From: a phage
Length of the DNA stretch: 64,000 nucleotides
Reading direction: 5' to 3' (one strand)
NCBI GenBank assembly: GCA_031520405.1
Contig: GCA_031520405.1_4842.1
How positions within the stretch are numbered: position 1 is the stretch's first letter; every line of letters begins with the position of its first letter. A program made the translations under genes and the position numbers. Shown one piece after another: positions 1 to 64,000 of the stretch. The notes beneath the pieces were generated by a model. That model was not told the origin of the DNA. It worked only from the letters and a program-made list of their open reading frames with translations, and ran no database searches.

Positions 1-473
1 GAAACTGGGCAACTCCTCAATGGCAAATGGCTCAAGCAATGCTTGTCCCCAAAGCAGCGCTGGTTTCTATTCGTCTCATTGATTATGTTTCCATGCAACA
101 ACGCCTGTCGGATATCACAAGCGTCTTAAATGTTCGCCGTAATTTTGTGTACAAGAAGTTCCAGCGACGCCTTTACCCGCAGTTTGCTGCCATTGTTGAT
201 GAAACTCTGGCTTTTCGTTGTTATCAAAATATCGACCCCGAATCGGAAGAAAACGCTGAAGCATGGAATGATATGTGGTTGAAAGCGTATGCGACTGCAT
301 TGGTCAAGCGCCGTTGGGCAGAGGTGCTTAAGAAGGCAAGAGGCATCCGTCTCCCTGGTGGTATCGAACTGGATGGTGATAGTATGTTCAGTGAGGCCGA
401 GACCGAGATAGAGCGGCTGGAGGAAGAATTGCGTACTGGTCAGCAATACCCTATCGATTTTATGATGGGATAA
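1..473 (+). CDS. neck/head-completion protein gp13-like, 5'-truncated at window edge (codon phase starts at nt 3)
   Basis: ORF open to window start; position immediately upstream of gp14/gp15/terminase in T4 order; intrinsic terminator follows. Confidence 0.45.
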   Translation, partial: NWATPQWQMAQAMLVPKAALVSIRLIDYVSMQQRLSDITSVLNVRRNFVYKKFQRRLYPQFAAIVDETLAFRCYQNIDPESEENAEAWNDMWLKAYATALVKRRWAEVLKKARGIRLPGGIELDGDSMFSEAETEIERLEEELRTGQQYPIDFMMG

Positions 474-476
474 GAG

Positions 477-503
477 AAGGCGGGTTATCCCGCCTTTCTT
501 TTT
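477..503. terminator. bidirectional rho-independent terminator
   Basis: 8-bp stem AAGGCGGG/CCCGCCTT with TTAT loop followed by T-run; sits between convergent stops of 1..473(+) and 502..714(-). Confidence 0.6.
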
Positions 504-714
504 ATAACTTGATGTCGCGTCCGGAAGGATCTGAATTTGCTAGAATATAACCATCAACCACGTTCTTTTCGTCCCACCATTCAATAAAATCATTATCCTT
601 TTCGCCTTTGATAAGACCCACAATGTTATATGAACCATCGGCGATTTTAGCATCTACACAGATAATTCTCACACGCCTTCCGTCACGAGTTTCTTTAATA
701 TCTTCAACCTTCAT
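502..714 (-). CDS. hypothetical protein (70 aa)
   Basis: reverse ORF in gap between gp13-like and gp14-like genes; GGA SD-like upstream; stop abuts the terminator hairpin. Confidence 0.4.
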   Translation of the reverse strand: MKVEDIKETRDGRRVRIICVDAKIADGSYNIVGLIKGEKDNDFIEWWDEKNVVDGYILANSDPSGRDIKL

Positions 715-775
715 TTATCAATTCCTCAAAAGAATTAATGATTGACTAAATACCTTCAAAATTGAGGGTAAAGTC

Positions 776-1417
776 ATGGCTACTTCAAAATATTTCAACT
801 ATACAGCACATCAAGGTACTCAAAAATTAATTGATGACTTGGTGGTCGAGATGATACAATTGCGTGGGATTGACGTCAAGTATATCCCACGTTCTATTGT
901 TGAAAAATACCCAATTTTAAACGAGGCCGAACACAAATTCGACCAAGCGTTTGACATCGAAGTGTATATGCAGGATTATCAAGGCTTCAACACACAGATG
1001 TGGGAAAAGTTCGGCGGTATCCAATTACAAGATGAAGTGACCTTCACTATTGCTCGTCGTCGTTTTTCAGAAGTTATTGGTAATGGTCCAGGCCTTGAAC
1101 AAATGCCTCAAGAAGGTGATTTGATATATCTGCCTATGGCTAACAAAATATTTAAAGTGAATAACCCGAACAACGATGAAGAATTCATGCAATTTGGGAA
1201 ATGGTACACATATTCCCTACCATGTACGTTGTTCCAATACGGTAACGAAGATTTCGATACAGGTGTATCTGAAATAGACGATATCGATAAACGGTTGCAG
1301 GATCTGGAAGGAGACGGTGTGTACAAAGACGCCAGCCTGCAAACGGATAACCAATTTGCGGACGAAATAGAGAAAGATCTTTCGCCCAATAAAATGAAGA
1401 TAGACTTCGGGGAATAA
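776..1417 (+). CDS. neck protein gp14-like
   Basis: synteny (between gp13-like and gp15-like); GAGGG RBS; ACTAAATAC motif 23 nt upstream. Confidence 0.5.
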   Translation: MATSKYFNYTAHQGTQKLIDDLVVEMIQLRGIDVKYIPRSIVEKYPILNEAEHKFDQAFDIEVYMQDYQGFNTQMWEKFGGIQLQDEVTFTIARRRFSEVIGNGPGLEQMPQEGDLIYLPMANKIFKVNNPNNDEEFMQFGKWYTYSLPCTLFQYGNEDFDTGVSEIDDIDKRLQDLEGDGVYKDASLQTDNQFADEIEKDLSPNKMKIDFGE

Positions 1418-1419
1418 TC

Positions 1420-2118
1420 ATGGCCAGACCATTTGAAAAATATTTCTACCATGAATCGTTGTTGAAATATATCCATGTTTTCAACGCTATCATGTCGGAT
1501 TTAAAAGTCAAAACCGAACGTGGCTTGATGGAAATCCCGCTGCATATGGCCATTGGCCGCCGTAATGACCTCAACAGGAACGTGCCAGCCAATATGCTGC
1601 CATTTGCAACAATGTCCTTTGGTCAGTTCGAAATCAATAAACAGGTGACCAAGTCGTATCATAATCAGATATCGACTGCAACTGCGCGGTCCAAACAACG
1701 AATTCCGATCATTATAGATTTTGAATATAACATCAGAACGAAGAAACTGGTCGAAATGCTACAGGTGTTGGAACAAATTTATTCTGTGTTCACTCCTTCT
1801 GTTGACTGTCAGATAAAGGACAACGACACTTTATCTCAAGATCAGAACGTGAAGATAATGTTGGTAAATCACACGATTTCTGACAACTGGGAAGGAGACG
1901 CAACAGAATCACCACACATAGATTGTTCATTCAATTTTCAATTACATGGTCACATCTATGGAGAAGATTATTGGGTTGATGATGGTTCGGGCGGTGGGGA
2001 TCCAAACGTCATCAAAGAGATAATTATTGAAATGTCTAATGATTTGAACATGCCATGGTCGGAACTTCCTGAATGGTTCCGAGTTGATAAAGACGGCATA
2101 CATCATCCGGAGGATTGA
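1420..2118 (+). CDS. tail sheath stabilizer/tail completion protein gp15-like
   Basis: synteny and loose similarity to T4 gp15; start abuts gp14 stop. Confidence 0.55.
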   Translation: MARPFEKYFYHESLLKYIHVFNAIMSDLKVKTERGLMEIPLHMAIGRRNDLNRNVPANMLPFATMSFGQFEINKQVTKSYHNQISTATARSKQRIPIIIDFEYNIRTKKLVEMLQVLEQIYSVFTPSVDCQIKDNDTLSQDQNVKIMLVNHTISDNWEGDATESPHIDCSFNFQLHGHIYGEDYWVDDGSGGGDPNVIKEIIIEMSNDLNMPWSELPEWFRVDKDGIHHPED

Positions 2119-2120
2119 TC

Positions 2121-2801
2121 ATGAGCAATATGTCAGAAAGGTTACTCGCCACACTTGATGCGGTGACTGCCCGAGACGAAGTTGGGAAGGAGGCAATGGA
2201 GGCTGTCGCCCCTCGTCCAGGTATTGACTTCGATGAAAATACAGGTGAATGGTTTGGTGAACGTCCGGAAGGGTATCAGCCGATTCCTGAACCGCCTTCA
2301 TTGGAGGATATTGCTTCCAAGGAATCCAAAGTACCTGAGTTTGCGGACACTGATGCTACAACGGATTACAAACGGATACGCGACACAACATATGCCATGC
2401 AAGAAGCCACAATGTTCATGATGGGACAAGCCGCTAAATTGGCTGCATCCACAGAAGCTCCGCGAGCATTTTCTGTTTTCCGTGAATTGGGTGAACTCAT
2501 GCGAGGTCTGAATAAAGACTTGATGGAAAACCAGAAAACCATCAAGGCGGTAACAGGTGATAAAGAACCACCTGTTGATGACACGACAGTGGATGTTACA
2601 ACTTCACCAGACGGAACAACAACAGTATCGGTTGGGAAAAAGGCGCGATCTTCTCGCGATTTATTGAAGACGATCGAAGATGCACGCCGCCGCGCTGAAG
2701 AAAGAGCACAAGCAAAGGCCGCACAACAACCAGAAGATGAAATCATTGATGGTGAAACAGTTGATGTGAAGGAAGAAGACGATGGCGTATCAGAAGCGTG
2801 A
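2121..2801 (+). CDS. terminase small subunit (gp16-like)
   Basis: ATG 2121 preceded by GGAGG (track start 2115 is TTG); central region resembles T4 gp16; overlaps start of large terminase. Confidence 0.6.
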   Translation: MSNMSERLLATLDAVTARDEVGKEAMEAVAPRPGIDFDENTGEWFGERPEGYQPIPEPPSLEDIASKESKVPEFADTDATTDYKRIRDTTYAMQEATMFMMGQAAKLAASTEAPRAFSVFRELGELMRGLNKDLMENQKTIKAVTGDKEPPVDDTTVDVTTSPDGTTTVSVGKKARSSRDLLKTIEDARRRAEERAQAKAAQQPEDEIIDGETVDVKEEDDGVSEA

Positions 2802-4992
2802 TATAGAATATGCCCCAATTAAAACGGGGTTCAAAATAGACGATGTGAAATTGCGTATGGACCAAACGTTCATGCGCAAACCTTCTGTGCGTGCTCCTCG
2901 AGTCGAGTTAATGCTGACAGATGAACAAGAAGACGAATTCGTTGAATGTTCTATGGATGCACACTACTTCGCCGCCAACTATTACAAGATAACCACGATC
3001 GATAAGGGCTTTATCCTTTTCGATATGCATGATTATCAGAAGCAGTTGTTCCACGACTTTCAGGACTATCGATTTAATGCGGTCGTCCAGGCTCGTCAGT
3101 CCGGAAAATGTGTAAAAGGCGACACGCTTGTCACAGTTTACGATACTCTCAGCCAAGAGGAGTTGCTCCTGACTATAGGGGAGCTTCACAGCCGCTTCGA
3201 GGACGTCAACCACGCTGTGCCGCTGAATACCATTGGCAACCATGACAAGTTCGTGGACAGCCGCTTCGGCAAACGTTACTTTGTACAATCCGATAGTGGC
3301 TGGGTTCCGGTTATCGCAGCGCATAAGACGAAGAAATATGCGGAATTCGTTATTGTCACCGTTACCGGAAGGCGAATTAACGTGGCTGATGAACATATGT
3401 TCTTCACTCCGGACATGAAGGAGATATTTGCCAAAGACCTGAATGCTGGGTCATACATCATGACGACAGAAGGTCCAGAAGAAATCCGTGAGATTTGGCA
3501 GACTGGTGAATATCACCATATGTACGATCTTCAGGTCAAATCTAGTGATCAACGTTATTACACGAATGGCTTTCTCAGTCATAACACGACCGTGGTGGCG
3601 GCGTTTCTTCTTTGGTATGCGATGTTCCATTCTGATAAGGAAATCGCAGTACTGGCAAACAAAGAGAAACAAGCGATAGAAATTCTTGACCGTATCAGAA
3701 AAGCATACCAAGACCTTCCATTCTTCCTTCAGCAGGGTTGTGAGAAGTTTGGTTCTACCCTGATAGAGTTTGAGAATGGTTCTAAGATATACGCTTATGC
3801 CACGTCTTCGGACTCCATCCGTGGTCGTTCTGTATCGCTCTTGTACGTTGACGAAGTCGCGTTTATCGAAAACGACTTTGAATTTTGGGAATCAACTTTC
3901 CCAGCCATTGCATCTGCCGATACATCACGCTGTATTTTGACAAGTACTCCGAAAGGCCAGCGAGGGTTGTTCTATGATATTGTCACCAAAGCAGATCCGC
4001 GCCATCCACAATACAACGACTTCCACCTAACTGAAGTCCCATGGTATAAGGTTCCGGCATATACCAAAGATCCAGATTGGGAAACCAAACAACGTGCCCG
4101 TCTGGGGGATGCTCGTTTCGATCAAGAATTTGGCATTAAGTTCCGTGGTTCCGTGGGTTCATTGATTCCGGCCAAATGCTTAGATAAAATGACGTCCAAG
4201 TTGTATCGGGAACCTAATGAATTCACCAAGATTTATAAGGAATACGACCCACAACGTCTCTACTTTGGGATTGCGGACACTGGGAAGGGGGTGGAAGGAG
4301 ATTATTCCGTCTTAACAATTCTGGATATAACTGAATATCCGCATGTCATAGCAGCCAAGTACAGGAATAATACGATACCTCCTATGATGTATGCATACAC
4401 GATAGCTGATATGTGCACCGAATACGGGGAATGTCCTGTCCTTGTTGAAACAAACAACGACGTCGGCGGTCAGGTTATTACAATTCTTTATCAAGAGATA
4501 GAATATCCAGAAATCATATTCACATCAACAGATAACAAAGGGACGGGGAAACGGATTGGTGGACGTAAACCGGAACCTGGTATCAATACCAACAGAAAAG
4601 TCCGATCTATCGGTTGTGCTAACCTGAAAGCGCTCATTGAGAAAGAAATGTTGGTGATAGAAGACCAGGACACGATAGATGAACTCAGTACATTTGTGTT
4701 CAAAGGCGCTCGGTATGAAGCCGATGACGGTTGTCACGATGACTGTGTCATGCCGTTGGTCTTATATTCATGGGCAGTAAAACAAGAATGGTTCAGTGAT
4801 TTGACATCTACAAGTATTTCTCAGGACATGAGAAACCGAATGTCTTCAACTGAATCTCAGCAGGTATTCCCATTTGGTGGTTTAGTCGTTGGAGACACCC
4901 CATCCGAAACTGAGCATTTGCCTGGTTTCGGGGGTATTCAAGTTTTCAACGAAATGTCAGGGATGACCATGGATGAGTGGGTTAAGAATTGA
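2782..4992 (+). CDS. terminase large subunit (gp17-like), intein-containing
   Basis: strong similarity to T4 gp17 around TTVVAAFL...YVDEVAF...TSTP; Walker A RQSGK|T interrupted by 159-aa insertion. Confidence 0.9.
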   Translation: MAYQKRDIEYAPIKTGFKIDDVKLRMDQTFMRKPSVRAPRVELMLTDEQEDEFVECSMDAHYFAANYYKITTIDKGFILFDMHDYQKQLFHDFQDYRFNAVVQARQSGKCVKGDTLVTVYDTLSQEELLLTIGELHSRFEDVNHAVPLNTIGNHDKFVDSRFGKRYFVQSDSGWVPVIAAHKTKKYAEFVIVTVTGRRINVADEHMFFTPDMKEIFAKDLNAGSYIMTTEGPEEIREIWQTGEYHHMYDLQVKSSDQRYYTNGFLSHNTTVVAAFLLWYAMFHSDKEIAVLANKEKQAIEILDRIRKAYQDLPFFLQQGCEKFGSTLIEFENGSKIYAYATSSDSIRGRSVSLLYVDEVAFIENDFEFWESTFPAIASADTSRCILTSTPKGQRGLFYDIVTKADPRHPQYNDFHLTEVPWYKVPAYTKDPDWETKQRARLGDARFDQEFGIKFRGSVGSLIPAKCLDKMTSKLYREPNEFTKIYKEYDPQRLYFGIADTGKGVEGDYSVLTILDITEYPHVIAAKYRNNTIPPMMYAYTIADMCTEYGECPVLVETNNDVGGQVITILYQEIEYPEIIFTSTDNKGTGKRIGGRKPEPGINTNRKVRSIGCANLKALIEKEMLVIEDQDTIDELSTFVFKGARYEADDGCHDDCVMPLVLYSWAVKQEWFSDLTSTSISQDMRNRMSSTESQQVFPFGGLVVGDTPSETEHLPGFGGIQVFNEMSGMTMDEWVKN
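3109..3585 (+). mobile_element. mini-intein (Hint domain only, no homing endonuclease domain) in terminase P-loop
   Basis: insert begins Cys (CVKGDTLV), ends His-Asn (FLSHN) followed by Thr +1; excision restores RQSGKT Walker A matching T4 SRQLGKT. Confidence 0.75.
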
Positions 4993-4993
4993 T

Positions 4994-5002
4994 CACTAAA
5001 TA
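4994..5002 (+). promoter_or_regulatory. putative late-promoter-like motif CACTAAATA upstream of tail sheath gene
   Basis: ACTAAATA-type box ~43 nt upstream of ATG 5045; same motif recurs upstream of other late genes. Confidence 0.3.
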
Positions 5003-5044
5003 TCTTTCAAATTGAGCGAAACTCTACCGAGAAGGAATGATATT

Positions 5045-6940
5045 ATGGCAACTCAAAGCTTCAGCGTTGCGCCGTCCGTTCAGTGGACTGAGCGTGATGC
5101 CACGCTTCAGACGTCCCCGTCCGTTGTTGTTCAGGGCGCGACCGTCGGCAAATTTCAATGGGGTGAAGTTGAACTTCCAGTGCTGGTGACTGGTGGTGAG
5201 ACAGGTTTGGTGAAGAAATTCTTCAAACCCAACGACAGTACTGCGACCGATTTTCTTGTAATCGCGGACTTTTTGTCTTACAGCTCTATGGCATGGGTGA
5301 CCCGTGTTGTTGGTCCTCTGGCCAAGAACTCTGTTACCAAAGGTCAGACAGCGATTGCGATCAAAAACAAACTGGATTTTGAAACAGCAAGTCCTTCGGC
5401 GTCCATCACTTGGACTGGTCGTTATCCAGGTTCCCTGGGTAATGATATTGCTATCAATGTTTGTGATGCTGCTGGATTCTCAACTTGGGAATTCCGTAAT
5501 AACTTTGCATACGCACCTCAGTCTGGTGAATTCCATGTAGTTGTCGTAGACAAAGTTGGTCGCATTACCGACTCTGCTGGCGCGGTCGGTCAGGTTGACC
5601 GTATCTCCGTTTCTGGTACGGCTACTGCTGCTGGCACCATCAGTGTGGCAGGTGAAGATATCGCATATCTGGATACTGATACTCCAGCCGATTTGGCAAC
5701 CAAAATCGGTACAGCACTAACTTCCCTGACAAGTGTTTATTCTTCTGTTGTCGTGAAGTCCAACACTGTCATCGTGACCCATAAAGCTATTGGTCCCCAG
5801 ACAGTTACTGCTATTGTTCCAGATGATAAGGGGCTGACTGCAACCGCCGTGATTACCACTGTTGGCGCATCTGGTTCTATTATCGAAAAATACGAACTCA
5901 TGCAGAACACACAGGGTTCCAAAAAGTCCGATGGCGCGAATGCGTACTTCAAAGATGTCATCAATGATACATCAAATTGGGTGTACACCTTCGCTACCGC
6001 TCTGGCCGCAGGTGTTGTTGAATTAGAAGGCGGCGTAGACGATTATAACATCAACCGCGTGGCAGCTATCCAAGTCTTGAACAATGCTGAAGCATATGAT
6101 GCGAAGCCAGTATTTGCGTACTGTGAAGAACTGATTGAGCAACAAGCATTGATCGACTTATCTACTGAGCGAAAAGATACGGTATCTTTCGTATCCCCGC
6201 TCCGTGATACGGTTGTTGGCAACCGTGGTCGTGAAATGGATGATGTCGTTGCTTGGCGTGAAAGCCTTGTTCGCGACTCTTCTTATTTCTTCATGGATGA
6301 TAACTGGGCATATGTGTACGACAAGTACAACGACAAAATGCGTTGGATTCCGGCTTGTGGTGGCACCGCAGGTGTTTGGGCGCGAAGCATTGAAATCGCG
6401 GGTATCTACAAATCTCCGGCGTTCCACAACCGTGGTAAATACAACAACTATAATCGAATGGCGTGGTCTGCTTCTTCTGATGAACGTGCTGTGTTGTACC
6501 GCAATCAGATCAACAGCATCGTAACCTTCTCCAATGAAGGCATCGTCCTGTATGGTGACAAAACTGGCCTGACCCGCCCGTCGGCGTTTGACCGCATCAA
6601 CGTTCGTGGTCTGTTCATCATGGCTGAGCAGAACATCGCCGCAATCGCCAAATACTATCTTGGTGAGAACAATGACGCGTTTACACGTGGTCTGTTCAGC
6701 AATGCGGTTCGTCCATATATTCGCCAGCTGGCAAATATGGGCGCGATTTACGATGGTAAAGTCAAATGTGATGAAGACAACAACACTGCTGATATCATTG
6801 CGGCAAACCAAATGGTTGCTGGTATCTGGTTGAAGCCTGAGTACAGCATAAATTGGGTGTATCTTGACTTTGCTGCAGTTCGACCAGATATGGAGTTCAG
6901 CGAAATCGAATCCGGTGGCGGCATCGTTGCTGCTTCATAA
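5045..6940 (+). CDS. tail sheath protein (gp18-like)
   Basis: GKFQWG and C-terminal GDKTG...FDRINVR similarity to T4 gp18; ATG 5045 with GAAGGAA RBS (track start 5012 is TTG). Confidence 0.9.
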   Translation: MATQSFSVAPSVQWTERDATLQTSPSVVVQGATVGKFQWGEVELPVLVTGGETGLVKKFFKPNDSTATDFLVIADFLSYSSMAWVTRVVGPLAKNSVTKGQTAIAIKNKLDFETASPSASITWTGRYPGSLGNDIAINVCDAAGFSTWEFRNNFAYAPQSGEFHVVVVDKVGRITDSAGAVGQVDRISVSGTATAAGTISVAGEDIAYLDTDTPADLATKIGTALTSLTSVYSSVVVKSNTVIVTHKAIGPQTVTAIVPDDKGLTATAVITTVGASGSIIEKYELMQNTQGSKKSDGANAYFKDVINDTSNWVYTFATALAAGVVELEGGVDDYNINRVAAIQVLNNAEAYDAKPVFAYCEELIEQQALIDLSTERKDTVSFVSPLRDTVVGNRGREMDDVVAWRESLVRDSSYFFMDDNWAYVYDKYNDKMRWIPACGGTAGVWARSIEIAGIYKSPAFHNRGKYNNYNRMAWSASSDERAVLYRNQINSIVTFSNEGIVLYGDKTGLTRPSAFDRINVRGLFIMAEQNIAAIAKYYLGENNDAFTRGLFSNAVRPYIRQLANMGAIYDGKVKCDEDNNTADIIAANQMVAGIWLKPEYSINWVYLDFAAVRPDMEFSEIESGGGIVAAS

Positions 6941-6946
6941 ATGACC

Positions 6947-6973
6947 AACCCCGCTTCGGCGGGGTTTTCCTTT
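6947..6973 (+). terminator. rho-independent terminator
   Basis: AACCCCGC-TTCG-GCGGGGTT hairpin followed by T-run. Confidence 0.7.
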
Positions 6974-6996
6974 GTCTTATTGATTTGAGTTATTGA

Positions 6997-7455
6997 ATGA
7001 TATACGCATACAAAATTGAAACGATAACTAATGGAAAGGTCTACATCGGTGTGACCAATGACCCACAACGAAGATATGATCAGCATTTTGCGAATGCTTT
7101 TCATCATGGAGTCCAAAGTGAATTGTATGATGCCATGCGTAAGTATGGAACATCTGGATTTACTTTCGTTGTAATTGCTCAGACCGATGAAGTCCATAAA
7201 TGGGAATTAGAGAAGCAACTCATCTCTCAATATAATTCTTATGAGATGGGTTACAACATGAATAAAGGCGGTAATGATGGAAGTCATATGCTGGGTAAAA
7301 CTGCAGCAAAATTGACATCCACAGGTGAACACATTGGTCTTGTTTCTCTCATAGATCCCCGTTGGGAATTGTGTGAAATCGAACCCGTTTTAAGCAATGT
7401 TGACCACGGATTTGATTTTTCTTCCATGAAGATTAAAAGATTGACGACTAATTAG
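6997..7455 (+). CDS. GIY-YIG endonuclease (putative free-standing homing endonuclease)
   Basis: N-terminal IYAYKIE...GKVYIGVT...RRYDQH, later Glu and Asn: GIY-YIG catalytic core; inserted between gp18 and gp19 after terminator. Confidence 0.65.
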   Translation: MIYAYKIETITNGKVYIGVTNDPQRRYDQHFANAFHHGVQSELYDAMRKYGTSGFTFVVIAQTDEVHKWELEKQLISQYNSYEMGYNMNKGGNDGSHMLGKTAAKLTSTGEHIGLVSLIDPRWELCEIEPVLSNVDHGFDFSSMKIKRLTTN

Positions 7456-7485
7456 AATTGTGTACTCTTATTTGGAGATATAAAA

Positions 7486-8019
7486 ATGGCGACAGTCAAT
7501 GAGTTTCGCGCAGCCATGTCACGAGGGGGCGGCGTACAACGCCAACACCGCTGGCGTGTGACTGTAAACTTTCCTTCTTTTGTTGCTGGTTCCGACACAA
7601 TTCGTGACGTGTCCTTGCTGGCTGTAACCACCAACACCCCAACAGGTCAGCTGGGCGAAATTCTGGTGCCCTGGGGTGGTCGTGAACTTCCGTTCCCAGG
7701 GGATCGTCGTTTCGAAGCGCTTCCTGTGACGTTCATTAACGTGGTGAACAACGCTCCATACAATGCTTTTGAAGTGTGGCAGCAATTCATCAACGGTAGT
7801 GAAAACAACCGCGCCAGCGCGAATCCAGATGATTATTTCCGTGATATCATCATGGAACTTCTGGACGCGAATGACAACGTGACTAAGACATGGACTTTAC
7901 AGGGCGGCTGGCCTCAAAACCTCGGCCAACTGGAACTCGATATGTCGGCAATGGACTCTTACACACAGTTCACTGTCGACTTGCGTTATTTCCAAGCCGT
8001 TTCTGACAAGTCATTGTAA
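7486..8019 (+). CDS. tail tube protein (gp19-like)
   Basis: C-terminal GGWPQNLGQLELD...FTVDLRYFQ resembles T4 gp19 GLWPTNVGELQLDW...EVTLALDYWE; GGAG RBS. Confidence 0.8.
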   Translation: MATVNEFRAAMSRGGGVQRQHRWRVTVNFPSFVAGSDTIRDVSLLAVTTNTPTGQLGEILVPWGGRELPFPGDRRFEALPVTFINVVNNAPYNAFEVWQQFINGSENNRASANPDDYFRDIIMELLDANDNVTKTWTLQGGWPQNLGQLELDMSAMDSYTQFTVDLRYFQAVSDKSL

Positions 8020-8086
8020 TGTCCTCGGTGCTGGGGGAATGTTATTCCCCCTCACTAATTACAAGAAAACGTTGAGGACTTAGATC

Positions 8087-9769
8087 ATGGCTGGATACGG
8101 CAGAGGGTTCTTCGGTTTGTTTGGTGGTGGCGGTTTAGTCAATGCCAAAGTCGACACCGATAAGTTAGCCCAAAAACAAGATGAATTGTTGCTCACCAAG
8201 GCGACAGTTGTTGCTCTGGACGATGCTCAAGACGGTTCTATAATCCTTCAGGGCGGTGCAAACACCTACAACTATGTTGGCGTTGAGAGTGAACTTCTCA
8301 GCGTTAAAACAGTTGTGGAAGAATATCAGTCCATGGCCCAGCAGCCAGAAATACGCAAAGCTGTGGACATCATTGTTAATGACGTTGTCACATGTGAGGA
8401 AGACGAAACTCCGGTGACAGTCAATCTTGACAAAGTTGATGGTATTTCTGAATCAGTCAAAGAATCTATCACCGAATGTTTCAAAGAAGTGATTCATTTG
8501 ATGGATTTTGAAAATACGGCGTATCAAAAGATTCGGAAATGGTATGTAGATGGTCGACAAGCGTATCATGTGATTGTTGACCCAACGAATAAGAAGGGCG
8601 GGATCAAGAAATTGGTCATGCTGGATTCTCGTTGTATTCGTCCTGTGTACATCGTTGAAAAGGCAATGCGTGAAGGTGGTATAGAAGCGATCGAATCTGT
8701 AACGCTGAAATACTATTACAATCCGAATTATAATCGAAACCAATTCACTGGTCAATCAGGTACTTCTCAAAACTTCCAACCTTCACAACAAGAACTCGTG
8801 TTTGATGACGAAAGTATCGTTTATATCGATAGTGGTGAAGAACCATTGGCTAACGGTATTGTCCCAGGGCTTTTAAATCCTGCAATCCGCCCGTTGAACA
8901 ACTTGGTTACGACTGAAGACGCAACAGTAATTTATGCCATCACTCGCGCCCCTGAGAAACGCGCATTCTATCTTGACGTCGGTACTCTCGGCAAGAAATC
9001 TGCTGAAGAATACATGACCATGATGATGGGTAAATTCAAAAACCGCAACGCATATGACCGCACCACTGGTAAGATAACAGGTAATGCCCATCTTATGGGT
9101 ATTGCAGAGGATTATTGGTTGCCGCGCCGCGAAGGTCAGAATGCTACAGAGATTGCGACTGTTGGGGGTGGGAATCAATTGGGCGAAATGGATCACGTGA
9201 ACTATTTCCGTGAAAAACTCTATGATGCTCTAATGATCCCTAAGAGCCGCCTCCAAGAGGAAGGATCTATTAACATTGGGGGTTCCAACCTCGCGGAGAT
9301 TACACAGGAAGAGCTGCGTTTCAGCAAGTTCTGTGCTGGGTTACGTCGTCGTTACTCCCATTTCTTTATGGAGTTTTTACGTCGCCAATTAATTTTGAAA
9401 GGCGTGACTGACGAAAAAGATTGGAATGAAAAAATCAAGCCGTTTATTAAGTTTGAATTCACTTCTGATAGCTATATTCGTGAGCAACAAGAAAACGCCA
9501 TATTAAATGATCGCCTGGCTTCTCTGAACACTGTTGAGCCTTTTGTTGGTTCTATATTCTCCATAGACTACGTCATGAGAAATGTATTGCGTATGTCTGA
9601 TGAAGAAGTTAAAGAACAACAAACGAAGATCGCGGAAGAGAAGAAGAAAGGTCTCTATCCGAAGGTTCAAGCAGATGAAACTGGCAATTATAGCGGTTCA
9701 GATGTTAGTCCGTTGAAGTTTAAACCTGAGACTATCCCATTCTCCGGTTCAACAGACGATAGTATTTAA
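8087..9769 (+). CDS. portal vertex protein (gp20-like)
   Basis: similarity to T4 gp20 (ITRAPE...YLD, EDYWLPRREG, NYFR); GAGGA RBS. Confidence 0.9.
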   Translation: MAGYGRGFFGLFGGGGLVNAKVDTDKLAQKQDELLLTKATVVALDDAQDGSIILQGGANTYNYVGVESELLSVKTVVEEYQSMAQQPEIRKAVDIIVNDVVTCEEDETPVTVNLDKVDGISESVKESITECFKEVIHLMDFENTAYQKIRKWYVDGRQAYHVIVDPTNKKGGIKKLVMLDSRCIRPVYIVEKAMREGGIEAIESVTLKYYYNPNYNRNQFTGQSGTSQNFQPSQQELVFDDESIVYIDSGEEPLANGIVPGLLNPAIRPLNNLVTTEDATVIYAITRAPEKRAFYLDVGTLGKKSAEEYMTMMMGKFKNRNAYDRTTGKITGNAHLMGIAEDYWLPRREGQNATEIATVGGGNQLGEMDHVNYFREKLYDALMIPKSRLQEEGSINIGGSNLAEITQEELRFSKFCAGLRRRYSHFFMEFLRRQLILKGVTDEKDWNEKIKPFIKFEFTSDSYIREQQENAILNDRLASLNTVEPFVGSIFSIDYVMRNVLRMSDEEVKEQQTKIAEEKKKGLYPKVQADETGNYSGSDVSPLKFKPETIPFSGSTDDSI

Positions 9770-9810
9770 AGTTCAACTAAATATAGAAAATTAATTCGGA
9801 GATCAAAATC

Positions 9811-9981
9811 ATGAGCGCAATTGATATCGTTCGTGCAGTAATTGACGGTGACACTGAAACTGCTGTTGCAGAATGCAACATGGAACTTGATGCACGTAGT
9901 CAAGAACTATTAAACCAAGGCACAGCATATGTTCTGGATTCTATCGCAGCTGATATGAATTCAAACAACAACGGCCAGTAA
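9811..9981 (+). CDS. small protein (56 aa), possible prohead core protein
   Basis: not in ORF track (<60 aa); ATG with GGAG RBS; position between portal and protease as gp67/68 in T4; AACTAAATAT motif upstream. Confidence 0.4.
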   Translation: MSAIDIVRAVIDGDTETAVAECNMELDARSQELLNQGTAYVLDSIAADMNSNNNGQ

Positions 9982-9989
9982 GGAGATGC

Positions 9990-10307
9990 ATGATGGAAAT
10001 CACAGAGATCGCCACGTTCGCTGATTTCCTGGCCTCTCGTATGGACGAGCAGCGAGTCATCGATAAAGTGAACGCTCGTGGTAAACGCCGCCGCCGTCTG
10101 AAATGTGCCCCTGGGTTCAAATTGTCGGCTGATGGTTCACGTTGTGAAGTCATGGATGCCAGCGAACGTCGTGTTCGCAAGATCGGCAACCGCAAAGCCC
10201 TCCGCTCTAAAAAGCGTATGGGAATGGGCTATCAACGTAAAATCGAGCGCCGCAAGAAAAAGGCTATGAAGTTCCGCAAAATGATGGGACTGAGTAAGAA
10301 CAAGTAA
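9990..10307 (+). CDS. highly basic small protein, possible prohead core/internal protein
   Basis: Arg/Lys-rich 105 aa; GGAG RBS; location between portal and prohead protease. Confidence 0.5.
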   Translation: MMEITEIATFADFLASRMDEQRVIDKVNARGKRRRRLKCAPGFKLSADGSRCEVMDASERRVRKIGNRKALRSKKRMGMGYQRKIERRKKKAMKFRKMMGLSKNK

Positions 10308-10314
10308 GGAGTTT

Positions 10315-10983
10315 ATGATGAAACTGTTGCGTGAGATCACAGCGATAGGGAAGGATCTTCTAATCGGTGAGGCCACAACCTCAACTGGTGGGAAGGCCAT
10401 GTTCATCGAAGGTCCGTTTGTGATGTGTAACCAAGTCAACCGTAACGGGCGTAACTATGATCTGCAGAAAGTGGGTATTCCTGCTGTCGAAGCATACGAC
10501 AAAGAGTATATCCAAGATCGTCGCGCAATCGGTGAAGTCACACATCCTGACTATCCTTTCCCTAATCTGGTGGAAGCAGCGCTCAAAACCGAATCCCTTC
10601 GCTGGGAAGGCACTAATGCCATCGGTCGGGCGCGAATTTTAAATACACCAAAAGGCCAAATCATACGTGCATTGGCTGAAGCAGACTTCAATCTGGCCGT
10701 GTCTACACGTGGCCTGGGTGAGACCAAGTCAGTAAACGGTTATGATGACGTTCAGCCTGGCTTTATGCTCACCGCTGTTGATGCAGTCGACCGTCCTTCT
10801 GGACAAGTTTGTTATGTTAAGGCTGTGAGTGAATCTGTTGAATGGCAGCTTGATGAGGCTTCGGGTATTTGGATGCCTCGTGATGTTAAAGGGAAAGTTG
10901 TAGACCAGTTGGTGAAAACCAATATCCAGGTTGAAGACGATTTCCTGCGCCGCCTTGATGCAGCATTGAATCATCTGGGCTGA
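10315..10983 (+). CDS. prohead core protease (gp21-like)
   Basis: similarity to T4 gp21 (GEVTHP, LAVSTRGLGE). Confidence 0.85.
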   Translation: MMKLLREITAIGKDLLIGEATTSTGGKAMFIEGPFVMCNQVNRNGRNYDLQKVGIPAVEAYDKEYIQDRRAIGEVTHPDYPFPNLVEAALKTESLRWEGTNAIGRARILNTPKGQIIRALAEADFNLAVSTRGLGETKSVNGYDDVQPGFMLTAVDAVDRPSGQVCYVKAVSESVEWQLDEASGIWMPRDVKGKVVDQLVKTNIQVEDDFLRRLDAALNHLG

Positions 10984-10992
10984 AATTCAGCT

Positions 10993-11002
10993 CACTAAAT
11001 AC
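10993..11002 (+). promoter_or_regulatory. putative late-promoter-like motif CACTAAATAC upstream of scaffold gene
   Basis: motif ~28 nt upstream of ATG 11030. Confidence 0.3.
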
Positions 11003-11029
11003 TGAAAAATCGTTCAGAAGGAAACTATC

Positions 11030-11869
11030 ATGAAACCTGAATTGCAAAAACTGTTTGAAGGCGTTAATGGCCTCAGCACCGATTTCTTGGACAAAGTATC
11101 TGGTCTGCTGGAATCTAAAGTTGAAGCCGCCCGTCTGCAAGCTATTCAAGAAACTGAAGCGGCTGGTAACGTTGAGCGCCTGACTCTGGTAGAAGCCCAC
11201 CAGAAAGAAGTCGCAGACCTTAAAGAAAATTTCACTCTTCAGTTGGCGGAAAAAGTTGATTCGTTCCTCAACGCGGTGGTTGAAGAATGGGCTAACAAAA
11301 ATGCTCCGGCTATTGACGCTCAGATCAAAACCGAAGCTGCTGAACGCTTCCTCACTGGTTTCTCTAATGTTCTGAAAGAAGCAGGTGTTAGTTTCGCCAC
11401 TGACCCAGACGGTCAGATTGCAGCTCTCACCAACCGCCTGGCTGAAGCAGAGCAACGCGCCAGCATTGCCAATACTGAATTGGCCCAGCTCAAAGAAAGT
11501 GAAACCAAACGCCAGCGCAATGATGTCATTGATCGTATTTGTGAAGGTATGGTTGACACCAAGAAAGACACTGTTGTCAACCTGCTGGAAGGTATTGAAT
11601 TCCAGACCGAGTCTGAATTTGAATCCCGTGTGCGCACCTTCCGTAACCTGGTAGAAGGCAAAGATGACTTCTCTGATAAAGTCGGCAAAGACAATGAAAA
11701 AGGCAAGCCGGATGGCGACAAGTCTGAAAAAGACATCAAAGAAGGTAAAAAACCGAAGAAAGAAGGTGAAGCCGACGATGATGACGATGACGATGATGAC
11801 AAAGACGAAGTTGGCAAAGAAGTCAACGAAGCCGTCCGTCGCCAGATCAGTGCTTTGCTGAACGGCTAA
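11030..11869 (+). CDS. prohead core scaffolding protein (gp22-like)
   Basis: coiled-coil acidic protein with poly-Asp tract, between protease and major capsid as in T4. Confidence 0.75.
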   Translation: MKPELQKLFEGVNGLSTDFLDKVSGLLESKVEAARLQAIQETEAAGNVERLTLVEAHQKEVADLKENFTLQLAEKVDSFLNAVVEEWANKNAPAIDAQIKTEAAERFLTGFSNVLKEAGVSFATDPDGQIAALTNRLAEAEQRASIANTELAQLKESETKRQRNDVIDRICEGMVDTKKDTVVNLLEGIEFQTESEFESRVRTFRNLVEGKDDFSDKVGKDNEKGKPDGDKSEKDIKEGKKPKKEGEADDDDDDDDDKDEVGKEVNEAVRRQISALLNG

Positions 11870-11960
11870 TTTTAGCAGCCACAGCCCTCGAAAGGGGGCT
11901 TGATTTTGAACTACTAAGTAATTTCAACTTAACTGAATATCAATGTAAGGAACGAGCATC

Positions 11961-13283
11961 ATGACTAAGAAACTTGTAACCGAAGAAATGCGCAAACAGT
12001 GGCTGCCAGTTCTCCAAAAAGAATCTGAAGCTATTCAACCTCTGTCTGCCGAAAACGTAACCATCCGTCTGATGCAGAACCAGGCTGAATGGAACGCAAA
12101 AAACCTGGGCGAATCTGACGCACCTGGTTCTGTGAACAGCACTGTCGGTAAATGGCAGCCAGTTCTGATCGACATGGCAAAACGTCTGGCGCCGATCAAC
12201 ATCGCGATGGACTTCTTCGGTGTTCAGCCGCTGTCTGGTCCTGACGGTCAGATCTTTGCACTGCGCGCTCGCCAGGGTGTTGGTGACAGTTCCAACACCG
12301 CACAGTCTCGTAAAGAACTGTTCATGCAGGAAGCCGATTCCGGCTATTCCGGTGATGGTACTGTACAGGCTGGCGACCCGTCAGGCTTTAGTCAGGCTGA
12401 GATCGAAGGTTCCGGCTCTGTCGTGACCACTATCGGTAAAGGTATGCCGTCAACCGACGCGGAACTGCTGGGTACTACCACCAATCCGTGGGCGCGTGTT
12501 GGTATCACCGTTCAGAAAGCGACCGTTACTGCCAAGTCTCGCGGCCTGTACGCTGATTACAGCCATGAACTGCGTCAGGACATGATGGCAATTCACGGCG
12601 AAGACGTGGACAATATCCTGTCTGACGTGATGGTAACTGAAATTCAGGCGGAAATGAACCGTGAATTCATCCGTACCATGAACTTCAGTGCTGTTCGCTT
12701 CAAAAAATTCGGCACCAACGGTGTTGTTGATATCGCGCAGGACATCTCCGGTCGTTGGGCGCTGGAAAAATGGAAGTTCCTAACTTTCATGCTGGAAGTT
12801 GAAGCGAACGGTATCGGTGTTGACACCCGTCGTGGTAAAGGCAACCGTGTTCTGTGTTCTCCGAACGTGGCATCCGCTCTGGCGATGTCTGGCATGCTGG
12901 ACTATGCTCCGGTTCTACAGGAAAACACTAAACTGGCTGTTGACCCGACTGGCCAGACCTTCGCTGGTGTTCTGTCCAACGGTATGCGCGTCTATGTTGA
13001 CCCGTATGCTGTAGCAGAATATATCACTCTGGCATACAAAGGCGCAACTGCGCTGGATGCCGGTATCTTCTTCGCGCCGTATGTGCCGCTGGAAATGTAC
13101 CGCACCCAGGGTGAAACCACCTTCGCTCCGCGTATGGCGTTCAAAACCCGTTACGGCATCTGTGCTAACCCGTTCGTACAGATTCCGGCTAACCAAGACC
13201 CGCAGGTTTACGTGACTGCTGACGGTATTGCTCAAGACAGCAACCCGTATTTCCGCAAAGGTCTGATCAAATCTCTGTTCTAA
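11961..13283 (+). CDS. major capsid protein (gp23-like)
   Basis: FFGVQPLSGPDGQIFALRA matches T4 gp23 ICGVQPMNSPTGQVFALRA; strongly biased codon usage. Confidence 0.9.
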   Translation: MTKKLVTEEMRKQWLPVLQKESEAIQPLSAENVTIRLMQNQAEWNAKNLGESDAPGSVNSTVGKWQPVLIDMAKRLAPINIAMDFFGVQPLSGPDGQIFALRARQGVGDSSNTAQSRKELFMQEADSGYSGDGTVQAGDPSGFSQAEIEGSGSVVTTIGKGMPSTDAELLGTTTNPWARVGITVQKATVTAKSRGLYADYSHELRQDMMAIHGEDVDNILSDVMVTEIQAEMNREFIRTMNFSAVRFKKFGTNGVVDIAQDISGRWALEKWKFLTFMLEVEANGIGVDTRRGKGNRVLCSPNVASALAMSGMLDYAPVLQENTKLAVDPTGQTFAGVLSNGMRVYVDPYAVAEYITLAYKGATALDAGIFFAPYVPLEMYRTQGETTFAPRMAFKTRYGICANPFVQIPANQDPQVYVTADGIAQDSNPYFRKGLIKSLF

Positions 13284-13301
13284 TCGACAGGTTTTGATAA
13301 C

Positions 13302-13329
13302 AAACCCCGCCGAAGCGGGGTTTTTCTTT
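13302..13329 (+). terminator. rho-independent terminator
   Basis: AAACCCCGC-CGAA-GCGGGGTTT hairpin plus T-run. Confidence 0.7.
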
Positions 13330-13377
13330 ATAGGGATATGTAAGATAATAAAGCCTCATTTATCAAAGGAGGTTAAA

Positions 13378-13614
13378 ATGTCTCATCAATTATCCGGCGG
13401 TGCCGTCGATACTCTATTCGTTCTTTTCTGGTTTGGACCTCGTGAAGCTGGGGAAATACCTGCTAAATCTGGAGAAGCCGAATTGGCCTCCCTGGGGTTT
13501 TGTAAACGAGTTGATGTTAAAAACGTACCAAAAGGTCGAGATACACATCTGTGTGTACTCACCGAGGAAGGTTACAAATACGCATATCTGAAATATGTTT
13601 CTCAAAATACGTGA
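13378..13614 (+). CDS. hypothetical protein
   Basis: ATG after AAAGGAGG RBS (track start 13294 spans the terminator). Confidence 0.4.
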   Translation: MSHQLSGGAVDTLFVLFWFGPREAGEIPAKSGEAELASLGFCKRVDVKNVPKGRDTHLCVLTEEGYKYAYLKYVSQNT

Positions 13615-13701
13615 TTGTTTATCGTAACGATTTAATACGCGAATAGTTCAATAACAATTCCTGTTGTACGATATAACTTTCTTACAACAGGAGTATCAGT
13701 C

Positions 13702-14016
13702 ATGACAACCCGAAATATTACCTCTGAACAATCCGTGTCACAAATCCTCATTAATTCCCGCACCCAAAAAGAACGTCTTTTTGACATCCTCACTAATGTG
13801 ATCAATATTCGTCGACAATTAGATGGTGAATTTCCCGAATCTGATTCTGAAGAAAAATCAACACACAATCCAGGTCTTGTTGGTGCTATCCTTAACATAC
13901 AAGGAGAGCAGGACGATATCATCGATAGAATCAATGCTCACATGGACGTCATCCATACTAAACTGGGAACGTTTTATCACCCAAATTGTGAAGACGAGTC
14001 TAAAGATAATTGTTAA
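13702..14016 (+). CDS. hypothetical protein
   Basis: ORF with AGGAG RBS. Confidence 0.5.
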   Translation: MTTRNITSEQSVSQILINSRTQKERLFDILTNVINIRRQLDGEFPESDSEEKSTHNPGLVGAILNIQGEQDDIIDRINAHMDVIHTKLGTFYHPNCEDESKDNC

Positions 14017-14077
14017 TGTTTTCAATAAATGGGTAATGAACCATCATTACCCAACTTTCACAATAGGAATACAACTC

Positions 14078-14272
14078 ATGGCAAAAGAAACTCTTAACAA
14101 TGAAAACTCCAACTTTGCAGAATGGCATACCGAATTAGAGCGCGTTGCCCGTTCTCAACATGGTTCTGCCGCTGATGCAGATGCTTGGCGTGAAGATTAT
14201 GAATCTGGAAAAACTCCACGTCAGGCTTGGGAAGACGAATGGGGGTGGGATGATGCCGACTCTAATCCGTAA
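14078..14272 (+). CDS. hypothetical protein (64 aa)
   Basis: in-frame ATG with AGGAA RBS inside longer track ORF. Confidence 0.4.
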   Translation: MAKETLNNENSNFAEWHTELERVARSQHGSAADADAWREDYESGKTPRQAWEDEWGWDDADSNP

Positions 14273-14483
14273 GATATATCTGGATAAGAACTATTTGGAA
14301 TCTAAAATCGAAGTTTTCACGGCTCAAAAAATATTTGAAGACGGTGAAACGAGATATTATCTGAATCCAGACCTTTATCTCCCAGGAAGTAATTTGAATC
14401 GCGACATATCCCAAATAGATGGCACAATCATTCGTTGGGAAATAGCGACGCAAGAAGACAACTGTCACAACATAACACTTTGA
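14250..14483 (+). CDS. hypothetical protein
   Basis: ATG preceded by G-rich RBS; overlaps upstream stop. Confidence 0.4.
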   Translation: MMPTLIRKIYLDKNYLESKIEVFTAQKIFEDGETRYYLNPDLYLPGSNLNRDISQIDGTIIRWEIATQEDNCHNITL

Positions 14484-14498
14484 AGAGAGAACTACATC

Positions 14499-14945
14499 AT
14501 GTCTAAACAAAATTATATCTTTATTAGTCCAGGACGTTCCCAGTTTTTTCGTAGCGACATCGATACACCTATCGAAGGTTTTCGCATTTTCAAATGCTAT
14601 AAATTGGCCAGCGGTGACATTGATTATCAAAGTCACGACAATGACCGCCAAGACTTGGTTGATAACGGTTGGGAAGAAATAGATTCTCCTCAATATCTGA
14701 CCGTCAACCTTTATTATATGAAGGAAAGCGGTAAATATTATTCGACTGGGGAGTTGAAAATCCGAGTTTCAGAAGCCCAATCCAATCCAGCAAAAAGTTG
14801 GTATGACACGCAAGAGTTAGTGCGTGATCTCCTGAAGAAAGGCGAACTGCCTGGCTTGGTTAAAGGTTCCCGTTTTGATACCTTCATGTCCTGCGAACAA
14901 CACCCGTGCTATGTTCCGACTTTATTTAAAATCAGCAACATGTGA
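14499..14945 (+). CDS. hypothetical protein
   Basis: ORF with GAGAGA RBS-like sequence. Confidence 0.5.
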   Translation: MSKQNYIFISPGRSQFFRSDIDTPIEGFRIFKCYKLASGDIDYQSHDNDRQDLVDNGWEEIDSPQYLTVNLYYMKESGKYYSTGELKIRVSEAQSNPAKSWYDTQELVRDLLKKGELPGLVKGSRFDTFMSCEQHPCYVPTLFKISNM

Positions 14946-14956
14946 GAGATTAATAT

Positions 14957-15331
14957 ATGAGCAATTTACCACTGCTTCAAGTCGGCGATGTGTTCGTTCT
15001 CACAGAAGAAATGACCATTGAAACTCAGGTGCCTAAGCATTTCTTGTATTCTAATTGCAAGGGAGATTGGCAAACGGACTCTGGTTATATCACCCCTGAG
15101 GGATTCTTCGGTTACATGCAAGGGCATTATGTCGTTACCAAAACAGCTCTACAAGGAGGTAGCGCTGGTCACGACCCATACCCAGACGGTCATCATGTTT
15201 GGGCACAGCATACCGAAAATGAACGCATCAGGATCTGTTTTTATCAGACAGGCAGCTTCAGAAACATGCACCGTAACGTTCCAGTAGTCGGAAAAGCCAA
15301 GGCGCAAACATGGACTTGGGAGAAATTATGA
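14957..15331 (+). CDS. hypothetical protein
   Basis: ORF closely following previous gene. Confidence 0.5.
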   Translation: MSNLPLLQVGDVFVLTEEMTIETQVPKHFLYSNCKGDWQTDSGYITPEGFFGYMQGHYVVTKTALQGGSAGHDPYPDGHHVWAQHTENERIRICFYQTGSFRNMHRNVPVVGKAKAQTWTWEKL

Positions 15332-15564
15332 GAATCAAAAAGATTGGAGCAAGCCCGTTGACGGGCACTATCTTCCAGGGCACTCTGAATACTAAGACCA
15401 GCATGTGGGTCGGTGAGAAGACTGATGTGACTAACGACTGTGTAGCGGCTACGGCTGAACACATGCGCCACATCAAGAAAGACTACTGCTTCCCTACTAA
15501 AGACGGCAAGTTCCTGGTGCTGAGCGCTGAGGTTCACGACACTCTTCCTGATCGCTTCAAATAA
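15328..15564 (+). CDS. hypothetical protein
   Basis: ATG with GGAG RBS, ATGA overlap with upstream stop. Confidence 0.45.
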   Translation: MRIKKIGASPLTGTIFQGTLNTKTSMWVGEKTDVTNDCVAATAEHMRHIKKDYCFPTKDGKFLVLSAEVHDTLPDRFK

Positions 15565-15583
15565 ATTTAAAATTTATTCAATA

Positions 15584-15618
15584 AACGGGGTTTACTTCTT
15601 CAATAAACCCCGTATACT
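15584..15618 (+). promoter_or_regulatory. early-promoter cassette: hairpin overlapping -35 GTTTAC, 17-nt spacer, -10 TATACT
   Basis: ACGGGGTTTA...TAAACCCCGT hairpin; GTTTAC(15590-15595)-N17-TATACT(15613-15618); conserved leader to ATG 15667. Confidence 0.45.
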
Positions 15619-15666
15619 TCATTCCATAAGCAGCACAACACTGACTCTGAAATGAAGGACTACACC

Positions 15667-15963
15667 ATGAACAACATGCCAACCACCAAAACTGCTCTGG
15701 AAATCGATTCTCGCTTTATCGTTGAAGCATGGGCCAACAGCCAAAACTCTTATGTGTATTCCCTTTATGTCGGTGACACTTATGTTTCTTGCCTCGGCAT
15801 CGACGGCTCCAAGAACGAGCACGGCGTGAACGAGCGCTATACCAAAAAGCAGGCTATCGCTGATGCTACCAAATTCGCGACCGACATTCTGGGTCGCATC
15901 AATGCGGGTAAACCGTACAAACGCGGTGAAAAGGGCTATGTCACCCAATTGCTTGGTGCTTGA
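15667..15963 (+). CDS. hypothetical protein (N-terminus MNNMPTTKT; member of recurring early gene module)
   Basis: AAGGA RBS; leader and N-terminus resemble those of genes at 51770 and 57644. Confidence 0.5.
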   Translation: MNNMPTTKTALEIDSRFIVEAWANSQNSYVYSLYVGDTYVSCLGIDGSKNEHGVNERYTKKQAIADATKFATDILGRINAGKPYKRGEKGYVTQLLGA

Positions 15964-16032
15964 TTTGTTCTAAACCTTTGAACGGGGTATGTTAACCGCA
16001 TACCCTATCCCCTACAAATAGAGGACTTTACC

Positions 16033-16377
16033 ATGACAGTCGACACCAAACTGAATAATTCCGTGGAGATCCCCCACATCGTCAAATTCGAAAAGCCGAG
16101 CGAGCGTAAGCCACGCAAAACGCGCCGCCTGGTCACCAAGCTGGATCTTCTGAAACAGAAGTTCGGCGATCACAGTGTGTTCACTCGCATCCGTAACGCA
16201 TTAAAGGAAGGGCGAACCGAGTTGGAGCTATATCGTCCAAACGGTTCCACTCGTGCGTATCAGACCACCGACGGCTTGCTGGAACTGATCCGCCTCTCGG
16301 GAATGAGCATAGAACCTCGTTCATCAGGGACTCCCTTGTGCAGCCTGTATGTAATCGGCAATCTTGGGGCGCTGTGA
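16033..16377 (+). CDS. hypothetical protein
   Basis: ORF with GAGGA RBS. Confidence 0.5.
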   Translation: MTVDTKLNNSVEIPHIVKFEKPSERKPRKTRRLVTKLDLLKQKFGDHSVFTRIRNALKEGRTELELYRPNGSTRAYQTTDGLLELIRLSGMSIEPRSSGTPLCSLYVIGNLGAL

Positions 16378-16382
16378 GTTCT

Positions 16383-16805
16383 ATGAAGAAGTATATCGTT
16401 CTTATAACGGGTTCCCGTTCTATAACTGAGCGGGATAAAATATTTGCCAAATTAGATGAACTCTTAATCCCTCACGAGATAGAGACGTTTATTGAAGGTG
16501 AAGCAGTAGGTGTGGATCTGATATCCCGTGATTGGTGTGAAATCAATTATGTGCATATTACACCAATGCCGATTCCTCAAAATTACCATACGTTATATGG
16601 GAAAGGTGCGGGCAATCAACGTAACAAAGATATGCTGGACAAGGCTCTAACATTGGCGAAGCAAAAAGATCTTGAGGTCTTTGGAATTGCATTATGGGAT
16701 GGTTCGTCTACTGGGACGCAAGACATGATCAAGCGCATGAAGAAAGCGGGAATAAATGTCAATATCACTCTCATGGGCAAACCCAAAACCAAACGATTGT
16801 TATAA
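16383..16805 (+). CDS. SLOG-like (DprA/LOG Rossmann-like, DUF2493-type) protein
   Basis: IVLITGSRS strand, GEAVGVDLISRDW, WDGSSTGTQDMI: motif pattern typical of SLOG nucleotide-binding domains. Confidence 0.45.
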   Translation: MKKYIVLITGSRSITERDKIFAKLDELLIPHEIETFIEGEAVGVDLISRDWCEINYVHITPMPIPQNYHTLYGKGAGNQRNKDMLDKALTLAKQKDLEVFGIALWDGSSTGTQDMIKRMKKAGINVNITLMGKPKTKRLL

Positions 16806-16808
16806 ATA
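16801..16808 (+). promoter_or_regulatory. T4-type late promoter box TATAAATA
   Basis: only perfect TATAAATA in the window; 28 nt upstream of ATG 16836. Confidence 0.3.
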
Positions 16809-16835
16809 AATTTGCCACCCATGAGGAGTTATACC

Positions 16836-17006
16836 ATGTTACAAATACTGTTGGTGCTTTGTGTCGCATTTACCATGTACTTCATGGCGCGCATCTGTTT
16901 TATTACTTTAGATGACATGAAGGGTATCCCACGTGACCACAAATTCATCTTTCTGAAGAAGTTTGCCAAAAAGTTCTCAGAAAACTTTATTTATCATCTA
17001 CCATGA
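16836..17006 (+). CDS. small hydrophobic protein (56 aa)
   Basis: ATG with GAGGAG RBS; hydrophobic N-terminal segment. Confidence 0.35.
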   Translation: MLQILLVLCVAFTMYFMARICFITLDDMKGIPRDHKFIFLKKFAKKFSENFIYHLP

Positions 17007-17036
17007 TTAAATACCCCCAAAATTGGGGGTATTTTT

Positions 17037-17765
17037 ATGAACGCACAAATCTACGATGTCCTTTCCTCTGGTAACGCATTTAGCAATCCGCTTCCGTCCC
17101 TCTCCGGTCCCTCACAGGATTTAATCACCAGTGGTAGTACCAATATACCATTGATAACTGCCAACGCGACTCCGGAAATGCAGGTGGCTATGTCAGCAGG
17201 TGGATTAACACCAGATAAACTTACAGCAGCCACAAACATGTATAGCTCTGCCAACACGGGGATAACGACACTGAACACATATGGCGACCAGAGCATAAAT
17301 GAAGCGTATTCAAGAATTGGGACTTCCGTTTCATATAAATCAGGTTTGAAAAGTATATCACGGGAACCAAACAATTGTGACCTGATCAACAAAGCATTCG
17401 GTGTTATTCAGGATCTAGGCCGCCAATGGTTAAACGCTATGGAAGGCGCTCTCCAGACTGTGACTAACAAGATATCGGAATTGTATGACATGATTATGGA
17501 AGGTGCCTCAGAAGGGATGGCAAAACTACAGCAATTGGCTGCTGAAGTAACAGGACATATCAATGAGGCAATAACCGCCGTCAATGGAGTTATAAATGAT
17601 ATCACCGATGGGATAGCTGCAGAACTTGCTCATATTGAAAGTATGATCAAAGAATGTCTAAACTTCTCTTTTGCGAATGTTCTTGGAGAATGGGCCAAAG
17701 ATCTCTGTGCTGGAGGCGTTATTGATAAAATAGGGACTCCAGAATTAAAAGAGTCCCTGAAATAA
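17037..17765 (+). CDS. hypothetical protein (242 aa)
   Basis: ORF starting just after a G/C hairpin; no recognisable domain. Confidence 0.5.
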   Translation: MNAQIYDVLSSGNAFSNPLPSLSGPSQDLITSGSTNIPLITANATPEMQVAMSAGGLTPDKLTAATNMYSSANTGITTLNTYGDQSINEAYSRIGTSVSYKSGLKSISREPNNCDLINKAFGVIQDLGRQWLNAMEGALQTVTNKISELYDMIMEGASEGMAKLQQLAAEVTGHINEAITAVNGVINDITDGIAAELAHIESMIKECLNFSFANVLGEWAKDLCAGGVIDKIGTPELKESLK

Positions 17766-18386
17766 TCAATGTCTAGCGGGGAGAACTCCCACTGGTTCGA
17801 TACCTTCCATCACCAGGGAGTTCACCCCAACATCACTCATTCGAATCCATACTTTACCGCCTGGTCTTATTTCATAGATGTTCATTTCATTACCCACAGC
17901 AGATCCATTAACGAAAACACCCTGAGTGGCAATTCGGATCGGAGATTTGGTGTTATTAACTATCTGAAATGATATTGCAACGTCTCTGGTGATTTCTACG
18001 TCCCTTGCTTGAGTATTCCTTCTGAGTTTGTCAAAGAAAGAAGGGTTGAAAGTCGCTATGATGCTATTATTCTGAGAGTAATAAATACTTGCGGATAGAT
18101 ATGGGATCTTTCCTTCGTCACCTTTCCTCAATAGGGGAATCGTGGTTTTCCAGTATGGTCTCAGTGACTGGTTGTTATCATCAAAACAACCAACAGCTTG
18201 AAGAGTCTGGAAGTTCTGAAAATCAGATACTACTTGATTCAGAATATTTTTATTGCATTTATCAATGTCGGCTGAGATGTTAACAGGTATGGTTCTGATT
18301 TCAGGATCCCAGAGGTCGGTTACAGAAATGACGGACGTGACAAAGATACGGCAACTTGTGAGTGCAAGCACCATTATCATCGTCAT
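17766..18386 (-). CDS. putative lipoprotein (reverse strand)
   Basis: N-terminus MTMIMVLALTSC with lipobox LTSC; long uninterrupted reverse ORF where forward frames are fragmented; stop abuts stop of convergent 17037..17765. Confidence 0.45.
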   Translation of the reverse strand: MTMIMVLALTSCRIFVTSVISVTDLWDPEIRTIPVNISADIDKCNKNILNQVVSDFQNFQTLQAVGCFDDNNQSLRPYWKTTIPLLRKGDEGKIPYLSASIYYSQNNSIIATFNPSFFDKLRRNTQARDVEITRDVAISFQIVNNTKSPIRIATQGVFVNGSAVGNEMNIYEIRPGGKVWIRMSDVGVNSLVMEGIEPVGVLPARH

Positions 18387-18449
18387 GATCCATTTTCTGA
18401 ATCCGCGTGTCAGGAACACTAAAACGTTCTCCACAGCAAAGGTGCTAAC

Positions 18450-18947
18450 ATGACAGGTGTACAATTCAAAAACGAAAATCCTAATTTCGCGGCTTCCGAT
18501 AAATGGCGCTTAACTATCGGAGACCTGATATTGCTTACTCGTTCAATACATGACTTCAGTATTCCTGGAGTGTATTCTGAAGGTATCGAGGGTCCATCCC
18601 CTGGCGATGTGCTCAACTCCATACCTTCAGAACGTCTCACGTATGACCCCATCGTATTTACGTTCGTTATCGATGAGAGTTGGTACAACTGGGAACAGAT
18701 TTACAATTGGATTGCGTCTAATGCTGGATCTGATTTAGCTGTTAGCCGCGACATCACCATCGACCTTCTTGATAACATGAATCGACCTATTGGTCTACAA
18801 TTGTTGTTGGAAGAAGCCCGTCCCACAGCTTTGGATAACGTATTGGTGGATGTGGATGCTGCGGTTCCCCAACTGGTCACGACTGTTACGTTCAAATATT
18901 TGAAACTGACTCCGACTCGCGTCACCCGCGAAATTGATAAACAATAA
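18450..18947 (+). CDS. hypothetical protein
   Basis: ORF with RBS-like AAGGTG upstream. Confidence 0.5.
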   Translation: MTGVQFKNENPNFAASDKWRLTIGDLILLTRSIHDFSIPGVYSEGIEGPSPGDVLNSIPSERLTYDPIVFTFVIDESWYNWEQIYNWIASNAGSDLAVSRDITIDLLDNMNRPIGLQLLLEEARPTALDNVLVDVDAAVPQLVTTVTFKYLKLTPTRVTREIDKQ

Positions 18948-18985
18948 GTTATAATACAGAGAGTTGAAACAGCAGGGAATAAATC

Positions 18986-19441
18986 ATGAGCGAAACAAAA
19001 CTTGAAACGATGAAAACCGAAGATATAATGGCAGAATTGGAACCTCTTATTTCGGTAAATCCTGAAGACATGAACTTGGACCAAATGTCATTGAAAATTG
19101 GTCGTTCGTGGATGACTGTGCAACGCCATTATATTCGTGAAGGAAGATATCTGGAGTATCTAACTGGCAAATTCCGCCAAATAGATCTCTATTTACGCCG
19201 ATTTTATGCAGGGGAATTGCCGCCCAACGTTTATGTTGAACGCCCATTAAAAGTTCGACCCCTGAAATCTGATATAGATGTATGGGTAAAAGCAGATGAT
19301 GATTATATCGAATTGTCTAGCATGCTTCAAGAGCAGAAAGCCAAAGTCAAGTTCATCGAAAGTTGCTTAGATCGTTTGAACAAACTCGGATATGAAGTGA
19401 AGAATGCTATTGATTGGCGAAAATATTTGGATGGGATGTAA
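18986..19441 (+). CDS. hypothetical protein, possibly UvsY-like recombination mediator
   Basis: weak resemblance of N- and C-terminal segments to T4 UvsY; adjacent to UvsW. Confidence 0.35.
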   Translation: MSETKLETMKTEDIMAELEPLISVNPEDMNLDQMSLKIGRSWMTVQRHYIREGRYLEYLTGKFRQIDLYLRRFYAGELPPNVYVERPLKVRPLKSDIDVWVKADDDYIELSSMLQEQKAKVKFIESCLDRLNKLGYEVKNAIDWRKYLDGM

Positions 19442-20187
19442 TGGTTTCTCTACAGGCTTTGCGCAAACTTAATGACTTTGAAAATCGTCATCATACATTT
19501 CAGCAATATTCCTTGCCGTTTAAGGAACTGACTTGCGTAACTACCGAAAATGGTCGTCACTATGTTTCTCCCACTGGAGTCAAACTGACTTCAGTGACGA
19601 CCATGTTAGGGCGTACTGGTGACCACACATGGTTAGAAGCCTGGCGGGACAAGTTGGGGCATGAAGCTGCTGATATAGAAACGCATCGTTGCGCAGACCG
19701 TGGGGAAAAACTTCATTTGGCTTGTGAGTTGTATCTCAAAAACAGACCAATGAAAGAAGTTCTGGAAGCTGCAGGGGAATACGTGTTTATGTTCAAACAG
19801 GTTTTCCCCTACCTTAACAAAATGAGCAAGATATATGCACAAGAGATTCCATTATATAGCGAAGTCCTGGGTCTTGCTGGTCGTGTTGACCTCATCGGGG
19901 TTTACGAAGGAATTCCAAGCATAATCGATTTCAAAACATCCAACACCCTAAAAACTCGAAGCATGATAGAAGATTATAGTATTCAATTGTGTCTATACTC
20001 AGTCATGTTTCAACAAATGTTTAATGTCAAGATAGAGCGTTTAATCAATATTATATCCAACGAAAATGCCCTTGTTCCCACCATAATCGAATTCGATCGC
20101 AAAGACGTTATTTCTAAAATGTTTGACCGTGTCCGTCTGTATCACAAAATGGACAAAGAACAGAAAGGAATCTGGGCGGATCGCTAA
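19441..20187 (+). CDS. PD-(D/E)xK family nuclease-like protein
   Basis: GRVDLIG...IIDFKTS matches D...(D/E)xK core; ATG overlaps upstream stop (TAATG). Confidence 0.5.
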   Translation: MVSLQALRKLNDFENRHHTFQQYSLPFKELTCVTTENGRHYVSPTGVKLTSVTTMLGRTGDHTWLEAWRDKLGHEAADIETHRCADRGEKLHLACELYLKNRPMKEVLEAAGEYVFMFKQVFPYLNKMSKIYAQEIPLYSEVLGLAGRVDLIGVYEGIPSIIDFKTSNTLKTRSMIEDYSIQLCLYSVMFQQMFNVKIERLINIISNENALVPTIIEFDRKDVISKMFDRVRLYHKMDKEQKGIWADR

Positions 20188-20216
20188 ATACTCCATAATA
20201 TTGGGGGAAATTAGTG

Positions 20217-21716
20217 ATGTCTGAGATCCAAATAGTCAAAGTGAACGAAGTTAGAATGCGGATCCTTGCCGAGGATTATATCCGTGAAGAACTCAACGAT
20301 TACTTCAAATTTGAAGATCCTAATTTCCAACCGAATCCGTTCAGTAAATGGGACGGCGTAGTGCGGTTGTTCACAAAGAGTTCTGGGCTTATCGACATCG
20401 GCCTGTTATTTGAGGTGTTCAAATTCTGTAAGATGAACGGTTACACCATCAAATTAGATCCGGCCTTAAAATATATTCAAGATATTCCGGATGAAGAAAT
20501 TCATGCGTTCATCGATACATTGAATGCGGTGTACCGAGACGAAAACAAACAATATCAAAAAGCGATTGTCCGCGATTATCAATTTGATTCTGTTGCCACA
20601 GCAATACGCCAAAGCAGATGTGTCCTCGAAGCTGCCACGAGTGCTGGCAAATCCTTTATTTTGTACATCATGGCGCGTTACTACAGGCAACGCAGAGATG
20701 CCCTCGAAAGTAATCTGAGGACGTTAATCGTTGTACCATCCATTCATTTGGTGACTCAGTTGTATGACAACTTCGAAGAATATAGCCACGGGACAGAATG
20801 GAAACCATTGATGAATGTCCAGACAATATACGAAGGGGCAACGAAAGAGATTTTCAAACCCATAGTTATTTCAACTTGGCAAGGTATCCAGAACCAACCC
20901 AAAGAGTGGTTCCATCAATTTGGAGATATCGTCGTCGACGAAGTACATACATCAAAATCAGATAAATTGTCTTACATCTTGAATAACTGTATTAACGCTG
21001 ATCAACGTTTGGGAGTAACCGGAACCCTGGCGAATACAAAGGTCGCAGGGTTACAAGTCGTTGCTCACTTTGGCGCATATCATAAAATTATTACAGCGCG
21101 CGATTTAATCGATCTAGGATATGCGGCAGACATCAATGTTAATATGATTGAAGTCATACATCCTATGGCAGACTGTATTGAAATGCACGGTGCTGAGTAT
21201 CAAAAGGAAATAGAATTCCTCATTGCTAACGAACGCCGCAATGAATTGATAGCTCGAATGGCTCTATCTTTGAAAGGGAACGTCGCAGTAATGTTCGAAC
21301 GTATCGATGCACACATGATGTTGGTTTATGAAATGCTATCGACAGTCAAGAAAAACGTATTCGTCATCAACGGGGAAGTCAAGACAGAAGTTCGTAAACA
21401 GATTCAGGCTGCTATGGAAGAAGGTGAAGATATAACACTGTTGGCTTCATACGGTACTATGCAACAGGGCGTATCTATCAAAAAACTCCATCATCTGATA
21501 TTGGCCCATCCCAGCAAATCTTATATCCGTGTTATACAGACATTGGGGCGTTTGATGCGTCAGCATTCCTCTAAGGATGTTGCGCGAATCTGGGACCTGG
21601 TAGACAACCTGCGTTACAACGGTTCCTACAACCATGCTCTCAGGCATTCTCATGAGAGATATAAATTTTATCTTATGGAGCGCCACCCTGTTAAAATGAA
21701 AAAAGTGGCGCTCTAA
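20217..21716 (+). CDS. uvsW: UvsW-like SF2 DNA helicase
   Basis: ATSAGKSFILYIMARYY and TWQGIQNQPKEWFHQFG...DEVH closely match T4 UvsW; similar length. Confidence 0.85.
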   Translation: MSEIQIVKVNEVRMRILAEDYIREELNDYFKFEDPNFQPNPFSKWDGVVRLFTKSSGLIDIGLLFEVFKFCKMNGYTIKLDPALKYIQDIPDEEIHAFIDTLNAVYRDENKQYQKAIVRDYQFDSVATAIRQSRCVLEAATSAGKSFILYIMARYYRQRRDALESNLRTLIVVPSIHLVTQLYDNFEEYSHGTEWKPLMNVQTIYEGATKEIFKPIVISTWQGIQNQPKEWFHQFGDIVVDEVHTSKSDKLSYILNNCINADQRLGVTGTLANTKVAGLQVVAHFGAYHKIITARDLIDLGYAADINVNMIEVIHPMADCIEMHGAEYQKEIEFLIANERRNELIARMALSLKGNVAVMFERIDAHMMLVYEMLSTVKKNVFVINGEVKTEVRKQIQAAMEEGEDITLLASYGTMQQGVSIKKLHHLILAHPSKSYIRVIQTLGRLMRQHSSKDVARIWDLVDNLRYNGSYNHALRHSHERYKFYLMERHPVKMKKVAL

Positions 21717-21721
21717 CTATT

Positions 21722-22087
21722 TCAAAGATCTTGGTTCACATAGGCGGGGGTTGCCTCGCCTTCTTTGTTGGAACCAAATAAACAGTCGATCGTGCCAATA
21801 CATTGTTGTAGCACTTTCGGCTCAAGAATCTGAGAAAACAATTCTTCATTAGATGCCAGCAATGGAACAACTTTCACTTCCCGCGCCTGGCCTTGTTGAA
21901 TAATGCCAACATACAGACCTTTGTTATTTGGGAGTAATGGTATCACCATCATCGGTGTCACAACAAACCCCGATGTACAGAAAAGGCTTTGTAAATAAAC
22001 GCCTTTTAATGACGAACGTTGTTCTGATATGGAAAGAATTGCTTCTTGGTCTTCCCCTACTGCGTATAAACCAACAAATTGCTTCAT
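21722..22087 (-). CDS. hypothetical protein (reverse strand)
   Basis: 121-aa reverse ORF with no competing forward ORF; convergent with uvsW. Confidence 0.45.
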   Translation of the reverse strand: MKQFVGLYAVGEDQEAILSISEQRSSLKGVYLQSLFCTSGFVVTPMMVIPLLPNNKGLYVGIIQQGQAREVKVVPLLASNEELFSQILEPKVLQQCIGTIDCLFGSNKEGEATPAYVNQDL

Positions 22088-22425
22088 ATGTATTTCTCGC
22101 GTGTTAGCAAACTTGGCTACATAATAATGTCATGCTCTGTTTAGACCAAATAAAATATTTTAATTGTTGAATAAAAATCGCTTTCTTGTTGAACAATCCG
22201 TGCGTAATATACGAGTTGTGAGCTTTGCGAGCAACGAGTATTATCACGAGCGAAGCGAGTAGACTGATAAAGAAAGGTTTTATTAAAACAGAATATTATA
22301 AATGCCGTCAGGCATTTATTTATCGCGCGTAGGGCAATTTATCACTTGTTCTATAACTACAAACACGCGATACTAATTTGCGTCAAATATGACTTGAACC
22401 CCACTATATTTTGAGGATACAACTA

Positions 22426-23094
22426 ATGCAAGAGATCACTCTCTCCGAACGCACTTTACAACTGCTGGCTAACTTTGAAACCATCTGCCCCTCTATCGTT
22501 CTGGCACCTGGTAAAAAGTTGCGCACTGTTAACGATTCCAGTACAGTTATCGCTATTGCCGACATTGACGAAGACTTCCCGTTCGAATTCCCGATTCTGG
22601 ATCTGACCAAATTGCTGGCAATCCAGCGTCTGCCGAGTTTTAAAGGCGGTAAAATTGAAATGTCGGAAGACCACATTTTGCTGAAAGGTGAAAACTCCCA
22701 ACTGCAATTCTGGCGTTCCGCTAAAGAACTGACTGTCGTTCCAGCAGACAGCATCGATCTTCCGTCTGTAGAATTTGAAGCAACAGTCACTCCTGAAAAA
22801 ATGAAAGAGCTGACTCGCGCCTGTTCTACTCTGGGCCACAAAACTGTACGCCTGGTGGCCAGCGGCGGTAAAACTCGTCTGGTGGGCACGACCACTACTA
22901 TCGACAATTCCAACGATTACACTGTTGAGTTGGGTGAAACAACTCTGGGTGATTTTGCTATGCCTGTTGATGTGGTCAACCTGAAAATGATCGAAGGCAA
23001 CTATGTGATCCGCGCCTGTGCCGAAATGCAACTGGTTAACTTCCAATCCGCAGATGGCACCATCAACTATTACGTCGGCATGCAGCTGGATTAA
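22426..23094 (+). CDS. sliding clamp (gp45-like)
   Basis: length, position before clamp loader, and loose similarity to T4 gp45; ATG 22426 (track start is alternative codon). Confidence 0.8.
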   Translation: MQEITLSERTLQLLANFETICPSIVLAPGKKLRTVNDSSTVIAIADIDEDFPFEFPILDLTKLLAIQRLPSFKGGKIEMSEDHILLKGENSQLQFWRSAKELTVVPADSIDLPSVEFEATVTPEKMKELTRACSTLGHKTVRLVASGGKTRLVGTTTTIDNSNDYTVELGETTLGDFAMPVDVVNLKMIEGNYVIRACAEMQLVNFQSADGTINYYVGMQLD

Positions 23095-23123
23095 TCAATA
23101 ACGATTCGGCGCTTTATTATCGG

Positions 23124-23146
23124 TGGCGGGGTTTCCCCGCCCTTTG
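23124..23146 (+). terminator. hairpin terminator-like element
   Basis: GGCGGGG-TTTC-CCCGCC hairpin with weak T-run. Confidence 0.45.
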
Positions 23147-23171
23147 AAACGTTTTATCTAAAGAGGCTGCA

Positions 23172-24161
23172 ATGTCTAACATCACTATCGTCACAGATCA
23201 ATACGCGTGGGAAAACAAATATCGCCCTGACAATCTGGATGAGATCGTCCTCCCTTCAGACGTCCGTGCAAAAATCCATGGCTATGTTACATCAGGCAAT
23301 GGAAACATCCCCTCAATGCTGTTCTATTCCCCTCAGCCTGGTACGGGCAAGACTACTTCTGCTCTGGCTGTTTGCAACGAAATCGGTTGTATCAAACCGT
23401 TGATGATCAATGCGTCACTGGATAACAGCATTGATGTCATCCGTGACCGTGTTATTCAATACGCAACTGGCGTCAGTGTTTTCGGTGGCCGCAAAGTCGT
23501 TATCCTCGATGAAGTTGAGCGACTTTCCATGGCGGCGCAGGAATCCCTGAAAGGCATCGTAGAGAAAGTCTCAAAAAACTGCTCCTTCATCCTGACGACT
23601 AATGCGAAACAGCGCGTTAACGAACCTCTGCGTTCCCGCTGTCGTGAAATTGATTTTATCTGGTCTGAAAAGGAAGCAGATGAAGTTAAACTTCAATTCA
23701 TGCGTCGTTGCGCAACTATCCTGACAGAGGAAGGCATTCCGTATGAAGCTGGTGTAATTGCTTCCATTGTGAAATCATATTTCCCAGATAATCGCAAAAT
23801 TATGGGAACTCTTCAGGATAATGCCACCACGTTTGGTAAAATCGATGAACGCGCTCTGGCACAGGTTAAAGCAGGGGAATTCCAAGCGTTGGTGGATTTC
23901 CTAAAAACCAATGATTGGGCTGGGATGAAGCAGTGGGTGACCGACAACCAAAACTACATCACTGAAGATTTTTATTCCCGTTTCTTCCATTTCTGCGTTC
24001 CCCAGAACAAGGAAAAGACTCCTTTGATTCAAAACGAGTCAATCCCTGATCTGGTATGCGTCTGTGGTCAGTCTCAGATTGAACATCGTTCCGTCGGCGA
24101 CGTCTGGTTACACGGCGTTTACTTCTTGACTAACGTCATGCTCAACATCAAATGGAAGTAA
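23172..24161 (+). CDS. clamp loader large subunit (gp44-like AAA+ ATPase)
   Basis: Walker A PQPGTGKTT, Walker B ILDEVE, SRC-like RSRC motif. Confidence 0.85.
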   Translation: MSNITIVTDQYAWENKYRPDNLDEIVLPSDVRAKIHGYVTSGNGNIPSMLFYSPQPGTGKTTSALAVCNEIGCIKPLMINASLDNSIDVIRDRVIQYATGVSVFGGRKVVILDEVERLSMAAQESLKGIVEKVSKNCSFILTTNAKQRVNEPLRSRCREIDFIWSEKEADEVKLQFMRRCATILTEEGIPYEAGVIASIVKSYFPDNRKIMGTLQDNATTFGKIDERALAQVKAGEFQALVDFLKTNDWAGMKQWVTDNQNYITEDFYSRFFHFCVPQNKEKTPLIQNESIPDLVCVCGQSQIEHRSVGDVWLHGVYFLTNVMLNIKWK

Positions 24162-24165
24162 TATT

Positions 24166-24588
24166 ATGGCCGCTCCGTCACTGTTCGATTACCTCGGTGC
24201 GTTGAATAGCACCAAAGAGAATCTGTTGATGACCGAAGACCCCGAAATCAGAAAGGCATTTGATCCTTTCATGACTCGGCGCGGCCTTGCTCAGAGTAAA
24301 GACACGCTTGTGGTTGCCGAACAAATGAACCGCTTCCATGCCATTACTCCTTGGATGCAATGGAACCTGGCGTTTCATAGCATTCCGGCAAAACGTCGCT
24401 ATGACAAGTGGTCTAAGAAGGGAGCTATGGATCCTGATGTGAAATTGATTTCTGAGTATTATTACATCAGTCCTGAAAAGGCTTCAGAATATGTTCGATT
24501 CCTGCCGAAAGAAGTCCTGGCTGAAATCAAGGCGAAGGTCGAACGTTCCAACAGCAACGAAAAAGCCAAACCGCGCAAGGCTAAGTAA
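24166..24588 (+). CDS. clamp loader small subunit (gp62-like)
   Basis: synteny directly after gp44-like gene and before regA. Confidence 0.6.
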   Translation: MAAPSLFDYLGALNSTKENLLMTEDPEIRKAFDPFMTRRGLAQSKDTLVVAEQMNRFHAITPWMQWNLAFHSIPAKRRYDKWSKKGAMDPDVKLISEYYYISPEKASEYVRFLPKEVLAEIKAKVERSNSNEKAKPRKAK

Positions 24589-24617
24589 TTCAAATAATTG
24601 TTAAAGGGGTATGAGTC

Positions 24618-25082
24618 ATGGCGCGTAATACGCTGGACATCTTAAAACTTTCAGCTGTCAACGATGAGGCCAGCATTGTTGACTGTATGGTTGAAGTCCA
24701 ATTGAACCAAGACAAACCAGGGATTTTCCTGGGTATCAAGGAAACGCTGAGTCGGATAGGGGTTAACACTCGTCAAGAGCCTAACACCTTGTATCAAACG
24801 TGCCATATCCTGCATAAATTTGGCAGATATCACATCGTGCATTTCAAGCATTTGTTCATGCTAGATGGGCACTACAACGGCTTTACGCGTGAAGATGTCC
24901 TGCGTATGAATCGGATTATACGGCTTCTGGAGCAATGGAATATGGTTAAGATCTTGCATCCGGAACAAATAACCGAAGTGGCTGACATGTCTCGGATCAA
25001 AGTTGTAAAACATGACCAAGTTTCTGAGTGGAAATTGGTTCCAAAATACACTATTCGCCCAAGTCGGGCAAAAAGCGAATAA
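24618..25082 (+). CDS. regA: translational repressor RegA
   Basis: LYQTCHILHKFGRYHIVHFKH and EWKLVPKYTI match T4 RegA. Confidence 0.85.
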   Translation: MARNTLDILKLSAVNDEASIVDCMVEVQLNQDKPGIFLGIKETLSRIGVNTRQEPNTLYQTCHILHKFGRYHIVHFKHLFMLDGHYNGFTREDVLRMNRIIRLLEQWNMVKILHPEQITEVADMSRIKVVKHDQVSEWKLVPKYTIRPSRAKSE

Positions 25083-25098
25083 CTGGAGTCGCTATATT

Positions 25099-25968
25099 AT
25101 GACAACTACATTTAATAAAAACGTGAGATTGAATTTGGCCTTTGGTAATGCGGCTGGAGATATTACAGCCCCTGACTTCGGTAAAATTCGCAATCAGGCC
25201 AAACTGGTTCTGGAAGAGACCCGCGAATTACTGGAAGCGGCTTATTTCGACCACGAGGTGAAAATTGAGTTCACTGCATCTCCGCGAGTCCTGAAAGAAC
25301 CTGCTGTTGTCGACATCAAAGACATTATGCGCCAGATTTTGGACGCTCAGGGCGACATCACAACAGTCAATGACGGCGTGGCACACATTGCTGGTTTCAA
25401 CGGCGATGAGTGCTTGCAGCGTGTTTATGCCTCCAACATGAGCAAATTTATTCGCTCAGAAGATGAAGTCGGTCCGGCACTGGAATATTATTATTCACGC
25501 GGTTTCCCAGTTGGCCAGTTACGCGTTGAAGGTGAATTCCCTCAGGCATGCATCAAAGTGAATGAGACTGTGATGTGGAATGGCAAAGAATATCCGAAAG
25601 GAAAATTCCTGAAAAACATGGCTGTGTTCAAAGAGCCTGATTTCTCTGATATGCTGACGAATACCCCTTCCCGTCAGATCAATGACATCGTTGTCAGCAT
25701 GGCAATTGAAGAAGGACAGGTATTTGTTGATGATCTGAACGGCGTGGCGTTGGTATCTCCAAAAACGTTGGAAGTAATTCTTTCTATGGCAGTTGAAAAA
25801 TCTTCTCGACCCGTAGATGTTAACGGCCAAATTGAAAGTTATGTGCCAGCGTATATCATTAACGATACCAATATGCCTAAGCTGTGTGGGGTGTGGGGTG
25901 CTAATGTTCGTGTATACGCGTGCGCACCTGTTCAAAACACTGTGACACACCTCTCTCGCTTCGATTAA
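25099..25968 (+). CDS. hypothetical protein (possible MazG-like NTP pyrophosphohydrolase N-terminal domain)
   Basis: ATG 25099 with GGAG RBS; LVLEETRELLEA helix reminiscent of MazG-type EExxE motif, weak. Confidence 0.5.
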   Translation: MTTTFNKNVRLNLAFGNAAGDITAPDFGKIRNQAKLVLEETRELLEAAYFDHEVKIEFTASPRVLKEPAVVDIKDIMRQILDAQGDITTVNDGVAHIAGFNGDECLQRVYASNMSKFIRSEDEVGPALEYYYSRGFPVGQLRVEGEFPQACIKVNETVMWNGKEYPKGKFLKNMAVFKEPDFSDMLTNTPSRQINDIVVSMAIEEGQVFVDDLNGVALVSPKTLEVILSMAVEKSSRPVDVNGQIESYVPAYIINDTNMPKLCGVWGANVRVYACAPVQNTVTHLSRFD

Positions 25969-25992
25969 TATAATCCGTTATTCACTAAACAA

Positions 25993-26019
25993 CAGAGGCT
26001 ATAATGGCCTCTGTTTTTT
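25993..26019 (+). terminator. rho-independent terminator
   Basis: CAGAGGC-TATAATG-GCCTCTG hairpin then T6. Confidence 0.6.
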
Positions 26020-26038
26020 GTATTCTAGAGAGGATACC

Positions 26039-27244
26039 ATGAAAGATAAACCGTGTGACATTCCTTATTGCGGTGTTCGGGAAGCTAAAATTAAATCTGC
26101 ACATCCCATGTTAAGCCCATTCCATAAACAACTCGCATACGAATGGATGAGCGAGCGTTATAAGATCCACGTGAGAAAGGACGTCCAGCGTCTTCCTGCT
26201 CCTTGGACGGATAATCCCATACTACGGCAGGTCAAGTTCTGTAACGTCCGGAGAGAGCACGATAGGCAGTCTCGAAATTTGATCAATAATATCATCCTCG
26301 ATCAGGATCTCACGCTATCTGACAAAATGTTTAACTGTGTATTGTTCCGCATGTACAACATGTGGGAACCTATACAGGCTTTGGGTGGTCCATGGACGAT
26401 CGAAGAATTCGGAAACATAAATCTTGAATGGTGTCGAGATGTTCTTCAGGAATTCGAATCTAAAGGTGGCAAAGTTTTCACCAATGCGTTTAATACAGGC
26501 GGTCTGAAACAATGCCTGGCTTTCCCTGAACTAGTTGTCAACCACAAGGAGCAACGCTTTGGCGGCATGAAGGTAAAAGTCCATCGGGTTGGCGGTGTTA
26601 TAGATGAAATGGATTACAAGGTTGCCAAGAAGCTGGCCGAAGATAATCCTGGTGAATACAAAATAGAAGGCTGGGAACCATACATGCCGATGCGAGTCAT
26701 CCGCTCTTTGAAGGCATTCGTCAACAAACACCCTCATTACTTTGATCGCCTCAGGGAATTTAGCCGTCCCGACTCTGTTTACCAGGCGATGTATGACGAC
26801 ATTGAGGGGCTTGGACCATTCTTGGCATACCAGATTTGGGTTGATTTTACATACATCGATGAATATCCATTCAGTGAAAACCACTTCACTATCGCTGGTC
26901 CAGGTTGCCGTGCTGGTATCGATCTGTTATTTTTGGACAAGGACGGCATGACGCATGAAGAATGCATATTCTGGGTTCGTGATCATCAAGATCAATTGTT
27001 CGCTCAGTACGGGTATAAACGTAATGAATTTTGGTCGGCAGAAGAACCGGAAGACCGTTGCATGAATGTTATGCAGTTGGAGAACATGTTCTGTGAACTT
27101 CAGAAATATACCCGCTGCGTTGAGGCGGTGATGCGCGGGGAGAAACCTCGAGGAAAGGTGGGGTATAATGGTGGTGAAGTTAATCAGCCATTACAGAAGA
27201 CTCCCGTTCGTTCTATTAATCTGTTAGAGAAGATGAAAAAATGA
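26039..27244 (+). CDS. hypothetical protein (401 aa)
   Basis: ATG with GAGAGGA RBS (track start 26018 is TTG); no domain confidently recognised. Confidence 0.5.
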   Translation: MKDKPCDIPYCGVREAKIKSAHPMLSPFHKQLAYEWMSERYKIHVRKDVQRLPAPWTDNPILRQVKFCNVRREHDRQSRNLINNIILDQDLTLSDKMFNCVLFRMYNMWEPIQALGGPWTIEEFGNINLEWCRDVLQEFESKGGKVFTNAFNTGGLKQCLAFPELVVNHKEQRFGGMKVKVHRVGGVIDEMDYKVAKKLAEDNPGEYKIEGWEPYMPMRVIRSLKAFVNKHPHYFDRLREFSRPDSVYQAMYDDIEGLGPFLAYQIWVDFTYIDEYPFSENHFTIAGPGCRAGIDLLFLDKDGMTHEECIFWVRDHQDQLFAQYGYKRNEFWSAEEPEDRCMNVMQLENMFCELQKYTRCVEAVMRGEKPRGKVGYNGGEVNQPLQKTPVRSINLLEKMKK

Positions 27245-27648
27245 AACCCGTAAAACATCATCGTTCATGGAAAGTATGCCCAGCGTGTTCAAGTCGGGCG
27301 ACAAAATTGTTCAACATGAATACTGGGAAATATGAATGTCAAGTCTGTCGGCATCATTATGATGATCCAAAATGTCGATCTTTGGTCGACAAAATTTATA
27401 AATTTATCATTTTGTTGGGTAATTGCGAGCAATATCAATATACCGTGTATGGTGATAGTTTAAGCCAGATCGATAAACATCTTTTGAAATTGATTTCGAA
27501 ATACGATAAAGAAAGCAAGCGCCCTGTGCGCGTTGTGAGTACTCCAAAGGGTTATCCAAAGGGAACAAGATCAGTTACGGTTGTTGGTTACACCAGTTAT
27601 GACGGGAAACGGTTCAGAAGTATTCGAGTAAACATGATTCCCGTTTAA
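27241..27648 (+). CDS. zinc-ribbon protein
   Basis: CPAC...CQVC pair near N-terminus; ATGA overlap with upstream gene. Confidence 0.45.
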   Translation: MKPVKHHRSWKVCPACSSRATKLFNMNTGKYECQVCRHHYDDPKCRSLVDKIYKFIILLGNCEQYQYTVYGDSLSQIDKHLLKLISKYDKESKRPVRVVSTPKGYPKGTRSVTVVGYTSYDGKRFRSIRVNMIPV

Positions 27649-27744
27649 ACTTTTCAATAAATCTTTTCAGCGTATATTGACCTCACTTTAACGACGCGCC
27701 CCGATAAGGGCGCTCACTTTGAACTGAAACAGGAAGACTATACC

Positions 27745-36330: not shown

Positions 36331-36780
36331 ATGTTCCTTACATCCTTTATTGACTGGATGAATATCATAAATGGCCTGAGGATTCCTGTTGGGAACCTCG
36401 GGCTTTCTCGTTCTTCTATGCCGCAAATCGATGCCGACAAACAAGAAGATTTTCACAAATATCTTGAAGACAACGGCGTGTCCATAGATGCTGCGCAAGT
36501 GCCCATCAAAATGCTTCGTCTTACCCAGAACGAAATCAATAAAATGAAGGTCTGGAAGATTATGAAGCAGATCAGAAATAAGAAGCCCATGGGTCGAGTT
36601 TGGGTGTCTTCTGACAATTACGTTGTTGACGGGTCTCACCGATTTGTCGCTGCGTTGAACATGGACGGCAAACAGCGCATGAAGGTCTACAAAGTTGATT
36701 TGCCAGCGATGGAATTTGTTAAACTCGCTAAACAGTTTCAGGGTGTGCGATACAGAACGGTCAGCGATACCCGTTTCTGA
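36331..36780 (+). CDS. ParB/Srx-like nuclease-domain protein
   Basis: YVVDGSHRFVAAL matches the DGxHR..AA core of ParB N-terminal domain; GAGGTG RBS. Confidence 0.5.
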   Translation: MFLTSFIDWMNIINGLRIPVGNLGLSRSSMPQIDADKQEDFHKYLEDNGVSIDAAQVPIKMLRLTQNEINKMKVWKIMKQIRNKKPMGRVWVSSDNYVVDGSHRFVAALNMDGKQRMKVYKVDLPAMEFVKLAKQFQGVRYRTVSDTRF

Positions 36781-36859
36781 ATACGATAGTTTATTGAAAC
36801 CCTTTACTCAACATGGTGACAGCCCTATCATTTTATCCAATGAAATAAGGAGAATCACC

Positions 36860-37549
36860 ATGAAACGTTTAATCATCGGGGTTGTGCTGGCTGGTCTGGC
36901 ACTTCCTGCCACCGCCAAGCTGAATCCCACAGGTGAAAAACTGTGGTCTGATCTTTCCTACTGTGCTGGGTTCTCCCAAGCCGTCGCTATAGACAAAACT
37001 GGTTCCATAGAGAACTTTGCTGAACTCTGGGCCACAGGTAATGTCACAGATGCCGTTGTAAACGCTGGTATTGAGTTTAATCGATATAAGCAAGGCGCGT
37101 TCAACCTGAAAGGATATATGAACGACAAAGAATTTAACCGAGGAGGTATGGAGGCTGGCGATCTCATCATGACTGGTCGTATGGGCACACAAGGACGAAT
37201 GACCGTAAGACAGTGCCGTTCTCTTCCTTCTCCAGCATTACAAAAAGGTGTGCAGGTTGGCCGACGTCAGCTGGATCTCATCAATGATGGCAACCAATGC
37301 ATCAAGGTGTTTGAATATAGTGCCGACCAAGAATCAGATCGACGTTTGAAAAAGGAATGGCGGACTCGCGCCCTTGGCCTGAGAGCATGGCTAGTGGAAA
37401 ATGATCATTATTATGAAGACCGTGTTCAGAATGGTTTGAAAGATCTTTCCACTAATTTGTCTGTCAATCTAGACGACCCAAGGCTTTCGCGTGAACTCAA
37501 GCAAACAAGAATTGACTGTGATAATATGATGAAGGAGAACGAAAGATGA
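36860..37549 (+). CDS. secreted protein (signal peptide)
   Basis: MKRLIIGVVLAGLALPATA|K signal peptide with AxA cleavage site; AAGGAG RBS. Confidence 0.5.
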   Translation: MKRLIIGVVLAGLALPATAKLNPTGEKLWSDLSYCAGFSQAVAIDKTGSIENFAELWATGNVTDAVVNAGIEFNRYKQGAFNLKGYMNDKEFNRGGMEAGDLIMTGRMGTQGRMTVRQCRSLPSPALQKGVQVGRRQLDLINDGNQCIKVFEYSADQESDRRLKKEWRTRALGLRAWLVENDHYYEDRVQNGLKDLSTNLSVNLDDPRLSRELKQTRIDCDNMMKENER

Positions 37550-37866
37550 AAATCAAAATCTTATTGTTATTCCTGTACGCTTTCATGTCTTCCCAAGTAT
37601 TGGCAGCTCCGGCCAGTAAGTTGAATATTTGTGCTGCTTGGTTGTCTACATATCAACAATTTCATCCGGATGATAAGGACACATCAATCCTTTTATCTGA
37701 TTATGAAGGTGAATTGAAACGCCTTGATCTCTATAGTGTGGACCAGATAGAGAATGCGCTTGATTTACCCATGATGGAATCTGCTGCAGACAACAGCAAA
37801 CAGACTATTAAAGATTTGACTATGTGCCGTGAAATTGCAACTAATTTCGTTGGAAATCAAAGATAG
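37546..37866 (+). CDS. small secreted protein (signal peptide)
   Basis: MKIKILLLFLYAFMSSQVLA|AP signal peptide; ATGA overlap with upstream gene. Confidence 0.5.
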   Translation: MKIKILLLFLYAFMSSQVLAAPASKLNICAAWLSTYQQFHPDDKDTSILLSDYEGELKRLDLYSVDQIENALDLPMMESAADNSKQTIKDLTMCREIATNFVGNQR

Positions 37867-37915
37867 TTTCAGGTTAAAATTTTATTCCCCATTGAACTGA
37901 AAGGTGTATTTCGTG

Positions 37916-38707
37916 ATGATCATTACCAAAAAGATCGCTGAGGCGATCGTTGAAAAGAATAAAATGTTCGCACCTAGCAAAGCAAAGGTTATTCTGATCC
38001 ATGATGATGGTCGCGTGGTCTTCGCTGAAAAATTTGAGCAAGGGTGTGCTTTCTGGTTTGCAGACACTATGCGTGAAAGCAAGCTACAGGGCATCATTTA
38101 CAAATTAACTCTGGTTGCCAAGCGCAACGATCAGGGTGACTGGGTTACGGTTTGTGATTTCAGCTCCAAGGTTGATACTCGACCAAAATCTCGCCAAGAG
38201 AGAATTCTGGAAGCTCAGGAAAAACTTGTTGCTGCTCGTACTTCACCAGTCATTAAGCCAGCAGTCATCTCCCCTTCTATTGATCTGCCGCCTGTCAGCC
38301 AAAAGGCTGTTGAGCAATATGCAGAAAAACGAAAAGAAGAACCCGTGAAGTCTCCGGTTGAGAATAAAGAAGAATCTGAATTTATTTCAATCAGGCAGTT
38401 ATGTCCGCAAGAAAGACGATTTTCTTCACCAAATGATTTATTCGTGTCTTTCCGGTCTAATGGGAAGATTATATTGTGCAAAACCCTACGGGAACAATTG
38501 CAGTGGACTAACATCAATATGATGGTGAGTCGGAACTTCAAACGATTCGCAATCGGTGAAGGTAAAGATTATCCTGTTAATAAGAGCGGAACATATGCAA
38601 ATCGTCATATGTGCGACAAATTGTCTTTCCCAAACGATTCTGGCACTATTCGTGTTCGTTTAGAATGGGATGAAAGTTTGAACATGTATGTCGGTGATAT
38701 AAAATAA
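37916..38707 (+). CDS. hypothetical protein
   Basis: ATG 37916 downstream of GAAAGGTG (track start is GTG). Confidence 0.5.
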   Translation: MIITKKIAEAIVEKNKMFAPSKAKVILIHDDGRVVFAEKFEQGCAFWFADTMRESKLQGIIYKLTLVAKRNDQGDWVTVCDFSSKVDTRPKSRQERILEAQEKLVAARTSPVIKPAVISPSIDLPPVSQKAVEQYAEKRKEEPVKSPVENKEESEFISIRQLCPQERRFSSPNDLFVSFRSNGKIILCKTLREQLQWTNINMMVSRNFKRFAIGEGKDYPVNKSGTYANRHMCDKLSFPNDSGTIRVRLEWDESLNMYVGDIK

Positions 38708-38721
38708 TTCTATAATACAAG

Positions 38722-38750
38722 GGCGGTTATTATTAAACCGCCTTTATTTG
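38722..38750 (+). terminator. rho-independent terminator
   Basis: GGCGGTT-ATTATTA-AACCGCC hairpin then TTTATTT. Confidence 0.55.
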
Positions 38751-38763
38751 AGAGATCTATATT

Positions 38764-39432
38764 ATGAACAACAAGAGCCGTATTATCATCGGGGCTGACC
38801 AGGGTAATTTATATTTTGAAAGATCTGGTGTTGTCGCCCACGCTATCCTTCCCACTGGAATTTCTGTTTATTGTGTGGAACATCCTGACCCTACAGTTAA
38901 ACGTCTTTGCTATGTCTCCCGTGAAAATGGACTAATTGTATTGCCAGAAGGCGCGATTATGCGTGCACGATTTTGGCCGATCGATTTTAATTCCATGAGC
39001 AATAGGGAGATCGACGCCCGTTTCTTCGCATATAATATGAACCGGACTCTGAAAAATGAAACTCAGAGAGTTGTTCATTTCGACAATGAAACTCATGGAG
39101 TGACGTTAGAATTCAGAACTCGTGGTGAAGCTCTTCAGGTGAAGAAATCAAGCTGGAAAACTGAAGGGACGTTCACACATGATTATGCGTTAATCGACAA
39201 ATTGTGCAATCAGTTTCGCATTAACCTGACTGCCAACGACGATTTAGGTCAGTATGTTGTATGGACAGCCCGTTCACCACATATGAACGGTATCATGGTG
39301 GAGAGTGAAACTCGTAATCGCGCTGTGCTCCAACTGCTGCTGTTAGACGCGTATTCTCGCAACCCGTTGGAATATCTGTCTCGGGAACAGATTGATAACG
39401 CGCTTTCTCATTGTAACCGTCTGGAGGTGTAA
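38764..39432 (+). CDS. hypothetical protein
   Basis: ORF following terminator. Confidence 0.5.
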   Translation: MNNKSRIIIGADQGNLYFERSGVVAHAILPTGISVYCVEHPDPTVKRLCYVSRENGLIVLPEGAIMRARFWPIDFNSMSNREIDARFFAYNMNRTLKNETQRVVHFDNETHGVTLEFRTRGEALQVKKSSWKTEGTFTHDYALIDKLCNQFRINLTANDDLGQYVVWTARSPHMNGIMVESETRNRAVLQLLLLDAYSRNPLEYLSREQIDNALSHCNRLEV

Positions 39433-39433
39433 T

Positions 39434-39721
39434 ATGTCCGGCGTATGGTGTGATGTATTGTTGGTAAGATTTTCAAACGGGATGGATAACCAGATTATTT
39501 CATTCTTTTATCCTGTTCCCTTTTCTTCTATGGGTCTGACTGTCAAGCGCGTTCTTGATATAGAAGAAAAACTCAACGCCATGCCGTATATGGCGCGACC
39601 ACATGTTCTGGGTTGTGAACTGTTAAACGAAATGATGATTGACGAGAACCTTGTTGAAACAATTATCACGCGTGAACAGATGAAAACCATACTGTCTCAG
39701 GGAGAACCCCATGTCGAATAA
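39434..39721 (+). CDS. hypothetical protein
   Basis: ATG with GGAGG RBS. Confidence 0.45.
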   Translation: MSGVWCDVLLVRFSNGMDNQIISFFYPVPFSSMGLTVKRVLDIEEKLNAMPYMARPHVLGCELLNEMMIDENLVETIITREQMKTILSQGEPHVE

Positions 39722-40031
39722 ACCGTTTGAACTTAAATTTCGCGTTTGGCATATTCCCCAGGTTCCTGGGATCGCTTTTCATGTTGAGGTTCCAACATTT
39801 GAAGAAGCGCAACGTCTGAAGAATACTCTGGCCGATTACGACCTGTTTCAGTATAACAATAACATCAAGCCGGATTATTGTAATGCTTCCGGCGTTCAAA
39901 TATACCAACATGATCTGACTGAAGAAGATCTAAATGATATGGGACTGGATGATCGTTGGGTTGATATCGAAGATATTGACGAACTCAACGATTATTTTGA
40001 TCATCTGCGTAGCACAGGGTGGGAAATATGA
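39711..40031 (+). CDS. hypothetical protein
   Basis: ORF with GGGAGAA RBS, overlapping neighbours. Confidence 0.45.
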   Translation: MSNKPFELKFRVWHIPQVPGIAFHVEVPTFEEAQRLKNTLADYDLFQYNNNIKPDYCNASGVQIYQHDLTEEDLNDMGLDDRWVDIEDIDELNDYFDHLRSTGWEI

Positions 40032-40237
40032 TCGGGTTAATCCGTTATCTGTTCATATTCGTAATAACAACATTCATTTTATTTTTCTTTTTCAAATACT
40101 TGAAAGAGACTAAAATCTACCGGAGTAAACGTTGGCGCAAACGGGTGAGAGTAACTTTCCTACTGCTGATTTCTTCGGTTACAATAACTGCACTCACGTT
40201 GGGTGCTTATATTTACATTTTTGAAGGAGTACATTGA
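40028..40237 (+). CDS. small membrane protein with two predicted TM helices
   Basis: two long hydrophobic stretches separated by RSKRWRKRVR basic loop; overlaps start of downstream lipoprotein gene. Confidence 0.45.
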   Translation: MIGLIRYLFIFVITTFILFFFFKYLKETKIYRSKRWRKRVRVTFLLLISSVTITALTLGAYIYIFEGVH

Positions 40238-41028
40238 TGTTCAAGAAACTGGTATTTGGCGCAATTATGGTCCTAGCAACAAGCCTTCTTTCAGGCTGCG
40301 GCGGTGTTATCGATGAAGGAAACGTCGGTGTTCGAACCCAATGGGGTGAAGTGGACATGAACCCTGTAACCGCAGGTATCTACACCAGTTTCGTTTCAAG
40401 TGTAGATGTCTATACGACTAAAGAAGCCGTCGTGAGTCTGACGAAAATGACGCCAAAGGCCAAAGACAACCTGACCTTGGAAGATCTGGATGTGGACGTT
40501 TATTACACACCGAACGTCGCGAAGGTTCCTTGGTTCCATACCAAATTTGCAGGTCAGAGCGCTGAACTCGGTGACGGCACGATAGCGGTGGGATTCAACC
40601 TGGTTAAAACCGCCGCAGCATCCTCAACGATGGACGCCGTTTCCTCTTTGGATTCTATGACAATTCACACCCAACGGGCTGAGTTAGAAAAGATGATCAA
40701 GGAACGCACCCAGCAGCAATTAGAAACAGCTGCGCCTGGCATGTTCACAATCACACGCGTGTTGGTCAAAAAGGCGCTGACAGATCCTTCGATTGAGCAA
40801 TCTATCCGTGATAATGTCATGGCCGACAAACGTTTGGATACAGCAAGAAAGAACGTTGAAATTCGCGACCAAGAAGCCAAGGCGAATCAGAAACTGACGA
40901 CATCTCTGACACCTGAATATTTACAACACGAATATAACATGGTGTTGCAATCTTGCGCCAACAGCGGGAAATGTACTCTGATTGTTGATGGTTCAGGCTC
41001 AAGTAAAATGCTAAACGTCGGCAAATAA
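40237..41028 (+). CDS. SPFH/band-7 domain lipoprotein
   Basis: lipobox LLSGC after hydrophobic leader; VGVRTQWGEV and PKAKDNLTLEDLDVDVYY match the SPFH core; GAAGGAG RBS. Confidence 0.55.
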   Translation: MFKKLVFGAIMVLATSLLSGCGGVIDEGNVGVRTQWGEVDMNPVTAGIYTSFVSSVDVYTTKEAVVSLTKMTPKAKDNLTLEDLDVDVYYTPNVAKVPWFHTKFAGQSAELGDGTIAVGFNLVKTAAASSTMDAVSSLDSMTIHTQRAELEKMIKERTQQQLETAAPGMFTITRVLVKKALTDPSIEQSIRDNVMADKRLDTARKNVEIRDQEAKANQKLTTSLTPEYLQHEYNMVLQSCANSGKCTLIVDGSGSSKMLNVGK

Positions 41029-41111
41029 ACGCTTTATTCAATAATATTTGTTAGGTAAGCTGTAGTCCTCTTGTAGTGAAACATTGTAAACAACTAACTG
41101 GAGTAATCCGA

Positions 41112-41390
41112 ATGAACCGTACTGATTTTATTGCTCACATCGCCCAGACTCAGGGTATGACCAAAGGCGAAGCTGAGAAAATCGTTGCATCTTTTATCAA
41201 TGGCGTGAAAACTGCAGTCGCGGCTGGCCAATCTGTCCAATTCGTAGGCTTCGGCGCGTTCGAAGTTAAACATCAGGAAGCGCGCACTGGCCGCAACCCG
41301 CTGAACGGACAACAGATCCAGATCGAAGCGAAAAATGTAGTTAAATTCAAAGTCGGTGAAGGTCTGAAAGCTGCTGCCAACGGCCAGTAA
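41112..41390 (+). CDS. HU/IHF-like DNA-binding protein
   Basis: MNRTDFIAHIA...VQFVGFGAFEVKHQEARTGRNPLNGQQIQI matches bacterial HU ([21 protein letters not shown]). Confidence 0.8.
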   Translation: MNRTDFIAHIAQTQGMTKGEAEKIVASFINGVKTAVAAGQSVQFVGFGAFEVKHQEARTGRNPLNGQQIQIEAKNVVKFKVGEGLKAAANGQ

Positions 41391-41450
41391 TCACACCAGG
41401 CGTCGGCCCAGCGCATGTCTGCAGTGCAGCGGCGCAAGGCTAAAAGGAGA

Positions 41451-41477
41451 AGCCGAGGTTAATGCCTCGGCTTTTTC
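41451..41477 (+). terminator. rho-independent terminator
   Basis: AGCCGAGG-TTAATG-CCTCGGCT hairpin followed by T5. Confidence 0.65.
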
Positions 41478-41525
41478 GTTGTTGGGATTCGGGTAAACTA
41501 TAACAGAATCCAAAGGAGGAACAAC

Positions 41526-43247
41526 GTGACAGCATTTAATCAACACCGAAAGGCGATTGACGCCATAGGCCGTAAGGTTCCTGTGGAAGAAATACAACGC
41601 CTTACCAAAGATGAATTCCCATATGACAAAGCGAACCCAGGCCAGATGGAATGCATCGTCGAAGCCATAGATGCGCTTATCAACAAAAAGGTTAAACATG
41701 TCATCATTGAAGCTCCGACAGGTGTCGGTAAATCTTTGATTGGCACTACCATTCATAAAGTGATTCGCCATCTAGTTTTACAGGCTGATCCTTATGGGCA
41801 ATTTCGCACTTCTATCAGCACCCCGACCAAAGGTCTGCAAGATCAGTATGCTGCTGAAAAGGCGGTGGCGATAGACATCCTAAAAGGCAAGAAGAACTAT
41901 CGTTGCCACGTACATCCAGATGTGTATTACAATGCTGTCCAATGCCGTATAGCATGCCGTGACGGGCATTGTAGCAAACGCCGCTGTCCTTATGTACAGG
42001 CGCGTAATTTGTGGACGGATATTTCATCATTGCGTTGTACTAATGCTGCCATGATGATCGAAATGTGTACAACCATCTGCATGAAGCCCGAAAACCGTTC
42101 CGATATGCTGATCCTTGACGAGTGCCATAAAATGCCCTCTACGCTCCTAGAGCACACGATCATGGAATACAATACAAAGGCCGTGGAGGGGCTGCGTTCT
42201 ATCCCTGAGGGAAAGGAGATCGTCTCTACCATTGGTGATATCGTAGAACGCACCAAGGACTATGTCCTGGGCAAGTTATATTCTTTGTCTGGTGAACTAC
42301 ATTCAATGTTTGAAGACCTCCATCTCAAAGTAGAAAATTTGTTGGAAGTCCTTGAAGAATTGGTCGAAGATGATCGCTTGAGTGAAAGCCAAGTGATGAA
42401 ACTCGCAGACATTATAGATGTCTTGCATAACTTGAGTGATTATTGCGGTATTATGTCACAAACCCAAGCAAGTACATTTATTGTGCAAGAAAAGGGGGAA
42501 GATTTTATCCGGTTTAAACCTGTTATGCCTTCTGATGTAAGTGAATTCGGGTTATTCCGAAAAGCTGATTATCACGTTCATATGTCAGCAACGATCTGTG
42601 GTATAGATTCGTATGCTCGTTCATTGGGTATTCGACAGGGGGATTATCATTCCATTCAGATCGGCAACCCTATCCCGATTGAAAACAGAAAAGTCAACTA
42701 TATGCCCATAGTGAAGATGACTAACAATATGGGTGACTATGAAATGAAAAGGTTGACGGAATATATTGATGAAATAATCGCGTTCCACCCAGGTCAGTCC
42801 GGCATTATCCATACAGTGAGTTATGATCGCGCCTTGGCAATACAAAAATTCAGCAAATATCAGAATTTTATCCATGTTCCGCGTACCCGAAAGGCGTTGA
42901 TGGATATTATGGAAAATGCTTTTAGAACAAAGTCCCCATGCGTCATTGCCAGTCCTGCCATGGAAGAAGGTTATGATTTCAAAGGGGATTACAGCCGTTT
43001 CCAAATACTGATCAAAGTCCCTTATGATTATCTGGGCGATCCACTGATAGCACATATCAATTCAGTGGATCCGTCGGCATATTTCCGCAATGCAGTACTG
43101 CGCATTGTTCAAATGTGTGGGCGTTCGGTCAGGGGTGTTGATGACTGGGCTGCGACATACATCATTGATTCATCCTTTGAATCTCTTATGATGCGCAACC
43201 CAGAATTCTTCCCAACCTGGTTCACCGATGCAGTGTTTGAGGTTTAA
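41526..43247 (+). CDS. DinG/XPD-like Fe-S SF2 DNA helicase
   Basis: GTG start 6 nt after AGGAGG; Walker A APTGVGKS, DECH box, Cys-rich insert between them. Confidence 0.6.
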   Translation: MTAFNQHRKAIDAIGRKVPVEEIQRLTKDEFPYDKANPGQMECIVEAIDALINKKVKHVIIEAPTGVGKSLIGTTIHKVIRHLVLQADPYGQFRTSISTPTKGLQDQYAAEKAVAIDILKGKKNYRCHVHPDVYYNAVQCRIACRDGHCSKRRCPYVQARNLWTDISSLRCTNAAMMIEMCTTICMKPENRSDMLILDECHKMPSTLLEHTIMEYNTKAVEGLRSIPEGKEIVSTIGDIVERTKDYVLGKLYSLSGELHSMFEDLHLKVENLLEVLEELVEDDRLSESQVMKLADIIDVLHNLSDYCGIMSQTQASTFIVQEKGEDFIRFKPVMPSDVSEFGLFRKADYHVHMSATICGIDSYARSLGIRQGDYHSIQIGNPIPIENRKVNYMPIVKMTNNMGDYEMKRLTEYIDEIIAFHPGQSGIIHTVSYDRALAIQKFSKYQNFIHVPRTRKALMDIMENAFRTKSPCVIASPAMEEGYDFKGDYSRFQILIKVPYDYLGDPLIAHINSVDPSAYFRNAVLRIVQMCGRSVRGVDDWAATYIIDSSFESLMMRNPEFFPTWFTDAVFEV

Positions 43248-44011
43248 TAACCCGCAATAAACGATAAATGACACTTGATATTTGGTTCAAGTGTCGTTAT
43301 CGTGATAATCATATTGTCCACATCTTGGCTGAAAGATATATTTGCGATCGGTTTGGTTTGAACATGATTATACAGGCTATAAATCAGATCTTCACCACGA
43401 TAACCGATTTTGCCATCAGTGTCCTGCCAATGACCGAGGGTAGACTCTCGAGCGTGTACTCGGAATTCGACCATATGAAACAATGCTTTTGGGATTGTCT
43501 TCAGTATGCTGGTCCCAACAACCGGAATATCAATAGAAGAGTCGTTGGAGTTTCCTTCATAAACAGATTCCCAACCAAATATTGGATCCCCGCCAGCTAC
43601 AGGAGTTCTTTTCCAGTATTGGAATTCTGGGTTTCCGGCGGAGTTCTTTTGTAGGAGTATTACTTCACCGCCTTCAAAATTGGAAGTGTCTATATCGTCC
43701 CTTGCTAATAAATCTGCCGGAGAACCAATAAATTTCCAAGTTTCGCGATCTAAAATAGACTTATAATGATCGGTGAATACGTTACTGTCGCCAGCTGAAT
43801 TAATTGCGTCTTTAAGACCTTCACCTGTGACCATCTCATTAAGTTTTAGCCACATGTTTTTGACAGCTGACGCAGCTGCGACTTGACCTTCAGTCCCACC
43901 CGCCGTGTAGTCATAAATGATGTCCAGCTTTTGTATGGAATCATTTATAGACAAGAGCAAACGCTCAATTTCTGGGGCGGTCAGACTGAAACGATATGCG
44001 CGTTCTGACAT
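43244..44011 (-). CDS. hypothetical protein (reverse strand)
   Basis: 255-aa reverse ORF with GAGG RBS; stop overlaps stop of convergent helicase gene. Confidence 0.45.
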   Translation of the reverse strand: MSERAYRFSLTAPEIERLLLSINDSIQKLDIIYDYTAGGTEGQVAAASAVKNMWLKLNEMVTGEGLKDAINSAGDSNVFTDHYKSILDRETWKFIGSPADLLARDDIDTSNFEGGEVILLQKNSAGNPEFQYWKRTPVAGGDPIFGWESVYEGNSNDSSIDIPVVGTSILKTIPKALFHMVEFRVHARESTLGHWQDTDGKIGYRGEDLIYSLYNHVQTKPIANISFSQDVDNMIITITTLEPNIKCHLSFIAGY

Positions 44012-44053
44012 GATTCGTTCCTCATCGATAAAACCAGTTTGGGATACTTATAC

Positions 44054-44581
44054 ATGATTGAAATATACACTGACGGGGCATCATCCCCTCAGAAGACACG
44101 AGCCGCTGGTTGGGCATTTGCCATCAGTCCAATCACTGGAGAGCAATGGAAAGTGTTTTATGGGTATTTACCCCCGCCGTCAACGAACAATATAGCTGAG
44201 TTACTCGGGGTTATAAACGCGATGAAGATCCTATGGAAATTCTCTAATTGCGGTGAACGCTGCATTCCCCCAGCCCGCATTATATCCGACAGCCAATATG
44301 TTATCAATAGCGTTTTGGAGTGGCGTCGTAAATGGGAATATGAAGGAATGCCGCCTAAGAACACAGAACTTCTGCTCGAGTTGTTCGATTATTATGACAA
44401 AGTTTGTTCAATTTGTGAACTTGAATTAAAATGGGTGAAAGGTCATGCAGGAACGATGGGCAACGAAATTGCGGATCAGTGGAGCGTTAGAGCCAAAGAA
44501 GATAGTTCAATGGTTCTTGAAAATAACCGTTTCTCGGTCAAGAAAGTCGTTGGTTCTTTCAATGAATTCATTGGTATTTGA
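44054..44581 (+). CDS. RNase HI-like ribonuclease H
   Basis: IEIYTDGAS, NNIAELLGVINA, DSQYVIN, WVKGHAG...NEIADQ match bacterial RNase HI catalytic motifs. Confidence 0.75.
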   Translation: MIEIYTDGASSPQKTRAAGWAFAISPITGEQWKVFYGYLPPPSTNNIAELLGVINAMKILWKFSNCGERCIPPARIISDSQYVINSVLEWRRKWEYEGMPPKNTELLLELFDYYDKVCSICELELKWVKGHAGTMGNEIADQWSVRAKEDSSMVLENNRFSVKKVVGSFNEFIGI

Positions 44582-44591
44582 GGATTATGCA

Positions 44592-45314
44592 ATGGGTATT
44601 CCATTCGTTTACTGTTTGGAAAGTAAGGATGGTCATTTGTATTTTGGTTCCAAGATTGGTGAAGAGTCTGATCCAAAGCAGCTCATGGAAACATATTTCA
44701 CTTCATCAAAATATGTAAAAGATTTGATGAAATCAAAAGGAAATGATTATTTTCAGGTAGTGGGTATAGAAATATTCCCCAACCAACCTGAAGAAGCGTT
44801 TTGGAAAGAACAACAATTGATAGAGTCCTTTTACGGCAACCCCATGCTACTAAACAAACATTATCAAACTGCTGGAACTAAACCGTGGACTCAATTAGGT
44901 AGAAAGGGGAATCAACAGTATTTGTTTGGCAATGGGCACCTCCGCGCTGGCAAAAACAATCCTATGTATGGCAAACAAGGAGCCATGAAAGGTATTACAG
45001 GGAAAGACCATCCTGCCTATGGCGCAGATCGTTCAGGTTCCAAAAATGGCATGTTTGGAAAATATGGAGAATTACATCACCATTATGGAACTCCTCCATG
45101 GGAAGTTCCAATAAGCAAGAAATTGGGAACTTCTAAACATTGGTTGGATGCAGAAGAAATACGTTTGGAATGGATTGCTGGCGCAAGGCAATGCGACTTG
45201 TCAAGAAAATATGGAATTAGCATAAAGACTATTGAAACTATGGTCGGCAAATTCCGTTCCGGTTGGATACCTTCACAAGACCCTCAGTGGATTAATTTTA
45301 AAGGTGGTGTATAA
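44592..45314 (+). CDS. Seg-like GIY-YIG homing endonuclease with NUMOD3-like repeats and C-terminal HTH
   Basis: FVYCLESKDGHLYFGSK GIY-YIG core; repeated G-x-N-P-x-Y-G-K linker motifs; HTH-like segment near C-terminus. Confidence 0.6.
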   Translation: MGIPFVYCLESKDGHLYFGSKIGEESDPKQLMETYFTSSKYVKDLMKSKGNDYFQVVGIEIFPNQPEEAFWKEQQLIESFYGNPMLLNKHYQTAGTKPWTQLGRKGNQQYLFGNGHLRAGKNNPMYGKQGAMKGITGKDHPAYGADRSGSKNGMFGKYGELHHHYGTPPWEVPISKKLGTSKHWLDAEEIRLEWIAGARQCDLSRKYGISIKTIETMVGKFRSGWIPSQDPQWINFKGGV

Positions 45315-46108
45315 TGTGCGCTATGAATTATGTGGACAGGGGTGATAATGTCACCAAATATTTCACTGACGAAGATAATGACCGTGTTGTTGGAATATTG
45401 AGAGATTGGATTCCGGCTCGCAAAAAGGCTTTGGCCGAAGGAACACCCCTACCAAGAATCCCCAATTATGTGGCCATGAATGTTCAGATGATTATTAAGA
45501 ACATGAGTATGCGCTACAACTATCGTGATTATCCATACCGCGAAGACATGGTCAGTGAGGCCGTTGTCAACATCCTTCGTTACCTCCATACATTTGACGT
45601 CAGTCATATCGGCAAGAAAGGAAAAATCAATTTCTTCTCTTGGGTAACGATGTGCGCCGATCGTTCATTCGCCAAGAAACTCACCAGTGAAGAAGAACAC
45701 AATTATATCAAGTTGCGTTCATTTGAAGAAGCAGGTGGTTTCGCTGCATTATCAGATGACCCAGACTTCCAGCAACAGACATTCGTAGACAGCACTGGTA
45801 TAACAATGGACTTTCGTGAGCGTATCGGAAATTTTGAAACTAAGAAAGAAGCCCAGCGCGAAAAGGAACGCCAAAAGCAAATCGCCATCAAAGAAGAGGA
45901 AAAGAATAAGAAAATTCCTCGCGGTATACTTCAATGTCTCACAAAGAGTGAAAATACCATTACCGCCGACGCCGAAGATAATTCAGACTATGACTTCGGC
46001 TCTACTCAATTCAATCTGGAAGACGAAATATGTTCTATGGAACCAGATTGGGAAGAAGCAAAGAAACGAGCATTAGAACGGGAGCAACAAAATAATGGCG
46101 ATTGCTAA
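45314..46108 (+). CDS. late sigma factor gp55-like, with extended acidic C-terminus
   Basis: VAMNVQMIIKNMSMRYNYRDYPYREDMVSEAVVNILRYLHTFD parallels T4 gp55 core; adjacent to gp47 as in T4. Confidence 0.6.
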   Translation: MCAMNYVDRGDNVTKYFTDEDNDRVVGILRDWIPARKKALAEGTPLPRIPNYVAMNVQMIIKNMSMRYNYRDYPYREDMVSEAVVNILRYLHTFDVSHIGKKGKINFFSWVTMCADRSFAKKLTSEEEHNYIKLRSFEEAGGFAALSDDPDFQQQTFVDSTGITMDFRERIGNFETKKEAQREKERQKQIAIKEEEKNKKIPRGILQCLTKSENTITADAEDNSDYDFGSTQFNLEDEICSMEPDWEEAKKRALEREQQNNGDC

Positions 46109-47210
46109 AATTGGCGATTTACATATCGGGAGCCGTAATGGTTCCCGTTACGTTCGAGAATTCATAAAGAATTATCTCATCAATTATTTTATTCCAGAAT
46201 TGGTTGACGCCGATATTAAAGAAGTGTGGCAATTTGGTGATACGTTTGATGTTCGCAAATTCATGTATGGTCGCGATAAAGATTGGTTGAAAGATGAATT
46301 GACGCCAGCGCTGCGCAAAGCAGGTATTAAATGGAATGGCATCGTCGGCAACCATGATATCACGTTAGAAGAGTCCAATCGTATTAACTGGCCTTCTTAT
46401 CTTAATGAATTGGCACCGGATGTTTATCATTATTACAGCGAACCAACTGAAGTAATGATTGAAGGTGTCAAGACCCTCCTACTGCCGTGGATTAACAAAG
46501 AGAACTATGATGCGTCCATTAAAGCGATACAAGATACAGACGCCAAGTACTGTTTTGCGCATCTGGAGTTGGCAGGGTTCAAAATGTACCAGTCCTCTGT
46601 ATGTGATAAAGGTCAGATCGACTTGGCGCTCCTTTCGAAATTCGAGCGCGTGGATACCGGACATTTCCATACCCGTTCGATGGAAGGTAACATTCAGTAT
46701 ATTGGGACTCCTTATCACCTTACCTGGGAAGACCACAAAGACGGGACGAACCGAGGATTCTATGTAGACGACATGAATGGCGGGGAATTGTTTATCCCCA
46801 ACAACGAACAACAAACGTTGTTCCGGTTCGTGGAATACGACTACACCCAAATGTCTTCTGATACTGAAGGTAATTGGATCGACCCCGATTGGTTAAACAA
46901 TGTTTTGGGTATTGAAGGGCAAATCGTTAAGGTGATTGTACAGAACCGTGACAATGCCAAGCATTATGAAAAGTTCTGTGACGCATTGAAGCGCTGTAAA
47001 TGCATCGATTACAACTTCATCGATCGGACGATTACTGTTGCTTCCGAGAAGGTAGAAGTCACTGAAGAGATGGTGGCTACTGATGCGGTGGAAGTCTTGA
47101 AGAAAGATATCCGCGCCGCCAATAATATCCAGCGCCCTGAAAATGTTTGCAAATTAGCAGAACAATTCTATAATGCTGCCCAACAACGCCTGAACACATT
47201 GGATGCATAA
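46095..47210 (+). CDS. recombination endonuclease subunit gp47-like (Mre11/SbcD family)
   Basis: N-terminal GDLHIG metallophosphatase motif, GNHD, GHFH. Confidence 0.8.
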   Translation: MAIAKIGDLHIGSRNGSRYVREFIKNYLINYFIPELVDADIKEVWQFGDTFDVRKFMYGRDKDWLKDELTPALRKAGIKWNGIVGNHDITLEESNRINWPSYLNELAPDVYHYYSEPTEVMIEGVKTLLLPWINKENYDASIKAIQDTDAKYCFAHLELAGFKMYQSSVCDKGQIDLALLSKFERVDTGHFHTRSMEGNIQYIGTPYHLTWEDHKDGTNRGFYVDDMNGGELFIPNNEQQTLFRFVEYDYTQMSSDTEGNWIDPDWLNNVLGIEGQIVKVIVQNRDNAKHYEKFCDALKRCKCIDYNFIDRTITVASEKVEVTEEMVATDAVEVLKKDIRAANNIQRPENVCKLAEQFYNAAQQRLNTLDA

Positions 47211-47212
47211 TA

Positions 47213-49546
47213 ATGAACAATGTAGACCTATTATCAAAATTTGGTTCGCTGTTGAAAGAAGCGGACACTCCTGTTTCTGTTGAAGCACCATTTGAAATCC
47301 GTGGGGAAATTACCCACAAACTGACATTCCATCGCGGTCGCGCTAAAAACTTCCGTTCCATCGGTAATGAATTCATGGAAATTGATTACCAACGCAATTC
47401 GGCAACCTTGGTTACATCCGATGACAATGGCGCTGGTAAATCCACCATGCTTGTCTGGCTGCTGTTCTTCGTTCTGTATAATGACACATATAGCAAGAAA
47501 GAAAAGAAAGCCGGATTAGTCAATTCCCAAAACAAAAAGGAATGCGTGGGTGAAGTTGAGTTCTCCACTCGAGGAAGTGAATGGAAAGTCCGTCGTGGTA
47601 TCAAACCTGATTTCGTAGAAGTCTATCAGATGGTAGACGGTGAGTGGAAGCAGGTCGTGAATGATGCGGCCAAAGCTGACATGAACAAATATATTGTGAA
47701 CCTGATTGGCGTAGACCAGAAGATGTTTGAGAACTCCCTGGTTCTAGGCAAAGAGAAGTTCATCCCATTCACGGAAATGTACACTGCCGACCGTCGCGCT
47801 ATGGTAGAGACAATCTGGGATTTGGGGTTCTTCAGTCTGATGAATGAAGATGTAAAAGCATCTATCAAGACAGTAACGAATGAACTCACGACGGTCACCA
47901 ATGATTACGCCTTTCATGATGTAAATTTAAAAGGCCAGCAAGCGCAGTTGGAACAGATCAATAATTCCAATGCGATGATCCAGCAACAATCTGCGGATAT
48001 CCTTGTCCAAGAGAAGGAACGTCTGAATAGCCTGAATTCAGATATCAACGCAGTGCAGGAACAACTGACAGAGTCCCGTGCTCAAGACTCTAAATTGGAA
48101 TCAGAATTATCAGAAGTCCGTAATCGCCTGAACGCTGAAATGAAGGTGGATATCGATTCCATCAATGACGAGTATTTTGCCAAAATTCAAGCGGTTCAGG
48201 ATGAGGCTGATACCAAGGCTGAAGACTATGAGCGTATCGAGGTGTCTGATGGCGAACGTTCATTACAAGAAATTCGGGAGAGAATGGCGGTAGTCGCGGA
48301 ACGTAAAAATGATCTGGTTAGCCAACGGAATGCTAACCTGGATGAACTGAACAAAGCATTAGCGCGGCGTCAGCAGGGTGAGAACTTCCGTATCAAATTC
48401 GTAACAGAAATGGAAGGACATGAATCTGCCATCAAACGTTTCCACGATATGGGCACTTGCCCTACGTGTACGCAATTAGTGTCGGACGATACCAAATCAC
48501 GCATTGAAAGTCAATATTATCCACAAATCAGTGAACTGACTGACAAGATTCTTCAGGTTGATACAGCCCTAGAAGAAGTGAATTCCCTGATTGAGAATTA
48601 CAATGTCAGAGATTCAGAATTATCTTCTCAGATTTCGGTTATTGACAAAGAACTGGATGCTTTGCGCAATGAAATCCGAGAAGCGGAATCGGCGATCGCT
48701 GCATTAAAACGCGACATCCAAGGATTCTATGATGTCGCTGCTGTTGAGAAAACATCTTTACAGCGGGAACAACAGTCCAAAATTAACGACGTCCTCAAGG
48801 CCGTAGACACCCGTTACGAAGATATCACGACGTCAATCCGTCAAGCGCGTGAGCAGCTCTCTAAGAGCATCAACGACACGGCTGATAAACTCACCAGCCT
48901 GAAATCACGCCGTGCCCCTCTGGAGGCATCCATTGCCGATTTAGAGCGTAAATTGGCGGTTAAGCCGACACCAACTGACGCCCTGGAAGAAGAGATCGCT
49001 CGCATCACGGCATTAATGGAAGATCTGAATGCGCGGCGCGTAGAATTGGATGAGAAATTGCAAGACCTGAACCATCTTCTGTTCTTCCTAAAAGATGATC
49101 AGACCAAGGCTCGAATTATCAGCCTGTATTTGCCTTTCCTCAATAGTAAAATAAACGAGTATCTTGAAGCACTCAATATGTTCTTGGATATTGCAGTTGA
49201 TGATACATTTGAAATCACCATGAGCGCTGCAGGTCGTAAAGGGCAAAGCATATTCTCGTTATCTACTGGTCAGCGTAGTCGCCTGAACCTGGCTGTGACA
49301 TTAGCTTTACGAGATGTTGCAAACCTCAAGGCGTCGGTGCAATGTAACCTGTTTGTGTTAGATGAAATCCTTGAGAACATGAGCGAGCGCGGCGTACAAG
49401 AATCGGTTGAGATGCTGAAGCATAAATTTGGCGGGAACAATCTGTTCGTTATCAGTCAACGCGAGCAGGAATTCCAAGAGTATTTCCAACACAACATCCG
49501 TTATGGTCTACGTAATGGCATGACTGAAGTGATTAAGAAGGATTGA
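47213..49546 (+). CDS. recombination endonuclease subunit gp46-like (Rad50/SbcC family ATPase)
   Basis: Walker A GAGKST, long coiled coil, CPTC zinc hook, C-terminal LSTGQRS signature and D-loop FVLDE. Confidence 0.8.
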   Translation: MNNVDLLSKFGSLLKEADTPVSVEAPFEIRGEITHKLTFHRGRAKNFRSIGNEFMEIDYQRNSATLVTSDDNGAGKSTMLVWLLFFVLYNDTYSKKEKKAGLVNSQNKKECVGEVEFSTRGSEWKVRRGIKPDFVEVYQMVDGEWKQVVNDAAKADMNKYIVNLIGVDQKMFENSLVLGKEKFIPFTEMYTADRRAMVETIWDLGFFSLMNEDVKASIKTVTNELTTVTNDYAFHDVNLKGQQAQLEQINNSNAMIQQQSADILVQEKERLNSLNSDINAVQEQLTESRAQDSKLESELSEVRNRLNAEMKVDIDSINDEYFAKIQAVQDEADTKAEDYERIEVSDGERSLQEIRERMAVVAERKNDLVSQRNANLDELNKALARRQQGENFRIKFVTEMEGHESAIKRFHDMGTCPTCTQLVSDDTKSRIESQYYPQISELTDKILQVDTALEEVNSLIENYNVRDSELSSQISVIDKELDALRNEIREAESAIAALKRDIQGFYDVAAVEKTSLQREQQSKINDVLKAVDTRYEDITTSIRQAREQLSKSINDTADKLTSLKSRRAPLEASIADLERKLAVKPTPTDALEEEIARITALMEDLNARRVELDEKLQDLNHLLFFLKDDQTKARIISLYLPFLNSKINEYLEALNMFLDIAVDDTFEITMSAAGRKGQSIFSLSTGQRSRLNLAVTLALRDVANLKASVQCNLFVLDEILENMSERGVQESVEMLKHKFGGNNLFVISQREQEFQEYFQHNIRYGLRNGMTEVIKKD

Positions 49547-49548
49547 TC

Positions 49549-49722
49549 ATGAACTGGGATCATCTGTGGTTGGCCATCAGTGTCTTTGTGTTCTTTGATG
49601 CGTTGTTGGGAACATACGAGATGAGCAGGGAGTCCAGAGTCGGGGTGATGGTTTGTTGCTCCCTTATCGGTGTGGTATCCCTTTACTTCGCGATTGGGTT
49701 TGCTGTAGAGATCTTCAAATGA
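49549..49722 (+). CDS. small hydrophobic protein (57 aa)
   Basis: not in ORF track; ATG 2 nt after gp46 stop; two hydrophobic segments. Confidence 0.35.
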   Translation: MNWDHLWLAISVFVFFDALLGTYEMSRESRVGVMVCCSLIGVVSLYFAIGFAVEIFK

Positions 49723-50048
49723 AAGTCGTCCACTTCAAGAAGGAGCCATACGACGTCTACATTGGGCGGCCTGGCAAATGGGGTAATGACTTCGAAGTCA
49801 AAGACCATGGGCGCGGCGTTTGTATCGAGTTGTTTGAAGACGACTTGTATGTGCGCCTGATTGAAGGGGCAATCACCGAGGATGAACTCCTTGAACTGGA
49901 CGGGAAGATTCTAGGGTGCTGGTGTAAACCACGCCCCTGCCACGGGGATGTTTACGTCAAAGTGATCGGTCGTATTAAACTATTCCGTAAGTTGGGTAAA
50001 TCTTTTACTGAATATTTGAGACAAACATATGTCAGAAGAGAAAGATGA
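49719..50048 (+). CDS. DUF4326-like protein
   Basis: GKWGNDF...CWCKPRPCHGDV motif pattern; ATGA overlap with upstream small ORF. Confidence 0.4.
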   Translation: MKVVHFKKEPYDVYIGRPGKWGNDFEVKDHGRGVCIELFEDDLYVRLIEGAITEDELLELDGKILGCWCKPRPCHGDVYVKVIGRIKLFRKLGKSFTEYLRQTYVRRER

Positions 50049-50313
50049 AATACAGATTGCTTGTGATATCGCTGTGGAATTATGGAATCAGCGAAATAAA
50101 CATCATCAGGTAGCATTGACACCAAAACGTTACCTAGAGCAAGGTGGGTTGATCGTTGTTGACGCCGTCTTGGGTTTCAACAAGTACACAGATATGCAAA
50201 TCCTCCAAGGGGATTTCATAGTGGCATCAAAATCAGCATGGGACGATCCTATGGAGTTTGTCTACGGCTGGTTAGAGTGCATTGAGGAATCATACCATCT
50301 GATCTACGAATAA
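50029..50313 (+). CDS. hypothetical protein
   Basis: ORF overlapping upstream gene end. Confidence 0.4.
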   Translation: MSEEKDEIQIACDIAVELWNQRNKHHQVALTPKRYLEQGGLIVVDAVLGFNKYTDMQILQGDFIVASKSAWDDPMEFVYGWLECIEESYHLIYE

Positions 50314-50317
50314 GGTG

Positions 50318-50351
50318 AAGGGCACTAAATATCACGTGCCCTTTATCTTTT
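50318..50351 (+). terminator. hairpin terminator-like element
   Basis: AGGGCAC...GTGCCCT stem with large loop, then T-rich run. Confidence 0.4.
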
Positions 50352-50409
50352 AACCCTGTCAGGAGGCTCCAGCGAGCTGCAAGTCGACAAATACATAAGG
50401 AACGCCATC

Positions 50410-51027
50410 ATGACGATGACAACGTTGAAGGCCATGGCCTTGTCTGTGACCTTTACCATTGCCAGCGGGAGTGTGCACGCTTCCCAAAGTACCACCCAAT
50501 GTGATTACGAATTTTCTGATCAGCAACTTTCAACTATGGCCACTGCCTATCACATAGGCAAACAGCAAGACCTTGGTTTCACCCTCGCCGCGATATCATG
50601 GAGGGAAAGCCGCGCCGGAGAAGATGTTGTATCCATGCGGAATAACCTGAAATCGGCTAACATGGGGGCATTTCAAAATCGCGTCCAAACCGTCGGGAAA
50701 CGGGAGGGATGCAAAACACAGAAGTGTTACGCCAACGTGGCGATTAAATTGCTGGTCAATCAAGAGTACGCAGCCAATGCAGCCCTTGATGAAATGAATT
50801 TCTGGCTAGAATATCATAACCAAAACATCCGCAAATCGCTCTCCTCTTACAATGCCGGTTTCAGTCGTAACCAAAAATCCAATTCATACGCTGCTGATGT
50901 CGTGAAGAAGGCTAAATATCTTCAACGATGTGTGTCTTTCAAAGGCATGGCAATAAACCCAAAGGTCGACCCAGGAGTGATCGCCATGAATAAGCGCACG
51001 ATTGAGAAACTCAAGAGGACCAGATAA
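50410..51027 (+). CDS. secreted lytic transglycosylase (SLT)-like protein
   Basis: signal peptide ...SGSVHA|SQ; AISWRESRAG...ANMGAFQ resembles SLT catalytic-Glu motif; AAGGA RBS. Confidence 0.45.
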   Translation: MTMTTLKAMALSVTFTIASGSVHASQSTTQCDYEFSDQQLSTMATAYHIGKQQDLGFTLAAISWRESRAGEDVVSMRNNLKSANMGAFQNRVQTVGKREGCKTQKCYANVAIKLLVNQEYAANAALDEMNFWLEYHNQNIRKSLSSYNAGFSRNQKSNSYAADVVKKAKYLQRCVSFKGMAINPKVDPGVIAMNKRTIEKLKRTR

Positions 51028-51665
51028 TGAATATCACTCCATCTCAGACCGGATACGAACATTTAATGGTGTTTATTGCGATTCAGGGGGCAAAAGAAGG
51101 CATCATCAGTTCTGAATATTCTGGAACGATGCGCCTGGCTGATTATGTTGCTTCCGAAGCGTTTATCAAGAAATGTATCGACGCATGGTGCCTTTATGCT
51201 ATCGGCACGTATCCTACTCCTCCGGCAGGTGAGCTACTGTTTACCGTTCCGACCCCAGCCGCTGGCGACACAGACGCGATCTTTGCTGATATGTTGGCCA
51301 AAGGTTATCTGGCATATGATAGTGCTCACAATGTCTATGACTTCTCGGCGTTGAATCGTATCTTCGGATACACCATAACATCCGAAGCCAATATTCCAGA
51401 CTATGGAATTCTGGCATGGGGTATTGACGGTCTCGGCGCAACATATGCGTCTTCTGATGTTGGTCCTGTATTGATTGACCCAGGTGTGACAATGGAGCAA
51501 TACATGTCACAATTCCCTCAGCATAATGTTACCGGAAGCGACATCATTATTGTCTATCCTGGTTCTAATGCGTTGTCTCGCCTGGTGGACGGCTGGAAGC
51601 CTCAGCTGAAGGACATCGTTGCTGGAATCAGATTTCACATCCATGTCGTCAATCCCACACCTTAA
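51027..51665 (+). CDS. hypothetical protein
   Basis: TAATG-coupled ORF downstream of SLT-like gene. Confidence 0.5.
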   Translation: MNITPSQTGYEHLMVFIAIQGAKEGIISSEYSGTMRLADYVASEAFIKKCIDAWCLYAIGTYPTPPAGELLFTVPTPAAGDTDAIFADMLAKGYLAYDSAHNVYDFSALNRIFGYTITSEANIPDYGILAWGIDGLGATYASSDVGPVLIDPGVTMEQYMSQFPQHNVTGSDIIIVYPGSNALSRLVDGWKPQLKDIVAGIRFHIHVVNPTP

Positions 51666-51678
51666 ATTATTCAATAAA

Positions 51679-51721
51679 AGGGGCGTTTGCCCCTTTACTT
51701 CTTCAATAATCCACGTATAAT
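51679..51721 (+). promoter_or_regulatory. early-promoter cassette: hairpin, -35 CTTTAC, 17-nt spacer, -10 TATAAT
   Basis: AGGGGC-GTTT-GCCCCT hairpin overlapping CTTTAC(51693-51698)-N17-TATAAT(51716-51721). Confidence 0.45.
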
Positions 51722-51769
51722 TCTAAACATAAGCAGTACGACACCAACTTGAAACGAAGGAACTATATT

Positions 51770-52129
51770 ATGGCTATCACCACAAAAACTGAATTGAACG
51801 CGATCCTGAAAGAAGCTGGCTTCGGTAGTATCAAACGCCAGGGCAAGGTTTTACGCGATGGCGGTAAAATTGTAAAGGGCATCATGTTGGGAAGTACTGG
51901 CCCGTTGAGCATCAGCTCCCCTCAGTATGACAATCTTCGTAAACTGGCGCGTGAACTTCTCCAAGAAGACCTCCATATCACGACGCAAGAAACCAATTAT
52001 GTGGTTTTGGAATGCAACAAATTCATCGTCAGCCTTTACATCTGCAGCACCCGCTCATATCCGGTGTCTGAAGGTTATGACCCAATGTATCTGACCCATT
52101 ATGCTCAGGTTACTGTCAAAGCAAAATAA
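51770..52129 (+). CDS. hypothetical protein (N-terminus MAITTKT; recurring early gene module)
   Basis: leader GAAACGAAGGAACTATATTATG; N-terminus resembles 15667 and 57644 genes. Confidence 0.5.
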   Translation: MAITTKTELNAILKEAGFGSIKRQGKVLRDGGKIVKGIMLGSTGPLSISSPQYDNLRKLARELLQEDLHITTQETNYVVLECNKFIVSLYICSTRSYPVSEGYDPMYLTHYAQVTVKAK

Positions 52130-52140
52130 TCAAATTCAAC

Positions 52141-52166
52141 GGGGAGCTTCGGCTCCCTTTTGGTTT
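52141..52166 (+). terminator. rho-independent terminator
   Basis: GGGAGC-TTCG-GCTCCC hairpin then T-run. Confidence 0.55.
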
Positions 52167-52213
52167 CGCTAATTAAGGGAAACCGCACCGATTTTATAAT
52201 CAGGAGAATTACA

Positions 52214-54196
52214 ATGGCCATCCCATCTTTCTTGAACTTTCTTGAAGAGTCTAAACAATTAGACGAAGCGTTTAACTCATCCCCATATGAATTGACATTC
52301 GGCAAGAAGAACGCTGGCGACATTTTCTTCACATTTGTTGATGAAGACGAAAAAGAATTCCGTATTCAATTCTATACCCCACAAGGTCTAGGCAAGAATG
52401 TTCGCCAAGTCTTTATCGGTCAGAAGCGTGGTTCCACATATCCCGATGCCATCGGTCGCTTTAAGAATCCGATGCGTGTTATCGCATCCATGATTGAAGC
52501 AACAAAGCAATTCATGGCGACGCCTTTGGGGAAAACCATTGACGGCTTTGCAATTAACTTCTCCAAGAAAGCATTGGAGCGTGGTGTTACCCTCCTGCCG
52601 AAGATTATCCGTCAGTCTGGACTGAAGCAAAAGCTCAATGTCATGGACCTGACGTATACCCCTATCCCTGATCGTGCATTCGTATGGGTTGTGCGTAAAG
52701 GCAAGGATCCTGCTCAGGTATTCGATGGCCCGAAAATGAAAGGTGTCACATGGGATGATCCAGACAAGGTCGGCGACGTTCCGGTTCAGAACAGCGTTGA
52801 TGGCGTTGTGGGTGGAACTGGCCAAACCATTGTTGTTGGTGTTGATTTCCGTTCTGAAATGGAAGACTTGGATATTTCGGTTTCTGGAAATGATATCGCA
52901 GTGATGGATGGGCGTAAACTCGTAGTGTCTTTCACTGATCCCGAGACAGCTAGAATCATTTCTGGGATGAAAACCCCTTCTGCTGCAATTACCAATTTCA
53001 TGCAAAAAACGAATCCAGGAAGATACACTGGAAACATCAAAGTTAACAGCACGAGTACCCGCAGTGGCAAGAAATATGAATTTATTGCTTCCGACTCATC
53101 TGGGAAACAATTGTTCAATCTAAACGTAGAAGATTCCAGAAAAACAAACTTGGGAACCGGGGATGGTTCTTCATCTTCTGTTGATGATTCCAACGGATGG
53201 AAATTAACTTCAAACGGGGATCAGCCCATGTTGATCTGGGCTGGCAAGGAGAGAGGCCGCATGAACACGGCAAATATCGCTCCCCACTATAATGAACCGG
53301 GCGTGTATGTTGGTGCTTACATGAATGAGAAATCTGTGCGTGGGCAAAGTGCTGATTTCATTGCTCGTCAGTTGAAATTACCGCAAGTCCCTATCAGTAT
53401 CCTGAATGATTTCACCACGGCGTCCACAAAATTTTGGAAAGGTTCTCAGCAGAAGTCCGCGCCAGCTGACTCCAACACCCTCAGTTCTAACGACCTAAAA
53501 ATCCCGCGCAACGCCGACGTGTTTGGTGAAACTAGTAGTGGTTTCTCCGTTCGGTGGGCTGTCAATTTCCCCGAAACGGGAAAATATGCCGGTACTTCTA
53601 TGATAACCAACGTAACCTATTATCATGACAAAGGCAAAGTTGCATTCACCCCAATTGTCTCCCAGAAAGGGCGTACCCTGAACAATCCGAAGACCTATGA
53701 ACTCCCTTTGAACAAAGATTTGGTCCAGAGTGTGATTGATGAGATTTCATCAAAAATGGAATATCTTTCCAGAAACCTCCAACAGTTGAAAAGTCAGACA
53801 TACAACCCAAACCAGGTTTTCTTGAATGATATAACCATCACGGATAAAGGTGAAGTGATTTGGAACGATTACTACTTGTCTGACGGCAAAGTTACACAAA
53901 TTATGCTGTCCATGATAAGCGCAGAAAATAAACGCTTGGAGAAAGTGACAAACAAGCCGGATATCACATTACCAAAGAAACAAGCCGAAGTAGTAGAATT
54001 TATAAACCGGATGATTGATATTGATCTCGGACCTTATTTGAGAGAACCCAAAAAACGTGATGTGGTATTATTTGACTCTTCTGAATTGTCGATAAACCAA
54101 CTCAACAACATAGAACGCCTGGGAAGAGAAACAGGAAAATGGTCTCTTCAGCCAAACGGTGGTATGGGCCATGCACTATTTCTGAATGTTTGGTGA
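52214..54196 (+). CDS. hypothetical protein (660 aa)
   Basis: ATG 52214 with AGGAG RBS; bracketed by terminators. Confidence 0.55.
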   Translation: MAIPSFLNFLEESKQLDEAFNSSPYELTFGKKNAGDIFFTFVDEDEKEFRIQFYTPQGLGKNVRQVFIGQKRGSTYPDAIGRFKNPMRVIASMIEATKQFMATPLGKTIDGFAINFSKKALERGVTLLPKIIRQSGLKQKLNVMDLTYTPIPDRAFVWVVRKGKDPAQVFDGPKMKGVTWDDPDKVGDVPVQNSVDGVVGGTGQTIVVGVDFRSEMEDLDISVSGNDIAVMDGRKLVVSFTDPETARIISGMKTPSAAITNFMQKTNPGRYTGNIKVNSTSTRSGKKYEFIASDSSGKQLFNLNVEDSRKTNLGTGDGSSSSVDDSNGWKLTSNGDQPMLIWAGKERGRMNTANIAPHYNEPGVYVGAYMNEKSVRGQSADFIARQLKLPQVPISILNDFTTASTKFWKGSQQKSAPADSNTLSSNDLKIPRNADVFGETSSGFSVRWAVNFPETGKYAGTSMITNVTYYHDKGKVAFTPIVSQKGRTLNNPKTYELPLNKDLVQSVIDEISSKMEYLSRNLQQLKSQTYNPNQVFLNDITITDKGEVIWNDYYLSDGKVTQIMLSMISAENKRLEKVTNKPDITLPKKQAEVVEFINRMIDIDLGPYLREPKKRDVVLFDSSELSINQLNNIERLGRETGKWSLQPNGGMGHALFLNVW

Positions 54197-54268
54197 AACT
54201 AGCTGGGCTTGAACAGAACAAAGCCCCTTCGGGGGCTAATTACATCTAAATCCCCGAGGAGAGATCCA

Positions 54269-54838
54269 ATGAAACCTTTTATCGAATATTTTAAAGAGCA
54301 AGCTGCACAGCCTCAGACCCATGCTGGTGTCCAGGGTAAGACCGTATCCATCACCAAGCAAGCTGACGGAACTCAATGGTGTACTGGTACCACCGTGACC
54401 CAGATCACTCCAGATAATCAGGCCGACATCTATAATCTGGAATTGACTAATGGCAACACCACCAAAGTAAAACTCACACCAGACCAGGTTCATGCAGTTT
54501 CTGTCGGTAAAGATGTGGTTGCCGTTCATGACGGTTTTGAGTTCTTCTTTGGGAAAGATGCCAGCAAAGGTCAGGTCACAGAATCCTATGCCCAAGAATT
54601 GGCGAACATGGATAAGATGATCGGTAAAGCGCTGGGCGTTGGCAAATCTCGTAAAAGCGGTCGTACAGAGTTTGAATATTCCGGTATTCCTGGTATTGGA
54701 AAACCTGTCGCAATCGACTTCGGCGGAGAAGACGATCCATATGTAATTGTCACAGTCGCTGGCAAACAGCATGACATCAGTAAGGGGAAAACCCTAGCTG
54801 CGGACATTGCCAAATATATCGGCGTTAAACCTGTCTAA
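54269..54838 (+). CDS. hypothetical protein
   Basis: ATG with GAGGAG RBS. Confidence 0.5.
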   Translation: MKPFIEYFKEQAAQPQTHAGVQGKTVSITKQADGTQWCTGTTVTQITPDNQADIYNLELTNGNTTKVKLTPDQVHAVSVGKDVVAVHDGFEFFFGKDASKGQVTESYAQELANMDKMIGKALGVGKSRKSGRTEFEYSGIPGIGKPVAIDFGGEDDPYVIVTVAGKQHDISKGKTLAADIAKYIGVKPV

Positions 54839-54847
54839 GGAGGTTGT

Positions 54848-55090
54848 ATGAAAGGATTCCAGGACTTCCTCTTGAAGGAAGCAAAGGTTGACCATCGCCG
54901 TCTTGGACAGCAGGGCATGTATGACATCACCGATGTTGGCCGCCCAACCAAAGGCGAACTGATCGATTACTACAATCGCAACGGTGATAAGCGGCAGGGG
55001 AAAGTGAAGTCCGTGAACGCGCAAGACATCATGACCCTGACAGACACCGACACGGGTGAAACCGTCAAGATGACTCTGGTCAAGCCGTGA
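54848..55090 (+). CDS. hypothetical protein
   Basis: ATG with AAGGAGG RBS. Confidence 0.45.
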   Translation: MKGFQDFLLKEAKVDHRRLGQQGMYDITDVGRPTKGELIDYYNRNGDKRQGKVKSVNAQDIMTLTDTDTGETVKMTLVKP

Positions 55091-55095
55091 TTACA

Positions 55096-55126
55096 ATCCC
55101 CCTAAATACAGGGGGATTTTCTTTTT
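55096..55126 (+). terminator. rho-independent terminator
   Basis: ATCCCCC-TAAATAC-AGGGGGAT hairpin followed by T-run. Confidence 0.65.
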
Positions 55127-55139
55127 AGGGGTAAATATC

Positions 55140-55493
55140 ATGGTCAATGCGAGTATATTCATCAACCGTGGACTGCTTGCTATAGCCCACTCTCATGCCC
55201 TCCACTTCGTTACAACGTCCTATGCCAAGCACAAGGCACTCGGGGAGTTCTACGGGGAACTGGAGGACTTGCTGGACACCTTTACGGAAGCGTATATTGG
55301 TGCGGGTGGTATATACATTCCAGGATTCGAGAACATCAAATTATACAATCCTGAACCGATATCGTATATCAACAGCGTGGTCATCGACGTTAATGGGATC
55401 TACAATCAGTGTGATAGCCATTTACAAAACACGCTTGACGAAATCAAAACTTTGTGCTATCAAACGATTTACAAACTGAAGCAATTGTCCTAA
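55140..55493 (+). CDS. hypothetical protein
   Basis: ORF immediately after terminator. Confidence 0.45.
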   Translation: MVNASIFINRGLLAIAHSHALHFVTTSYAKHKALGEFYGELEDLLDTFTEAYIGAGGIYIPGFENIKLYNPEPISYINSVVIDVNGIYNQCDSHLQNTLDEIKTLCYQTIYKLKQLS

Positions 55494-55556
55494 CTCAATA
55501 GGATCATCATCAGGTTATAATTTTGCCCATTCGTCATCAATAGGATACAGATAACA

Positions 55557-56174
55557 ATGGGCAAAATCTTTATACCTTCTCACTCAGAAGGTTGTCAAAT
55601 CGCTGCAAAATTTCTACACAAACAAATGAATTGTGGTGCTGTGTTCGTAGAACCAAATTCATTCGATAATCGTGAATCCCCTGACGCCATCGGGTTCAGA
55701 CCTGGAGGTTGTTCTATATTAATGGAAGTTAAAGTCTCCCGCGCCGACTTCCTGACAGACAAAAAGAAACCTCATCGCATGAATCCTTCCATAGGCATGG
55801 GGGCATATCGTTTCTATGTTTGCCCAGCAGATGTTATTAAAATTGAAGACCTCCCTCCCAAATGGGGTTTGTTGTACTTCACCCCTAGAAAATCTTTGAA
55901 GCCCGTTCACGTTCCGAATATGCAATATTCCTCTTTGTCTTCACCGGAACATTATGCATCATATTTGTCTAAATCTTTGGACAAAAGAAGACCTACAGAT
56001 ATCCCTCATTATCTATTAGGGTACAAACAGATGCTGGAAGAATTCGCCCACTTTGAACGCAATCAGGTTGCGGAACAAAATATTCTGTATGGGGCTTGGC
56101 GACAGCTTTGCATAGCTCAAAGTCGCGGGGTGGATTATAATGTGACAGAAGTGTTCCAGAGGCCAAATATCTAA
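55557..56174 (+). CDS. PD-(D/E)xK nuclease-like protein
   Basis: ESPDAIGF...ILMEVKVSRADF matches D...(D/E)xK core. Confidence 0.4.
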   Translation: MGKIFIPSHSEGCQIAAKFLHKQMNCGAVFVEPNSFDNRESPDAIGFRPGGCSILMEVKVSRADFLTDKKKPHRMNPSIGMGAYRFYVCPADVIKIEDLPPKWGLLYFTPRKSLKPVHVPNMQYSSLSSPEHYASYLSKSLDKRRPTDIPHYLLGYKQMLEEFAHFERNQVAEQNILYGAWRQLCIAQSRGVDYNVTEVFQRPNI

Positions 56175-57238
56175 TGAAATTCTTGGACGAACAATACATC
56201 AATTTTCTCGCCCCCCGACTTGATAAATTCAGCTGGGAACGTGTTGGCGCTGTCGCCAAATTTCGTTGCCCATTATGCGGGGATTCTAAGAAGAGTGCCA
56301 ACAAGCGTCGTGGTCACTTCTTTTATGATCGTGATGACGATGTGTTTCGTTTCAAGTGCCACAACTGTAATGAAATGAGCGGTTGGGCGTTTGAATTCTG
56401 GTTGAAGAAGTTTGACGAGCGTCTGTATAATGAATACAACCTTGAAAAATTCAGGATCATGGGGGATACCAGTTCCCGCCCGTTACAAAAACTCAAACCA
56501 CTACAGCGCCTGACCCAGACAGCGCGTATCGGTTCTCAGGTCGCCAAACGGGATGAAGAGCACCTTGGGAATATGATACGCCTTGATCTTCTTGACCGTG
56601 ATCATATCGCCCGTCGTTACGTTGAAGGCAGGGGAATGCCGGAGAGCACGTTATCTTTGTTGTATTACAGCAGGAATTTTCGTCAAGATCTTCTGAGTTT
56701 CGAAACGGATGTTGAGAAGCAAAAGAAGATACCCGAAGATGAGCGGCTGGTAATCCCATTCTGGACCCAAGACGGGCGCATGAAGATAGTTCAGGGGCGC
56801 GCATTCGGCGATAACCTTCCTGATGGGGTATTACGGTATGCCACTGTCAAGCCTAAGAACGAAGATACTAAGATCTACGGGGAAGAGCGCATCATTTGGA
56901 ACAAAACAAAGTTGGTGGTAGAAGGTCCAATTGATAGCTTGTTTCTACCCAATTGTCTTGCGACTGCCGATGCCGACTTATTAAGTGCTAAGGGAGACAT
57001 CTATATCCCCGATAACCAATACAGGAACAAACAAGTTTGTGACGGTATACAGAAGATGATAGACAGCGGAGTCAAAGTCGTTCTGTTTCCACCGGAAATA
57101 CCGTGGAAGGATATCAATGATATGGTTCGCCCCGACAAGGGAAATATCCCGATACGGGATCTGCTTCAGATCATAGCCAAGAACGTATATCAGGGACTGT
57201 CGGCGTCCTTACGATTTTCTGACTTGAGGAAGATATGA
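56174..57238 (+). CDS. DNA primase (gp61-like)
   Basis: FRCPLCGDSKKSANKRRG...FKCHNCN zinc ribbon and LYNEY match T4 gp61; TOPRIM-like EGPIDSLF. Confidence 0.8.
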   Translation: MKFLDEQYINFLAPRLDKFSWERVGAVAKFRCPLCGDSKKSANKRRGHFFYDRDDDVFRFKCHNCNEMSGWAFEFWLKKFDERLYNEYNLEKFRIMGDTSSRPLQKLKPLQRLTQTARIGSQVAKRDEEHLGNMIRLDLLDRDHIARRYVEGRGMPESTLSLLYYSRNFRQDLLSFETDVEKQKKIPEDERLVIPFWTQDGRMKIVQGRAFGDNLPDGVLRYATVKPKNEDTKIYGEERIIWNKTKLVVEGPIDSLFLPNCLATADADLLSAKGDIYIPDNQYRNKQVCDGIQKMIDSGVKVVLFPPEIPWKDINDMVRPDKGNIPIRDLLQIIAKNVYQGLSASLRFSDLRKI

Positions 57239-57444
57239 TGGATTTAAAAGAACTGAATAGTATGGACGATGAAGAGATTCTTCGCGGGTATATGCAAGCC
57301 CGTGAAGGATATGTTCTATCTGGTTTAGAATCTAAGAGTTTCATCCATGGTTGGAGGAACGGAATGGTGGACTTCGGCGGTTGTCCTATCACTGAAGAAC
57401 AAATGAATTTGGCTCGCCAGTATTTGAAAAAGAAGCCGACCTAA
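57235..57444 (+). CDS. hypothetical protein (69 aa)
   Basis: ORF coupled to primase stop, GAGGA RBS. Confidence 0.4.
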   Translation: MMDLKELNSMDDEEILRGYMQAREGYVLSGLESKSFIHGWRNGMVDFGGCPITEEQMNLARQYLKKKPT

Positions 57445-57473
57445 AACTTTTTAACTCAAAAACCTTCTCTCTA

Positions 57474-57498
57474 GGCCTCATTCTACGAGGCCTTTTAA
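57474..57498 (+). terminator. rho-independent terminator
   Basis: AGGCCTC-ATTCTAC-GAGGCCT hairpin then TTTT. Confidence 0.5.
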
Positions 57499-57536
57499 AA
57501 TACTTCAAAAATAATTTAAAAATTTATTGAAAAAGA

Positions 57537-57566
57537 CTTTACTCTTCAATAATCATGCACTATTAT
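57537..57566 (+). promoter_or_regulatory. early promoter: -35 CTTTAC, 18-nt spacer, -10 TATTAT
   Basis: same -35/-10 architecture as cassettes at 15590 and 51693. Confidence 0.4.
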
Positions 57567-57643
57567 AGTTCACATAGGGCGGTACACAACACCCCGCCGA
57601 ATGAAAAGTGAAACGACCCAACTACATTATGAGGAATTACATC

Positions 57644-58132
57644 ATGGCTACTACCAAAACTCTGATCACCAACGGCACCATCTCTTTTGAACTGAACACC
57701 GAAGTTGCAAAAGTTGAAATGTTCCGCATCGCTCAGGCAGCTGGCTTCACTGGTGGCAAAACTTCCTTCATGAATCTGCTGAACGGCAAAGTGAAAGCGA
57801 CCAACGGCTTCACCCTGGTAGAGCAGGTTGTCGTAGACAAAGCTGTAGTTGCCAAGACTGCTGACAAGGTTGGCATGCTGAAAGACCTGGGTCATGACAT
57901 CCACGTTGTCGAAGCGAATACTGAAACTTACGGCACCATCGTAGTCGGCAAAGGCCGCATTCAGCTGAACCCGCTGAACAACGGAACCTTCTCCGTGATG
58001 GTATTCCCGAAAAAGGGTTATGACAACAGTGATATCGTGAAAGCCGCTGGCGGTGAAGCGAAATCCCAGTATGTCAAAATGGGTAAACTGAGCGCCGACG
58101 CAGTAGAAACTCTGGTGAACAAACTGGCTTAA
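57644..58132 (+). CDS. hypothetical protein (N-terminus MATTKT; recurring early gene module)
   Basis: GAGGAA RBS; strongly biased codon usage; followed by terminator. Confidence 0.55.
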   Translation: MATTKTLITNGTISFELNTEVAKVEMFRIAQAAGFTGGKTSFMNLLNGKVKATNGFTLVEQVVVDKAVVAKTADKVGMLKDLGHDIHVVEANTETYGTIVVGKGRIQLNPLNNGTFSVMVFPKKGYDNSDIVKAAGGEAKSQYVKMGKLSADAVETLVNKLA

Positions 58133-58138
58133 TTGAAA

Positions 58139-58162
58139 GGGGGAGGTTTCTCCCCTCTTTTT
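58139..58162 (+). terminator. rho-independent terminator
   Basis: GGGGAG-GTTT-CTCCCC hairpin then TCTTTTT. Confidence 0.6.
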
Positions 58163-58187
58163 CAAAGTTTTGGTAGGAGAATGAGAC

Positions 58188-58376
58188 ATGAGTAGAGCAA
58201 TTATCCAAGCCTCTCCTGGCGCTCTATGGGTTGCCGACCGAATTCCCAACGCGCACTTTCCTCAGTTCCAAGAGGAACTGGAACAAGCGATGTTGAAAAT
58301 ATTTGAAAAATATGGGTATGATTCCGAAGTTAGGACTTCCTTCAAAGAAATCATGCCTATCGTCGTAGTCAGATAA
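58188..58376 (+). CDS. hypothetical protein (62 aa)
   Basis: ORF with AGGAGAA RBS. Confidence 0.4.
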   Translation: MSRAIIQASPGALWVADRIPNAHFPQFQEELEQAMLKIFEKYGYDSEVRTSFKEIMPIVVVR

Positions 58377-58445
58377 TCAACACTAAATCCTCAAGTTCGA
58401 CTTTCACTTTAAATACCTTTGCATACATTGCGGAGGTATTTTCTT

Positions 58446-59240
58446 ATGGCCATTCTAAAACTTGGCAACCGAGGTTTTGAAGTCAAAGCACTTCAACAAA
58501 GCCTCAACAAAATCGGTTTCTCTATTACAGCCGATGGCATATTTGGTAAGGCAACAGAGAATGCTGTCAAATCCGTTCAGGCAGGTGCTGGATTGGTTAT
58601 TGATGGTATTGCTGGGCCAAAGACCTTCTATGCTATCCGCAACGCTGGAGACGCTCATCAGGAACATCTGACCGAAGCGGACTTGGTTGACGCAGCACGT
58701 GAACTTGGTGTTGAGCTGGCCAGTATGAAAGCTGTGAATCAGGTAGAATCCCGTGGCACGGGTTTTACCAAAACTGGCAAGATCAAAACTCTGTTTGAGC
58801 GCCACATCATGTACAAAAAGGTGACGGCCAAATTCGGGCAAGCAAGAGCCAATGCTCTGTACCAACTCTACCCAACATTGGTTAACCCCAATTCTGGCGG
58901 GTATATCGGCGGAGACGCGGAGTTGGAACGCCTTCAGGGTGCAATCGCCCTTGACGAGGACTGCGCTTACGAGAGTGCTTCCTACGGCCTATTCCAGATC
59001 ATGGGGTTCAACTGCCAAATCTGTGGCTATTCAAATGCCAAAGAGATGTTCACTGATTTCCTGACTGGTGAACGCGCTCATCTTCTGGCATTTGTCAAGT
59101 TCATCAAGGCTGATGCCAATATGTGGAAAGCCCTGAAGAACAAGAATTGGGCCGAGTTTGCTCGTCGGTACAATGGTCCGGCATATGCGAAAAACCAGTA
59201 TGATACTAAACTGGCGGCAGCATACAAGAGTTTCTGTTAA
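58446..59240 (+). CDS. endolysin: N-terminal peptidoglycan-binding domain plus C-terminal muramidase-like domain
   Basis: LQQSLNKIGF...DGIFGKATENAVKSVQ PG-binding repeat; C-terminal domain with conserved Glu (VNQVESRGTGF); GGAGG RBS. Confidence 0.7.
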   Translation: MAILKLGNRGFEVKALQQSLNKIGFSITADGIFGKATENAVKSVQAGAGLVIDGIAGPKTFYAIRNAGDAHQEHLTEADLVDAARELGVELASMKAVNQVESRGTGFTKTGKIKTLFERHIMYKKVTAKFGQARANALYQLYPTLVNPNSGGYIGGDAELERLQGAIALDEDCAYESASYGLFQIMGFNCQICGYSNAKEMFTDFLTGERAHLLAFVKFIKADANMWKALKNKNWAEFARRYNGPAYAKNQYDTKLAAAYKSFC

Positions 59241-59347
59241 TTCTCAAGGCCGGAAACGGCCTTTTTCTTTATCTGATATACAGGTATGCTGGGCGTGTCG
59301 CTTAATTAAAGGTGTCGACAACCCCTGTAGATATAGGAAGGTTCAAC

Positions 59348-60187
59348 ATGCAATCTGCGTCTAAAGTTGTATCCATGAAGCCAGCGAAGACAAAATCTGC
59401 TCGTAAGAAAGACACCATCCAGAAGGAAGAAGACTGGATGAAGTTTTCCAAAGGCGATTTCAAAATTGCTCCGTTCAATGGCCTCTCAGAAAATCAGAAC
59501 CTCGCATATCAATCCGCACTCAATGAACATCTCACTATCGCTATCGGTCCGGCAGGTACAGGCAAATCCTATTGTGGTGCATCTGCTGCAGCAAAACATC
59601 TGATTGACAAAACCATCAACAAGATTATCATCACGCGTTCTCCCCTTCCAACTGGCACCACAGCAGGGTTCCGGCCTGGTGATACATATGAAAAGTTGAT
59701 GCCTTATTTGATGCCGCTCATACAGACATTCAAAAAGGTTCTCAAAACAGATACGGGTTCCGACGGTTTCTTCAACTATCTGTGGGAGAAACGCATCATA
59801 GAAATTCAAGACCTTGAAACTGTAAAGGGAATGACCTTCGATGATTGTTTCCTGATTATCGAAGAGGCGCAGGAATGCGATATGGAGCAGCTGAAAAACT
59901 TGTTGACTCGCGCTTCAGATTCTTCGTACATCTTCGTGAATGGAGATATCAAACAGTCTAACAAGCGACTGCGTGATAGTGCGTTACAGACGTATGTGGA
60001 TTCCTTTAAAGACTTCAACAACAAGCTGGAAACAGGTTCCTTGCAAATTGACGGTGTAGAAATCGGAGATGAATATCCAGAGTGGGTTCAACCATTCAGC
60101 ATCATCGAATTCGATAAGTCTGATCGTAATGGTCGCGGCAACTTCACCCGCCTGATGTTAGAAATTAACGACCTGTACAACATTTAA
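59348..60187 (+). CDS. phoH: PhoH-like ATPase
   Basis: Walker A GPAGTGKS and overall PhoH-like architecture. Confidence 0.8.
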   Translation: MQSASKVVSMKPAKTKSARKKDTIQKEEDWMKFSKGDFKIAPFNGLSENQNLAYQSALNEHLTIAIGPAGTGKSYCGASAAAKHLIDKTINKIIITRSPLPTGTTAGFRPGDTYEKLMPYLMPLIQTFKKVLKTDTGSDGFFNYLWEKRIIEIQDLETVKGMTFDDCFLIIEEAQECDMEQLKNLLTRASDSSYIFVNGDIKQSNKRLRDSALQTYVDSFKDFNNKLETGSLQIDGVEIGDEYPEWVQPFSIIEFDKSDRNGRGNFTRLMLEINDLYNI

Positions 60188-60271
60188 ATACCACACGAAC
60201 TTCCCCGTCGCCTTCAATCCATGGAGGCGACGTATAATAACAGCCTGCATAAACACAAACCGAGGATCGCT

Positions 60272-62554
60272 ATGATTAACATCATAAAGCGGGACGGATC
60301 TTCTGTCCCCTTTGACATTGAAAAACTCCATACCGTTATTGAACGAGCATGTGACGGCCTTGAAGGAGTATCGGTGTCTGAGGTGGAAGCCGCATCGAAG
60401 ATTCAATTCACCGATAACATGAAAACCGAACGCATTCAGGATATCATTATCCAAGCTGCGGCCACCTTAATTTCTGTTGATAAACCCAACTATCAATATG
60501 TTGCTGCCCGCCTGAAGTCGTATGACCTGCGCAAGGTTGTCTATGGTCAGTACAAGCCACCTCATTTGCTGGATATTTTTGCAAAGAACACCAAGCTGGG
60601 TGTTTATGACCGCGAATTCCTCGAACTTTACTCTAAAGAAGAATTCGAAGAACTTAACACAGTCATCAACCACAAACGCGACAAGAATTTCACTTGGGCA
60701 GCAATGGGCCAGCTGACTCAAAAATATCTTTTGCGTGATCGTTCTTCTGACAGCAAAGTGTATTATGAAACCCCTCAAGTCATGTACATGGCAATCGCTA
60801 TGGCATTATTCTCAGCGTGGGATAAAGAAAGCAGACTGACAATGGTGAAGAAGTTCTATGAATACGCCAGTACAGGCAAATTCAGTCTTCCAACACCTAT
60901 TATGTCCGGCGTCCGCACCCCGACCCGACAGTTCAGCTCTTGTGTATTGATCAAAACTGGTGATACATTGGACTCAATTAATGCCACTGCGAAAAGCATC
61001 GTGGATTATGTTTCCAAACGTGCTGGCATCGGATTCGATGTTGGGGCAATTCGTGGCATCGGTAGCCCTATCCGTAAAGGGGAAATGGTCCATACAGGTC
61101 TGGTTCCATTCATCAAGTATTTGACTGGTGCCCTGAAGTCTTGCTCTCAAGGCGGTATCCGTGGTGGATCGGCAACATGCTATGTTCCCATCTGGCATTA
61201 TCAATTTGATGATGTCGTTGTTCTCAAAAACAACCGTGGATTGGAAGAGAACCGTGAACGCCGTATCGACTATGGGATTCAGATTAACCGCGTTATGTTC
61301 GAGCGCCTGGTGAACAAACAGCCTCTATACCTGTTTGATCCAAAAGACAACCGCGAAATGTATGAAGCATTTTTCGCAGACGTCAATAAATTCCGAGAAA
61401 TGTACGACAATATGATCAAGGCCGCCGACGCCGGATTATGTCGTTCCAAAAAGCTGCAAGCTGAAGAAGTGTTCCAAATGCTACTAGACCAGCGTTCTGA
61501 CACTGGACGGATCTACATCGCATTCGTTGATCACATGAACGAGTATAGTCCGTTCAATTTGGACACGATTTATAGCTCTAATCTGTGTTTAGAAATCGCG
61601 CTTCCGACTCGTGAGTTCCAACAGTATGATGATGAAGATGGTCGCATTGCCCTGTGTACACTCGCATCATTTAACCTGACGGCATTTGAAGATCCAACAG
61701 AAATGGAAGATGTTGCTTTCGTTCTGGTTTCAGCTTTGGATATGTTGTTGGAATATCAGGACTACCCAGCTCGCCAAGCCCGTTTGGCCGTAGAAGAATA
61801 TCGTCCTCTGGGTATCGGTATCGTCAACGTCGCACATTTCCTGGCCAAGAATTTCACGGGTTATGGATCGCCTATCGGATTAGAACTTCTAGACAAGTGG
61901 ATGGCGCATCTTCATTTCTACTTGGTCAAAGCGTCCAACCGTCTGGCCATGCGTTTCGGATCTTGTAAGAAGTCAACTATCCATGATTCCGGATTTGTGA
62001 CAGCCGACCTTCAGCCTCTCCCGCTGGACATCCTACCCAATGGCAAAAAGCCTGTTGGGCAAGCCTATGGTCTTGACTGGGAAGGTCTTAAGCAGAACCT
62101 ATCCGAGTATGGGATCCGTAACGCCACGTTGTTAGCCGTAGCACCAACTGAAAGCTCCTCTCAGGTGCTGAACGCAACGAACGGTATAGAGCCACCAAAA
62201 GGTCTCATCAGCATCAAAGGCAGCAAGGACGGCGTCTATAAACAGATCGTTCCGGATGTAGAAACCCTTGGTCCTCTATATGACCTGAAATGGAATCTGG
62301 ATTGTATTGAATACCTGAAGACGGCTGCGGTCATACAACGTTGGGTAGATCAATCTATCAGCACCAACACATGGTATGACCCAGAGAAATATCCAGAAGG
62401 CAAGATCCCGCGCTCTCTTATGATGCAGGATATTCTGTCTTTCTACATGTGGGGTGGTAAAACTCTGTATTACAACACCAACAAAGACTCCAAGGAAGAC
62501 GAGGAGTTGAAACAAATTGAAGATCCGAATCACTGCGACACCTGTGTTGTCTGA
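60272..62554 (+). CDS. nrdA: ribonucleoside-diphosphate reductase alpha subunit (class Ia NrdA)
   Basis: extensive identity to E. coli NrdA (IKRDGS, PTPIMSGVRTPTRQFSSCVLI, SNLCLEIALPT, C-terminal Cys pair). Confidence 0.9.
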   Translation: MINIIKRDGSSVPFDIEKLHTVIERACDGLEGVSVSEVEAASKIQFTDNMKTERIQDIIIQAAATLISVDKPNYQYVAARLKSYDLRKVVYGQYKPPHLLDIFAKNTKLGVYDREFLELYSKEEFEELNTVINHKRDKNFTWAAMGQLTQKYLLRDRSSDSKVYYETPQVMYMAIAMALFSAWDKESRLTMVKKFYEYASTGKFSLPTPIMSGVRTPTRQFSSCVLIKTGDTLDSINATAKSIVDYVSKRAGIGFDVGAIRGIGSPIRKGEMVHTGLVPFIKYLTGALKSCSQGGIRGGSATCYVPIWHYQFDDVVVLKNNRGLEENRERRIDYGIQINRVMFERLVNKQPLYLFDPKDNREMYEAFFADVNKFREMYDNMIKAADAGLCRSKKLQAEEVFQMLLDQRSDTGRIYIAFVDHMNEYSPFNLDTIYSSNLCLEIALPTREFQQYDDEDGRIALCTLASFNLTAFEDPTEMEDVAFVLVSALDMLLEYQDYPARQARLAVEEYRPLGIGIVNVAHFLAKNFTGYGSPIGLELLDKWMAHLHFYLVKASNRLAMRFGSCKKSTIHDSGFVTADLQPLPLDILPNGKKPVGQAYGLDWEGLKQNLSEYGIRNATLLAVAPTESSSQVLNATNGIEPPKGLISIKGSKDGVYKQIVPDVETLGPLYDLKWNLDCIEYLKTAAVIQRWVDQSISTNTWYDPEKYPEGKIPRSLMMQDILSFYMWGGKTLYYNTNKDSKEDEELKQIEDPNHCDTCVV

Positions 62555-62586
62555 TTAGGTCTATACAACACAAACGTTTAATATCA

Positions 62587-62610
62587 GGGGTGATTCGTCA
62601 CCCCTTATTC
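62587..62610 (+). terminator. hairpin terminator-like element
   Basis: GGGGTGA-TTCG-TCACCCC hairpin followed by T-rich run. Confidence 0.5.
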
Positions 62611-62624
62611 ATCAGGAAAGAAAC

Positions 62625-63728
62625 ATGAACGAACAAAAGCAATTTTCAGTATTTGACCCATCTTCAGATAATACAGGTTTGCCGTTCTTTGGCGACCCTG
62701 TGAGCATTCAGCGCTATGACAAAGTCGCATGGCCTTTTGTACAGAAATGGTATGAAAAAGGTCTTAGTCAATTCTGGCGTCCGGAAGAAGTGGATGTCAC
62801 CAAAGACAAAGCAGACTTTGCCACTCTATCCGCTGCGGAACAACACATCTACTTCAGCAACCTGAAACGCCAAACCATGCTGGACTCTATTCAGGGCGCT
62901 GCTCCGTTCGAAGCGTTTGGCCCATGGGCATCAACACCAGAAGCGCAATTTGCTATTCTGGAGTGGACGCGCCAAGAAGCCATCCACTCACTATCCTACA
63001 CGCATATCCTTCGTAACACAGTGAATGATCCTGGTATCGTTTTTGACCATGTTCTGGACGTTGAGGAGATCGTAGATTGCGCCGGACAGATCAGCGTATA
63101 CTACGACGACATGGTGCGTTACAGCGGGATGCGTATGGCTGGACGCGCGTTCACCCGTGAAGACATCATGAACGCCAAGCGTGCATTCTGGCGTGCTCTG
63201 TTTGCCGCCAACTCCCTCGAAGGCGTCCGTTTCTATGTTTCATTTGCGTGTTCTTGGGCATTCATGCAATTCCTCAACAAAATGGAAGGCAATGCCAAGA
63301 TTATTCGCCAGATCGCTCGTGACGAGCAAGATCACCTCATTCTGACACAGACTTTCCTGAATCGTCTTCCGTTGTTGGACCCTGATTTTGGTATCATCCG
63401 TGAAGAACTGCGCGGCGAAATGACCCAGATGTATGTCGACGTTGTCAACCAAGAAAAAGAATGGGCGAATTATCTGTTCAAAGACGGCTCAATGCTGGGA
63501 CTGAATGCCAATATCCTTCATCAAATGGTGGACTGGTTGGCAACACATCGTATGGGAGCTATTGGCCACCCATATCCAGGACAAGCCCGTAAAGACAATC
63601 CGGTGCCATGGATAAATGAGTGGCTAGATAATAAAACAATGCAATATGCATTACAGGAAGCGGAAGCCCCTGATTATCTGACTGGTGTCCTTACTGGATC
63701 AGTCTCCGACGGTCTGAAATTTGCCTAA
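62625..63728 (+). CDS. nrdB: ribonucleoside-diphosphate reductase beta subunit (NrdB)
   Basis: strong similarity to E. coli NrdB (FWRPEEVDV, LDSIQG, RFYVSFACS, NAKIIRQIARDE, PWINEWL). Confidence 0.9.
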   Translation: MNEQKQFSVFDPSSDNTGLPFFGDPVSIQRYDKVAWPFVQKWYEKGLSQFWRPEEVDVTKDKADFATLSAAEQHIYFSNLKRQTMLDSIQGAAPFEAFGPWASTPEAQFAILEWTRQEAIHSLSYTHILRNTVNDPGIVFDHVLDVEEIVDCAGQISVYYDDMVRYSGMRMAGRAFTREDIMNAKRAFWRALFAANSLEGVRFYVSFACSWAFMQFLNKMEGNAKIIRQIARDEQDHLILTQTFLNRLPLLDPDFGIIREELRGEMTQMYVDVVNQEKEWANYLFKDGSMLGLNANILHQMVDWLATHRMGAIGHPYPGQARKDNPVPWINEWLDNKTMQYALQEAEAPDYLTGVLTGSVSDGLKFA

Positions 63729-63737
63729 AGGTGAGAA

Positions 63738-63962
63738 ATGATTACGATTTATTCCAAACAAGGTTGTGCGCAATGTTTACAAGCTGAAAACATCTGTCGC
63801 ATTCGCGGTATTGAACACCAAATTCTGAAGCTAGACAAAGATTACAAGCTGGAAGAATTACAGAAAATCACTGGTAAGCAACGCATGTCTATGCCCGTGA
63901 TTGTTCTGGCTGACCAAACCGTGACCGACGTTACTGGACTCGCCGCAAGTTTGAAACGCTGA
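63738..63962 (+). CDS. glutaredoxin-like protein (NrdH/NrdC-type)
   Basis: CAQC redox motif near N-terminus, ~74 aa, directly downstream of nrdAB. Confidence 0.7.
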   Translation: MITIYSKQGCAQCLQAENICRIRGIEHQILKLDKDYKLEELQKITGKQRMSMPVIVLADQTVTDVTGLAASLKR

Positions 63963-63970
63963 CCTTTCAA

Positions 63971-64000
63971 AGCCCCCATTATACGGGGGCTTTACTTTTC
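63971..64000 (+). terminator. rho-independent terminator
   Basis: AGCCCCC-ATTATAC-GGGGGCT hairpin then T-rich run. Confidence 0.6.

Follow-up and report, generated by a model that had tools for sequence, protein, structure and literature searches.

A conserved gap upstream of the sliding clamp gene of Kuttervirus phages: predicted divergent promoters and a candidate structured RNA with two sister copies

What is the function of the 338 bp that separate the sliding clamp gene of a Kuttervirus from its divergent neighbor? The window analyzed here is the whole stretch of 64,000 nucleotides of DNA from a Salmonella/E. coli phage (GenBank assembly GCA_031520405.1, contig GCA_031520405.1_4842.1), and many Kuttervirus genomes (Ackermannviridae; relatives of SFP10, Det7, and CBA120) share 99.3-99.7% identity with its region 21500-23200. 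An earlier note on this DNA had described a 338-bp noncoding gap between divergent genes, the longest one, and suggested that it could hold divergent promoters, a replication origin, or a small RNA. The gap was confirmed at 22088-22425. To its left is an open reading frame (ORF) for 121 amino acids on the minus strand (start at 22087, its start codon appearing as CAT at 22085-22087), and to its right the gene for a gp45-like sliding clamp begins on the plus strand with the ATG at 22426 and is followed downstream by the clamp-loader genes and a gene for a RegA homologue. A gene for a UvsW-type helicase (with a UvsW_N domain) lies upstream of the 121-aa gene, and the two converge; the scanner placed a terminator-like hairpin at the end of the helicase gene (21742-21761). 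If the 121-aa gene encoded a UvsY homologue, the gap would match T4 ori(uvsY) in position; this identity was rejected, as the protein gave no Pfam hit and belongs to a PHROG family without known function. In a crude ORF tiling of the window, the clamp-side gap ranked first (323 bp, compared with 250 bp for the second), and the next-largest apparent gaps hold plausible ATG starts; within the window, the gap is thus indeed the longest. The whole genome of SFP10 has a longer one of 518 bp, which houses a sister element (see below). A scan of the gaps for tRNA and tmRNA genes found none.

The gap is conserved to a degree comparable with that of the gene it precedes. Between the window and Dickeya phage LIMEstone1, the nucleotide identity is 78.9% in the gap, 78.0% in the clamp gene (55.6% at third-codon positions), and 57.5% in the neighboring small gene; the gap is thus under selection comparable in strength to that acting on a core replication protein. 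The gap was matched in 273 phage records, in 272 of which at least 80% of the query was covered, and its identity to the sequences of Limestone-, Agtre-, and Taipeiviruses is 73-80%. Conservation is distributed in blocks: invariant columns make up 73-74% of two hairpins (H1 and H2, see below), 69% of the clamp promoter, 71% of the clamp leader, 63% of a promoter-like element upstream of the hairpins (22172-22210), and only 4% of an AT-rich tail. No conserved reading frame was found in the gap: ORFs of 20 to 47 codons vary in presence and frame between genera, the frames differ across identical nucleotides (including those of the clamp leader), and the small coding sequences annotated in the gap in two GenBank records are not conserved.

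Both edges of the gap contain predicted promoters. On the minus strand, a putative sigma70-type promoter (22121-22149) consists of a -35 hexamer TTGGTC (reverse complement of 22144-22149) and a -10 hexamer TATTAT (reverse complement of 22121-22126) with a 17-bp spacer, and the stretch between the predicted -10 and the start codon (22088-22113, minus strand) would be the 5' untranslated leader of the 121-aa gene. In the alignment, these hexamers are kept in four genera, and the spacer is fixed in length and free in sequence. The consensus scanner missed this promoter because its -35 hexamer matches the consensus at only three of six positions, as does the -35 hexamer of the clamp promoter. Upstream of the leftward -35 is an AT-rich tract resembling an UP element (22150-22171, no strand being assigned; GC content 0.22, 48% of columns invariant), which also makes up the first unit of a 22-nt tandem repeat with TTGTTGAA; the AT-rich tract reported in the earlier note is real, with a GC content of 0.22-0.23 at 22120-22199. 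On the plus strand, the putative clamp promoter (22346-22374) has TTGTTC (22346-22351) and GATACT (22369-22374); both hexamers are invariant in ten phages of four genera, and the spacer varies in sequence and is 17 bp long throughout. As the UvsW-type helicase gene ends in the terminator-like hairpin at 21742-21761, the clamp operon needs a promoter in the gap. Conserved hexamers at a constant distance of 17 bp around a variable spacer support the view that the gap holds sigma70-type promoters for both neighbors, with start sites predicted from the sequence, and the suggestion of divergent promoters is upheld to this extent. Two other sigma70 matches reported by the scanner, ATGTCA-18-TAAAAT and TTGTGA-17-TATTAT, were discarded, as the -35 or the -10 is not conserved. 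The predicted clamp transcript has a conserved 5' leader (22376-22425, plus strand) with a small hairpin (GUCA-loop-UGAC, 22382-22393), whose stem is kept and whose loop changes in sequence and length, and with the Shine-Dalgarno sequence GAGGA at 22413-22417. This leader may be linked to the RegA homologue encoded downstream.

Some of the repeats and boxes pointed out earlier turned out to be less informative. CTTGTTGAA has a single exact occurrence in the gap (22185-22193), and the shorter TTGTTGAA occurs twice (22164-22171 and 22186-22193), within a 22-nt unit, D1, that is repeated in tandem (22152-22173 and 22174-22195, 73% identical). A pair of 8-mers within 338 bp is about what is expected by chance, and the first copy of TTGTTGAA is degenerate in Taipeivirus; the direct repeats are therefore unconvincing. 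The gap does contain the imperfect inverted repeats GCGAGCAACGAG (22227-22238) and CACGAGCGAAGCGAG (22245-22259), but the first is more aptly read as the 3' arm of H1 and the second as the hairpin H2. Likewise, the TATAAATG box exists (22297-22304, 122 nt from the clamp ATG), but it is part of an arm of another hairpin (D, see below) and is absent in Taipeivirus and Miltonvirus. The box was rejected as a late promoter, as those of this phage have the motif CTAAATA or YATAAATA, and no conserved late promoter of the T4 type (a TATAAATA-like box some 30-45 nt ahead of the start codon) was found in the gap. The long-range pairings proposed by a repeat finder (22172-22187 with 22270-22285, and 22321-22330 with 22363-22372) are absent in other genera and are thus probably chance matches of AT-rich sequence.

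Between the two flanking promoters lies a central module on the plus strand. It begins with the promoter-like element mentioned above (22172-22210), which seems to belong to a class specific to these phages and contains an A-tract, a TTTCT box (22182-22186), 18 bp, and TAATAT (22205-22210). Then follows the hairpin H1 (22209-22241; AUAC-GA-GUUGU-GA-GC-UUU-GC-GA-GCAAC-GA-GUAU), whose 11 pairs, Watson-Crick or wobble, are interrupted by two symmetric loops of tandem G·A (CGAG facing CGAG), and the hairpin H2 (22246-22260; AC-GA-GC-GAA-GC-GA-GU), which is the conserved core of all three copies of the element. Tandem sheared G·A pairs in the CGAG/CGAG context, flanked by C-G and G-C pairs, are a classic stable motif in nearest-neighbor studies, and tandem-GA loops frequently serve as protein- or metal-binding platforms. 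Both loops of the element share this flanking by C-G and G-C pairs. They are symmetric (2x2), without a 3-nt bulge in any copy, and a kink-turn was therefore rejected. H1 is part of the minimum-energy fold in eight of ten lineages. As RNA, the plus strand folds at -26.0 kcal/mol, compared with -19.1 kcal/mol for the minus strand, and since the opposite strand has C·T and A·C in place of the G·A and U·G pairs, the structure of H1 and H2 is specific to the plus strand.

Downstream of H2, the AT-rich variable tail (22261-22297, plus strand) carries indels and duplications of 22 or 44 nt in phages ZQ1 and A221. It leads to hairpin D (22298-22319; ATAAATGCC-GTCA-GGCATTTAT, followed by TTATTTAT), which is terminator-like and could act in both directions. 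This is the hairpin AAATGCC-GTCA-GGCATTT of the earlier note; it is real and extends to 9 bp (-10.8 kcal/mol, z = -3.9, equalled by none of 200 shuffles). Three of the 9 bp are G-C pairs, the tail is UUAUUUAU, and the scanner accepts the hairpin on the minus strand only. Hairpin D is kept in Kutter-, Agtre-, and Limestoneviruses with the loop GTCA or GAA, and AT palindromes take its place in Taipei- and Miltonviruses. The GC-rich block E (CGCGCGTAGGGC, followed by AATTTAT; 22324-22335, plus strand) folds weakly in the window (-1.7 kcal/mol); a related CGCGCGAG block with a U-rich run closes copy 2 and the copies of Miltonvirus and Taipeivirus. In general, the terminal hairpins have modest stability (-8 to -11 kcal/mol) and are followed by interrupted U-tracts.

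Comparison between genera shows that the pairing in H1 and H2 is maintained by compensatory changes. In copy 1, which is the one in this gap, 98.9% of the alignment cells of H1 and H2 are paired, and three pairs have changed on both sides; the covariation score was reached by none of 500 shuffles, and controls with slid positions were 15-47% paired. For H1 over copies 1 and 2 (11 sequences), all cells (100%) are paired, and four pairs have changed on both sides. In Limestone- and Agtreviruses, an apical C-G pair of H1 is replaced with U-A and a U·G pair with U-A, and H2 shows a compensatory change from C-G to U-A. In Miltonvirus, the base of H1 is changed from AUAC/GUAU to AUUC/GAAU and its central stem is three pairs longer, and H1 of copy 2 has a wholly different central stem of 7 bp, with both tandem-GA loops retained. 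Over the copies, the structural tests gave 97-100% paired cells with three to five pairs changed on both sides, against 15-62% for slid controls. These figures derive from about five lineages and three paralogues, so the independent covariation events are few, and sequence may also pass between paralogues by gene conversion. GA stands on the same strand in both arms, which excludes a true DNA palindrome; folded single-stranded DNA would fit the same sequence evidence.

The element is not unique to this gap. A covariance model built from H1 and H2 (R1) found a second copy in SFP10 (36.5 bits, E = 3.5e-7) in a 301-bp divergent gap upstream of the baseplate gene gp6, in the same orientation as copy 1, and BLAST with copy 2 located a third one upstream of the baseplate gene gp5, in the 518-bp gap. 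The three copies are spaced about 43 kb apart, all of them point to their downstream gene, and ACGAGC...GCGAGT has exactly three sites in about 158 kb, one per module. The genes that they precede are the clamp gene and two baseplate genes; in T4, the clamp couples replication to late transcription. The divergent neighbors of copies 1 and 2 were considered as possible paralogues and showed no similarity to each other. All copies share a plan: an A-tract with a TTTTCTA box, 16-18 bp, and TAnnnT; then H1 (lacking in copy 3), a hairpin-pseudoknot-hairpin module (lacking in copy 1), and H2 (common to all three); and finally an AT-rich tail, a terminal GC hairpin with a U-rich run, and the downstream gene's own promoter. 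The base of H2, YGAGC...GCGAR, is invariant, and its apex is free (GAA, GUA, UUCA, AAC, or a 7-bp stem). In the hairpin-pseudoknot-hairpin module, 96.9% of cells are paired and five pairs have changed on both sides; one pseudoknot pair is changed from A-U to C-G in both copies of Taipeivirus. Copy 2 folds at -50 kcal/mol (z = -3.4). The Miltonvirus copy 2 was missed by the second model (R2) and was parsed by eye and by folding.

With respect to distribution, exact matches to the H1 pattern in IMG/VR are nearly confined to contigs of 150-160 kb from Ackermannviridae, with one 6-kb metagenome contig besides, and in genomes with two matches, both are on the same strand; a looser pattern scan of IMG/VR was set aside, as it returned mostly chance matches. 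Distant Vibrio relatives have H2-like hairpins (UGAGC-GCA-GCGAA and GAUUGC-GAA-GCAAUC) after an AT tract at the same UvsW-clamp locus. The Rfam covariance-model search proposed in the earlier note was run on all three copies against 4227 families at permissive E-values, and it gave no match except chance ones (8-22 bits, with thresholds of 34-67 bits). We found no description of the structured element in the literature, nor any of transcriptomes, 5' or 3' ends, small RNAs, or origins in Ackermannviridae. The three copies are best described as a previously undescribed element family of a known general kind.

The sister copies also help to read the promoter-like element. Both of them are headed by AAAAA..CTTTTCTA, then 16-17 bp, then TAnnnT, and the spacer keeps its length but not its sequence among the orthologues of copies 2 and 3. 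The same TTTTCTA-N16/17-TAnnnT arrangement is also seen ahead of rIIA and of an ordinary ORF that has a ribosome-binding site. From the constant length of a variable spacer and the use before ordinary genes, we take it to be a genuine promoter type of the non-late class. The promoters of gp6 and gp5, situated after the terminal hairpin, are of the late type (CTAAATA or CATAAATA). Working consensus sequences for this phage group are thus available for non-late (TTTTCTA-N16/17-TAnnnT) and late (CTAAATA) promoters. The -35 region of the clamp promoter, TGTTCTA, is similar to the TTTTCTA box.

One detail of copy 1 fits poorly. In all five genera, a -10-like TAnTAT directly abuts H1, and in copy 2, 11-17 nt lie between the -10 and H1. 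At the usual distance from the -10 of copy 1 (22205-22210), transcription would start inside the 5' arm of H1; nevertheless, the base of the H1 stem is conserved and covarying. Possibilities are that transcription of copy 1 starts further upstream, that H1 acts on the non-template DNA strand, or that the stem base is kept for another reason.

We consider it somewhat better than an even chance that the gap is a compound regulatory region, in which promoters for the flanking genes surround a central noncoding unit that makes a structured RNA of a family with three paralogues. The leftward sigma70-type promoter at the left edge would fire into the 121-aa gene, and the promoter at the right edge with its 50-nt leader would serve the clamp operon. 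The central module (about 22172-22335, plus strand) would be a separate noncoding unit with a promoter of the TTTTCTA class, two hairpins, a tail, and a terminator-like hairpin, and each of the sister units upstream of gp6 and gp5 would be cut off from its gene by the terminal hairpin and the gene's own promoter. We infer a structured RNA product about 100-130 nt long, both its transcription and its ends being predictions. A pseudoknot, tandem-GA loops, free apical loops, and strand specificity are typical of RNA, and the central module is a plausible candidate for a small RNA, judging from its sequence. The suggestion of a small RNA made in the earlier note is much strengthened by the covarying plus-strand hairpins, the promoter-type box, the terminator-like hairpin, and the two paralogues, with the transcript itself still inferred; the idea of divergent promoters is supported by the comparison, the replication origin found no support, and neither the TATAAATG box nor the direct repeats convince.

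Like small RNA genes of phages and bacteria, the module is a compact and noncoding intergenic unit with a promoter-like element, covarying hairpins, an AU-rich stretch, and a terminal hairpin with a U-rich run; unlike them, it has no Rfam match and no seed, and it has tandem-GA loops, a pseudoknot in the sister copies, and three modular paralogues. No conserved single-stranded 'seed' segment was found in the copies, which argues against an RNA that acts by base pairing and favors a protein-binding or scaffolding role for the GA loops, although this role is a conjecture. The RNA might serve as a scaffold or decoy, with the invariant internal loops of YGAGC...GCGAR as a putative protein-binding platform. 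A dedicated role in infection for a three-member RNA family built of tandem-GA hairpins, with a pseudoknot or without one, is a tentative idea that we hold to be rather improbable; the RNAs would be either primers (R-loop RNAs) that define the origins of this phage family or decoys that titrate an RNA-binding protein of host or phage and so time the switch from replication to virion assembly.

One alternative to the structured RNA unit is a replication origin of the T4 ori(uvsY)/ori(34) or T7 type, in which the noncoding transcript from the non-late promoter would stay hybridized in AT-rich DNA and prime the leading strand; the hairpins would form in the primer RNA or in the displaced strand, and three copies would mean three origins. 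Like those origins, the locus has a non-late promoter without a coding function adjoining AT-rich tracts, lies beside a gene for a UvsW homologue with a UvsW_N domain, and has several copies, which are about 43 kb apart; ori(34) of T4 is a noncoding promoter within a late-gene region. At the same locus, distant Vibrio relatives have a strong TATAAT promoter that leads into a pure AT tract of 65-100 bp ending in a GCGAAGC hairpin, and VAP7 carries GATC/AGATCA repeats. However, the cumulative GC skew has no inflection at 22 kb, and the purine content is ordinary (0.54-0.59, compared with 0.525 +/- 0.05). In contrast to the T4 and T7 origins, it is the folded single strand, not the AT tract, that is conserved here: the GC-containing hairpins and the pseudoknot are kept, and the AT-rich stretch at 22261-22320 (GC content about 0.27-0.30), which follows 55 nt of structured and GC-richer sequence, is the least conserved block. 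A pseudoknot and tandem-GA loops are not known as features of T4 or T7 origins. The geometry of a MotA box is also lacking, as a TGCTTTC-like string in some genera lies 21 bp from the -10-like hexamer instead of about 12 bp, and the reading of this string as a T4 MotA box was rejected for its wrong spacing. With no skew switch, no purine bias, and a GCGAAGC loop that is not conserved, positive evidence for the replication origin proposed earlier was not obtained, and we regard an origin as unlikely.

Just as unlikely, in our estimation, is a cis-acting leader of the clamp operon, in which H1 and H2 would act on RNA polymerase or recruit a factor (antitermination as at put or nut sites, or attenuation) and thereby determine how far transcription passes hairpin D and enters the genes for the clamp, the clamp loader, and RegA. 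The order of promoter, two hairpins, terminator-like hairpin, and gene on one strand is as this model demands, all three copies face their downstream gene, and HK022 put and lambda nut similarly have two hairpins just past a promoter and before a terminator-like hairpin. Sequence or Rfam similarity to put and nut is absent, however, and every downstream gene has its own promoter: TTGTTC-17-GATACT for the clamp, and CTAAATA or CATAAATA, after the terminal hairpin, for gp6 and gp5. Before gp6 and gp5, both of them late baseplate genes, a non-late promoter with antitermination makes little sense; the own promoters of all three downstream genes and the lateness of two of them make such a leader improbable.

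It is quite improbable that H1 and H2 are only operators in duplex DNA, that is, repressor or activator sites for the divergent promoters without any RNA or single-stranded structure. Their position between divergent promoters would suit operators, a -10-like hexamer overlaps H1 on each strand (TAATAT on the plus strand and TATATT on the minus strand), and the 22-bp tandem repeat with TTGTTGAA adjoins them. But the arms are not true palindromes, as GA occurs on the same strand in both (CGAG...CGAG), which is characteristic of G·A pairs formed within one strand and not of a DNA site with two-fold symmetry. Furthermore, the substitutions preserve pairing by compensation, a covarying pseudoknot is present in the sister copies, and the changes in stem length and sequence in Miltonvirus keep the pairing and destroy the spacing of the minus-strand promoter reading.

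Least probable of all is a signal in single-stranded DNA, either an N4-like hairpin promoter or a primase or initiation site on a stable GCGNAGC mini-hairpin of the kind known in the phage G4 complementary-strand origin, RSF1010 ssiA, and N4 early promoters (PMC13037366; PMC12633501): H2 in the window contains exactly GCGAAGC with further flanking pairs, H1 of Miltonvirus is capped by GCGGAGC or GCGAAGC, and Vibrio relatives carry GATTGCGAAGCAATC at the locus, but the GNA loop is freely replaced in orthologues and paralogues (by UUCA, AAC, UUU, or GUUA loops or by long apical stems) and the window shows no enrichment of GCGNAGC (16 occurrences against an expected 16.4), so the mini-hairpin was dropped as the key feature.

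Kutter-, Agtre-, Limestone-, and Taipeiviruses belong to the phages proposed most frequently for biocontrol and therapy against Salmonella, E. coli O157, Dickeya, and Klebsiella, and their noncoding DNA is essentially unannotated. The three-copy element gives a target for finding the origins or a new regulatory RNA of Ackermannviridae. It may also become a new family in RNA databases and may serve as a guide to safe and unsafe sites for genome engineering in these phages.

The structured element in the gap upstream of the sliding-clamp gene (hairpins H1, 22209-22241, and H2, 22246-22260, on the plus strand of the window) has two sister copies outside the window, upstream of baseplate genes of the SFP10 genome. 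One precedes the gp6 gene (26100-26313, minus strand of locus L138) and the other the gp5 gene (47810-47990, plus strand of locus L137). Both are conserved across genera, and both carry an additional hairpin-pseudoknot-hairpin module. In the clamp-gene leader, Taipeivirus has a 20-codon upstream open reading frame whose TAA overlaps the clamp ATG, and Kuttervirus has a 22-codon frame starting with TTG, which lies in a different reading frame on the same conserved nucleotides; what is conserved in this leader is the nucleotide sequence, not a peptide.

Two apparent promoter classes were noted. Many structural genes, as well as the UvsW helicase gene, have the motif CTAAATA 30-45 nt before their start codons (window 746, 4996, 9777, 10995, 20184, 50912 and 55102, among other sites); this motif appears to be the core of late promoters in this group of phages. 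The searched loci gave 23 matches to it, including four in the overlap between the window and L138 that were counted twice, and five further matches to TATAAATA. The second class, TTTTCTA-N16/17-TAnnnT, precedes non-late genes, rIIA among them, and occurs at L138 32704-32734 and 49871-49900, at L137 47820-47849 and, within the gap, at window 22182-22210. SFP_0173 probably begins earlier than annotated, since an ATG with a promoter and a ribosome-binding site lies about 150 nt before its annotated start (L138 32762; SFP10 about 140,761).

On the left flank of the gap, the 121-aa open reading frame (21722-22087, minus strand) had no match in Pfam and was assigned to a PHROG without known function. 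The name 'clamp loader subunit', given to it in several GenBank records, seems to be a case of annotation drift. Its identity to the LIMEstone1 counterpart is 57%, whereas that of the adjoining gap is 79%; the frame is evolving much faster. A GC-rich, terminator-like hairpin (21742-21761) lies between the convergent UvsW and 121-aa genes. In LIMEstone1 (L003 1-864), the HNH homing endonuclease I-LimI interrupts the UvsW gene immediately beside the conserved gap. Near-identical Kuttervirus sequence is also present in OR844942/OR844944 (GenBank; Enterococcus phage Efm 3-10) and MN871475 (GenBank; Pseudomonas phage Pa-sanjiao), records with unrelated host labels that are likely contaminated or mislabelled.

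Downstream of H2, the AT-rich tail contains tandem duplications of 22 nt and 44 nt in phages ZQ1 and A221, in the equivalent of window 22263-22297. In the Vibrio Ackermannviridae, the gap between the UvsW and clamp genes holds two to three tandem TATAAT promoters, a pure AT tract of 65-100 bp and GNA-capped hairpins, and that of VAP7 has GATC/AGATCA repeats. The layout of this gap is more origin-like in the Vibrio Ackermannviridae than in the enterobacterial genera.

Follow-up and report, generated by a model that had tools for sequence, protein, structure and literature searches.

A solo ParB/sulfiredoxin-fold protein of a Kuttervirus: membership in a large phage family and a possible role as a virion-carried effector

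What function is served by a phage protein of 149 aa in which a ParB/sulfiredoxin (Srx)-like domain stands alone? This question is raised by a gene in a 64,000-nucleotide stretch of phage DNA (contig GCA_031520405.1_4842.1; hereafter the window), which corresponds to a Kuttervirus segment (Ackermannviridae, ViI/CBA120-like) and shares 97-99% identity with many Salmonella and E. coli phages. The gene, an ORF starting with ATG, and its ribosome-binding site were read from the sequence and the ORF list as follows.

36331..36780, + strand: coding sequence of the ParB/Srx-fold protein, stop codon included (149 aa, 17.3 kDa, pI 9.9)
36321..36326, + strand: ribosome-binding site GAGGTG, identified in the sequence (GAGG at 36321-36324 being the Shine-Dalgarno element, 6 nt before the ATG)

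The same GAGGTG is present upstream of the ortholog in the Dickeya phage LIMEstone1 (Limestonevirus). Orthologs of 149-163 aa were found across Ackermannviridae, with Kuttervirus, Taipeivirus and Limestonevirus among the genera; the phages concerned are those of Salmonella, Escherichia, Klebsiella, Dickeya, Serratia, Erwinia and Vibrio. In an alignment of 21 orthologous sequences, with identities down to 39%, 27 residues were invariant, and the dN/dS values against the orthologs were 0.02-0.06 with synonymous sites saturated, indicating strong purifying selection. The ORF is a real, constrained gene and not a chance ORF. It belongs to the core genes of Ackermannviridae, phages that are widely used in phage therapy and biocontrol. 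The product contains ...NYVVDGSHRFVAALNMD... as well as VVDGSHRFVAAL, and the segment DGSHRFVAAL occupies residues 100-109 (nt 36628-36657). RefSeq labels it as a hypothetical protein, and the automatic name in UniRef is 'ParB/Sulfiredoxin domain-containing protein'.

Sequence comparison came close to missing the ParB/Srx fold altogether. The single 149-aa sequence matched no Pfam family even at E<=10 and no NCBIfam model, and neither single-sequence nor narrow-profile searches of the PDB sequences found a ParB/Srx protein. With a broad family profile, none of the ParB matches in the PDB sequences was significant; the best true matches (E 0.056-0.09, not significant) were to 5x0j, 5x0b and 1vk1, all of them free serine kinases. 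In PHROGs, the protein matched the unannotated phrog_2859 strongly (3e-45) and the 'ParB-like' partition families weakly (E 0.0016-0.016). The closest Pfam model was ParBc_2 (PF08857; Atu1540, 2hwj), an uncharacterised and mainly bacterial family, for which the best relative scored 22.6 bits against a gathering threshold of 23.6 and the query itself was unmatched. For ParB/Srx, the outcome of the profile searches consisted of sub-threshold matches, namely those to the partition PHROGs, to ParBc_2 and to the serine kinase SerK (E 0.056). The sequence-only reading had named failure of such searches to recover the fold as its refutation, and at the level of sequence this was nearly the outcome.

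The structural comparison overturned this picture. The AlphaFold2 (AF2) model built on the family alignment reached a mean pLDDT of 82 and a pTM of 0.76, and the best 40 Foldseek matches against the full PDB were all of the ParB/Srx fold. The structural neighbours in BFVD were phage proteins automatically named ParB/Sulfiredoxin. The shared core covers approximately 90 of the 149 residues, the first ~50 residues forming an extension, and the superposable alpha/beta core carries D100-G-S-H-R104 at the position of the GxxR phosphate-binding motif, as in members of the ParB-N/Srx superfamily. The protein has the ParB/Srx fold. A short DG.HR match is insufficient by itself, and the ParB/Srx call owes its significance to the fold comparison. 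The sequence-only reading had recognised DGSHRFVAAL as a ParB/Srx core, and the AF2 model together with the Foldseek matches bears this out. That call was correct but not new, given that the automatic names of UniProt already imply this fold.

The model and the alignments resolve the protein into the following parts.

36331..36375, + strand: N-terminal helix, residues 1-15, present only in Ackermannviridae-type solo proteins (helix 2-15 in the AF2 model, pLDDT 62-70)
36409..36426, + strand: family-specific motif R27-x-x-M30-P31-Q32, located before the ParB/Srx core and invariant in the ortholog alignment
36481..36735, + strand: ParB/Srx-fold core, residues ~51-135, strand-helix-strand-strand-helix-strand-helix
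36514..36549, + strand: first core motif, L62-R-L-T-Q66-N-E68-x-N70-x-x-K73 (family consensus L[K/R]xTQxExNxxK)
36607..36657, + strand: second core motif, S93-x-D95-x-Y97-V-V-D100-G101-S102-H103-R104-F105-x-A107, which comprises the GxxR phosphate-binding (P) motif and includes DGSHRFVAAL

A profile search covering 1.84 billion cluster representatives showed how widespread this layout is: with a limit of E<=1e-3, 4870 clusters (at 50% identity) were retrieved, and 2275 of this family were retrieved under the stricter limit of E<=1e-10. The family signature reads RxxMPQ … L[K/R]xTQxE … SxDxYxLDG[H/S]HR[W/F]xxA, the last part being the consensus of the second core motif. Conservation was scored over 162 diverse copies of the domain. 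The RxxMPQ motif, which is not part of the ~90 residues that align with solved ParB/Srx structures, is retained in most copies (R 91%, M 90%, P 95%, Q 91%). In the first core motif, Q66 is conserved in 99%, K73 in 86% and E68 in 77% of the copies (D in 14%); this motif would lie at the position of ParB Box I and of the region around the catalytic Glu (E30) of SerK. In the second core motif, G101 and H103 are conserved in 100%, D100 in 99%, D95 in 96%, S93 in 93% and R104 in 91%, and A107 is near-invariant. Position 102 is His in 77% and Ser in 14% of the copies, Ser being the residue in the clade of our protein. The near-invariance of R27, M30, P31, Q32, Q66, S93, D95, D100, G101, H103 and R104 is as expected for an active site. 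The helix of residues 1-15 is modelled with low confidence and lies outside the region common to the wider family; a role in targeting the protein to the virion is possible.

The name ParB suggests a partition protein, and the GxxR P-motif indeed takes the same position as in the canonical CTPase domain of ParB, Noc and KorB (PF02195). What favours a canonical partition or DNA-spreading ParB is limited to this common fold and the weak PHROG matches given above. Nevertheless, PF02195 (ParB_N) did not match the query, and a relative scored only 20.7 bits against the cut-off of 26.3. Precomputed PF02195 matches on two relatives (P0215 and P0233) were not reproduced. Neither the ParA-binding motif (L/F/I)G(K/R)G(L/F/I) nor Box III (ENxxR), both as defined in PMC12704722, is present in the 149-aa sequence, and the single-domain protein has neither an HTH nor a C-terminal dimerisation domain. 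Furthermore, the phage is lytic and ParA is not found nearby. The protein is not a partition ParB, and its domain architecture effectively refutes that reading. The combination of a DGQQR motif and a close structural match, which marks the GmrS/DUF262 NTPase domains, was not found either. Because PF02195 does not match, the family lies outside the PF02195-seeded survey of ParB CTPases published in 2025 (PMC12704722). ParB/Srx domains are now regarded as versatile NTP-binding modules, and surveys seeded with Pfam ParB_N miss the RxxMPQ family entirely.

The DdrB-like ParB family (PF18763), typified by DdrB of phage P1, belongs to the same superfamily and likewise occurs either by itself or as a part of polyvalent proteins of phages. 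Iyer et al. 2017 (PMC5512222) described it as head-packaged and predicted it to be an NTP-dependent early effector. The protein studied here shares this niche, with relatives in polyvalent proteins and a LIMEstone1 ortholog in virions, but not the family membership. P1 DdrB matches PF18763 at 2.1e-39, whereas the query and its relatives do not; the PHROGs differ (2299 for DdrB versus 2859 for the query family); and hmmsearch and hhalign of the family against DdrB were both negative, the profile-profile hhalign probability being 1.1% (E 0.047). The signatures are also distinct, PQELQPRDR…IIGxDNVVESGNGR in DdrB versus TQxE…SxDxYxLDGHHRW in the family. The signature of the family, its size and its distinctness from both PF02195 and PF18763 are new relative to the sources we consulted.

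Closer likenesses were found among small-molecule phosphotransferases. SerK (5x0b of T. kodakarensis and 1vk1 of P. furiosus) and SbnI (5ujd) carry the signature D.Y.(I/L)(V/L)DGHHRW.A, which aligns exactly with the family consensus, although at E-values without significance (0.056-0.09), and the second core motif of our protein aligns to SerK 62-EDMYLIVDGHHRWAGL. ParB Box III is absent from SerK, SbnI and the 149-aa protein alike, and the pocket of the two enzymes serves phosphotransfer from ATP or ADP to a small molecule. On the other hand, SerK and SbnI are two-domain proteins of ~240-250 aa, whereas the 149-aa protein lacks the C-terminal domain and has a different N-terminal extension (RxxMPQ). 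Their signature reads DGHHRW, as opposed to DGSHRF in this clade, and our protein shows no link to cysteine or siderophore pathways. By its position, E68 is a candidate for the counterpart of the catalytic Glu E30 of SerK. Titles of PDB entries show that E30 mutants of SerK were studied.

Sulfiredoxin (1xw3/3cyi, 6ky4), a phosphotransferase that binds ATP, is comparable in size to the 149-aa protein and likewise consists of a single, minimal ParB/Srx domain. The GxxR-type motif of sulfiredoxin, GCHR, sits at the same position. Its catalytic Cys, in (F/S)GGCHR, corresponds to Ser102 here and to His in 77% of the family. The peroxiredoxin context of sulfiredoxin is lacking here, and a motif of the RxxMPQ type is absent from the N-terminus of Srx.

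The resemblance to free serine kinases, the nearest sequence signature, recalls another reading, in which the protein contributes to the ViI-like hypermodification of thymidine, for example at a serine-kinase-like step. Homologs are present in both PhiW-14 and Kuttervirus, which are T-hypermodifying phages. Nevertheless, the family extends over thousands of clusters in many phage types and resides mostly inside polyvalent proteins, and association with the virion would ill suit an enzyme of replication-linked modification. The sequence-only reading had connected the domain with DNA-modification pathways, and this link was dropped, as modification genes are adjacent neither here nor in PhiW-14 or Aeromonas P19. 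We regard a part in hypermodification as very improbable.

Additional hints at the function came from proteins in which the domain is combined with others. Among the best 150 members of the family, 68 were solo proteins (<=200 aa) and 82 were multidomain, the ParB/Srx domain being duplicated in some of the latter. In 67 multidomain relatives scanned with Pfam, the partners were Zeta_toxin (9), AAA_33 (5), CTP_transf_like (4), PolyA_pol (2), RelA_SpoT (2) and GNAT (2), and further HINT, ADPrib_exo_Tox, ART-PolyVal, Acb1 and Portal_Mu, the fusions to Acb1 being confirmed. Fusion or adjacency to P-loop kinases, as to the NMNAT-like domains described below, was recurrent among the relatives. For instance, Ralstonia phage YL1 has the domain in a 3168-aa protein together with an SLT lysozyme domain and LPD3 and LPD38, which are Pfam markers of polyvalent proteins, and other relatives occur in proteins with XkdF-type head domains. 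In 44 non-redundant viral contigs, from which close relatives had been left out, the domain was mostly found inside proteins of 300-2300 aa, and the neighbours included terminase large subunits and 'cytidyltransferases'. About half of the relatives lie within polyvalent effector proteins, and the partner set corresponds to the range of effectors found in polyvalent proteins of phages. Polyvalent proteins possess two or more effector domains, often with LPD, MPTase or lysozyme domains, and the 149-aa protein, with its solo domain, is not one of them; by sequence homology, it is the counterpart of a module of true polyvalent proteins. The family is accordingly a frequent building block of polyvalent effectors, and no curated model exists for it.

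The same partner set bears on a ParB-like DNase or nickase that cuts the DNA of the host or of a competitor. Phage DNA of this genus is hypermodified and could be spared by such an enzyme, and the basic nature of the protein (pI 9.9) would also suit it. Osa, ParB-methylase proteins and GmrS were reported to be non-specific nucleases (summarised in PMC5512222), and cleavage of DNA is among the suggestions of Iyer et al. for the ParB domains of polyvalent proteins (PMC5512222). The same authors, however, favoured sensing or degradation of NTPs for these domains (PMC5512222). HTH and other DNA-binding, HNH and methylase domains were absent from the 67 multidomain relatives scanned, the partners being modifiers of nucleotides and proteins. 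The 'nuclease-domain' label of the sequence-only reading found no backing in these fusions, and we consider a DNase improbable.

As the explanation that best accommodates the above observations, we propose that the gene represents, as a stand-alone copy, a large phage-specific family within the ParB/sulfiredoxin superfamily that has so far escaped curation, and that its module is an NTP-binding, probably phosphotransferring, effector carried in the virion. We assign a probability of about 0.5 to this explanation as a whole. An NTP or NDP would be bound in the GxxR pocket, as the fold and the motif suggest, and phosphoryl transfer or hydrolysis would then follow, the substrate being a nucleotide-type molecule or another small one. 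The protein would thereby be placed in a sulfiredoxin/serine-kinase-like branch and not among DNA clamps or DNases, and it may act early as an effector of host takeover or counter-defence. Among the observations that count against the proposal are the following: the links to characterised ParB/Srx families are sub-threshold at the sequence level, the first His of DGHHR is replaced by Ser in this clade, and E68 is conserved in only 77% of the copies.

Instead of catalysing a reaction, the protein could be an NTP-gated switch or partner by which another enzyme is regulated, comparable to the ParB partner of phage T-dioxygenases, or a decoy that poisons host defence proteins with ParB_N/DUF262 domains (GmrSD, BrxU, SspE). 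In favour of this reading, hypermodified DNA is a target of type IV restriction. Furthermore, ParB folds serve as switches operated by CTP, ATP or GTP in a wide range of settings (PMC12704722), a ParB-dependent class of T-dioxygenases is described (PMC13229309), and small injected proteins of T4 inhibit GmrSD enzymes (PMC12373910). Nevertheless, the protein lacks Box III and the features by which switch-type ParBs dimerise. Sharp conservation of the polar residues D95, D100, H103, R104 and Q66 suits catalysis better than mimicry, and the tandem copies and the fusions to enzymes suggest an enzymatic module. We therefore find a non-catalytic switch or decoy doubtful, and improbable to a similar degree as the DNase. 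Ranked by decreasing probability, the rivals are the intracellular enzyme (discussed below), the DNase, the switch or decoy without catalysis, and the part in hypermodification.

That the effector is carried in the virion is indicated by the proteome of LIMEstone1. The ortholog in this phage is 149 aa long (17.30 kDa) and 83% identical to our protein. Among the LIMEstone1 virion proteins detected by mass spectrometry is a 17.31-kDa 'unknown structural protein' (35.6% coverage, 5 unique peptides), and the GenBank record flags the CDS of the ortholog as 'confirmed structural protein'. The number ORF102 given in the LIMEstone1 paper (ORF101 in the record) is a slip, because ORF102 is 9.45 kDa. 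The paper states that the unknown structural proteins of LIMEstone1 all have counterparts in the virion of ViI, and several records propagate the term 'structural protein'. The 83%-identical ortholog of LIMEstone1 is a virion component, as established in this one proteome. In the virion proteome of Sajous1, a phage of the Kuttervirus type, the protein is not listed at the gene numbers expected for the ortholog, which counts against a virion-carried protein. Detection in the virion converges with the membership in polyvalent proteins, and this convergence is also new relative to the sources. If the protein is carried in the particle, it could act at the very start of infection.

The genes around the locus give a mixed impression. 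Upstream are genes for a vWA protein, an acyl carrier protein, a small ORF, a 168-aa Alt/Mod-like ADP-ribosyltransferase and a 92-aa ORF, and a spanin pair lies downstream. The LIMEstone1 ortholog of the vWA protein is likewise associated with virions. Homologs of NAMPT, Prs, ART and vWA proteins were not recurrent near distant members of the family. Prs and NAMPT upstream in the window were ruled out; the pair annotated in phage Se-G belongs to a 2.7-kb cassette, which the window lacks. A sequence scan for regulatory elements yielded the following feature.

35040..35110, + strand: cassette of a terminator hairpin and a sigma70-like promoter, TTTACT-17-TATTAT

This 71-nt cassette is repeated at 34684-34754. 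Its copy at 35040..35110 is likely to start a transcription unit of 35157-36780, in which the ParB/Srx gene would be the last. No T4-type late promoter (TATAAATA) was found near the gene. An early-type cassette of this kind is a further point against a virion-carried protein, and it fits an intracellular early or middle enzyme of nucleotide metabolism that is not delivered by the virion. The mass-spectrometric detection would then represent carry-over, as for PhoH, ligase and gp44 of the same proteome, and non-structural enzymes were indeed recovered from LIMEstone1 virions. The Sajous1 list agrees with this reading. In other myoviruses, solo homologs are located outside the head modules, in early regions or in those of nucleotide metabolism, beside genes for thymidine kinase, dCMP deaminase/PhoH, RegA/clamp loader or NAD salvage. 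Nevertheless, the signal in LIMEstone1 virions (5 peptides, 35.6%) is far above that of the 'unexpected' proteins (<5% coverage, a single peptide), and relatives are embedded with SLT lysozyme, LPD, portal and XkdF-type head domains. We consider a purely intracellular enzyme unlikely, and nonetheless the foremost of the rivals to the virion-carried effector. For learning what the module does, the Kuttervirus solo protein is a convenient experimental handle, being of 149 residues, virion-associated and encoded by a tractable phage with a tractable host.

If the virion-carried effector acts on nucleotides, its substrate may be sought in the company of NMN adenylyltransferase (NMNAT). It is tempting to speculate that the RxxMPQ…DGHHRW module is a hitherto unrecognised enzymatic partner of NadM/NadR-type NMNATs, namely an NTPase or a phosphotransferase with NAD-related or other signalling nucleotides as substrates. 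Phages would preload the module into the virion, alone as in our protein or within polyvalent proteins, and it would rebuild or rewire the nucleotide pools as soon as infection begins. We rate this specific form of the proposal as a long shot. If true, it would add a new counter-defence component, alongside NARP1-3, against NAD-depleting or nucleotide-signalling immunity, and the link by fusion and neighbourhood offers a testable hypothesis of nucleotide- or NAD-centred counter-defence. The association with NMNAT is new as well. The polyvalent-protein paper makes no mention of it, the same holds for the NARP3 paper and for the survey of viral NAD/ADPr, and the word 'ParB' is absent from the full text of the NARP1/2 preprint and of further NARP1 papers. 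An NMNAT of this type is absent from the window and from Kutterviruses in general.

The association was seen at 9 of the 44 non-redundant loci, an NMNAT-like domain being fused in 6 and encoded by an adjacent gene in 3. The same query and threshold matched 35 of 50,697 phage genomes (0.07%), all annotated as NadM-type NMNAT, this enrichment comparison mixing two databases. The six fusions represent one lineage, so that approximately five independent arrangements remain. The relatives of the NMNAT-like domain in the PDB sequences are all NMNATs (NadM-Nudix 2qjt at 5e-7, 1f9a, 1ej2). The best of the 35 matches was found in the jumbo phage LR756508, in which a 915-aa ORF begins with the ParB/Srx module (RKDMPQY…VQNE…DGHHRW) followed directly by the NMNAT-like domain (GRFQPFHRGH); for the C-terminal ~585 aa of this fusion protein, no relative was found in the PDB sequences. 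At another locus (L061), the downstream gene encodes a NadR-like protein consisting of NMNAT and a P-loop kinase. In Acidovorax phage ACP17, a solo homolog follows the genes for NadM-Nudix and NAMPT, with one gene in between.

The accessory region holding the gene for the 149-aa ParB/Srx-fold protein appears, on the evidence of orthologues, to code for at least two virion-associated non-morphogenetic proteins, because the LIMEstone1 orthologue (ORF108, 81 kDa) of the vWA-containing protein encoded upstream was also confirmed in the virion by mass spectrometry.

Features of the region and of the phages compared (window coordinates unless another sequence is named)
32106-34322: vWA-containing protein, 738 aa
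34684-34754 and 35040-35110: two copies of a 71-nt cassette, 93% identical, 356 bp apart
35403-35467 and 35962-36026: two copies of a 65-nt element, 83% identical
35456-35962: Alt/Mod-like ADP-ribosyltransferase, 168 aa (phrog_832, E 1e-15)
36860-37549 and 37546-37866: probable spanin pair, immediately 3' of the ParB/Srx-fold gene
44445-45314: 289-aa ORF between the RNase H gene and the late sigma factor gene
L001 (DNA of the sister phage Se-G) 659-3334: 2.7-kb cassette, window junction at 31875/32018
L003 (LIMEstone1 DNA) 5879-6328, equal to HE600015 73878-74327: orthologue of the ParB/Srx-fold gene
L090 (jumbo phage DNA) 3367-6114, equal to LR756508 135866-138613: 915-aa fusion protein

The LIMEstone1 paper and the GenBank record disagree in the ORF number of the ~17.3-kDa structural protein. 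Table 2 of the paper names a 17.31-kDa structural protein ORF102, whereas the confirmed-structural flag in the record is carried by ORF101 (17.30 kDa), and ORF102 of the record is only 9.45 kDa.

The 2.7-kb cassette of Se-G is inserted directly upstream of the vWA gene and carries one gene for a ribose-phosphate pyrophosphokinase-like protein and one for a NAMPT-like protein, together a candidate pair for NAD reconstitution of the NARP1 type. Comparison with Se-G found neither gene anywhere in the window. Downstream of the vWA gene, a terminator hairpin precedes a sigma70-like promoter in each copy of the 71-nt cassette (TTTACT-17-TATTAT, from a scan of the window), and the cassette is similar to the promoter-early stem-loop (PeSL) cassettes found in T4-type phages. 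The two copies carry the loop of the hairpin in opposite orientations (CGTTTG versus CAAACG), and the inter-cassette segment (34755-35039, given as 356 bp) is absent from Se-G.

The 65-nt element comprises a GC hairpin and an RBS together with the ATG and the opening four codons (MTDQ). As it is duplicated at two gene starts, those of the ADP-ribosyltransferase (35456) and of a 92-aa ORF (36015), modular gene shuffling may have shaped the surrounding region. The ADP-ribosyltransferase gene lies two genes upstream of the ParB/Srx-fold gene, and its position is occupied in Limestonevirus by DenV and small ORFs.

The larger member of the probable spanin pair has 229 aa and a signal-peptide-like N-terminus; the other is an overlapping 106-aa Rz-like lipoprotein (phrog_3843). 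The window scan placed a promoter-like site (TTTACT-17-TATCAT, 36803-36831) ahead of the pair. Farther downstream, the N-terminus of the 289-aa ORF is GIY-YIG-like (GHLYFGS), and its repeats G.KNPMYGK, GKDHPAYG and SKNGMFGK, judged on motifs, are of the kind typical for Seg-type homing endonucleases; Se-G lacks ~720 bp of this ORF.

The 915-aa protein of the jumbo phage joins a ParB/Srx module to an NMNAT-like domain and a C-terminal region of ~585 aa. A PDB sequence search returned no relative of this last region, which bears a KTDGQN motif resembling the KxDG of ligases and nucleotidyltransferases.

Follow-up and report, generated by a model that had tools for sequence, protein, structure and literature searches.

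Two overlapping genes of a Salmonella phage, here called g1 and g2, encode a pair of periplasmic proteins that is strongly conserved within one phage family, specific to it and apparently new in fold. We assign a probability of roughly 0.4 to the reading that both products are released by signal peptidase I (SPase I) and that, as a soluble periplasmic pair or complex, they would serve a Spackle-like role in envelope protection or exclusion. The same genes are called i-spanin and o-spanin in hundreds of GenBank and RefSeq records, a label that we consider poorly founded and at odds with the features that define spanins. The stretch of DNA analysed (64 kb, hereafter the window) comes from a Kuttervirus (Ackermannviridae), a Vi1-like Salmonella phage with 99.5% identity to Salmonella phage moki. 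An earlier note on this DNA had described the phage as T4-like, which is apt for its replication and morphogenesis genes, as these are of T4 type, but not for its classification. Phages of Kuttervirus and of related Ackermannviridae find wide use in biocontrol and in therapy, where they are directed at Salmonella, E. coli O157, Klebsiella and Dickeya.

The features of the locus are as follows:

36790-36798, + strand: conserved element TTATTGAAA, immediately upstream of the -35 element; its reverse complement, TTCAATAA, is enriched in the window
36803-36831, + strand: putative sigma70-like promoter TTTACT-N17-TATCAT, 29 nt 5′ of the g1 ATG, with activity predicted from sequence
36847-36852, + strand: Shine-Dalgarno sequence AAGGAG of g1, 7 nt 5′ of its ATG, recognised by sequence
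36860-37549, + strand: g1, 229 aa (ATG 36860, TGA 37547-37549)
36860-36916, + strand: g1 signal peptide, residues 1-19, MKRLIIGVVLAGLALPATA, with a predicted SPase I cut after ATA
36917-37234, + strand: g1 N-domain, residues 20-125, with motifs SYCAGF and GGxxxGD[IL]IMTG and with Cys35 and Cys119
37235-37549, + strand: g1 C-domain, residues 126-229 plus stop, helical, with Cys147 and Cys220
37532-37537, + strand: Shine-Dalgarno sequence AAGGAG of g2, 8 nt 5′ of its ATG, recognised by sequence
37546-37866, + strand: g2, 106 aa (ATG 37546, TAG 37864-37866)
37546-37605, + strand: g2 signal peptide, residues 1-20, MKIKILLLFLYAFMSSQVLA, with a predicted SPase I cut after VLA
37606-37866, + strand: mature g2, 86 aa plus stop, a five-helix bundle in the AlphaFold2 (AF2) model, with Cys29 and Cys94

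The proposal that the two genes are translationally coupled is borne out by their 4-nt overlap (ATGA) and by the strong ribosome-binding site that each possesses. The g2 site sits within the 3′ end of g1, whose last codons specify MMKENER, and the stop/start overlap is retained in 5/5 divergent lineages. Approximately 275-280 phage records have both genes, which are adjacent every time, and all lineages share the same order, with the larger gene first and the small, helical, exported protein coupled downstream. The two families are restricted to Ackermannviridae: tblastn searches with g2 match this family only, and the clusters found among 1.84 billion representatives (10 for g1 and 48 for g2) all reside on Ackermannviridae-like contigs. 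Searches of Pfam, NCBIfam, PADLOC and PDB sequences with g1 and g2 yielded no match.

The type of signal peptide was judged by rules together with comparative evidence. In both N-termini a basic n-region leads into a hydrophobic core, and positions -3 and -1 are occupied by small residues; the predicted cuts place KLN (g1) and APAS (g2) at the start of the mature proteins. By rule, g1, g2 and all of their orthologues conform to general Sec/SPase I signals, with a hydrophobic core in the range of 7-15 residues, and the mature parts carry no further hydrophobic segments; a C-terminal hydrophobic segment is absent from both g1 and g2. Thus, the earlier note's prediction of Sec-type signals on both products is supported by the n-region, core and -3/-1 residues and by their conservation in orthologues. 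When the ATG ORFs in the window with a length of 60 aa or more were all screened crudely for signal peptides, g1 and g2 were the only genes with SPase I-type signals, and that two such genes lie side by side is thus not due to chance. The screen also flagged one lipoprotein per strand, along with two small membrane proteins and some ORFs that are non-genic.

For g1, we favor a cleavable signal over a membrane anchor because a short core and a small-x-small motif are kept in all orthologues, although rules of this type cannot fully tell a signal anchor from a signal peptide for this protein. The hydrophobic core, 10-13 residues in length, gives way to Pro or polar residues and then to small-x-small in 34/34 orthologues with divergent sequences. 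Predicted cut sites in the deep lineages (slash at the cut) include STANA/G, TSAWS/E, HASA/A and PVHA/R. Two observations count against cleavage, namely that the mean Kyte-Doolittle value in a 19-residue window is still ~1.7, and that the N-terminus of the accepted i-spanin of mEp237 (GLIGVVVIAVLSVALA/K) resembles that of g1.

The N-terminal segment of g2 is hypervariable in both sequence and length, yet it always ends with small-x-small right before the conserved mature start. The window g2 lacks a lipobox of the form [LVI][ASTVI][GAS]C, as evident by the fact that MKIKILLLFLYAFMSSQVLA contains no Cys. The first Cys of the protein is residue 29, which occurs in the sequence LNIC after a Lys, with Ile at -1; it thus lies beyond the hydrophobic core, 9 residues past the SPase I site. 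A canonical lipobox is missing in 40 of the 46 full-length g2 clusters. The remaining six are all of the Marshall type (the Marshall/Maynard-type allele has a good canonical lipobox, LIAG/C) and constitute one shallow lineage, whose nearest relative (P0005) has Ser at that position. The deep g2 lineages (3M/phiMAM1, Bue1 and metagenomic contigs L007 and L008) are all of the SPase I type. Therefore, with the same mature domain preceded by a lipobox in one lineage and by an ordinary signal elsewhere, anchoring appears to be optional for function. Other protein families, such as the lysozyme inhibitors MliC/PliC, likewise include lipoproteins as well as members that are soluble in the periplasm, although MliC/PliC are beta-barrels, a fold unrelated to that of g2.

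The AF2 model of g2 is of good quality, with a pLDDT of 86 over the full length and >90 within the mature protein, and a comparison with solved structures, T4 Spackle included, gave no significant fold match. Mature g2 is acidic (pI 4.5, net charge -6). The two Cys residues to which the earlier note drew attention, C29 and C94, prove to be invariant in every full-length homologue, and across the deep lineages they are joined by W32, Y36, H40, E54, K58, D73, A80 and T87.

Whereas g2 remains constant across lineages, the domain content of g1 varies. Kuttervirus, Limestonevirus and Taipeivirus as well as two metagenomic lineages possess the C-domain, but the g1 orthologues of Serratia phage 3M (126 aa) and Erwinia phage Bue1 (165 aa) lack it and consist of the N-domain alone. 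All four Cys residues of g1 (C35, C119, C147 and C220) are invariant, and they follow the domains, such that the short forms retain exactly the N-domain pair. The AF2 model of g1 is poor because the input alignment is shallow (overall pLDDT 47.6, with the N-domain at <50 and unreliable), while a helical hairpin formed by residues 142-196 reaches a pLDDT of 73-92. Invariant residues of the N-domain are mostly Gly, Ala and Cys, with no conserved set of His, Asp or Glu, and we therefore favor a binder over an enzyme.

Several other readings of g1 were considered and rejected. An NlpC/P60-like cysteine peptidase, suggested by SYCAGF, would have neither a conserved His (the window g1 N-domain contains zero His residues) nor a conserved acidic partner, and the Cys of this motif co-varies with the second invariant Cys, with which it likely forms a disulfide. 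The N-half of g1, its C-half and g2 are also not recognizable as three copies of one 2-Cys domain, as hhalign probabilities are 0.03-2.2% with shallow and with enriched alignments. A global alignment brings the Cys pair of the g1 C-domain into register with that of g2, and the order of helices is similar, at a level that is not significant. A search inside g1 for an embedded or overlapped lipoprotein or o-spanin ORF found none.

The region upstream of g1 offers evidence regarding the timing of expression, an argument that rests on promoter motifs. With 5 occurrences in the window, always on the + strand, the pattern TTTACT-N16-18-TATNAT exceeds the 0.10 expected, and 0/100 shuffled sequences reach 5. 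Across Kuttervirus, Limestonevirus and Taipeivirus, the -35 element of the g1 promoter is invariant, the -10 element keeps A2 and T6 (TATCAT or TACTAT), and the spacer diverges in sequence at constant length. The element TTATTGAAA is also invariant in these three genera while the adjoining spacer varies, and TTCAATAA is present in 19 copies in the window versus 4.5 expected. A candidate late-type motif, ACTAA[AGT]TA, is confined to positions 745-11920 plus a single copy at 50324, with none between 12 and 50 kb and so none near g1-g2. A T4-type late promoter (TATAAATA) was also considered and set aside, since its one copy in the window is at chance level. Because the pair has its own conserved sigma70-like promoter and lies outside the block of late motifs, we infer that it is expressed before, or independently of, late transcription. 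No relevant paper on the transcriptomes or the lysis genetics of Ackermannviridae emerged from a literature search.

From these data, the following mechanism can be proposed. Both proteins would be exported by the Sec pathway and freed from the membrane by SPase I, and disulfides would stabilize them, with one in g2 and one in each g1 domain. The overlapping genes would provide the products in coupled amounts, and it is for this reason that joint action as a soluble periplasmic complex seems most likely. The pair would act as a non-enzymatic binder or inhibitor that protects the envelope of the infected cell, with the small, acidic, disulfide-stapled helical g2, partnered by g1, binding a protein that acts on the envelope. 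One candidate target is the tail lysozyme of a superinfecting phage, whose inhibition would bring about exclusion and resistance to lysis from without; another would be a peptidoglycan- or lysis-related factor, or else a component of the host envelope. The logic of T4 Spackle might in this manner have been reached with an unrelated fold. A role in lysis inhibition or superinfection exclusion, as the earlier note had suggested, accordingly remains plausible by analogy, even though sequence searches and the fold search with the g2 model found no homology to T4 Sp, RI or Imm.

T4 Spackle (gp61.3), the periplasmic inhibitor of the gp5 tail lysozyme, is an early, cleaved, disulfide-bonded helical bundle of 75 aa that binds a basic patch on this lysozyme (PMC7677548). 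Spackle and g2 both have a signal of ~20 residues and an all-helical mature protein of 75-86 aa, and both are acidic (Spackle has a pI of 4.6 and a charge of -5). Each carries one Cys near the N-terminus, at precursor residue 29 in both, and one near the C-terminus. Expression from a host-type promoter or early in infection is also shared, where for g1-g2 this refers to the promoter motif only. Furthermore, a lipobox-like LASC precedes the SPase I site of the Spackle signal by a few residues, and the Marshall g2 allele is similar in having a lipobox there. However, g2 always has a coupled partner whereas Spackle works alone, and the T4 gene that overlaps sp (61.2) lacks a signal peptide, unlike g1. 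Homology was rejected, as the hhalign probability between T4 Sp and the g2 alignment is 4%, from a match that covers the MK start only; a PDB-sequence profile search with g2 did not return Spackle, nor was it among the matches of the fold search with the g2 model. The comparison is thus an analogy only, and a role in envelope protection is suggested rather than established by it.

An alternative that we consider unlikely is that the pair controls when lysis occurs, acting in the periplasm as an antiholin-like sensor that binds an Ackermannviridae holin or another lysis factor. T4 RI, the model for such a function, is exported, released into the periplasm and bound to the periplasmic domain of the holin. 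Like RI, g1 and g2 are small, exported, helical Cys-containing proteins, and they too come from a large virulent phage in which rII genes are present (Ackermannviridae have rIIA/rIIB). Moreover, the Gly/Ala-rich g1 N-terminus could in principle act as a signal-anchor-release segment, and a small protein with two transmembrane domains (69 aa) is encoded at 40028-40237, 2.2 kb downstream of the pair. However, the conserved -3/-1 motif argues for ordinary signal peptides and against a signal-anchor-release domain, and neither sequence nor fold searches matched RI or any other protein of T4-type phages. We also know of no holin in Ackermannviridae that could serve as the partner, and we found no paper on lysis inhibition in these phages in a literature search that was not specific to this topic.

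Less likely again is an effector with its cognate partner, wherein g1 would act on the host envelope (peptidoglycan, Lpp, Tol-Pal or Bam/Lol) and g2 would be its inhibitor, chaperone or immunity-like protein. Periplasmic toxin/immunity gene pairs provide the precedent. This arrangement would fit a larger first gene whose coupled, small, exported second gene is kept in all lineages, as well as the constancy of g2 beside a g1 of varying domain content, and strong conservation among phages that infect different hosts points to a target that is itself conserved. Against it stand the g1 N-domain, which lacks conserved residues of a catalytic type, and the fact that no family or fold match supports an enzymatic role.

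Lower still in our estimation is the annotated function, in which g1 is an i-spanin held in the inner membrane by an uncleaved anchor, g2 is the o-spanin, and the pair bridges the periplasm to fuse or disrupt the outer membrane at lysis. The moki annotation names g1 "i-spanin" and g2 "putative lipoprotein / Rz-like spanin", and PHROG 3843 is labelled 'Rz-like spanin', which is annotation only. Adjacent, overlapping genes with N-terminal export signals on both products do resemble the two-component spanins (lambda Rz/Rz1) and in particular the 'separated' architecture of T4 PseT.3/PseT.2. The Marshall/Maynard g2 allele has its canonical lipobox, conserved periplasmic Cys residues are frequent in spanins (PMC6139136), and Ackermannviridae otherwise have no recognized spanin; indeed, a specialist survey lists the family as spanin-less.

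The differences from two-component spanins are nevertheless substantial. In the window phage and in most of the family g2 has no lipobox, with no deep lineage among the exceptions, and the N-terminus of g1 looks cleavable rather than like a transmembrane anchor, such that the evidence leans away from g1 as an uncleaved i-spanin. Neither product is therefore predicted to remain membrane-anchored in the window phage, and by this measure the pair is unlikely to be a spanin. No coiled coil is predicted, the AF2 model of g2 is a compact folded bundle and not an extended tether, and neither protein is homologous to validated spanins (no Pfam/NCBIfam match). The endolysin gene, whose product has no signal or SAR segment, is located at 58419-59240, 21 kb from the pair, with no holin nearby. 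Our literature search found no experimental report of lambda Rz/Rz1 complementation or of a spherical-cell phenotype for g1-g2.

The label traces to a single unverified annotation of phage Marshall. In the source survey, the Marshall pair owes its acceptance to a student submission ('taking his word'), shows 0 coiled-coil segments and is the longest in the data set, flagged 'too long?'. The same survey lists Maynard as spanin-less, although both of its proteins are identical to those of Marshall, and its spanin-less list also includes Vi01, CBA120, PhaxI, SFP10, SJ2, SJ3 and AG3. For Menlow, annotated by the same centre, g1 has no spanin-type label, and g2 has one only in the RefSeq record examined. 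Correcting this label removes a false answer to the question of how Ackermannviridae deal with the outer membrane.

Least probable of the readings weighed is that the pair constitutes the missing envelope-disruption or lysis-control module of Ackermannviridae, anchor-free and with a new fold, which if true would represent a third route to control of the outer membrane or cell wall, beside spanins and disruptin-type peptides.

The two genes at 36860-37866, g1 and g2, form a real, strongly conserved and translationally coupled pair whose products carry Sec-type signals and invariant cysteine pairs. In this phage they have no lipobox and no known homologues, and they follow a conserved sigma70-like promoter. 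An earlier note, made by a model reading the sequence alone, had reported two coupled secreted proteins here. That observation is confirmed: two open reading frames (ORFs) fill the interval exactly, with an ATGA overlap and an AAGGAG before each start, and the N-termini quoted in the note match the translated ORFs.

36803-36831, plus strand: sigma70-like promoter TTTACT-N17-TATCAT, 29 nt before g1
36847-36852, plus strand: AAGGAG before g1, from the sequence
36860 (ATG) to 37547-37549 (TGA), plus strand: g1, 229 aa, by ORF reading
37532-37537, plus strand: AAGGAG before g2, encoded by g1's conserved C-terminal codons (MMKENER)
37546 (ATG) to 37864-37866 (TAG), plus strand: g2, 106 aa, by ORF reading

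A crude signal-peptide screen, covering both strands of the window and every ATG ORF of 60 aa or more, bears out the claimed export signals: g1 and g2 were the only genes of the signal peptidase I (SPase I) type. Its other flags were one lipoprotein per strand, two small membrane proteins and otherwise non-genic ORFs. Salmonella phage moki, a Kuttervirus of the Ackermannviridae, matches the region at 99.5% identity, and 276 phage records contain close matches to it. Searches of g1 and g2 against Pfam, NCBIfam and PADLOC gave no matches, and the pair is restricted to Ackermannviridae. The genes upstream, all on the plus strand, encode a vWA protein, an acyl carrier protein, denV and a ParB-like 149-aa protein; g2 is followed, again on the plus strand, by three unknowns, a P22 gp17-like protein (PF17420), a 69-aa protein with two transmembrane segments, an SPFH lipoprotein, HU and a helicase.

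The moki counterpart of g1 is moki_65, an 'i-spanin', and that of g2 is moki_66, a 'putative lipoprotein' in GenBank and an 'Rz-like spanin' in RefSeq. PHROGs places g1 in phrog_4260, a family of unknown function, and g2 in phrog_3843 ('Rz-like spanin'). In a spanin survey (Kongari et al., 2018; PMC6139136), phage Marshall is entered under an i-spanin family and an o-spanin family, each a singleton, and the sequences printed in its supplement are orthologues of g1 and g2; Marshall g2 starts MKCKILLLMVLIAG/CVNAAPPSKLN, with a good lipobox within. The same survey calls Maynard, Vi01, SFP10, SJ2, SJ3, phiSboM-AG3, PhaxI, CBA120, ECML-4 and Dickeya RC-2014 'spanin-less', yet both translations from Maynard (locus L010; g1, 215-901; g2, 901-1227) are identical to Marshall's printed proteins. 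Therefore, the survey classification is self-inconsistent. In a later annotation from the same centre, g1 of Klebsiella phage Menlow is a 'hypothetical protein', and for Menlow g2 the examined RefSeq record gives 'Rz-like spanin'. The label has since been carried onward via RefSeq, PHROG and pVOG transfer, and now also stands in comparative papers.

Judged from sequence, this widespread 'i-spanin/o-spanin' label fails the lipoprotein test. The lipobox that defines an o-spanin was sought in the g2 of the window and is absent; the first Cys, residue 29, falls at position 9 of the mature protein. One search by sequence and one by a profile built from divergent mature domains, both of a 5.8-billion-protein collection, together gave 48 g2 clusters, 46 of them full length. 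The N-terminal segment is hypervariable but always ends in a small-x-small site (VLA, VHA, ALA, VNA, AQA, AMA, AFA, ASA and others) right before a strongly conserved mature start, AP.SKLN.C.AW..TYQQFH. Only six of the 46 full-length clusters, every one of Marshall type, have a canonical lipobox (I[AV]GC), and it precedes the shared SPase I site by four residues. Their closest relative without a lipobox (P0005) has Ser in place of the lipobox Cys, and the deep lineages, namely Serratia phages 3M and phiMAM1 (47-53% identity), Erwinia phage Bue1 (33%) and two metagenomic Ackermannviridae-like contigs (~30%), are all of the plain SPase-I type. The lipobox is thus a shallow, derived peculiarity.

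The label probably fails the anchor test as well. We found 30 close homologues of g1; a profile search run exhaustively over 1.84 billion cluster representatives gave only ten clusters in all. In every orthologue a basic start leads into a hydrophobic core 10-13 residues long, and after Pro or polar residues comes a small-x-small site: LPAxA/K in the Kuttervirus group, STANA/G in 3M, TSAWS/E and HASA/A in the metagenomic lineages, and PVHA/R in Bue1. Conservation of positions -3 and -1 while the remaining segment diverges is the expected outcome of selection for cleavage. We only lean against a membrane anchor on g1, because this reading rests on rules, because hydropathy alone cannot part a signal peptide from an anchor, and because one accepted i-spanin of the survey has a comparable N-terminus. 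A C-terminal hydrophobic segment is absent from both proteins, which excludes unimolecular-spanin and type-I topologies.

The g1 protein has two domains:

residues 20-125: N-domain, with SYCAGF, GGxxxGD[IL]IMTG, Cys35 and Cys119
residues 126-229: C-domain, with Cys147 and Cys220

The 3M orthologue (126 aa) is the N-domain only, and that of Bue1 (165 aa) is the N-domain with a 45-residue N-terminal extension; the C-domain is found in Kuttervirus, Limestonevirus, Taipeivirus and both metagenomic lineages. Because the Cys pairs co-occur with their domains, the alignment suggests one disulfide per domain. The invariant residues of the N-domain, chiefly Gly, Ala and Cys, include nothing that looks like a catalytic set. 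The AlphaFold2 model of g1, a near-neutral protein, is poor (mean pLDDT 47.6) and confident only in a helical hairpin at 142-196.

The g2 model is good (pLDDT 86; mature part above 90) and has five helices (25-39, 44-59, 65-71, 77-81 and 85-105). The two Cys singled out in the earlier note, Cys29 of helix one and Cys94 of helix five, are invariant even in the deep lineages, together with W32, Y36, H40, E54, K58, D73, A80 and T87. Mature g2 is acidic (pI 4.5, net charge -6). Foldseek against the whole PDB returned nothing below E = 3, and PDB sequences yielded no match in profile searches; therefore, g2 is without a recognisable relative of known structure. The one significant match in BFVD was the orthologue in Erwinia phage phiEa2809. 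The predicted helical bundle is confident, and its fold looks new.

Expression timing was approached through the promoter. The window has five matches to TTTACT-N16-18-TATNAT, without exception on the plus strand, versus 0.10 expected. An alignment of the intergenic region upstream of g1 from Kuttervirus (the window, Maynard), Limestonevirus (PP35) and Taipeivirus (Menlow, KWBSE43-6) shows no change in the -35 hexamer or in the TTATTGAAA that lies upstream; the -10 retains A2 and T6, and the spacer diverges in sequence at constant length. This pattern reads as a classical promoter footprint. The octamer TTCAATAA has 19 copies in the window versus 4.5 expected, a count reached in 0 of 100 shuffles. 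Examples lie at 15577-15606, 51670-51709, 57524-57552 and 36791-36798; several copies adjoin sigma70-like promoters, and the intergenic regions that were inspected contain the motif again. In three genera the copy before g1 is unchanged. The octamer may serve early or middle gene regulation in Ackermannviridae. Another motif precedes the structural genes of the window (neck, sheath, tube, portal, scaffold and major capsid):

745-11920 (seven copies) and 50324-50331 (one copy), all eight plus strand: ACTAA[AGT]TA

It is a candidate late-promoter core in place of the T4 consensus TATAAATA, which has a single copy in the window. Because the sigma70-like promoter is conserved and a window scan placed no ACTAA[AGT]TA near g1 or g2, we infer early or middle expression by host RNA polymerase. 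Lysis genes of T4-type phages are not always confined to late units.

T4 Spackle is strikingly similar to g2 in description: an early gene product with a cleaved signal, it is a 75-aa acidic helical bundle with a Cys29-Cys81 disulfide that targets a basic patch of the gp5 tail lysozyme (PMC7677548). Its signal peptide, MKKFIFATIFALASCAAQPAMA (T4 locus L009, 2759-3052, minus strand), includes LASC, which resembles a lipobox and precedes the reported cleavage site by seven residues; Marshall-type g2 alleles likewise have their lipobox shortly before the SPase I site. Homology was ruled out: profile comparison gave no relationship, and Spackle is not among the g2 fold matches. The resemblance is at most an analogy of functional class.

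The most economical reading is a periplasmic protective or inhibitory complex acting in the manner of Spackle. The reading in the earlier note, which floated exclusion or lysis-inhibition roles, was broadly sensible. Both products would be cleaved, soluble and disulfide-bonded in the periplasm, and would form a complex, as suggested by the stop/start overlap kept in five lineages; they would act as binders, not enzymes, and before lysis. Alternatively, the pair may control lysis timing, or may be an effector and its partner. Papers on these phages report no recognised holin, and the endolysin is distant:

58419-59240, 21 kb downstream of the pair: endolysin, without a signal or SAR segment

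A spanin has low probability given the two tests, and is retained mainly because of the Marshall-type lipobox and because Ackermannviridae are still without any identified outer-membrane-disruption function. The chief gain is a negative one, against the spanin annotation; the positive side is modest, an orphan, predicted periplasmic protein pair in a phage family of practical importance.

Another coupled pair is formally closer to the spanin signature than g1/g2. The inner-membrane protein at 40028-40237 (69-72 aa, two transmembrane segments) overlaps an SPFH/Band_7 lipoprotein at 40237-41028 with a canonical lipobox, LLSG/C. The two are more likely an NfeD-like/SPFH membrane-scaffold pair than a spanin, and the smaller protein could also count as a holin candidate. 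The adjacent 106-aa protein at 39711-40031 matches PF17420 (P22 gp17; E = 1e-49), lacks an export signal, and takes its 'superinfection exclusion protein' label from that family. The P22 member counteracts a prophage exclusion system and is not known to cause exclusion itself.

17766-18386, minus strand: lipoprotein ORF of ~205 aa with N-terminal lipobox LALTS/C, equivalent to moki gp040 'putative lipoprotein'

This ORF is among the few minus-strand genes of the window. Lastly, a 71-nt direct repeat (34684-34754 and 35040-35110; 93% identity, hairpin loop inverted between copies) flanks the ~300-nt gene of the acyl carrier protein homologue. In each copy a terminator-like hairpin precedes a sigma70-like promoter, TTTACT-N17-TATTAT. 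The arrangement is similar to the PeSL (promoter-early stem-loop) cassettes at the borders of mobile gene units in T4-type phages.

Follow-up and report, generated by a model that had tools for sequence, protein, structure and literature searches.

A conserved gene pair of kutterviruses and other phages encodes an SPFH (Band 7) lipoprotein and a two-helix membrane protein

We have analysed a 64,000-nucleotide stretch of phage DNA (the window; contig GCA_031520405.1_4842.1 of GenBank assembly GCA_031520405.1) in which a gene for an SPFH (Band 7) lipoprotein is directly preceded by a small gene for a protein with two transmembrane (TM) helices. The comparisons presented here indicate that the two genes form a phage-specific cassette, probably a phage invention rather than an inherited bacterial operon. 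The interpretation which we favour, although with slightly less than even confidence, is that the pair acts as a single conserved accessory cassette on the host envelope, consisting of a periplasmic SPFH ring or cage and an inner membrane hairpin. The genome is that of a Kuttervirus (Vi01/CBA120-like), a Salmonella/E. coli phage, and kutterviruses are widely used in biocontrol cocktails against Salmonella and E. coli O157. Structures of SPFH cages, including HflK/C, prohibitin, stomatin, erlin and flotillin, have recently been solved, while what they enclose and for what purpose is debated. The SPFH and lipoprotein annotation is itself not new, as the gene has carried an 'SPFH/Band 7' label since 2011 and is termed 'lipoprotein' in RefSeq. 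SPFH genes are found in phage genomes of many lineages, for a reason described as unclear in papers up to 2026, and our literature search returned neither a tested function for a phage SPFH protein nor a Kuttervirus transcriptome. New here are the conserved upstream two-TM gene in phages, its absence from bacteria, the finding that the partner is not an NfeD, holin, spanin or Imm protein, the selection acting on the pair and its joint loss.

Results

The two genes overlap and both are under purifying selection. The small gene extends from an ATG at 40028 to a TGA at 40235–40237 and the SPFH gene from an ATG at 40237 to a stop codon at 41026–41028, the products of 69 and 263 aa having a combined size of 332 aa (ORF list and sequence; Table 1). 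The stop codon of the upstream gp17-like gene overlaps the ATG of the small gene (ATGA, 40028–40031), and the TGA of the small gene shares one base with the SPFH ATG (TGATG, ATG at 40237–40239), with an AAGGAG Shine-Dalgarno sequence for the SPFH gene located within the small gene at 40223–40228. The ORF listing places the first SPFH start at a TTG at 40234; the ATG at 40237 is preferred because it fits both the Shine-Dalgarno spacing and the homologues. In the loci of relatives the small gene likewise abuts or overlaps the SPFH gene. The initial annotation had described the pair as translationally coupled, and the overlapping stop and start on which this rested can be read in the sequence, correct to the base; the genes thus appear to be co-transcribed and translationally coupled. 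Promoter and terminator scans around the pair gave nothing clearly above shuffled expectation. dN/dS values were 0.05–0.17 for the small gene, calculated against relatives whose small proteins are 67–75% identical, and 0.06–0.11 for the SPFH gene, indicating that both are real genes.

Table 1. Location of the gene pair, its parts and the adjacent upstream gene in the window
Feature	Position	Strand	Basis
gp17-like gene (context only)	39711..40031	+	Pfam GP17 at 1e-49
Small partner gene (69 aa; predicted inner membrane helical hairpin)	40028..40237	+	ORF, hydrophobicity, AF2, PHROG, dN/dS, charge pattern
Coupling junction, small gene to SPFH gene	40223..40239	+	Read directly from the sequence; similar arrangement in relatives
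Lipoprotein signal peptide (aa 1–19) and lipobox L17-S18-G19-C20 (40285–40296)	40237..40296	+	Sequence; conservation in homologues
SPFH (Band 7) core (aa 21–183)	40297..40785	+	Pfam, AF2, Foldseek
C-terminal oligomerisation-type region (aa 184–263 and stop codon)	40786..41028	+	AF2; alignment with cage-forming SPFH proteins; Cys motif

The small protein is a predicted helical hairpin. Two hydrophobic segments, with KD 19-mer peaks of 2.4 and 2.0, agree with the helix-loop-helix of the AF2 model (helices 2–27 and 34–68, pLDDT 77), upholding its earlier description as a two-TM protein. TM1 (∼aa 4–22) is followed by a basic loop (aa 23–41), TM2 (∼aa 42–63) and the short tail FEGVH. The 19-residue loop carries a net charge of +9, and in positional homologues loop charge is positive in 24 of 24 (mean +3.2), a positive-inside pattern. 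The basic loop predicts a topology in which the loop is cytoplasmic and both tips of the hairpin face the periplasm, where, from the AF2 model and charge analysis, only about 3–6 residues would be exposed at each. TM1 and the basic loop form the most conserved stretch, while in many homologues small residues (G/A/S/T) are abundant in TM2. Mean column identity of the partner alignment is 28% with zero invariant columns, architecture and position being what is common. Since a sequence search for distant partners returned three close matches only, such partners are recognisable solely by position and architecture.

No Pfam family scored above threshold for the small protein, and its PHROG matches were limited to phrog_11680 (2.2e-46) and, weakly, phrog_23919, both function-unknown, a result which also sets aside the T4 Imm family. 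NfeD identity was rejected, as PF01957 gave no hit even at E≤1 and there is no room for an OB-fold because two TM helices and the loop use up the 69 aa. A class II holin or pinholin was likewise rejected on the basis of no holin hit in Pfam or PHROGs, the FEGVH tail in place of a charged one and no lysis-gene neighbours. A two-component spanin does not fit either, the hairpin tips being too short for a periplasmic coiled coil and the lipoprotein being a 263-aa SPFH protein. PADLOC defence-system models produced no hits at E≤1 for any of the three proteins, and no computed result points specifically to superinfection exclusion.

The downstream gene encodes a lipoprotein whose fold begins at the lipid anchor. 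Its N-terminus, MFKKLVFGAIMVLATSLLSG followed by Cys20, consists of a KK n-region, a hydrophobic core and the lipobox LSG-C20, and can be parsed as MFKK-LVFGAIMVLATSL-LSG-C20, in agreement with the [LVI][ASTVI][GAS]C lipobox pattern. The lipobox and Cys are conserved in most of 46 aligned homologues and in the phage loci. The residue at +2 is Gly, and Asp at this position is absent from nearly all members of the family. Pfam Band_7 (PF01145) matches residues 24–209 with E=1.2e-12 (48.7 bits, cut-off 23.6), and among 58 database homologues PF01145 was found in all full-length proteins, one truncated match having no Pfam entry. In the AF2 model (pLDDT 88.6 overall, 90–98 for strands and helices of residues 21–182) a beta/alpha core (21–183), starting directly after Cys20 with zero linker residues, is followed by a 40-residue helix (184–223), a second helix (226–242) and short C-terminal strands. 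Foldseek detected full-length matches to prohibitin (8rrh), erlin (9vvj), HflK/C (9cz2 and 7vhq), stomatin (9oh9) and QmcA (8z5g), with E-values of 3.7e-13 to 7e-9, probability 1.00 and 230–290 aligned columns; flotillin was matched too. According to these models, the protein appears to possess the complete architecture known from SPFH proteins that form rings or cages on membranes. The initial annotation is therefore borne out in its three claims for this protein: the lipobox is canonical and conserved, the SPFH core is recovered by profile, predicted fold and structural matches, and the proposed coiled-coil tail corresponds to the long helix at 184–223, the protein as a whole aligning full-length with cage-forming SPFH proteins. 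Membership of the HflK/HflC sequence family was rejected, with no NCBIfam hit near any cut-off and no match in PDB sequence searches using either the single sequence or a 46-sequence profile. The tail carries a Cys240/Cys246 pair (40954–40956 and 40972–40974) upstream of short strands at aa 247–263. This C-x5-C is an instance of a C-terminal C-x(4-7)-C motif, which 12 of 29 phage proteins have and all 79 bacterial proteins lack; a Cys pair that occurs in a phage subclade only would fit an oxidising periplasm.

The two-TM gene accompanies the SPFH gene in phages but not in bacteria. With 127 clusters at E≤1e-30 in a set of 1.84 billion representatives, the SPFH subfamily is a small one. In 30 of 32 divergent phage loci, with identities as low as ∼26%, the SPFH lipoprotein gene is immediately preceded by a two-TM ORF of 50–70 aa, compared to 0 of 79 bacterial chromosomal homologues, which are ordinary chromosomal genes. 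The Fisher p of 4e-25 for phage lipoprotein-type against bacterial loci overstates the evidence, because shared phylogeny makes the phage loci non-independent and because the patterns used to find them came from the family itself. One locus with the partner, from Massilia (L048), was counted as phage, being on a 113-kb contig 91% identical to a viral contig. It is this presence in phage loci and absence from 79 of 79 bacterial homologues that argues for a phage-specific cassette. Co-occurrence of lipobox and partner in phage loci had raised the idea that the hairpin substitutes for the TM anchor of non-lipoprotein homologues. This was ruled out by ∼28 bacterial lipobox-type homologues without a partner, from which it follows that the SPFH protein can function without the hairpin; the partner seems to track phage origin, not anchor type. 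Beyond the partner, conserved neighbours were found in neither bacterial nor phage loci. The initial view of the small protein as a dedicated partner is thus strongly supported for divergent phages, where synteny is conserved, but does not extend to the bacterial members of the subfamily, which lack it, nor is the partner NfeD.

Both genes can be lost together. In STP07 a single deletion fuses small-protein aa 1–17 to SPFH aa 198–263, destroying both genes, and in the Kuttervirus records BRM 13314 and Liang dang 541 only the stretch for SPFH aa 198–263 is left. The pair therefore appears dispensable in viable phages. Its neighbourhood is of early/middle type, containing an RNAP ADP-ribosylase-like gene and genes for HU, helicase, RNase H and a late sigma factor, with no lysis cassette around the pair; the second gene upstream has a match to a PHROG that carries the label 'Rz-like spanin'. 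The pair remains intact while gp17 and LysM genes shift around it: the gp17-like gene is located 3' of the pair in close relatives (L129–L131), and in kutterviruses L004–L008 a LysM gene takes its place. Its variable position and its replacement exclude this 'superinfection exclusion' gene from the unit as a third member.

Discussion

How the pair might work can be proposed from the features described above. Once exported and lipidated at Cys20, copies of the SPFH protein would assemble into a ring or dome attached to a membrane surface that faces the periplasm, most likely that of the inner membrane. The hairpin, as transmembrane component or client of this ring, would be located beneath or inside it, and the infected cell would thereby acquire an insulated patch of membrane. 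Because the pair is dispensable and because of its gene context, our guess is that it protects the envelope of the infected cell, either by exclusion of superinfecting phage or by maintaining membrane integrity until programmed lysis; we suspect that it has no core role in replication or lysis. A more specific version, which we consider rather unlikely, is that phages have repeatedly kept a minimal SPFH machine of their own making, a periplasmic lipid-anchored cage whose phage-only hairpin sets placement and client, fencing an inner membrane patch which blocks incoming DNA or membrane-attacking effectors as superinfection exclusion or counter-defence.

For the membrane location, the residues around the lipid anchor give opposing indications. 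Under the enterobacterial rule for Lol avoidance, Asp at +2 retains a lipoprotein in the inner membrane and Gly at +2 predicts the outer membrane, so that the SPFH protein would be assigned to the latter, whereas its zero-length linker argues for inner membrane retention. The inner membrane is considered likely because the fold starts right at the lipid anchor, lipoproteins lacking a linker being poorly extracted by Lol, and because the sole candidate partner is an inner membrane protein. Lipoproteins from which the linker is deleted end up in the inner membrane instead (El Rayes et al.). Long linkers are present in only about half of E. coli outer membrane lipoproteins, which makes absence of a linker weak evidence for retention.

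A somewhat unlikely alternative is that Lol sorts the lipoprotein to the outer membrane. The SPFH ring would then form on the inner leaflet of that membrane and might mask or corral an outer membrane component or alter outer membrane-peptidoglycan contacts or vesiculation, while the hairpin would remain in the inner membrane with a separate action or would only aid biogenesis. Gly at +2 and the near-absence of Asp from this position across the family are as textbook sorting rules predict for this location, and the bacterial lipoprotein-type homologues work without an inner membrane partner. In addition, T5 Llp and Cor, phage lipoproteins which exclude superinfecting phage, act at the outer membrane. 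Set against this are the missing linker, the TM-anchored members of the subfamily, which are necessarily inner membrane proteins, and the strict coupling to an inner membrane protein in ∼30 divergent phage loci, which would be puzzling for two proteins without any contact. Hijacking of a host protease appears improbable. Here the phage ring would mimic or invade the HflK/C cage with the hairpin as inhibitor or decoy substrate, reprogramming FtsH turnover of LpxC, sigma-32 and quality control of membrane proteins. The predicted topology is indeed that of HflK/C, with the SPFH domain in the periplasm, structural matches to HflK/C-FtsH complexes reach E-values of 4e-12 to 2e-8, and the best-conserved TM1 and basic loop of the partner are on the cytoplasmic, protease side of FtsH. 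However, sequence-level relation to HflK or HflC is absent from the NCBIfam and PDB profile searches, identity of 14–17% in structural alignments makes co-assembly unlikely, and prohibitin, erlin and stomatin are at least as close as HflK/C. Moreover, no protease or FtsH-related gene is found among conserved neighbours at bacterial or phage loci, and no computed result favours FtsH.

The size of the partner, two TMs in 55–70 aa, is that of a class II holin, and this, together with the small residues of TM2 and the 'Rz-like spanin' match nearby, could suggest control of lysis timing, the hairpin being a holin- or antiholin-like permeabiliser and the ring delaying lysis by sequestering it or the true holin. 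We regard this as decidedly improbable given that holin families are not matched in Pfam or PHROGs, the hairpin does not have a charged C-terminal tail, an endolysin or holin neighbour is absent in every phage lineage examined, where neighbours are replication or early genes, deletion phages are viable and the bacterial homologues are ordinary chromosomal genes. A role in the virion, as a minor particle component aiding adsorption or DNA entry, is extremely improbable. Such a role in entry or adsorption was speculated for the SPFH protein of an N4-like phage (PMC13239085), SPFH proteins have been seen by mass spectrometry in jumbo-phage preparations, and the protein itself was detected in phage Sajous1 by mass spectrometry of infected-cell or virion preparations. 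The Sajous1 count was very low (3), as membrane debris might give; virions are assembled in the cytoplasm, whereas the Sec/lipoprotein signal directs this protein to the periplasm, and the gene is dispensable and located among early/middle genes.

Combined, these results move a bare domain label to a defined unit, an SPFH lipoprotein with an obligate-looking, phage-specific two-TM partner. The pair is tractable, being small and dispensable with natural knock-out alleles of the STP07 type, and bears on the membrane effect of SPFH rings, sorting of linker-less lipoproteins, and exclusion of competitors or resistance to envelope-based defences by kutterviruses. If the fenced-patch proposal is true, no earlier SPFH cage would have had a defined viral function, and lipoprotein retention that depends on a partner would likewise be without precedent; if no phenotype is found, the pair would be an ordinary accessory gene pair.

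Comparison with known systems places the pair near several of them. The gene order, an inner membrane protein followed by an overlapping lipoprotein gene, resembles that of Rz/Rz1 spanins, but the small protein lacks a periplasmic coiled coil, the lipoprotein folds as an SPFH protein of 244 residues, unlike a short proline-rich o-spanin, and there is no lysis cassette. T4 Imm and Sp, T5 Llp and P22 SieA are small, non-essential early-gene membrane proteins or lipoproteins of lytic phages which act on the envelope; none has an SPFH domain or a sequence or family relation to the pair. Coupling of an SPFH gene to a small multi-TM gene is also typical of SPFH-NfeD operons (QmcA-YbbJ, FloA/FloT), QmcA matching with E 7e-9, although the phage partner is without an OB-fold, the SPFH domain is predicted to be periplasmic rather than cytoplasmic and the pairing described here is phage-only. 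The bacterial subfamily from Burkholderiales, Rhodocyclales and Steroidobacteraceae, whose members are TM-anchored or lipoproteins, has no two-TM partner (0 of 79), zero conserved neighbours and no C-terminal Cys pair, yet is 35–44% identical over its full length and has in common with the phage protein both the N-terminal G-x-[IV]-[ED]-x-G-N-V-G-V-R-T start and the C-terminal motif. Finally, relative to HflK/HflC the phage protein has a lipid anchor in place of a TM helix, is encoded by one SPFH gene rather than a hetero-pair, is shorter with ∼15% identity and has only a hypothetical link to FtsH, but it shares with them a periplasm-facing SPFH domain, N-terminal membrane fixing, a long coiled-coil helix and a C-terminal cap, and the structural match is strong.

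Results

The small gene and the SPFH gene form an overlapping pair

Both ORFs, as read from the sequence, coincide exactly with the coordinates first assigned to them. The small gene, encoding a 69-aa protein, opens with an ATG at 40028 in ATGA overlap with the stop of the upstream gene and closes with TGA at 40235-40237. The ATG of the SPFH gene at 40237 has one base in common with this stop (TGATG), as expected from the overlapping stop/start described in the initial annotation; it begins a 263-aa ORF running to 41028, with AAGGAG ahead of it at 40223-40228. Both start positions agree with those called for the genes of relatives. Scans for consensus promoters and terminators were uninformative. 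The 3' portion of the small gene contains, 17 nt upstream of the SPFH-gene Shine-Dalgarno, a GC-containing hairpin of 7 bp with a T-rich stretch after it; this is probably a chance occurrence rather than a terminator, as terminator-like matches in the region barely exceed the shuffled expectation (15 versus 8.9).

Features of the gene pair and its surroundings (whole-window coordinates)
Feature	Position	Strand	Match or remark
RNA polymerase ADP-ribosylase-like gene	35456-35962	+	phrog_832, 1e-15
229-aa protein	36860-37549	+	cleavable-looking signal peptide MKRLIIGVVLAGLALPATA; phrog_4260, no assigned function
106-aa protein	37546-37866	+	N-terminal hydrophobic/signal segment; phrog_3843 'Rz-like spanin', 3e-58
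DUF7425 protein	39434-39721	+	8e-52
gp17-like gene	39711-40031	+	Pfam GP17 'superinfection exclusion gene product 17', 1e-49; directly upstream of pair
Small gene	40028-40237	+	two-TM protein
Hairpin and T-rich stretch	40190-40206	+	within small gene
SPFH gene	40237-41028	+	lipobox-bearing SPFH/Band 7 protein
Cys240/Cys246	40954-40974	+	C-x5-C
HU-like DNA-binding protein	41118-41390	+	Pfam Bac_DNA_binding 2.8e-28; directly downstream of pair

The large protein is a divergent SPFH protein with a lipoprotein signal

The lipoprotein signal proposed for the large protein is evident at its N-terminus (MFKKLVFGAIMVLATSLLSG, then C20), which is of textbook type, and the lipobox and Cys are kept in most of 46 aligned homologues. 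An SPFH-type core, also proposed initially, is supported by a Pfam Band_7 match (1.2e-12, 48.7 bits, cut-off 23.6), and PHROGs assigns the protein to phrog_200 'lipoprotein'. Domain and lipoprotein annotations of this gene are already public, the 2011 PhiSH19 genome paper listing it as 'SPFH domain/Band 7 family' and RefSeq naming its product 'lipoprotein'. In the AF2 model, built from the alignment (pLDDT 88.6), the SPFH core starts at residue 21, directly after the predicted lipidated Cys; a helix of 40 residues (184-223), a further helix (226-242) and short terminal strands come after it. Foldseek with the whole chain recovered the cage-forming SPFH proteins prohibitin, erlin, HflK/C, stomatin and QmcA (E 4e-13 to 7e-9), with weaker matches to flotillin and major vault protein. 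No PDB chain was matched in sequence by the protein or by the 46-sequence profile, NCBIfam and PADLOC searches gave no match, and a profile search of 1.84 billion representatives returned 127 clusters (50% identity) at E<=1e-30, rising to 2,387 at E<=0.001. The large protein therefore belongs to an SPFH subfamily that is both small and divergent. Of 29 phage SPFH proteins with a partner, 12 have a C-terminal C-x(4-7)-C motif, represented here by Cys240 and Cys246, against 0 of 79 bacterial ones; the two residues may be joined by a disulfide in the periplasm, close to the predicted oligomer cap.

The small protein is a predicted two-TM hairpin

The two hydrophobic helices previously assigned to the small protein were recovered as two strongly hydrophobic segments, modelled by AF2 as helix-loop-helix, the loop carrying a net charge of +9. 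Searches of Pfam, NCBIfam and PADLOC gave no family for it, and its only PHROG matches, phrog_11680 and, weakly, phrog_23919, are both without assigned function. In comparison with relatives whose protein is 67-75% identical, pN is 0.16-0.21 and pS 0.64-0.75, giving a dN/dS of 0.05-0.17, similar to that of the SPFH gene. This ratio indicates that the small ORF is a real gene, and both genes are under purifying selection. TM1 and the basic loop are the best-kept parts among close relatives. NfeD, holin, spanin and Imm identities were ruled out; a 69-aa protein has no space for the NfeD OB-fold domain.

The partner follows phage origin

The window is a Kuttervirus (Ackermannviridae; Vi01/CBA120-like). 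Salmonella phages vB_SenAc-pSC20 and Se_EM1 match 39700-41100 at 99.9% identity, and 176 phage records, nearly all Salmonella or E. coli O157 Kutterviruses, match it at 80% or more. Scanning viral contigs with the family profile gave 47 loci, from Kutterviruses, Erwinia phage Bue1, a ~110-kb phage group and many smaller contigs. A two-TM ORF of 49-69 aa, overlapping the SPFH start or ending within ~30 nt of it, is present in 30 of 32 non-redundant phage loci whose SPFH protein carries a lipobox, at SPFH identities as low as ~26-31%; one further phage locus has such an ORF ~200 nt upstream. The partners align with a mean column identity of 28% and zero invariant columns and have a common plan: a basic residue ahead of TM1, a TM2 rich in small residues and a tail of 2-10 residues often opening with Asp or Glu. 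The loop is net-positive in 24 of 24 (mean +3.2), from which the positive-inside rule predicts a cytoplasmic loop with both tips periplasmic.

Bacterial loci differed. Among 80 loci at 35-44% identity, from Burkholderiales, Rhodocyclales, Steroidobacteraceae and others, the two-TM ORF was absent with the single exception of L048, from Massilia sp. TN1-12. This contig is phage-genome-sized (112,962 bp), and a 111,592-bp viral contig (L020) encodes an SPFH protein 91% identical to the one it carries; L048 was therefore counted as phage, probably representing a phage or phage-plasmid genome inside a bacterial assembly, which leaves 79 bacterial loci. The bacterial proteins have a plausible lipobox in ~28 cases and an N-terminal TM helix in the rest, and the partner is missing from both, so its presence follows phage origin rather than anchor type. 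Fisher's test gave p=4e-25 for phage versus bacterial loci and p=8e-15 against bacterial lipoproteins only, both overstated by phylogenetic non-independence of the loci. No neighbour other than the partner is conserved in bacterial or phage loci. Across the loci compared, the pair behaves as a phage-specific cassette.

Genomic neighbourhood and natural deletions

The pair is the last member of a series of closely spaced plus-strand genes that includes the ADP-ribosylase-like gene, two signal-peptide proteins, the DUF7425 protein and the gp17-like gene, and is followed by the HU-like gene, annotated 'transcription factor 1' (TF1) in one phage record, and by helicase, RNase H, late sigma factor and SbcCD-like genes. 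Judged by gene content, this neighbourhood is of early/middle type and not a lysis cassette, the ADP-ribosylase-like and DUF7425 genes in the same block supporting a host-takeover context. The stop of the 229-aa gene overlaps the start of the gene for the 106-aa protein, and these two and the SPFH pair would constitute a run of envelope-directed products within one gene block. The 'Rz-like spanin' label of the 106-aa protein, also given to its counterpart in the KE28 record, looks doubtful, as no plus-strand ORF of at least 40 aa overlaps it as an o-spanin candidate and there is no lysis-gene context.

The gp17-like gene was rejected as part of the unit because its position relative to the pair shifts and a LysM gene substitutes elsewhere. 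In metagenomic relatives with SPFH proteins 77-78% identical, GP17 and then LysM genes lie downstream (L129, 5044-5705), the pair junction remaining abutting or overlapping, and in other Kutterviruses a LysM-domain gene occupies the upstream slot (L004, 3487-3792). This position resembles a small hotspot of variable accessory genes. By eye, from translations, the cassette adjoins a DnaQ-like 3'-5' exonuclease gene in uncultured ~107-114-kb phages (L011-L023, L039, L040), and also RtcB-like and RNA ligase-like genes in some of them.

Salmonella phage STP07 (L133, 2450-2701) is viable although one deletion, which joins small-gene codons 1-17 to codons 198-263 of the SPFH gene, has inactivated both. 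The SPFH C-terminal stretch alone likewise remains in the Kuttervirus records BRM 13314 (L134), whose local gene arrangement matches that of STP07, and Liang dang 541, and in phage bering the SPFH gene is split in two pieces. Deletion-bearing phages were isolated and propagated; thus, the cassette is accessory, and a single event removes both of its genes.

Discussion

The pair is predicted to comprise a translationally coupled inner-membrane hairpin and a lipobox-bearing export-signal protein with full ring/cage-type SPFH architecture. The SPFH protein would form a ring or dome on the periplasm-facing membrane surface, with the hairpin as its transmembrane component or client. Under the Asp+2 sorting rule, lipoproteins without Asp at +2 are exported by Lol to the outer membrane, and Gly at +2 predicts this route here. 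However, the modelled SPFH fold begins right at the lipid anchor, and lipoproteins stripped of their N-terminal linkers are diverted to the inner membrane (El Rayes et al.); moreover, TM-anchored members of the subfamily are necessarily inner-membrane proteins, as, by prediction, is the only conserved partner. We therefore tentatively favour the inner membrane for the SPFH protein and consider an outer-membrane location less likely.

SPFH genes have been recorded in T4-like, jumbo and N4-like phages and in giant viruses, their function in phages being described as 'poorly understood' or 'unclear' in the papers found. For the present pair, envelope protection or superinfection exclusion is ranked first on circumstantial grounds, namely that it is accessory, that it lies in an early-type region and that it can be likened to accessory proteins of phages that act on the envelope. 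Hijacking of FtsH/HflKC by the pair and a role in lysis timing are ranked lower, as is a virion role of the SPFH protein, for which mass spectrometry of Sajous1 particles gave a low count.

Within the literature searched, three points are new: a two-TM partner that looks obligate and is restricted to phages, its distinction from NfeD, holins, spanins and Imm, and the natural double-knockout alleles. Compared with SPFH-plus-partner operons, the pair shares an SPFH gene and a coupled partner, but the partner here is not NfeD.

Follow-up and report, generated by a model that had tools for sequence, protein, structure and literature searches.

What is the open reading frame that separates a ribonuclease H gene from the gene of a late sigma factor in this phage genome, and how might it have come to lie there? 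The window, the whole stretch of 64,000 nt that we analyzed (phage contig GCA_031520405.1_4842.1; coordinates refer to this stretch unless another phage is named), is identified by sequence comparison as the genome of a Vi1-like Salmonella phage (Kuttervirus, Ackermannviridae), and the 3-kb stretch around the open reading frame shows 99.0–99.2% identity to phages BRM 13313, S115, and rabagast. A sequence-only reading had described this open reading frame as a Seg-like GIY-YIG homing endonuclease gene with NUMOD3-type repeats and a C-terminal helix-turn-helix (HTH). Its observation as a whole is partly confirmed by our analysis, and its interpretation is supported. In our judgment, the open reading frame is very probably a free-standing, Seg-like GIY-YIG homing endonuclease gene. 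The coordinates given earlier were correct, including the length of 240 aa (Table 1).

The gene lies on the same strand as its neighbors and outside any intron or intein. It had been placed between rnh and gene 55, and the position holds, as a ribonuclease H gene and a gp55-type gene indeed flank it, but the upstream gene is not T4 rnh: we rejected a T4-type 5'-3' exonuclease/flap nuclease because PF00075 (E 6e-24) identifies a bacterial-type RNase HI. We keep the name rnh for this gene below. The annotation of relatives places its start at the equivalent of 44054, and its stop codon is the TGA at 44579–44581. The start of the endonuclease gene had also been said to overlap the end of rnh, which is wrong, because a 10-nt gap separates the rnh stop codon from the endonuclease ATG at 44592, and only the longest mechanical version of the open reading frame, beginning at 44445, reaches into rnh. 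It is the 3' end of the gene that overlaps a neighbor: its TAA (45312–45314) shares the last A with the gp55 ATG (45314–45316). Homologs of gp47 and gp46 come next after the gp55 gene. In this region, the rabagast genome, which is about 15 kb shorter than its relatives, has its gp47 homolog annotated as a shorter gene (4896–5687, 792 nt, compared with 1116 nt at 46095–47210 in the window), and its alignment with the window breaks down about 1.5 kb downstream of gp55 (from 5714 onward in rabagast). The third-position GC content of the endonuclease gene is 34%, compared with 43–48% in the neighboring genes. No paralog of the endonuclease was found within the window.

Table 1. Features of the endonuclease locus and related genes in the window.
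Feature	Coordinates	Strand	Details
RNase HI-type ribonuclease H gene (upstream neighbor)	44054–44581	+	PF00075 E 6.1e-24; phrog_531 E 3e-61
Shine-Dalgarno-like GAGG	44580–44583	+	8 nt upstream of the endonuclease ATG; read from sequence
Mobile cassette, 734 nt	44589–45322	+	Replaces 10 nt, CACGATGGGT, of gene-less relatives; comparison with PhaxI and five IMG/VR genomes
Endonuclease open reading frame	44592–45314	+	240 aa; read from sequence
GIY-YIG nuclease domain, aa 1–95	44592–44876	+	Strands 5–11, 16–21, 54–61; helices 40–49, 66–79
Flexible linker, five degenerate NUMOD3-like units	44907–45092	+	aa 106–114, 120–128, 137–145, 149–157, 159–167
C-terminal helical DNA-binding domain, aa 170–237	45099–45302	+	Predicted
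gp55 translation signals inside the cassette	45301–45316	+	SD-like AAGGTGGTG at 45301–45309; TAATG stop/start overlap
gp55-type late sigma factor gene (downstream neighbor)	45314–46108	+	phrog_234 E 1.6e-53; annotation in relatives
5-hmdU DNA kinase gene	26018–27244	+	PF18723 E 6e-85; marks the Vi1-like thymidine hypermodification pathway

The assignment to the GIY-YIG family is carried by the fold and by the conserved residues. In an AlphaFold model built on an alignment of 51 relatives, residues 1–100 form an N-terminal domain with pLDDT values of 90–98 and the order strand-strand-helix-strand-helix, which corresponds to the alpha/beta GIY-YIG fold of a three-stranded sheet with flanking helices. 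The sequence-only reading had named the lack of such a fold as a ground for giving it up, and the fold is there. The 'GIY' and 'YIG' elements appear as F-V-Y (residues 5–7) and Y-F-G (residues 17–19) at the expected spacing of about 10–11 residues, and the key residues of the domain are Y7, Y17, G19, K21, Y35, S38, S39, E73, and N88. Our conservation counts refer to the same alignment, which comprises 51 of the 361 relatives found by HMMER. Y7, Y17, and G19 are present in 50 of the 51 sequences, S38 is near-invariant, and Y35, S39, E73, and N88 are invariant in all 51, which bears out the proposed GIY-YIG core. A profile-profile alignment (hhalign) pairs Y7, Y17, E73, and N88 with Y6, Y17, E75, and N90 of I-TevI, so that the catalytic glutamate (E75) and the structural asparagine (N90) both have a counterpart. 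The catalytic Arg27 of I-TevI falls into an alignment gap and has no aligned residue in the query; the nearest conserved basic positions are K21 (arginine in 40 and lysine in nine of the 51 relatives), K40, and K43. The T4 enzymes SegD, SegE, and SegG likewise have no residue aligned with Arg27. We also show here that the open reading frame is under purifying selection, with dN/dS between alleles of 0.10–0.12 in each of the three domains.

Individual database searches gave less. A word-indexed protein search returned only three close matches, and the query reached only 15.9 bits against SegE_GIY-YIG (PF19835), under the 25-bit cut-off. It had no match to PF01541 in Pfam, and searches of NCBIfam and of the PDB sequences with the query found nothing. 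Because single-sequence searches were of so little help, an exhaustive HMMER search and the 51-sequence alignment were needed; the former collected 361 relatives at E ≤ 0.001, but only seven at E ≤ 1e-10. Among the PHROGs, the query matched phrog_314, 'homing endonuclease', with E 1.9e-25. Of the aligned relatives, 21 of 51 passed E < 0.001 against PF19835 and four of 51 against PF01541. In the domain search suggested earlier as a check, members of the family match SegE_GIY-YIG and NUMOD3, and the query itself stays sub-threshold in Pfam.

The nuclease domain is followed by a Gly/Lys-rich linker, which is disordered in the AlphaFold model (about residues 103–165, pLDDT 45–57). Repeats of the form G-x-N-P-x-Y-G-K had been reported for it. 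Repeated units of glycine and aromatic residues do occur, but that literal motif is absent from the linker. The best unit reads GKNNPMYGK (residues 120–128), and the four others are degenerate, G-x-x-[N/H/Q]-x-x-[Y/F]-G. Six [YF]G dipeptides are found in residues 101–168, a number reached by six of 20,000 shuffled sequences. The query scored 12.2 bits against the 37-residue NUMOD3 profile (PF07460), under the cut-off of 20.4, and the match covers only profile positions 17–26, at residues 119–128; 28 of the 51 relatives passed E < 0.001 against the same profile. Unlike those of I-TevI, the units retain a single half of NUMOD3, G-x-x-N-P-x-Y-G-K; the canonical helix half (S-E-E-T-K-x-K-I-S) is absent. 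Even so, when the family profile is aligned with the DNA-binding domain of I-TevI (1i3j), the linker falls on its NUMOD3 segment (E 0.008). The label 'NUMOD3-type' holds only loosely for this linker.

The C-terminal domain (residues 170–240) is modeled as helical with pLDDT values of 91–98, and the HTH that had been proposed is borne out by the model at residues 200–222 (nt 45189–45257), with pLDDT above 90. The I-TevI DNA-binding domain profile PF20987 gave no match to the query at E values up to 1 and matched two of the 51 relatives. The domain is thus an HTH by its predicted fold only. The extreme C-terminus, TMVGKFRSGWIPSQDPQW, resembles that of T4 SegG, SMVKYFNSGWIPLEDPEY (41% identity over 29 aa, E 7e-6), the resembling part being the tail SGWIPSQDP.

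We compared the protein with the T4 enzymes by scoring the T4 genes with a profile of the 51 relatives, which gave 41.5 bits for SegD, 39.1 for SegE, 23.3 for SegG, and 16.3 for I-TevI; hhalign assigned SegG a probability of 91%. After the YIG strand comes Y-F-T-S-S-K-x-V-K...G, which is the Seg motif (Y-M/L-G-S-G-...-K-K-Y-G). Given these scores, this motif, and the SegG-like C-terminus, 'Seg-like' is the right label, as originally suggested. SegD and SegE are the best-scoring T4 relatives of the nuclease domain and share Y-x-[GT]-S-[GS]-K...G after the YIG strand, whereas their C-terminal regions cannot be aligned with the HTH of the query. SegG, which sits between genes 32 and 59 of T4, has low overall similarity to the query and shares with it the GIY-YIG domain with a 'Y-x-G-S-K' motif and the C-terminal tail SGWIP-x-x-DP. 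Like the query, SegG is encoded by a free-standing, promoter-less cassette carrying expression signals for an essential downstream gene (PMC2988022). I-TevI is encoded in the T4 td intron, whereas the query is not intron-encoded and has neither a zinc finger nor a residue aligned with Arg27.

How the gene came to its position could be addressed by comparison with relatives that lack it. Cassette-less Kutterviruses read TGAGGATTAT, CACGATGGGT, ATGAATTTTG across the junction, and the window reads TGAGGATTAT, 734 nt of cassette, ATGAATTATG. Outside the cassette, the flanks of the window are 98.6–99.5% identical to those of PhaxI and other relatives. The left boundary of the cassette could lie anywhere up to 44599, as the start of the endonuclease gene and, in gene-less relatives, that of gp55 have ATGGGTAT in common. 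The uninterrupted junction is GAGGATTATCACGATGGGTATGAATTTTGTAGAC in cassette-less Kutterviruses of the PhaxI, Det7, or Vi01 type and GAGGGTTCCCACAATGGGTATGAATTATG in Limestonevirus. In Dickeya phage XF4, of another subfamily, an ortholog with 64% identity replaces 12 nt of LIMEstone1 with the same geometry, so that two subfamilies share an insertion point at which a cassette of roughly 735 nt takes the place of 10–12 nt. Over about 6 kb, the cassette is the only difference between XF4 and LIMEstone1, with seven mismatches in 2997 nt of flank on one side and none in 2974 nt on the other.

The GAGG upstream of the endonuclease ATG is the same one that serves the gp55 start in relatives without the endonuclease, as the junctions of PhaxI and the IMG/VR relatives indicate. 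The gp55 gene starts with ATGTGYGCWATGAAT in every carrier and with ATGGGYATGAAT in every non-carrier, across four genera, and this split points to one ancestral insertion design. The gp55 gene is intact in cassette-bearing and cassette-less genomes alike. We found no sigma-70-like promoter and no terminator on the + strand beside the endonuclease gene, which therefore probably shares a transcript with rnh and gp55. With one match against 1.8 expected, the T4 late-promoter motif TATAAATA shows no enrichment in the window, and an RNA hairpin covering the start codon scored no better than in shuffled sequences (z −1.08). Because the cassette supplies the ribosome-binding site (RBS) and start codon of gp55, its simple deletion would damage the expression of an essential gene. 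These signals are a translational counterpart of the promoters embedded in T4 seg genes.

The distribution of the cassette among relatives strongly suggests mobility. The region is carried by 37 of 260 related records, and the rnh/gp55 junction is uninterrupted in 223 of 264 (about 85%). A comparison of this junction had been proposed earlier, together with the caveat that a gene conserved in all relatives as a non-nuclease would speak against the assignment; what we found is a sporadic gene with clean presence and absence alleles. At least two relatives, D5lw and UTK0004, carry copies that appear split, indicating that the element can decay. Paralogs with 34–38% identity occur at the uvsY/exonuclease and gp45/gp44 junctions of other Ackermannviridae; we rejected these homologs from Klebsiella, Shigella, and Escherichia phages as occupants of the rnh/gp55 site.

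The cassette and its flanks also differ in their affinities. In Marshall, rnh and gp55 are 91% and 92.5% identical in amino acids to those of XF4 and about 70% and 77% to those of the window. The endonuclease of Marshall is nevertheless of the Kuttervirus type, with 91.7% identity to the window and 64% to XF4, between Limestonevirus-like flanks. On the upstream side, the informative sites switch within about 10 nt of the ATG, and on the downstream side about 12–20 nt after the stop codon. Maynard has the cassette and upstream flank of Marshall, yet a Kuttervirus-like gp55. Mutine carries an endonuclease identical to that of the window beside a diverged rnh, and PhiSH19 has flanks 99–100% identical to those of the window around a cassette that is only about 90% identical. 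From these alignments, we show here that the histories of the cassette and the flanks are decoupled. The genomes are mosaic on a scale of 0.5–1 kb, so some of the breakpoints near the cassette could be coincidental, and the Marshall pattern could have arisen from two independent crossovers ending at heterology edges. Two of the phages contain a cross-subfamily mosaic block: a segment with helicase, structural-protein, and rnh genes is 81–100% identical to Limestonevirus XF4 per 100-nt window in Marshall (about 1500–4400) and likewise 81–100% identical in Maynard (about 1500–2890), and only 60–80% identical to other Kutterviruses. The likeness to XF4 extends to gp55 in Marshall, and the gp55-side end of the block differs between the two phages.

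The gene is real, correctly interpreted, already known at the level of annotation, and an ordinary member of a well-studied class. A 100% identical protein, rabagast_73 (QIQ61751), is annotated as 'GIY-YIG homing endonuclease'. Orthologs are found in PhiSH19 (AER70214, 93% identity), in Maynard and Marshall (Maynard_102 and Marshall_102, 92%), which were named as GIY-YIG homing endonucleases in 2013, and in the Dickeya phages XF4 and JA15, where the protein is called 'F-LimVI' (64%). These annotated orthologs in Ackermannviridae share the rnh/gp55 junction, the length, and the domain plan, and nothing of substance differs. The F-LimVI of LIMEstone1 is not the same gene as that of XF4; it lies at a different locus and has 24% identity. 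In 2011, the PhiSH19 paper listed the gene, of 240 aa and flanked by those for the late sigma factor and RNase H, as a putative homing endonuclease with no match in Vi01 (PMC3220722). The abundance of homing endonuclease genes in Ackermannviridae is documented (PMC3296691, PMC8472413, PMC5582154). Our literature search turned up neither biochemical nor genetic tests for this protein or its close orthologs.

Endonuclease content is a main difference among otherwise collinear Kutterviruses. The window has a second, canonical GIY-YIG open reading frame between the tail sheath and tail tube genes (6997–7455, + strand, 152 aa; PF01541 45 bits, above the cut-off). A 152-aa gene is listed between the tail tube and sheath genes of PhiSH19, and in the related phage barely the place is taken by another GIY-YIG gene of greater length. 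Two further homing endonuclease genes of barely (1364–2257 and 26375–27701) are absent from the window (2796–2821 and 27126–27636), one between the small and large terminase genes and the other, of 383 aa, near 27 kb, where the window has a 135-aa zinc-ribbon-like open reading frame (27241–27648) instead. After the major head protein gene, 13284–15328 of the window cannot be aligned with 12973–14420 of barely; barely has a 'NUMOD3 motif family protein' there, and in the window several open reading frames of 100–150 aa without a Pfam match lie within about 2 kb.

By analogy with the T4 Seg enzymes, we infer how homing might proceed. T4 Seg enzymes are encoded by promoter-less cassettes, introduce double-strand breaks with 2-nt 3' overhangs, and cause co-conversion as well as the exclusion of T2 markers; SegE and SegG are listed among the active enzymes (PMC2988022). 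The HTH and linker of the query would bind a long asymmetric site, with the HTH as the probable anchor, and the linker would probably become ordered along the DNA, as in I-TevI. During co-infection, the enzyme would cut a cassette-less relative at or near the rnh-stop/gp55-start junction. The break would be repaired from the carrier genome by the phage recombination system, for which the gp47 and gp46 genes lie just downstream, and the repair would copy the cassette with variable lengths of flanking sequence. With neither its own promoter nor its own terminator, the cassette borrows the RBS that serves gp55 in non-carriers and gives gp55 a new RBS and start codon within its own last codons. 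The phage DNA is probably hypermodified. Since the 5-hmdU DNA kinase gene marks a hypermodification pathway, the endonucleases of this phage family would have to act on hypermodified DNA.

Where the enzyme would cut can be proposed only tentatively. It may recognize a site spanning its own insertion point, in which case the insertion alone would confer self-immunity and the cassette lineage would have homed across flanks of about 70% identity; we consider this a plausible proposal with somewhat less than an even chance of being right. The site may then be the conserved translation-initiation region of gp55, CAC-N-ATGGGTATGAAT, at the rnh-stop/gp55-start junction. As carriers and non-carriers can be identical for about 3 kb on each side and carriers of the PhiSH19 type have the gp55 sequence of non-carriers, self-immunity is explained most simply if the target spans the insertion point. 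We also considered whether the substitutions TTT>TAT and GTA>GTG in gp55, which lie next to the cassette in the window, rabagast, and Mutine, protect the carrier, and rejected this because PhiSH19-type carriers keep the cassette-less sequence. A target spanning the insertion point would differ from the rule in T4, whose free-standing endonucleases as a group cut hundreds to thousands of base pairs from their own genes (PMC2988022).

Some of the same observations could be read differently. I-TevI doubles as an autorepressor, and with this precedent the query could be imagined as a catalytically dead GIY-YIG protein that serves only as a sequence-specific DNA binder, for example as a regulator of the rnh-55-47-46 operon. 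The missing counterpart of Arg27, the lysine in place of the usual arginine of the family at position 21, and the sub-threshold Pfam scores would agree with such a role, which we still regard as highly improbable: Y7, Y17, E73, and N88 are all kept, purifying selection acts alike on the nuclease domain and the HTH, and a patchy, cassette-like distribution is what a mobile nuclease would show and not what a regulator would. An aligned Arg27 is also missing from SegD, SegE, and SegG, and the latter two are listed among the active enzymes (PMC2988022). Purifying selection also bears on the idea of a domesticated or stranded cassette, once mobile and no longer homing, which would be kept for the gp55 signals, perhaps for the tuning of gp55 translation by the TAATG overlap. 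The gp55 start and the SD-like AAGGTGGTG do sit inside a cassette with neither its own promoter nor its own terminator, and T4 seg genes carry expression signals for downstream genes, including embedded promoters that favor their retention by an analogous logic (PMC2988022). However, gp55 signals alone would not hold dN/dS at about 0.1 across the nuclease, linker, and HTH, nor would they preserve E73 and N88. A Kuttervirus-type cassette between the Limestonevirus-like flanks of Marshall and near-identical genomes differing only by the cassette would also be left unexplained, and we judge a stranded cassette to be unlikely.

If the nuclease chiefly benefited the phage, by cutting relatives that infect the same cell, and the spread of its gene were a by-product, its activity would be the same as that of a homing endonuclease; only the beneficiary differs, and sequence data cannot separate the two. 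The exclusion of T2 markers by T4 Seg enzymes (PMC2988022) and the flanking tracts of variable length that travel with the cassette (Maynard compared with Marshall, and Mutine with the window) are in line with such competition. The cassette is found in only about 15% of related records, which speaks against a large competitive benefit, and competition as the main role is very unlikely in our estimate. Our preferred reading is that of a free-standing homing endonuclease gene.

For the phages of this family, local mosaicism around rnh and gp55 is to be expected from such a cassette. If the enzyme recognizes a site spanning its insertion point, the cassette lineage would have homed across subfamily-level divergence, with flanks about 70% identical, as in Marshall. 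The start of an essential late sigma factor gene lies inside the cassette, and naive deletion would therefore be unwise when engineering therapeutic or biocontrol phages. Ackermannviridae offer unusually clean before/after pairs (XF4 and LIMEstone1, the window and PhaxI) and a cassette transplanted into foreign flanks in Marshall, so that the element lends itself well to work on intronless homing in phages with hypermodified thymidine.
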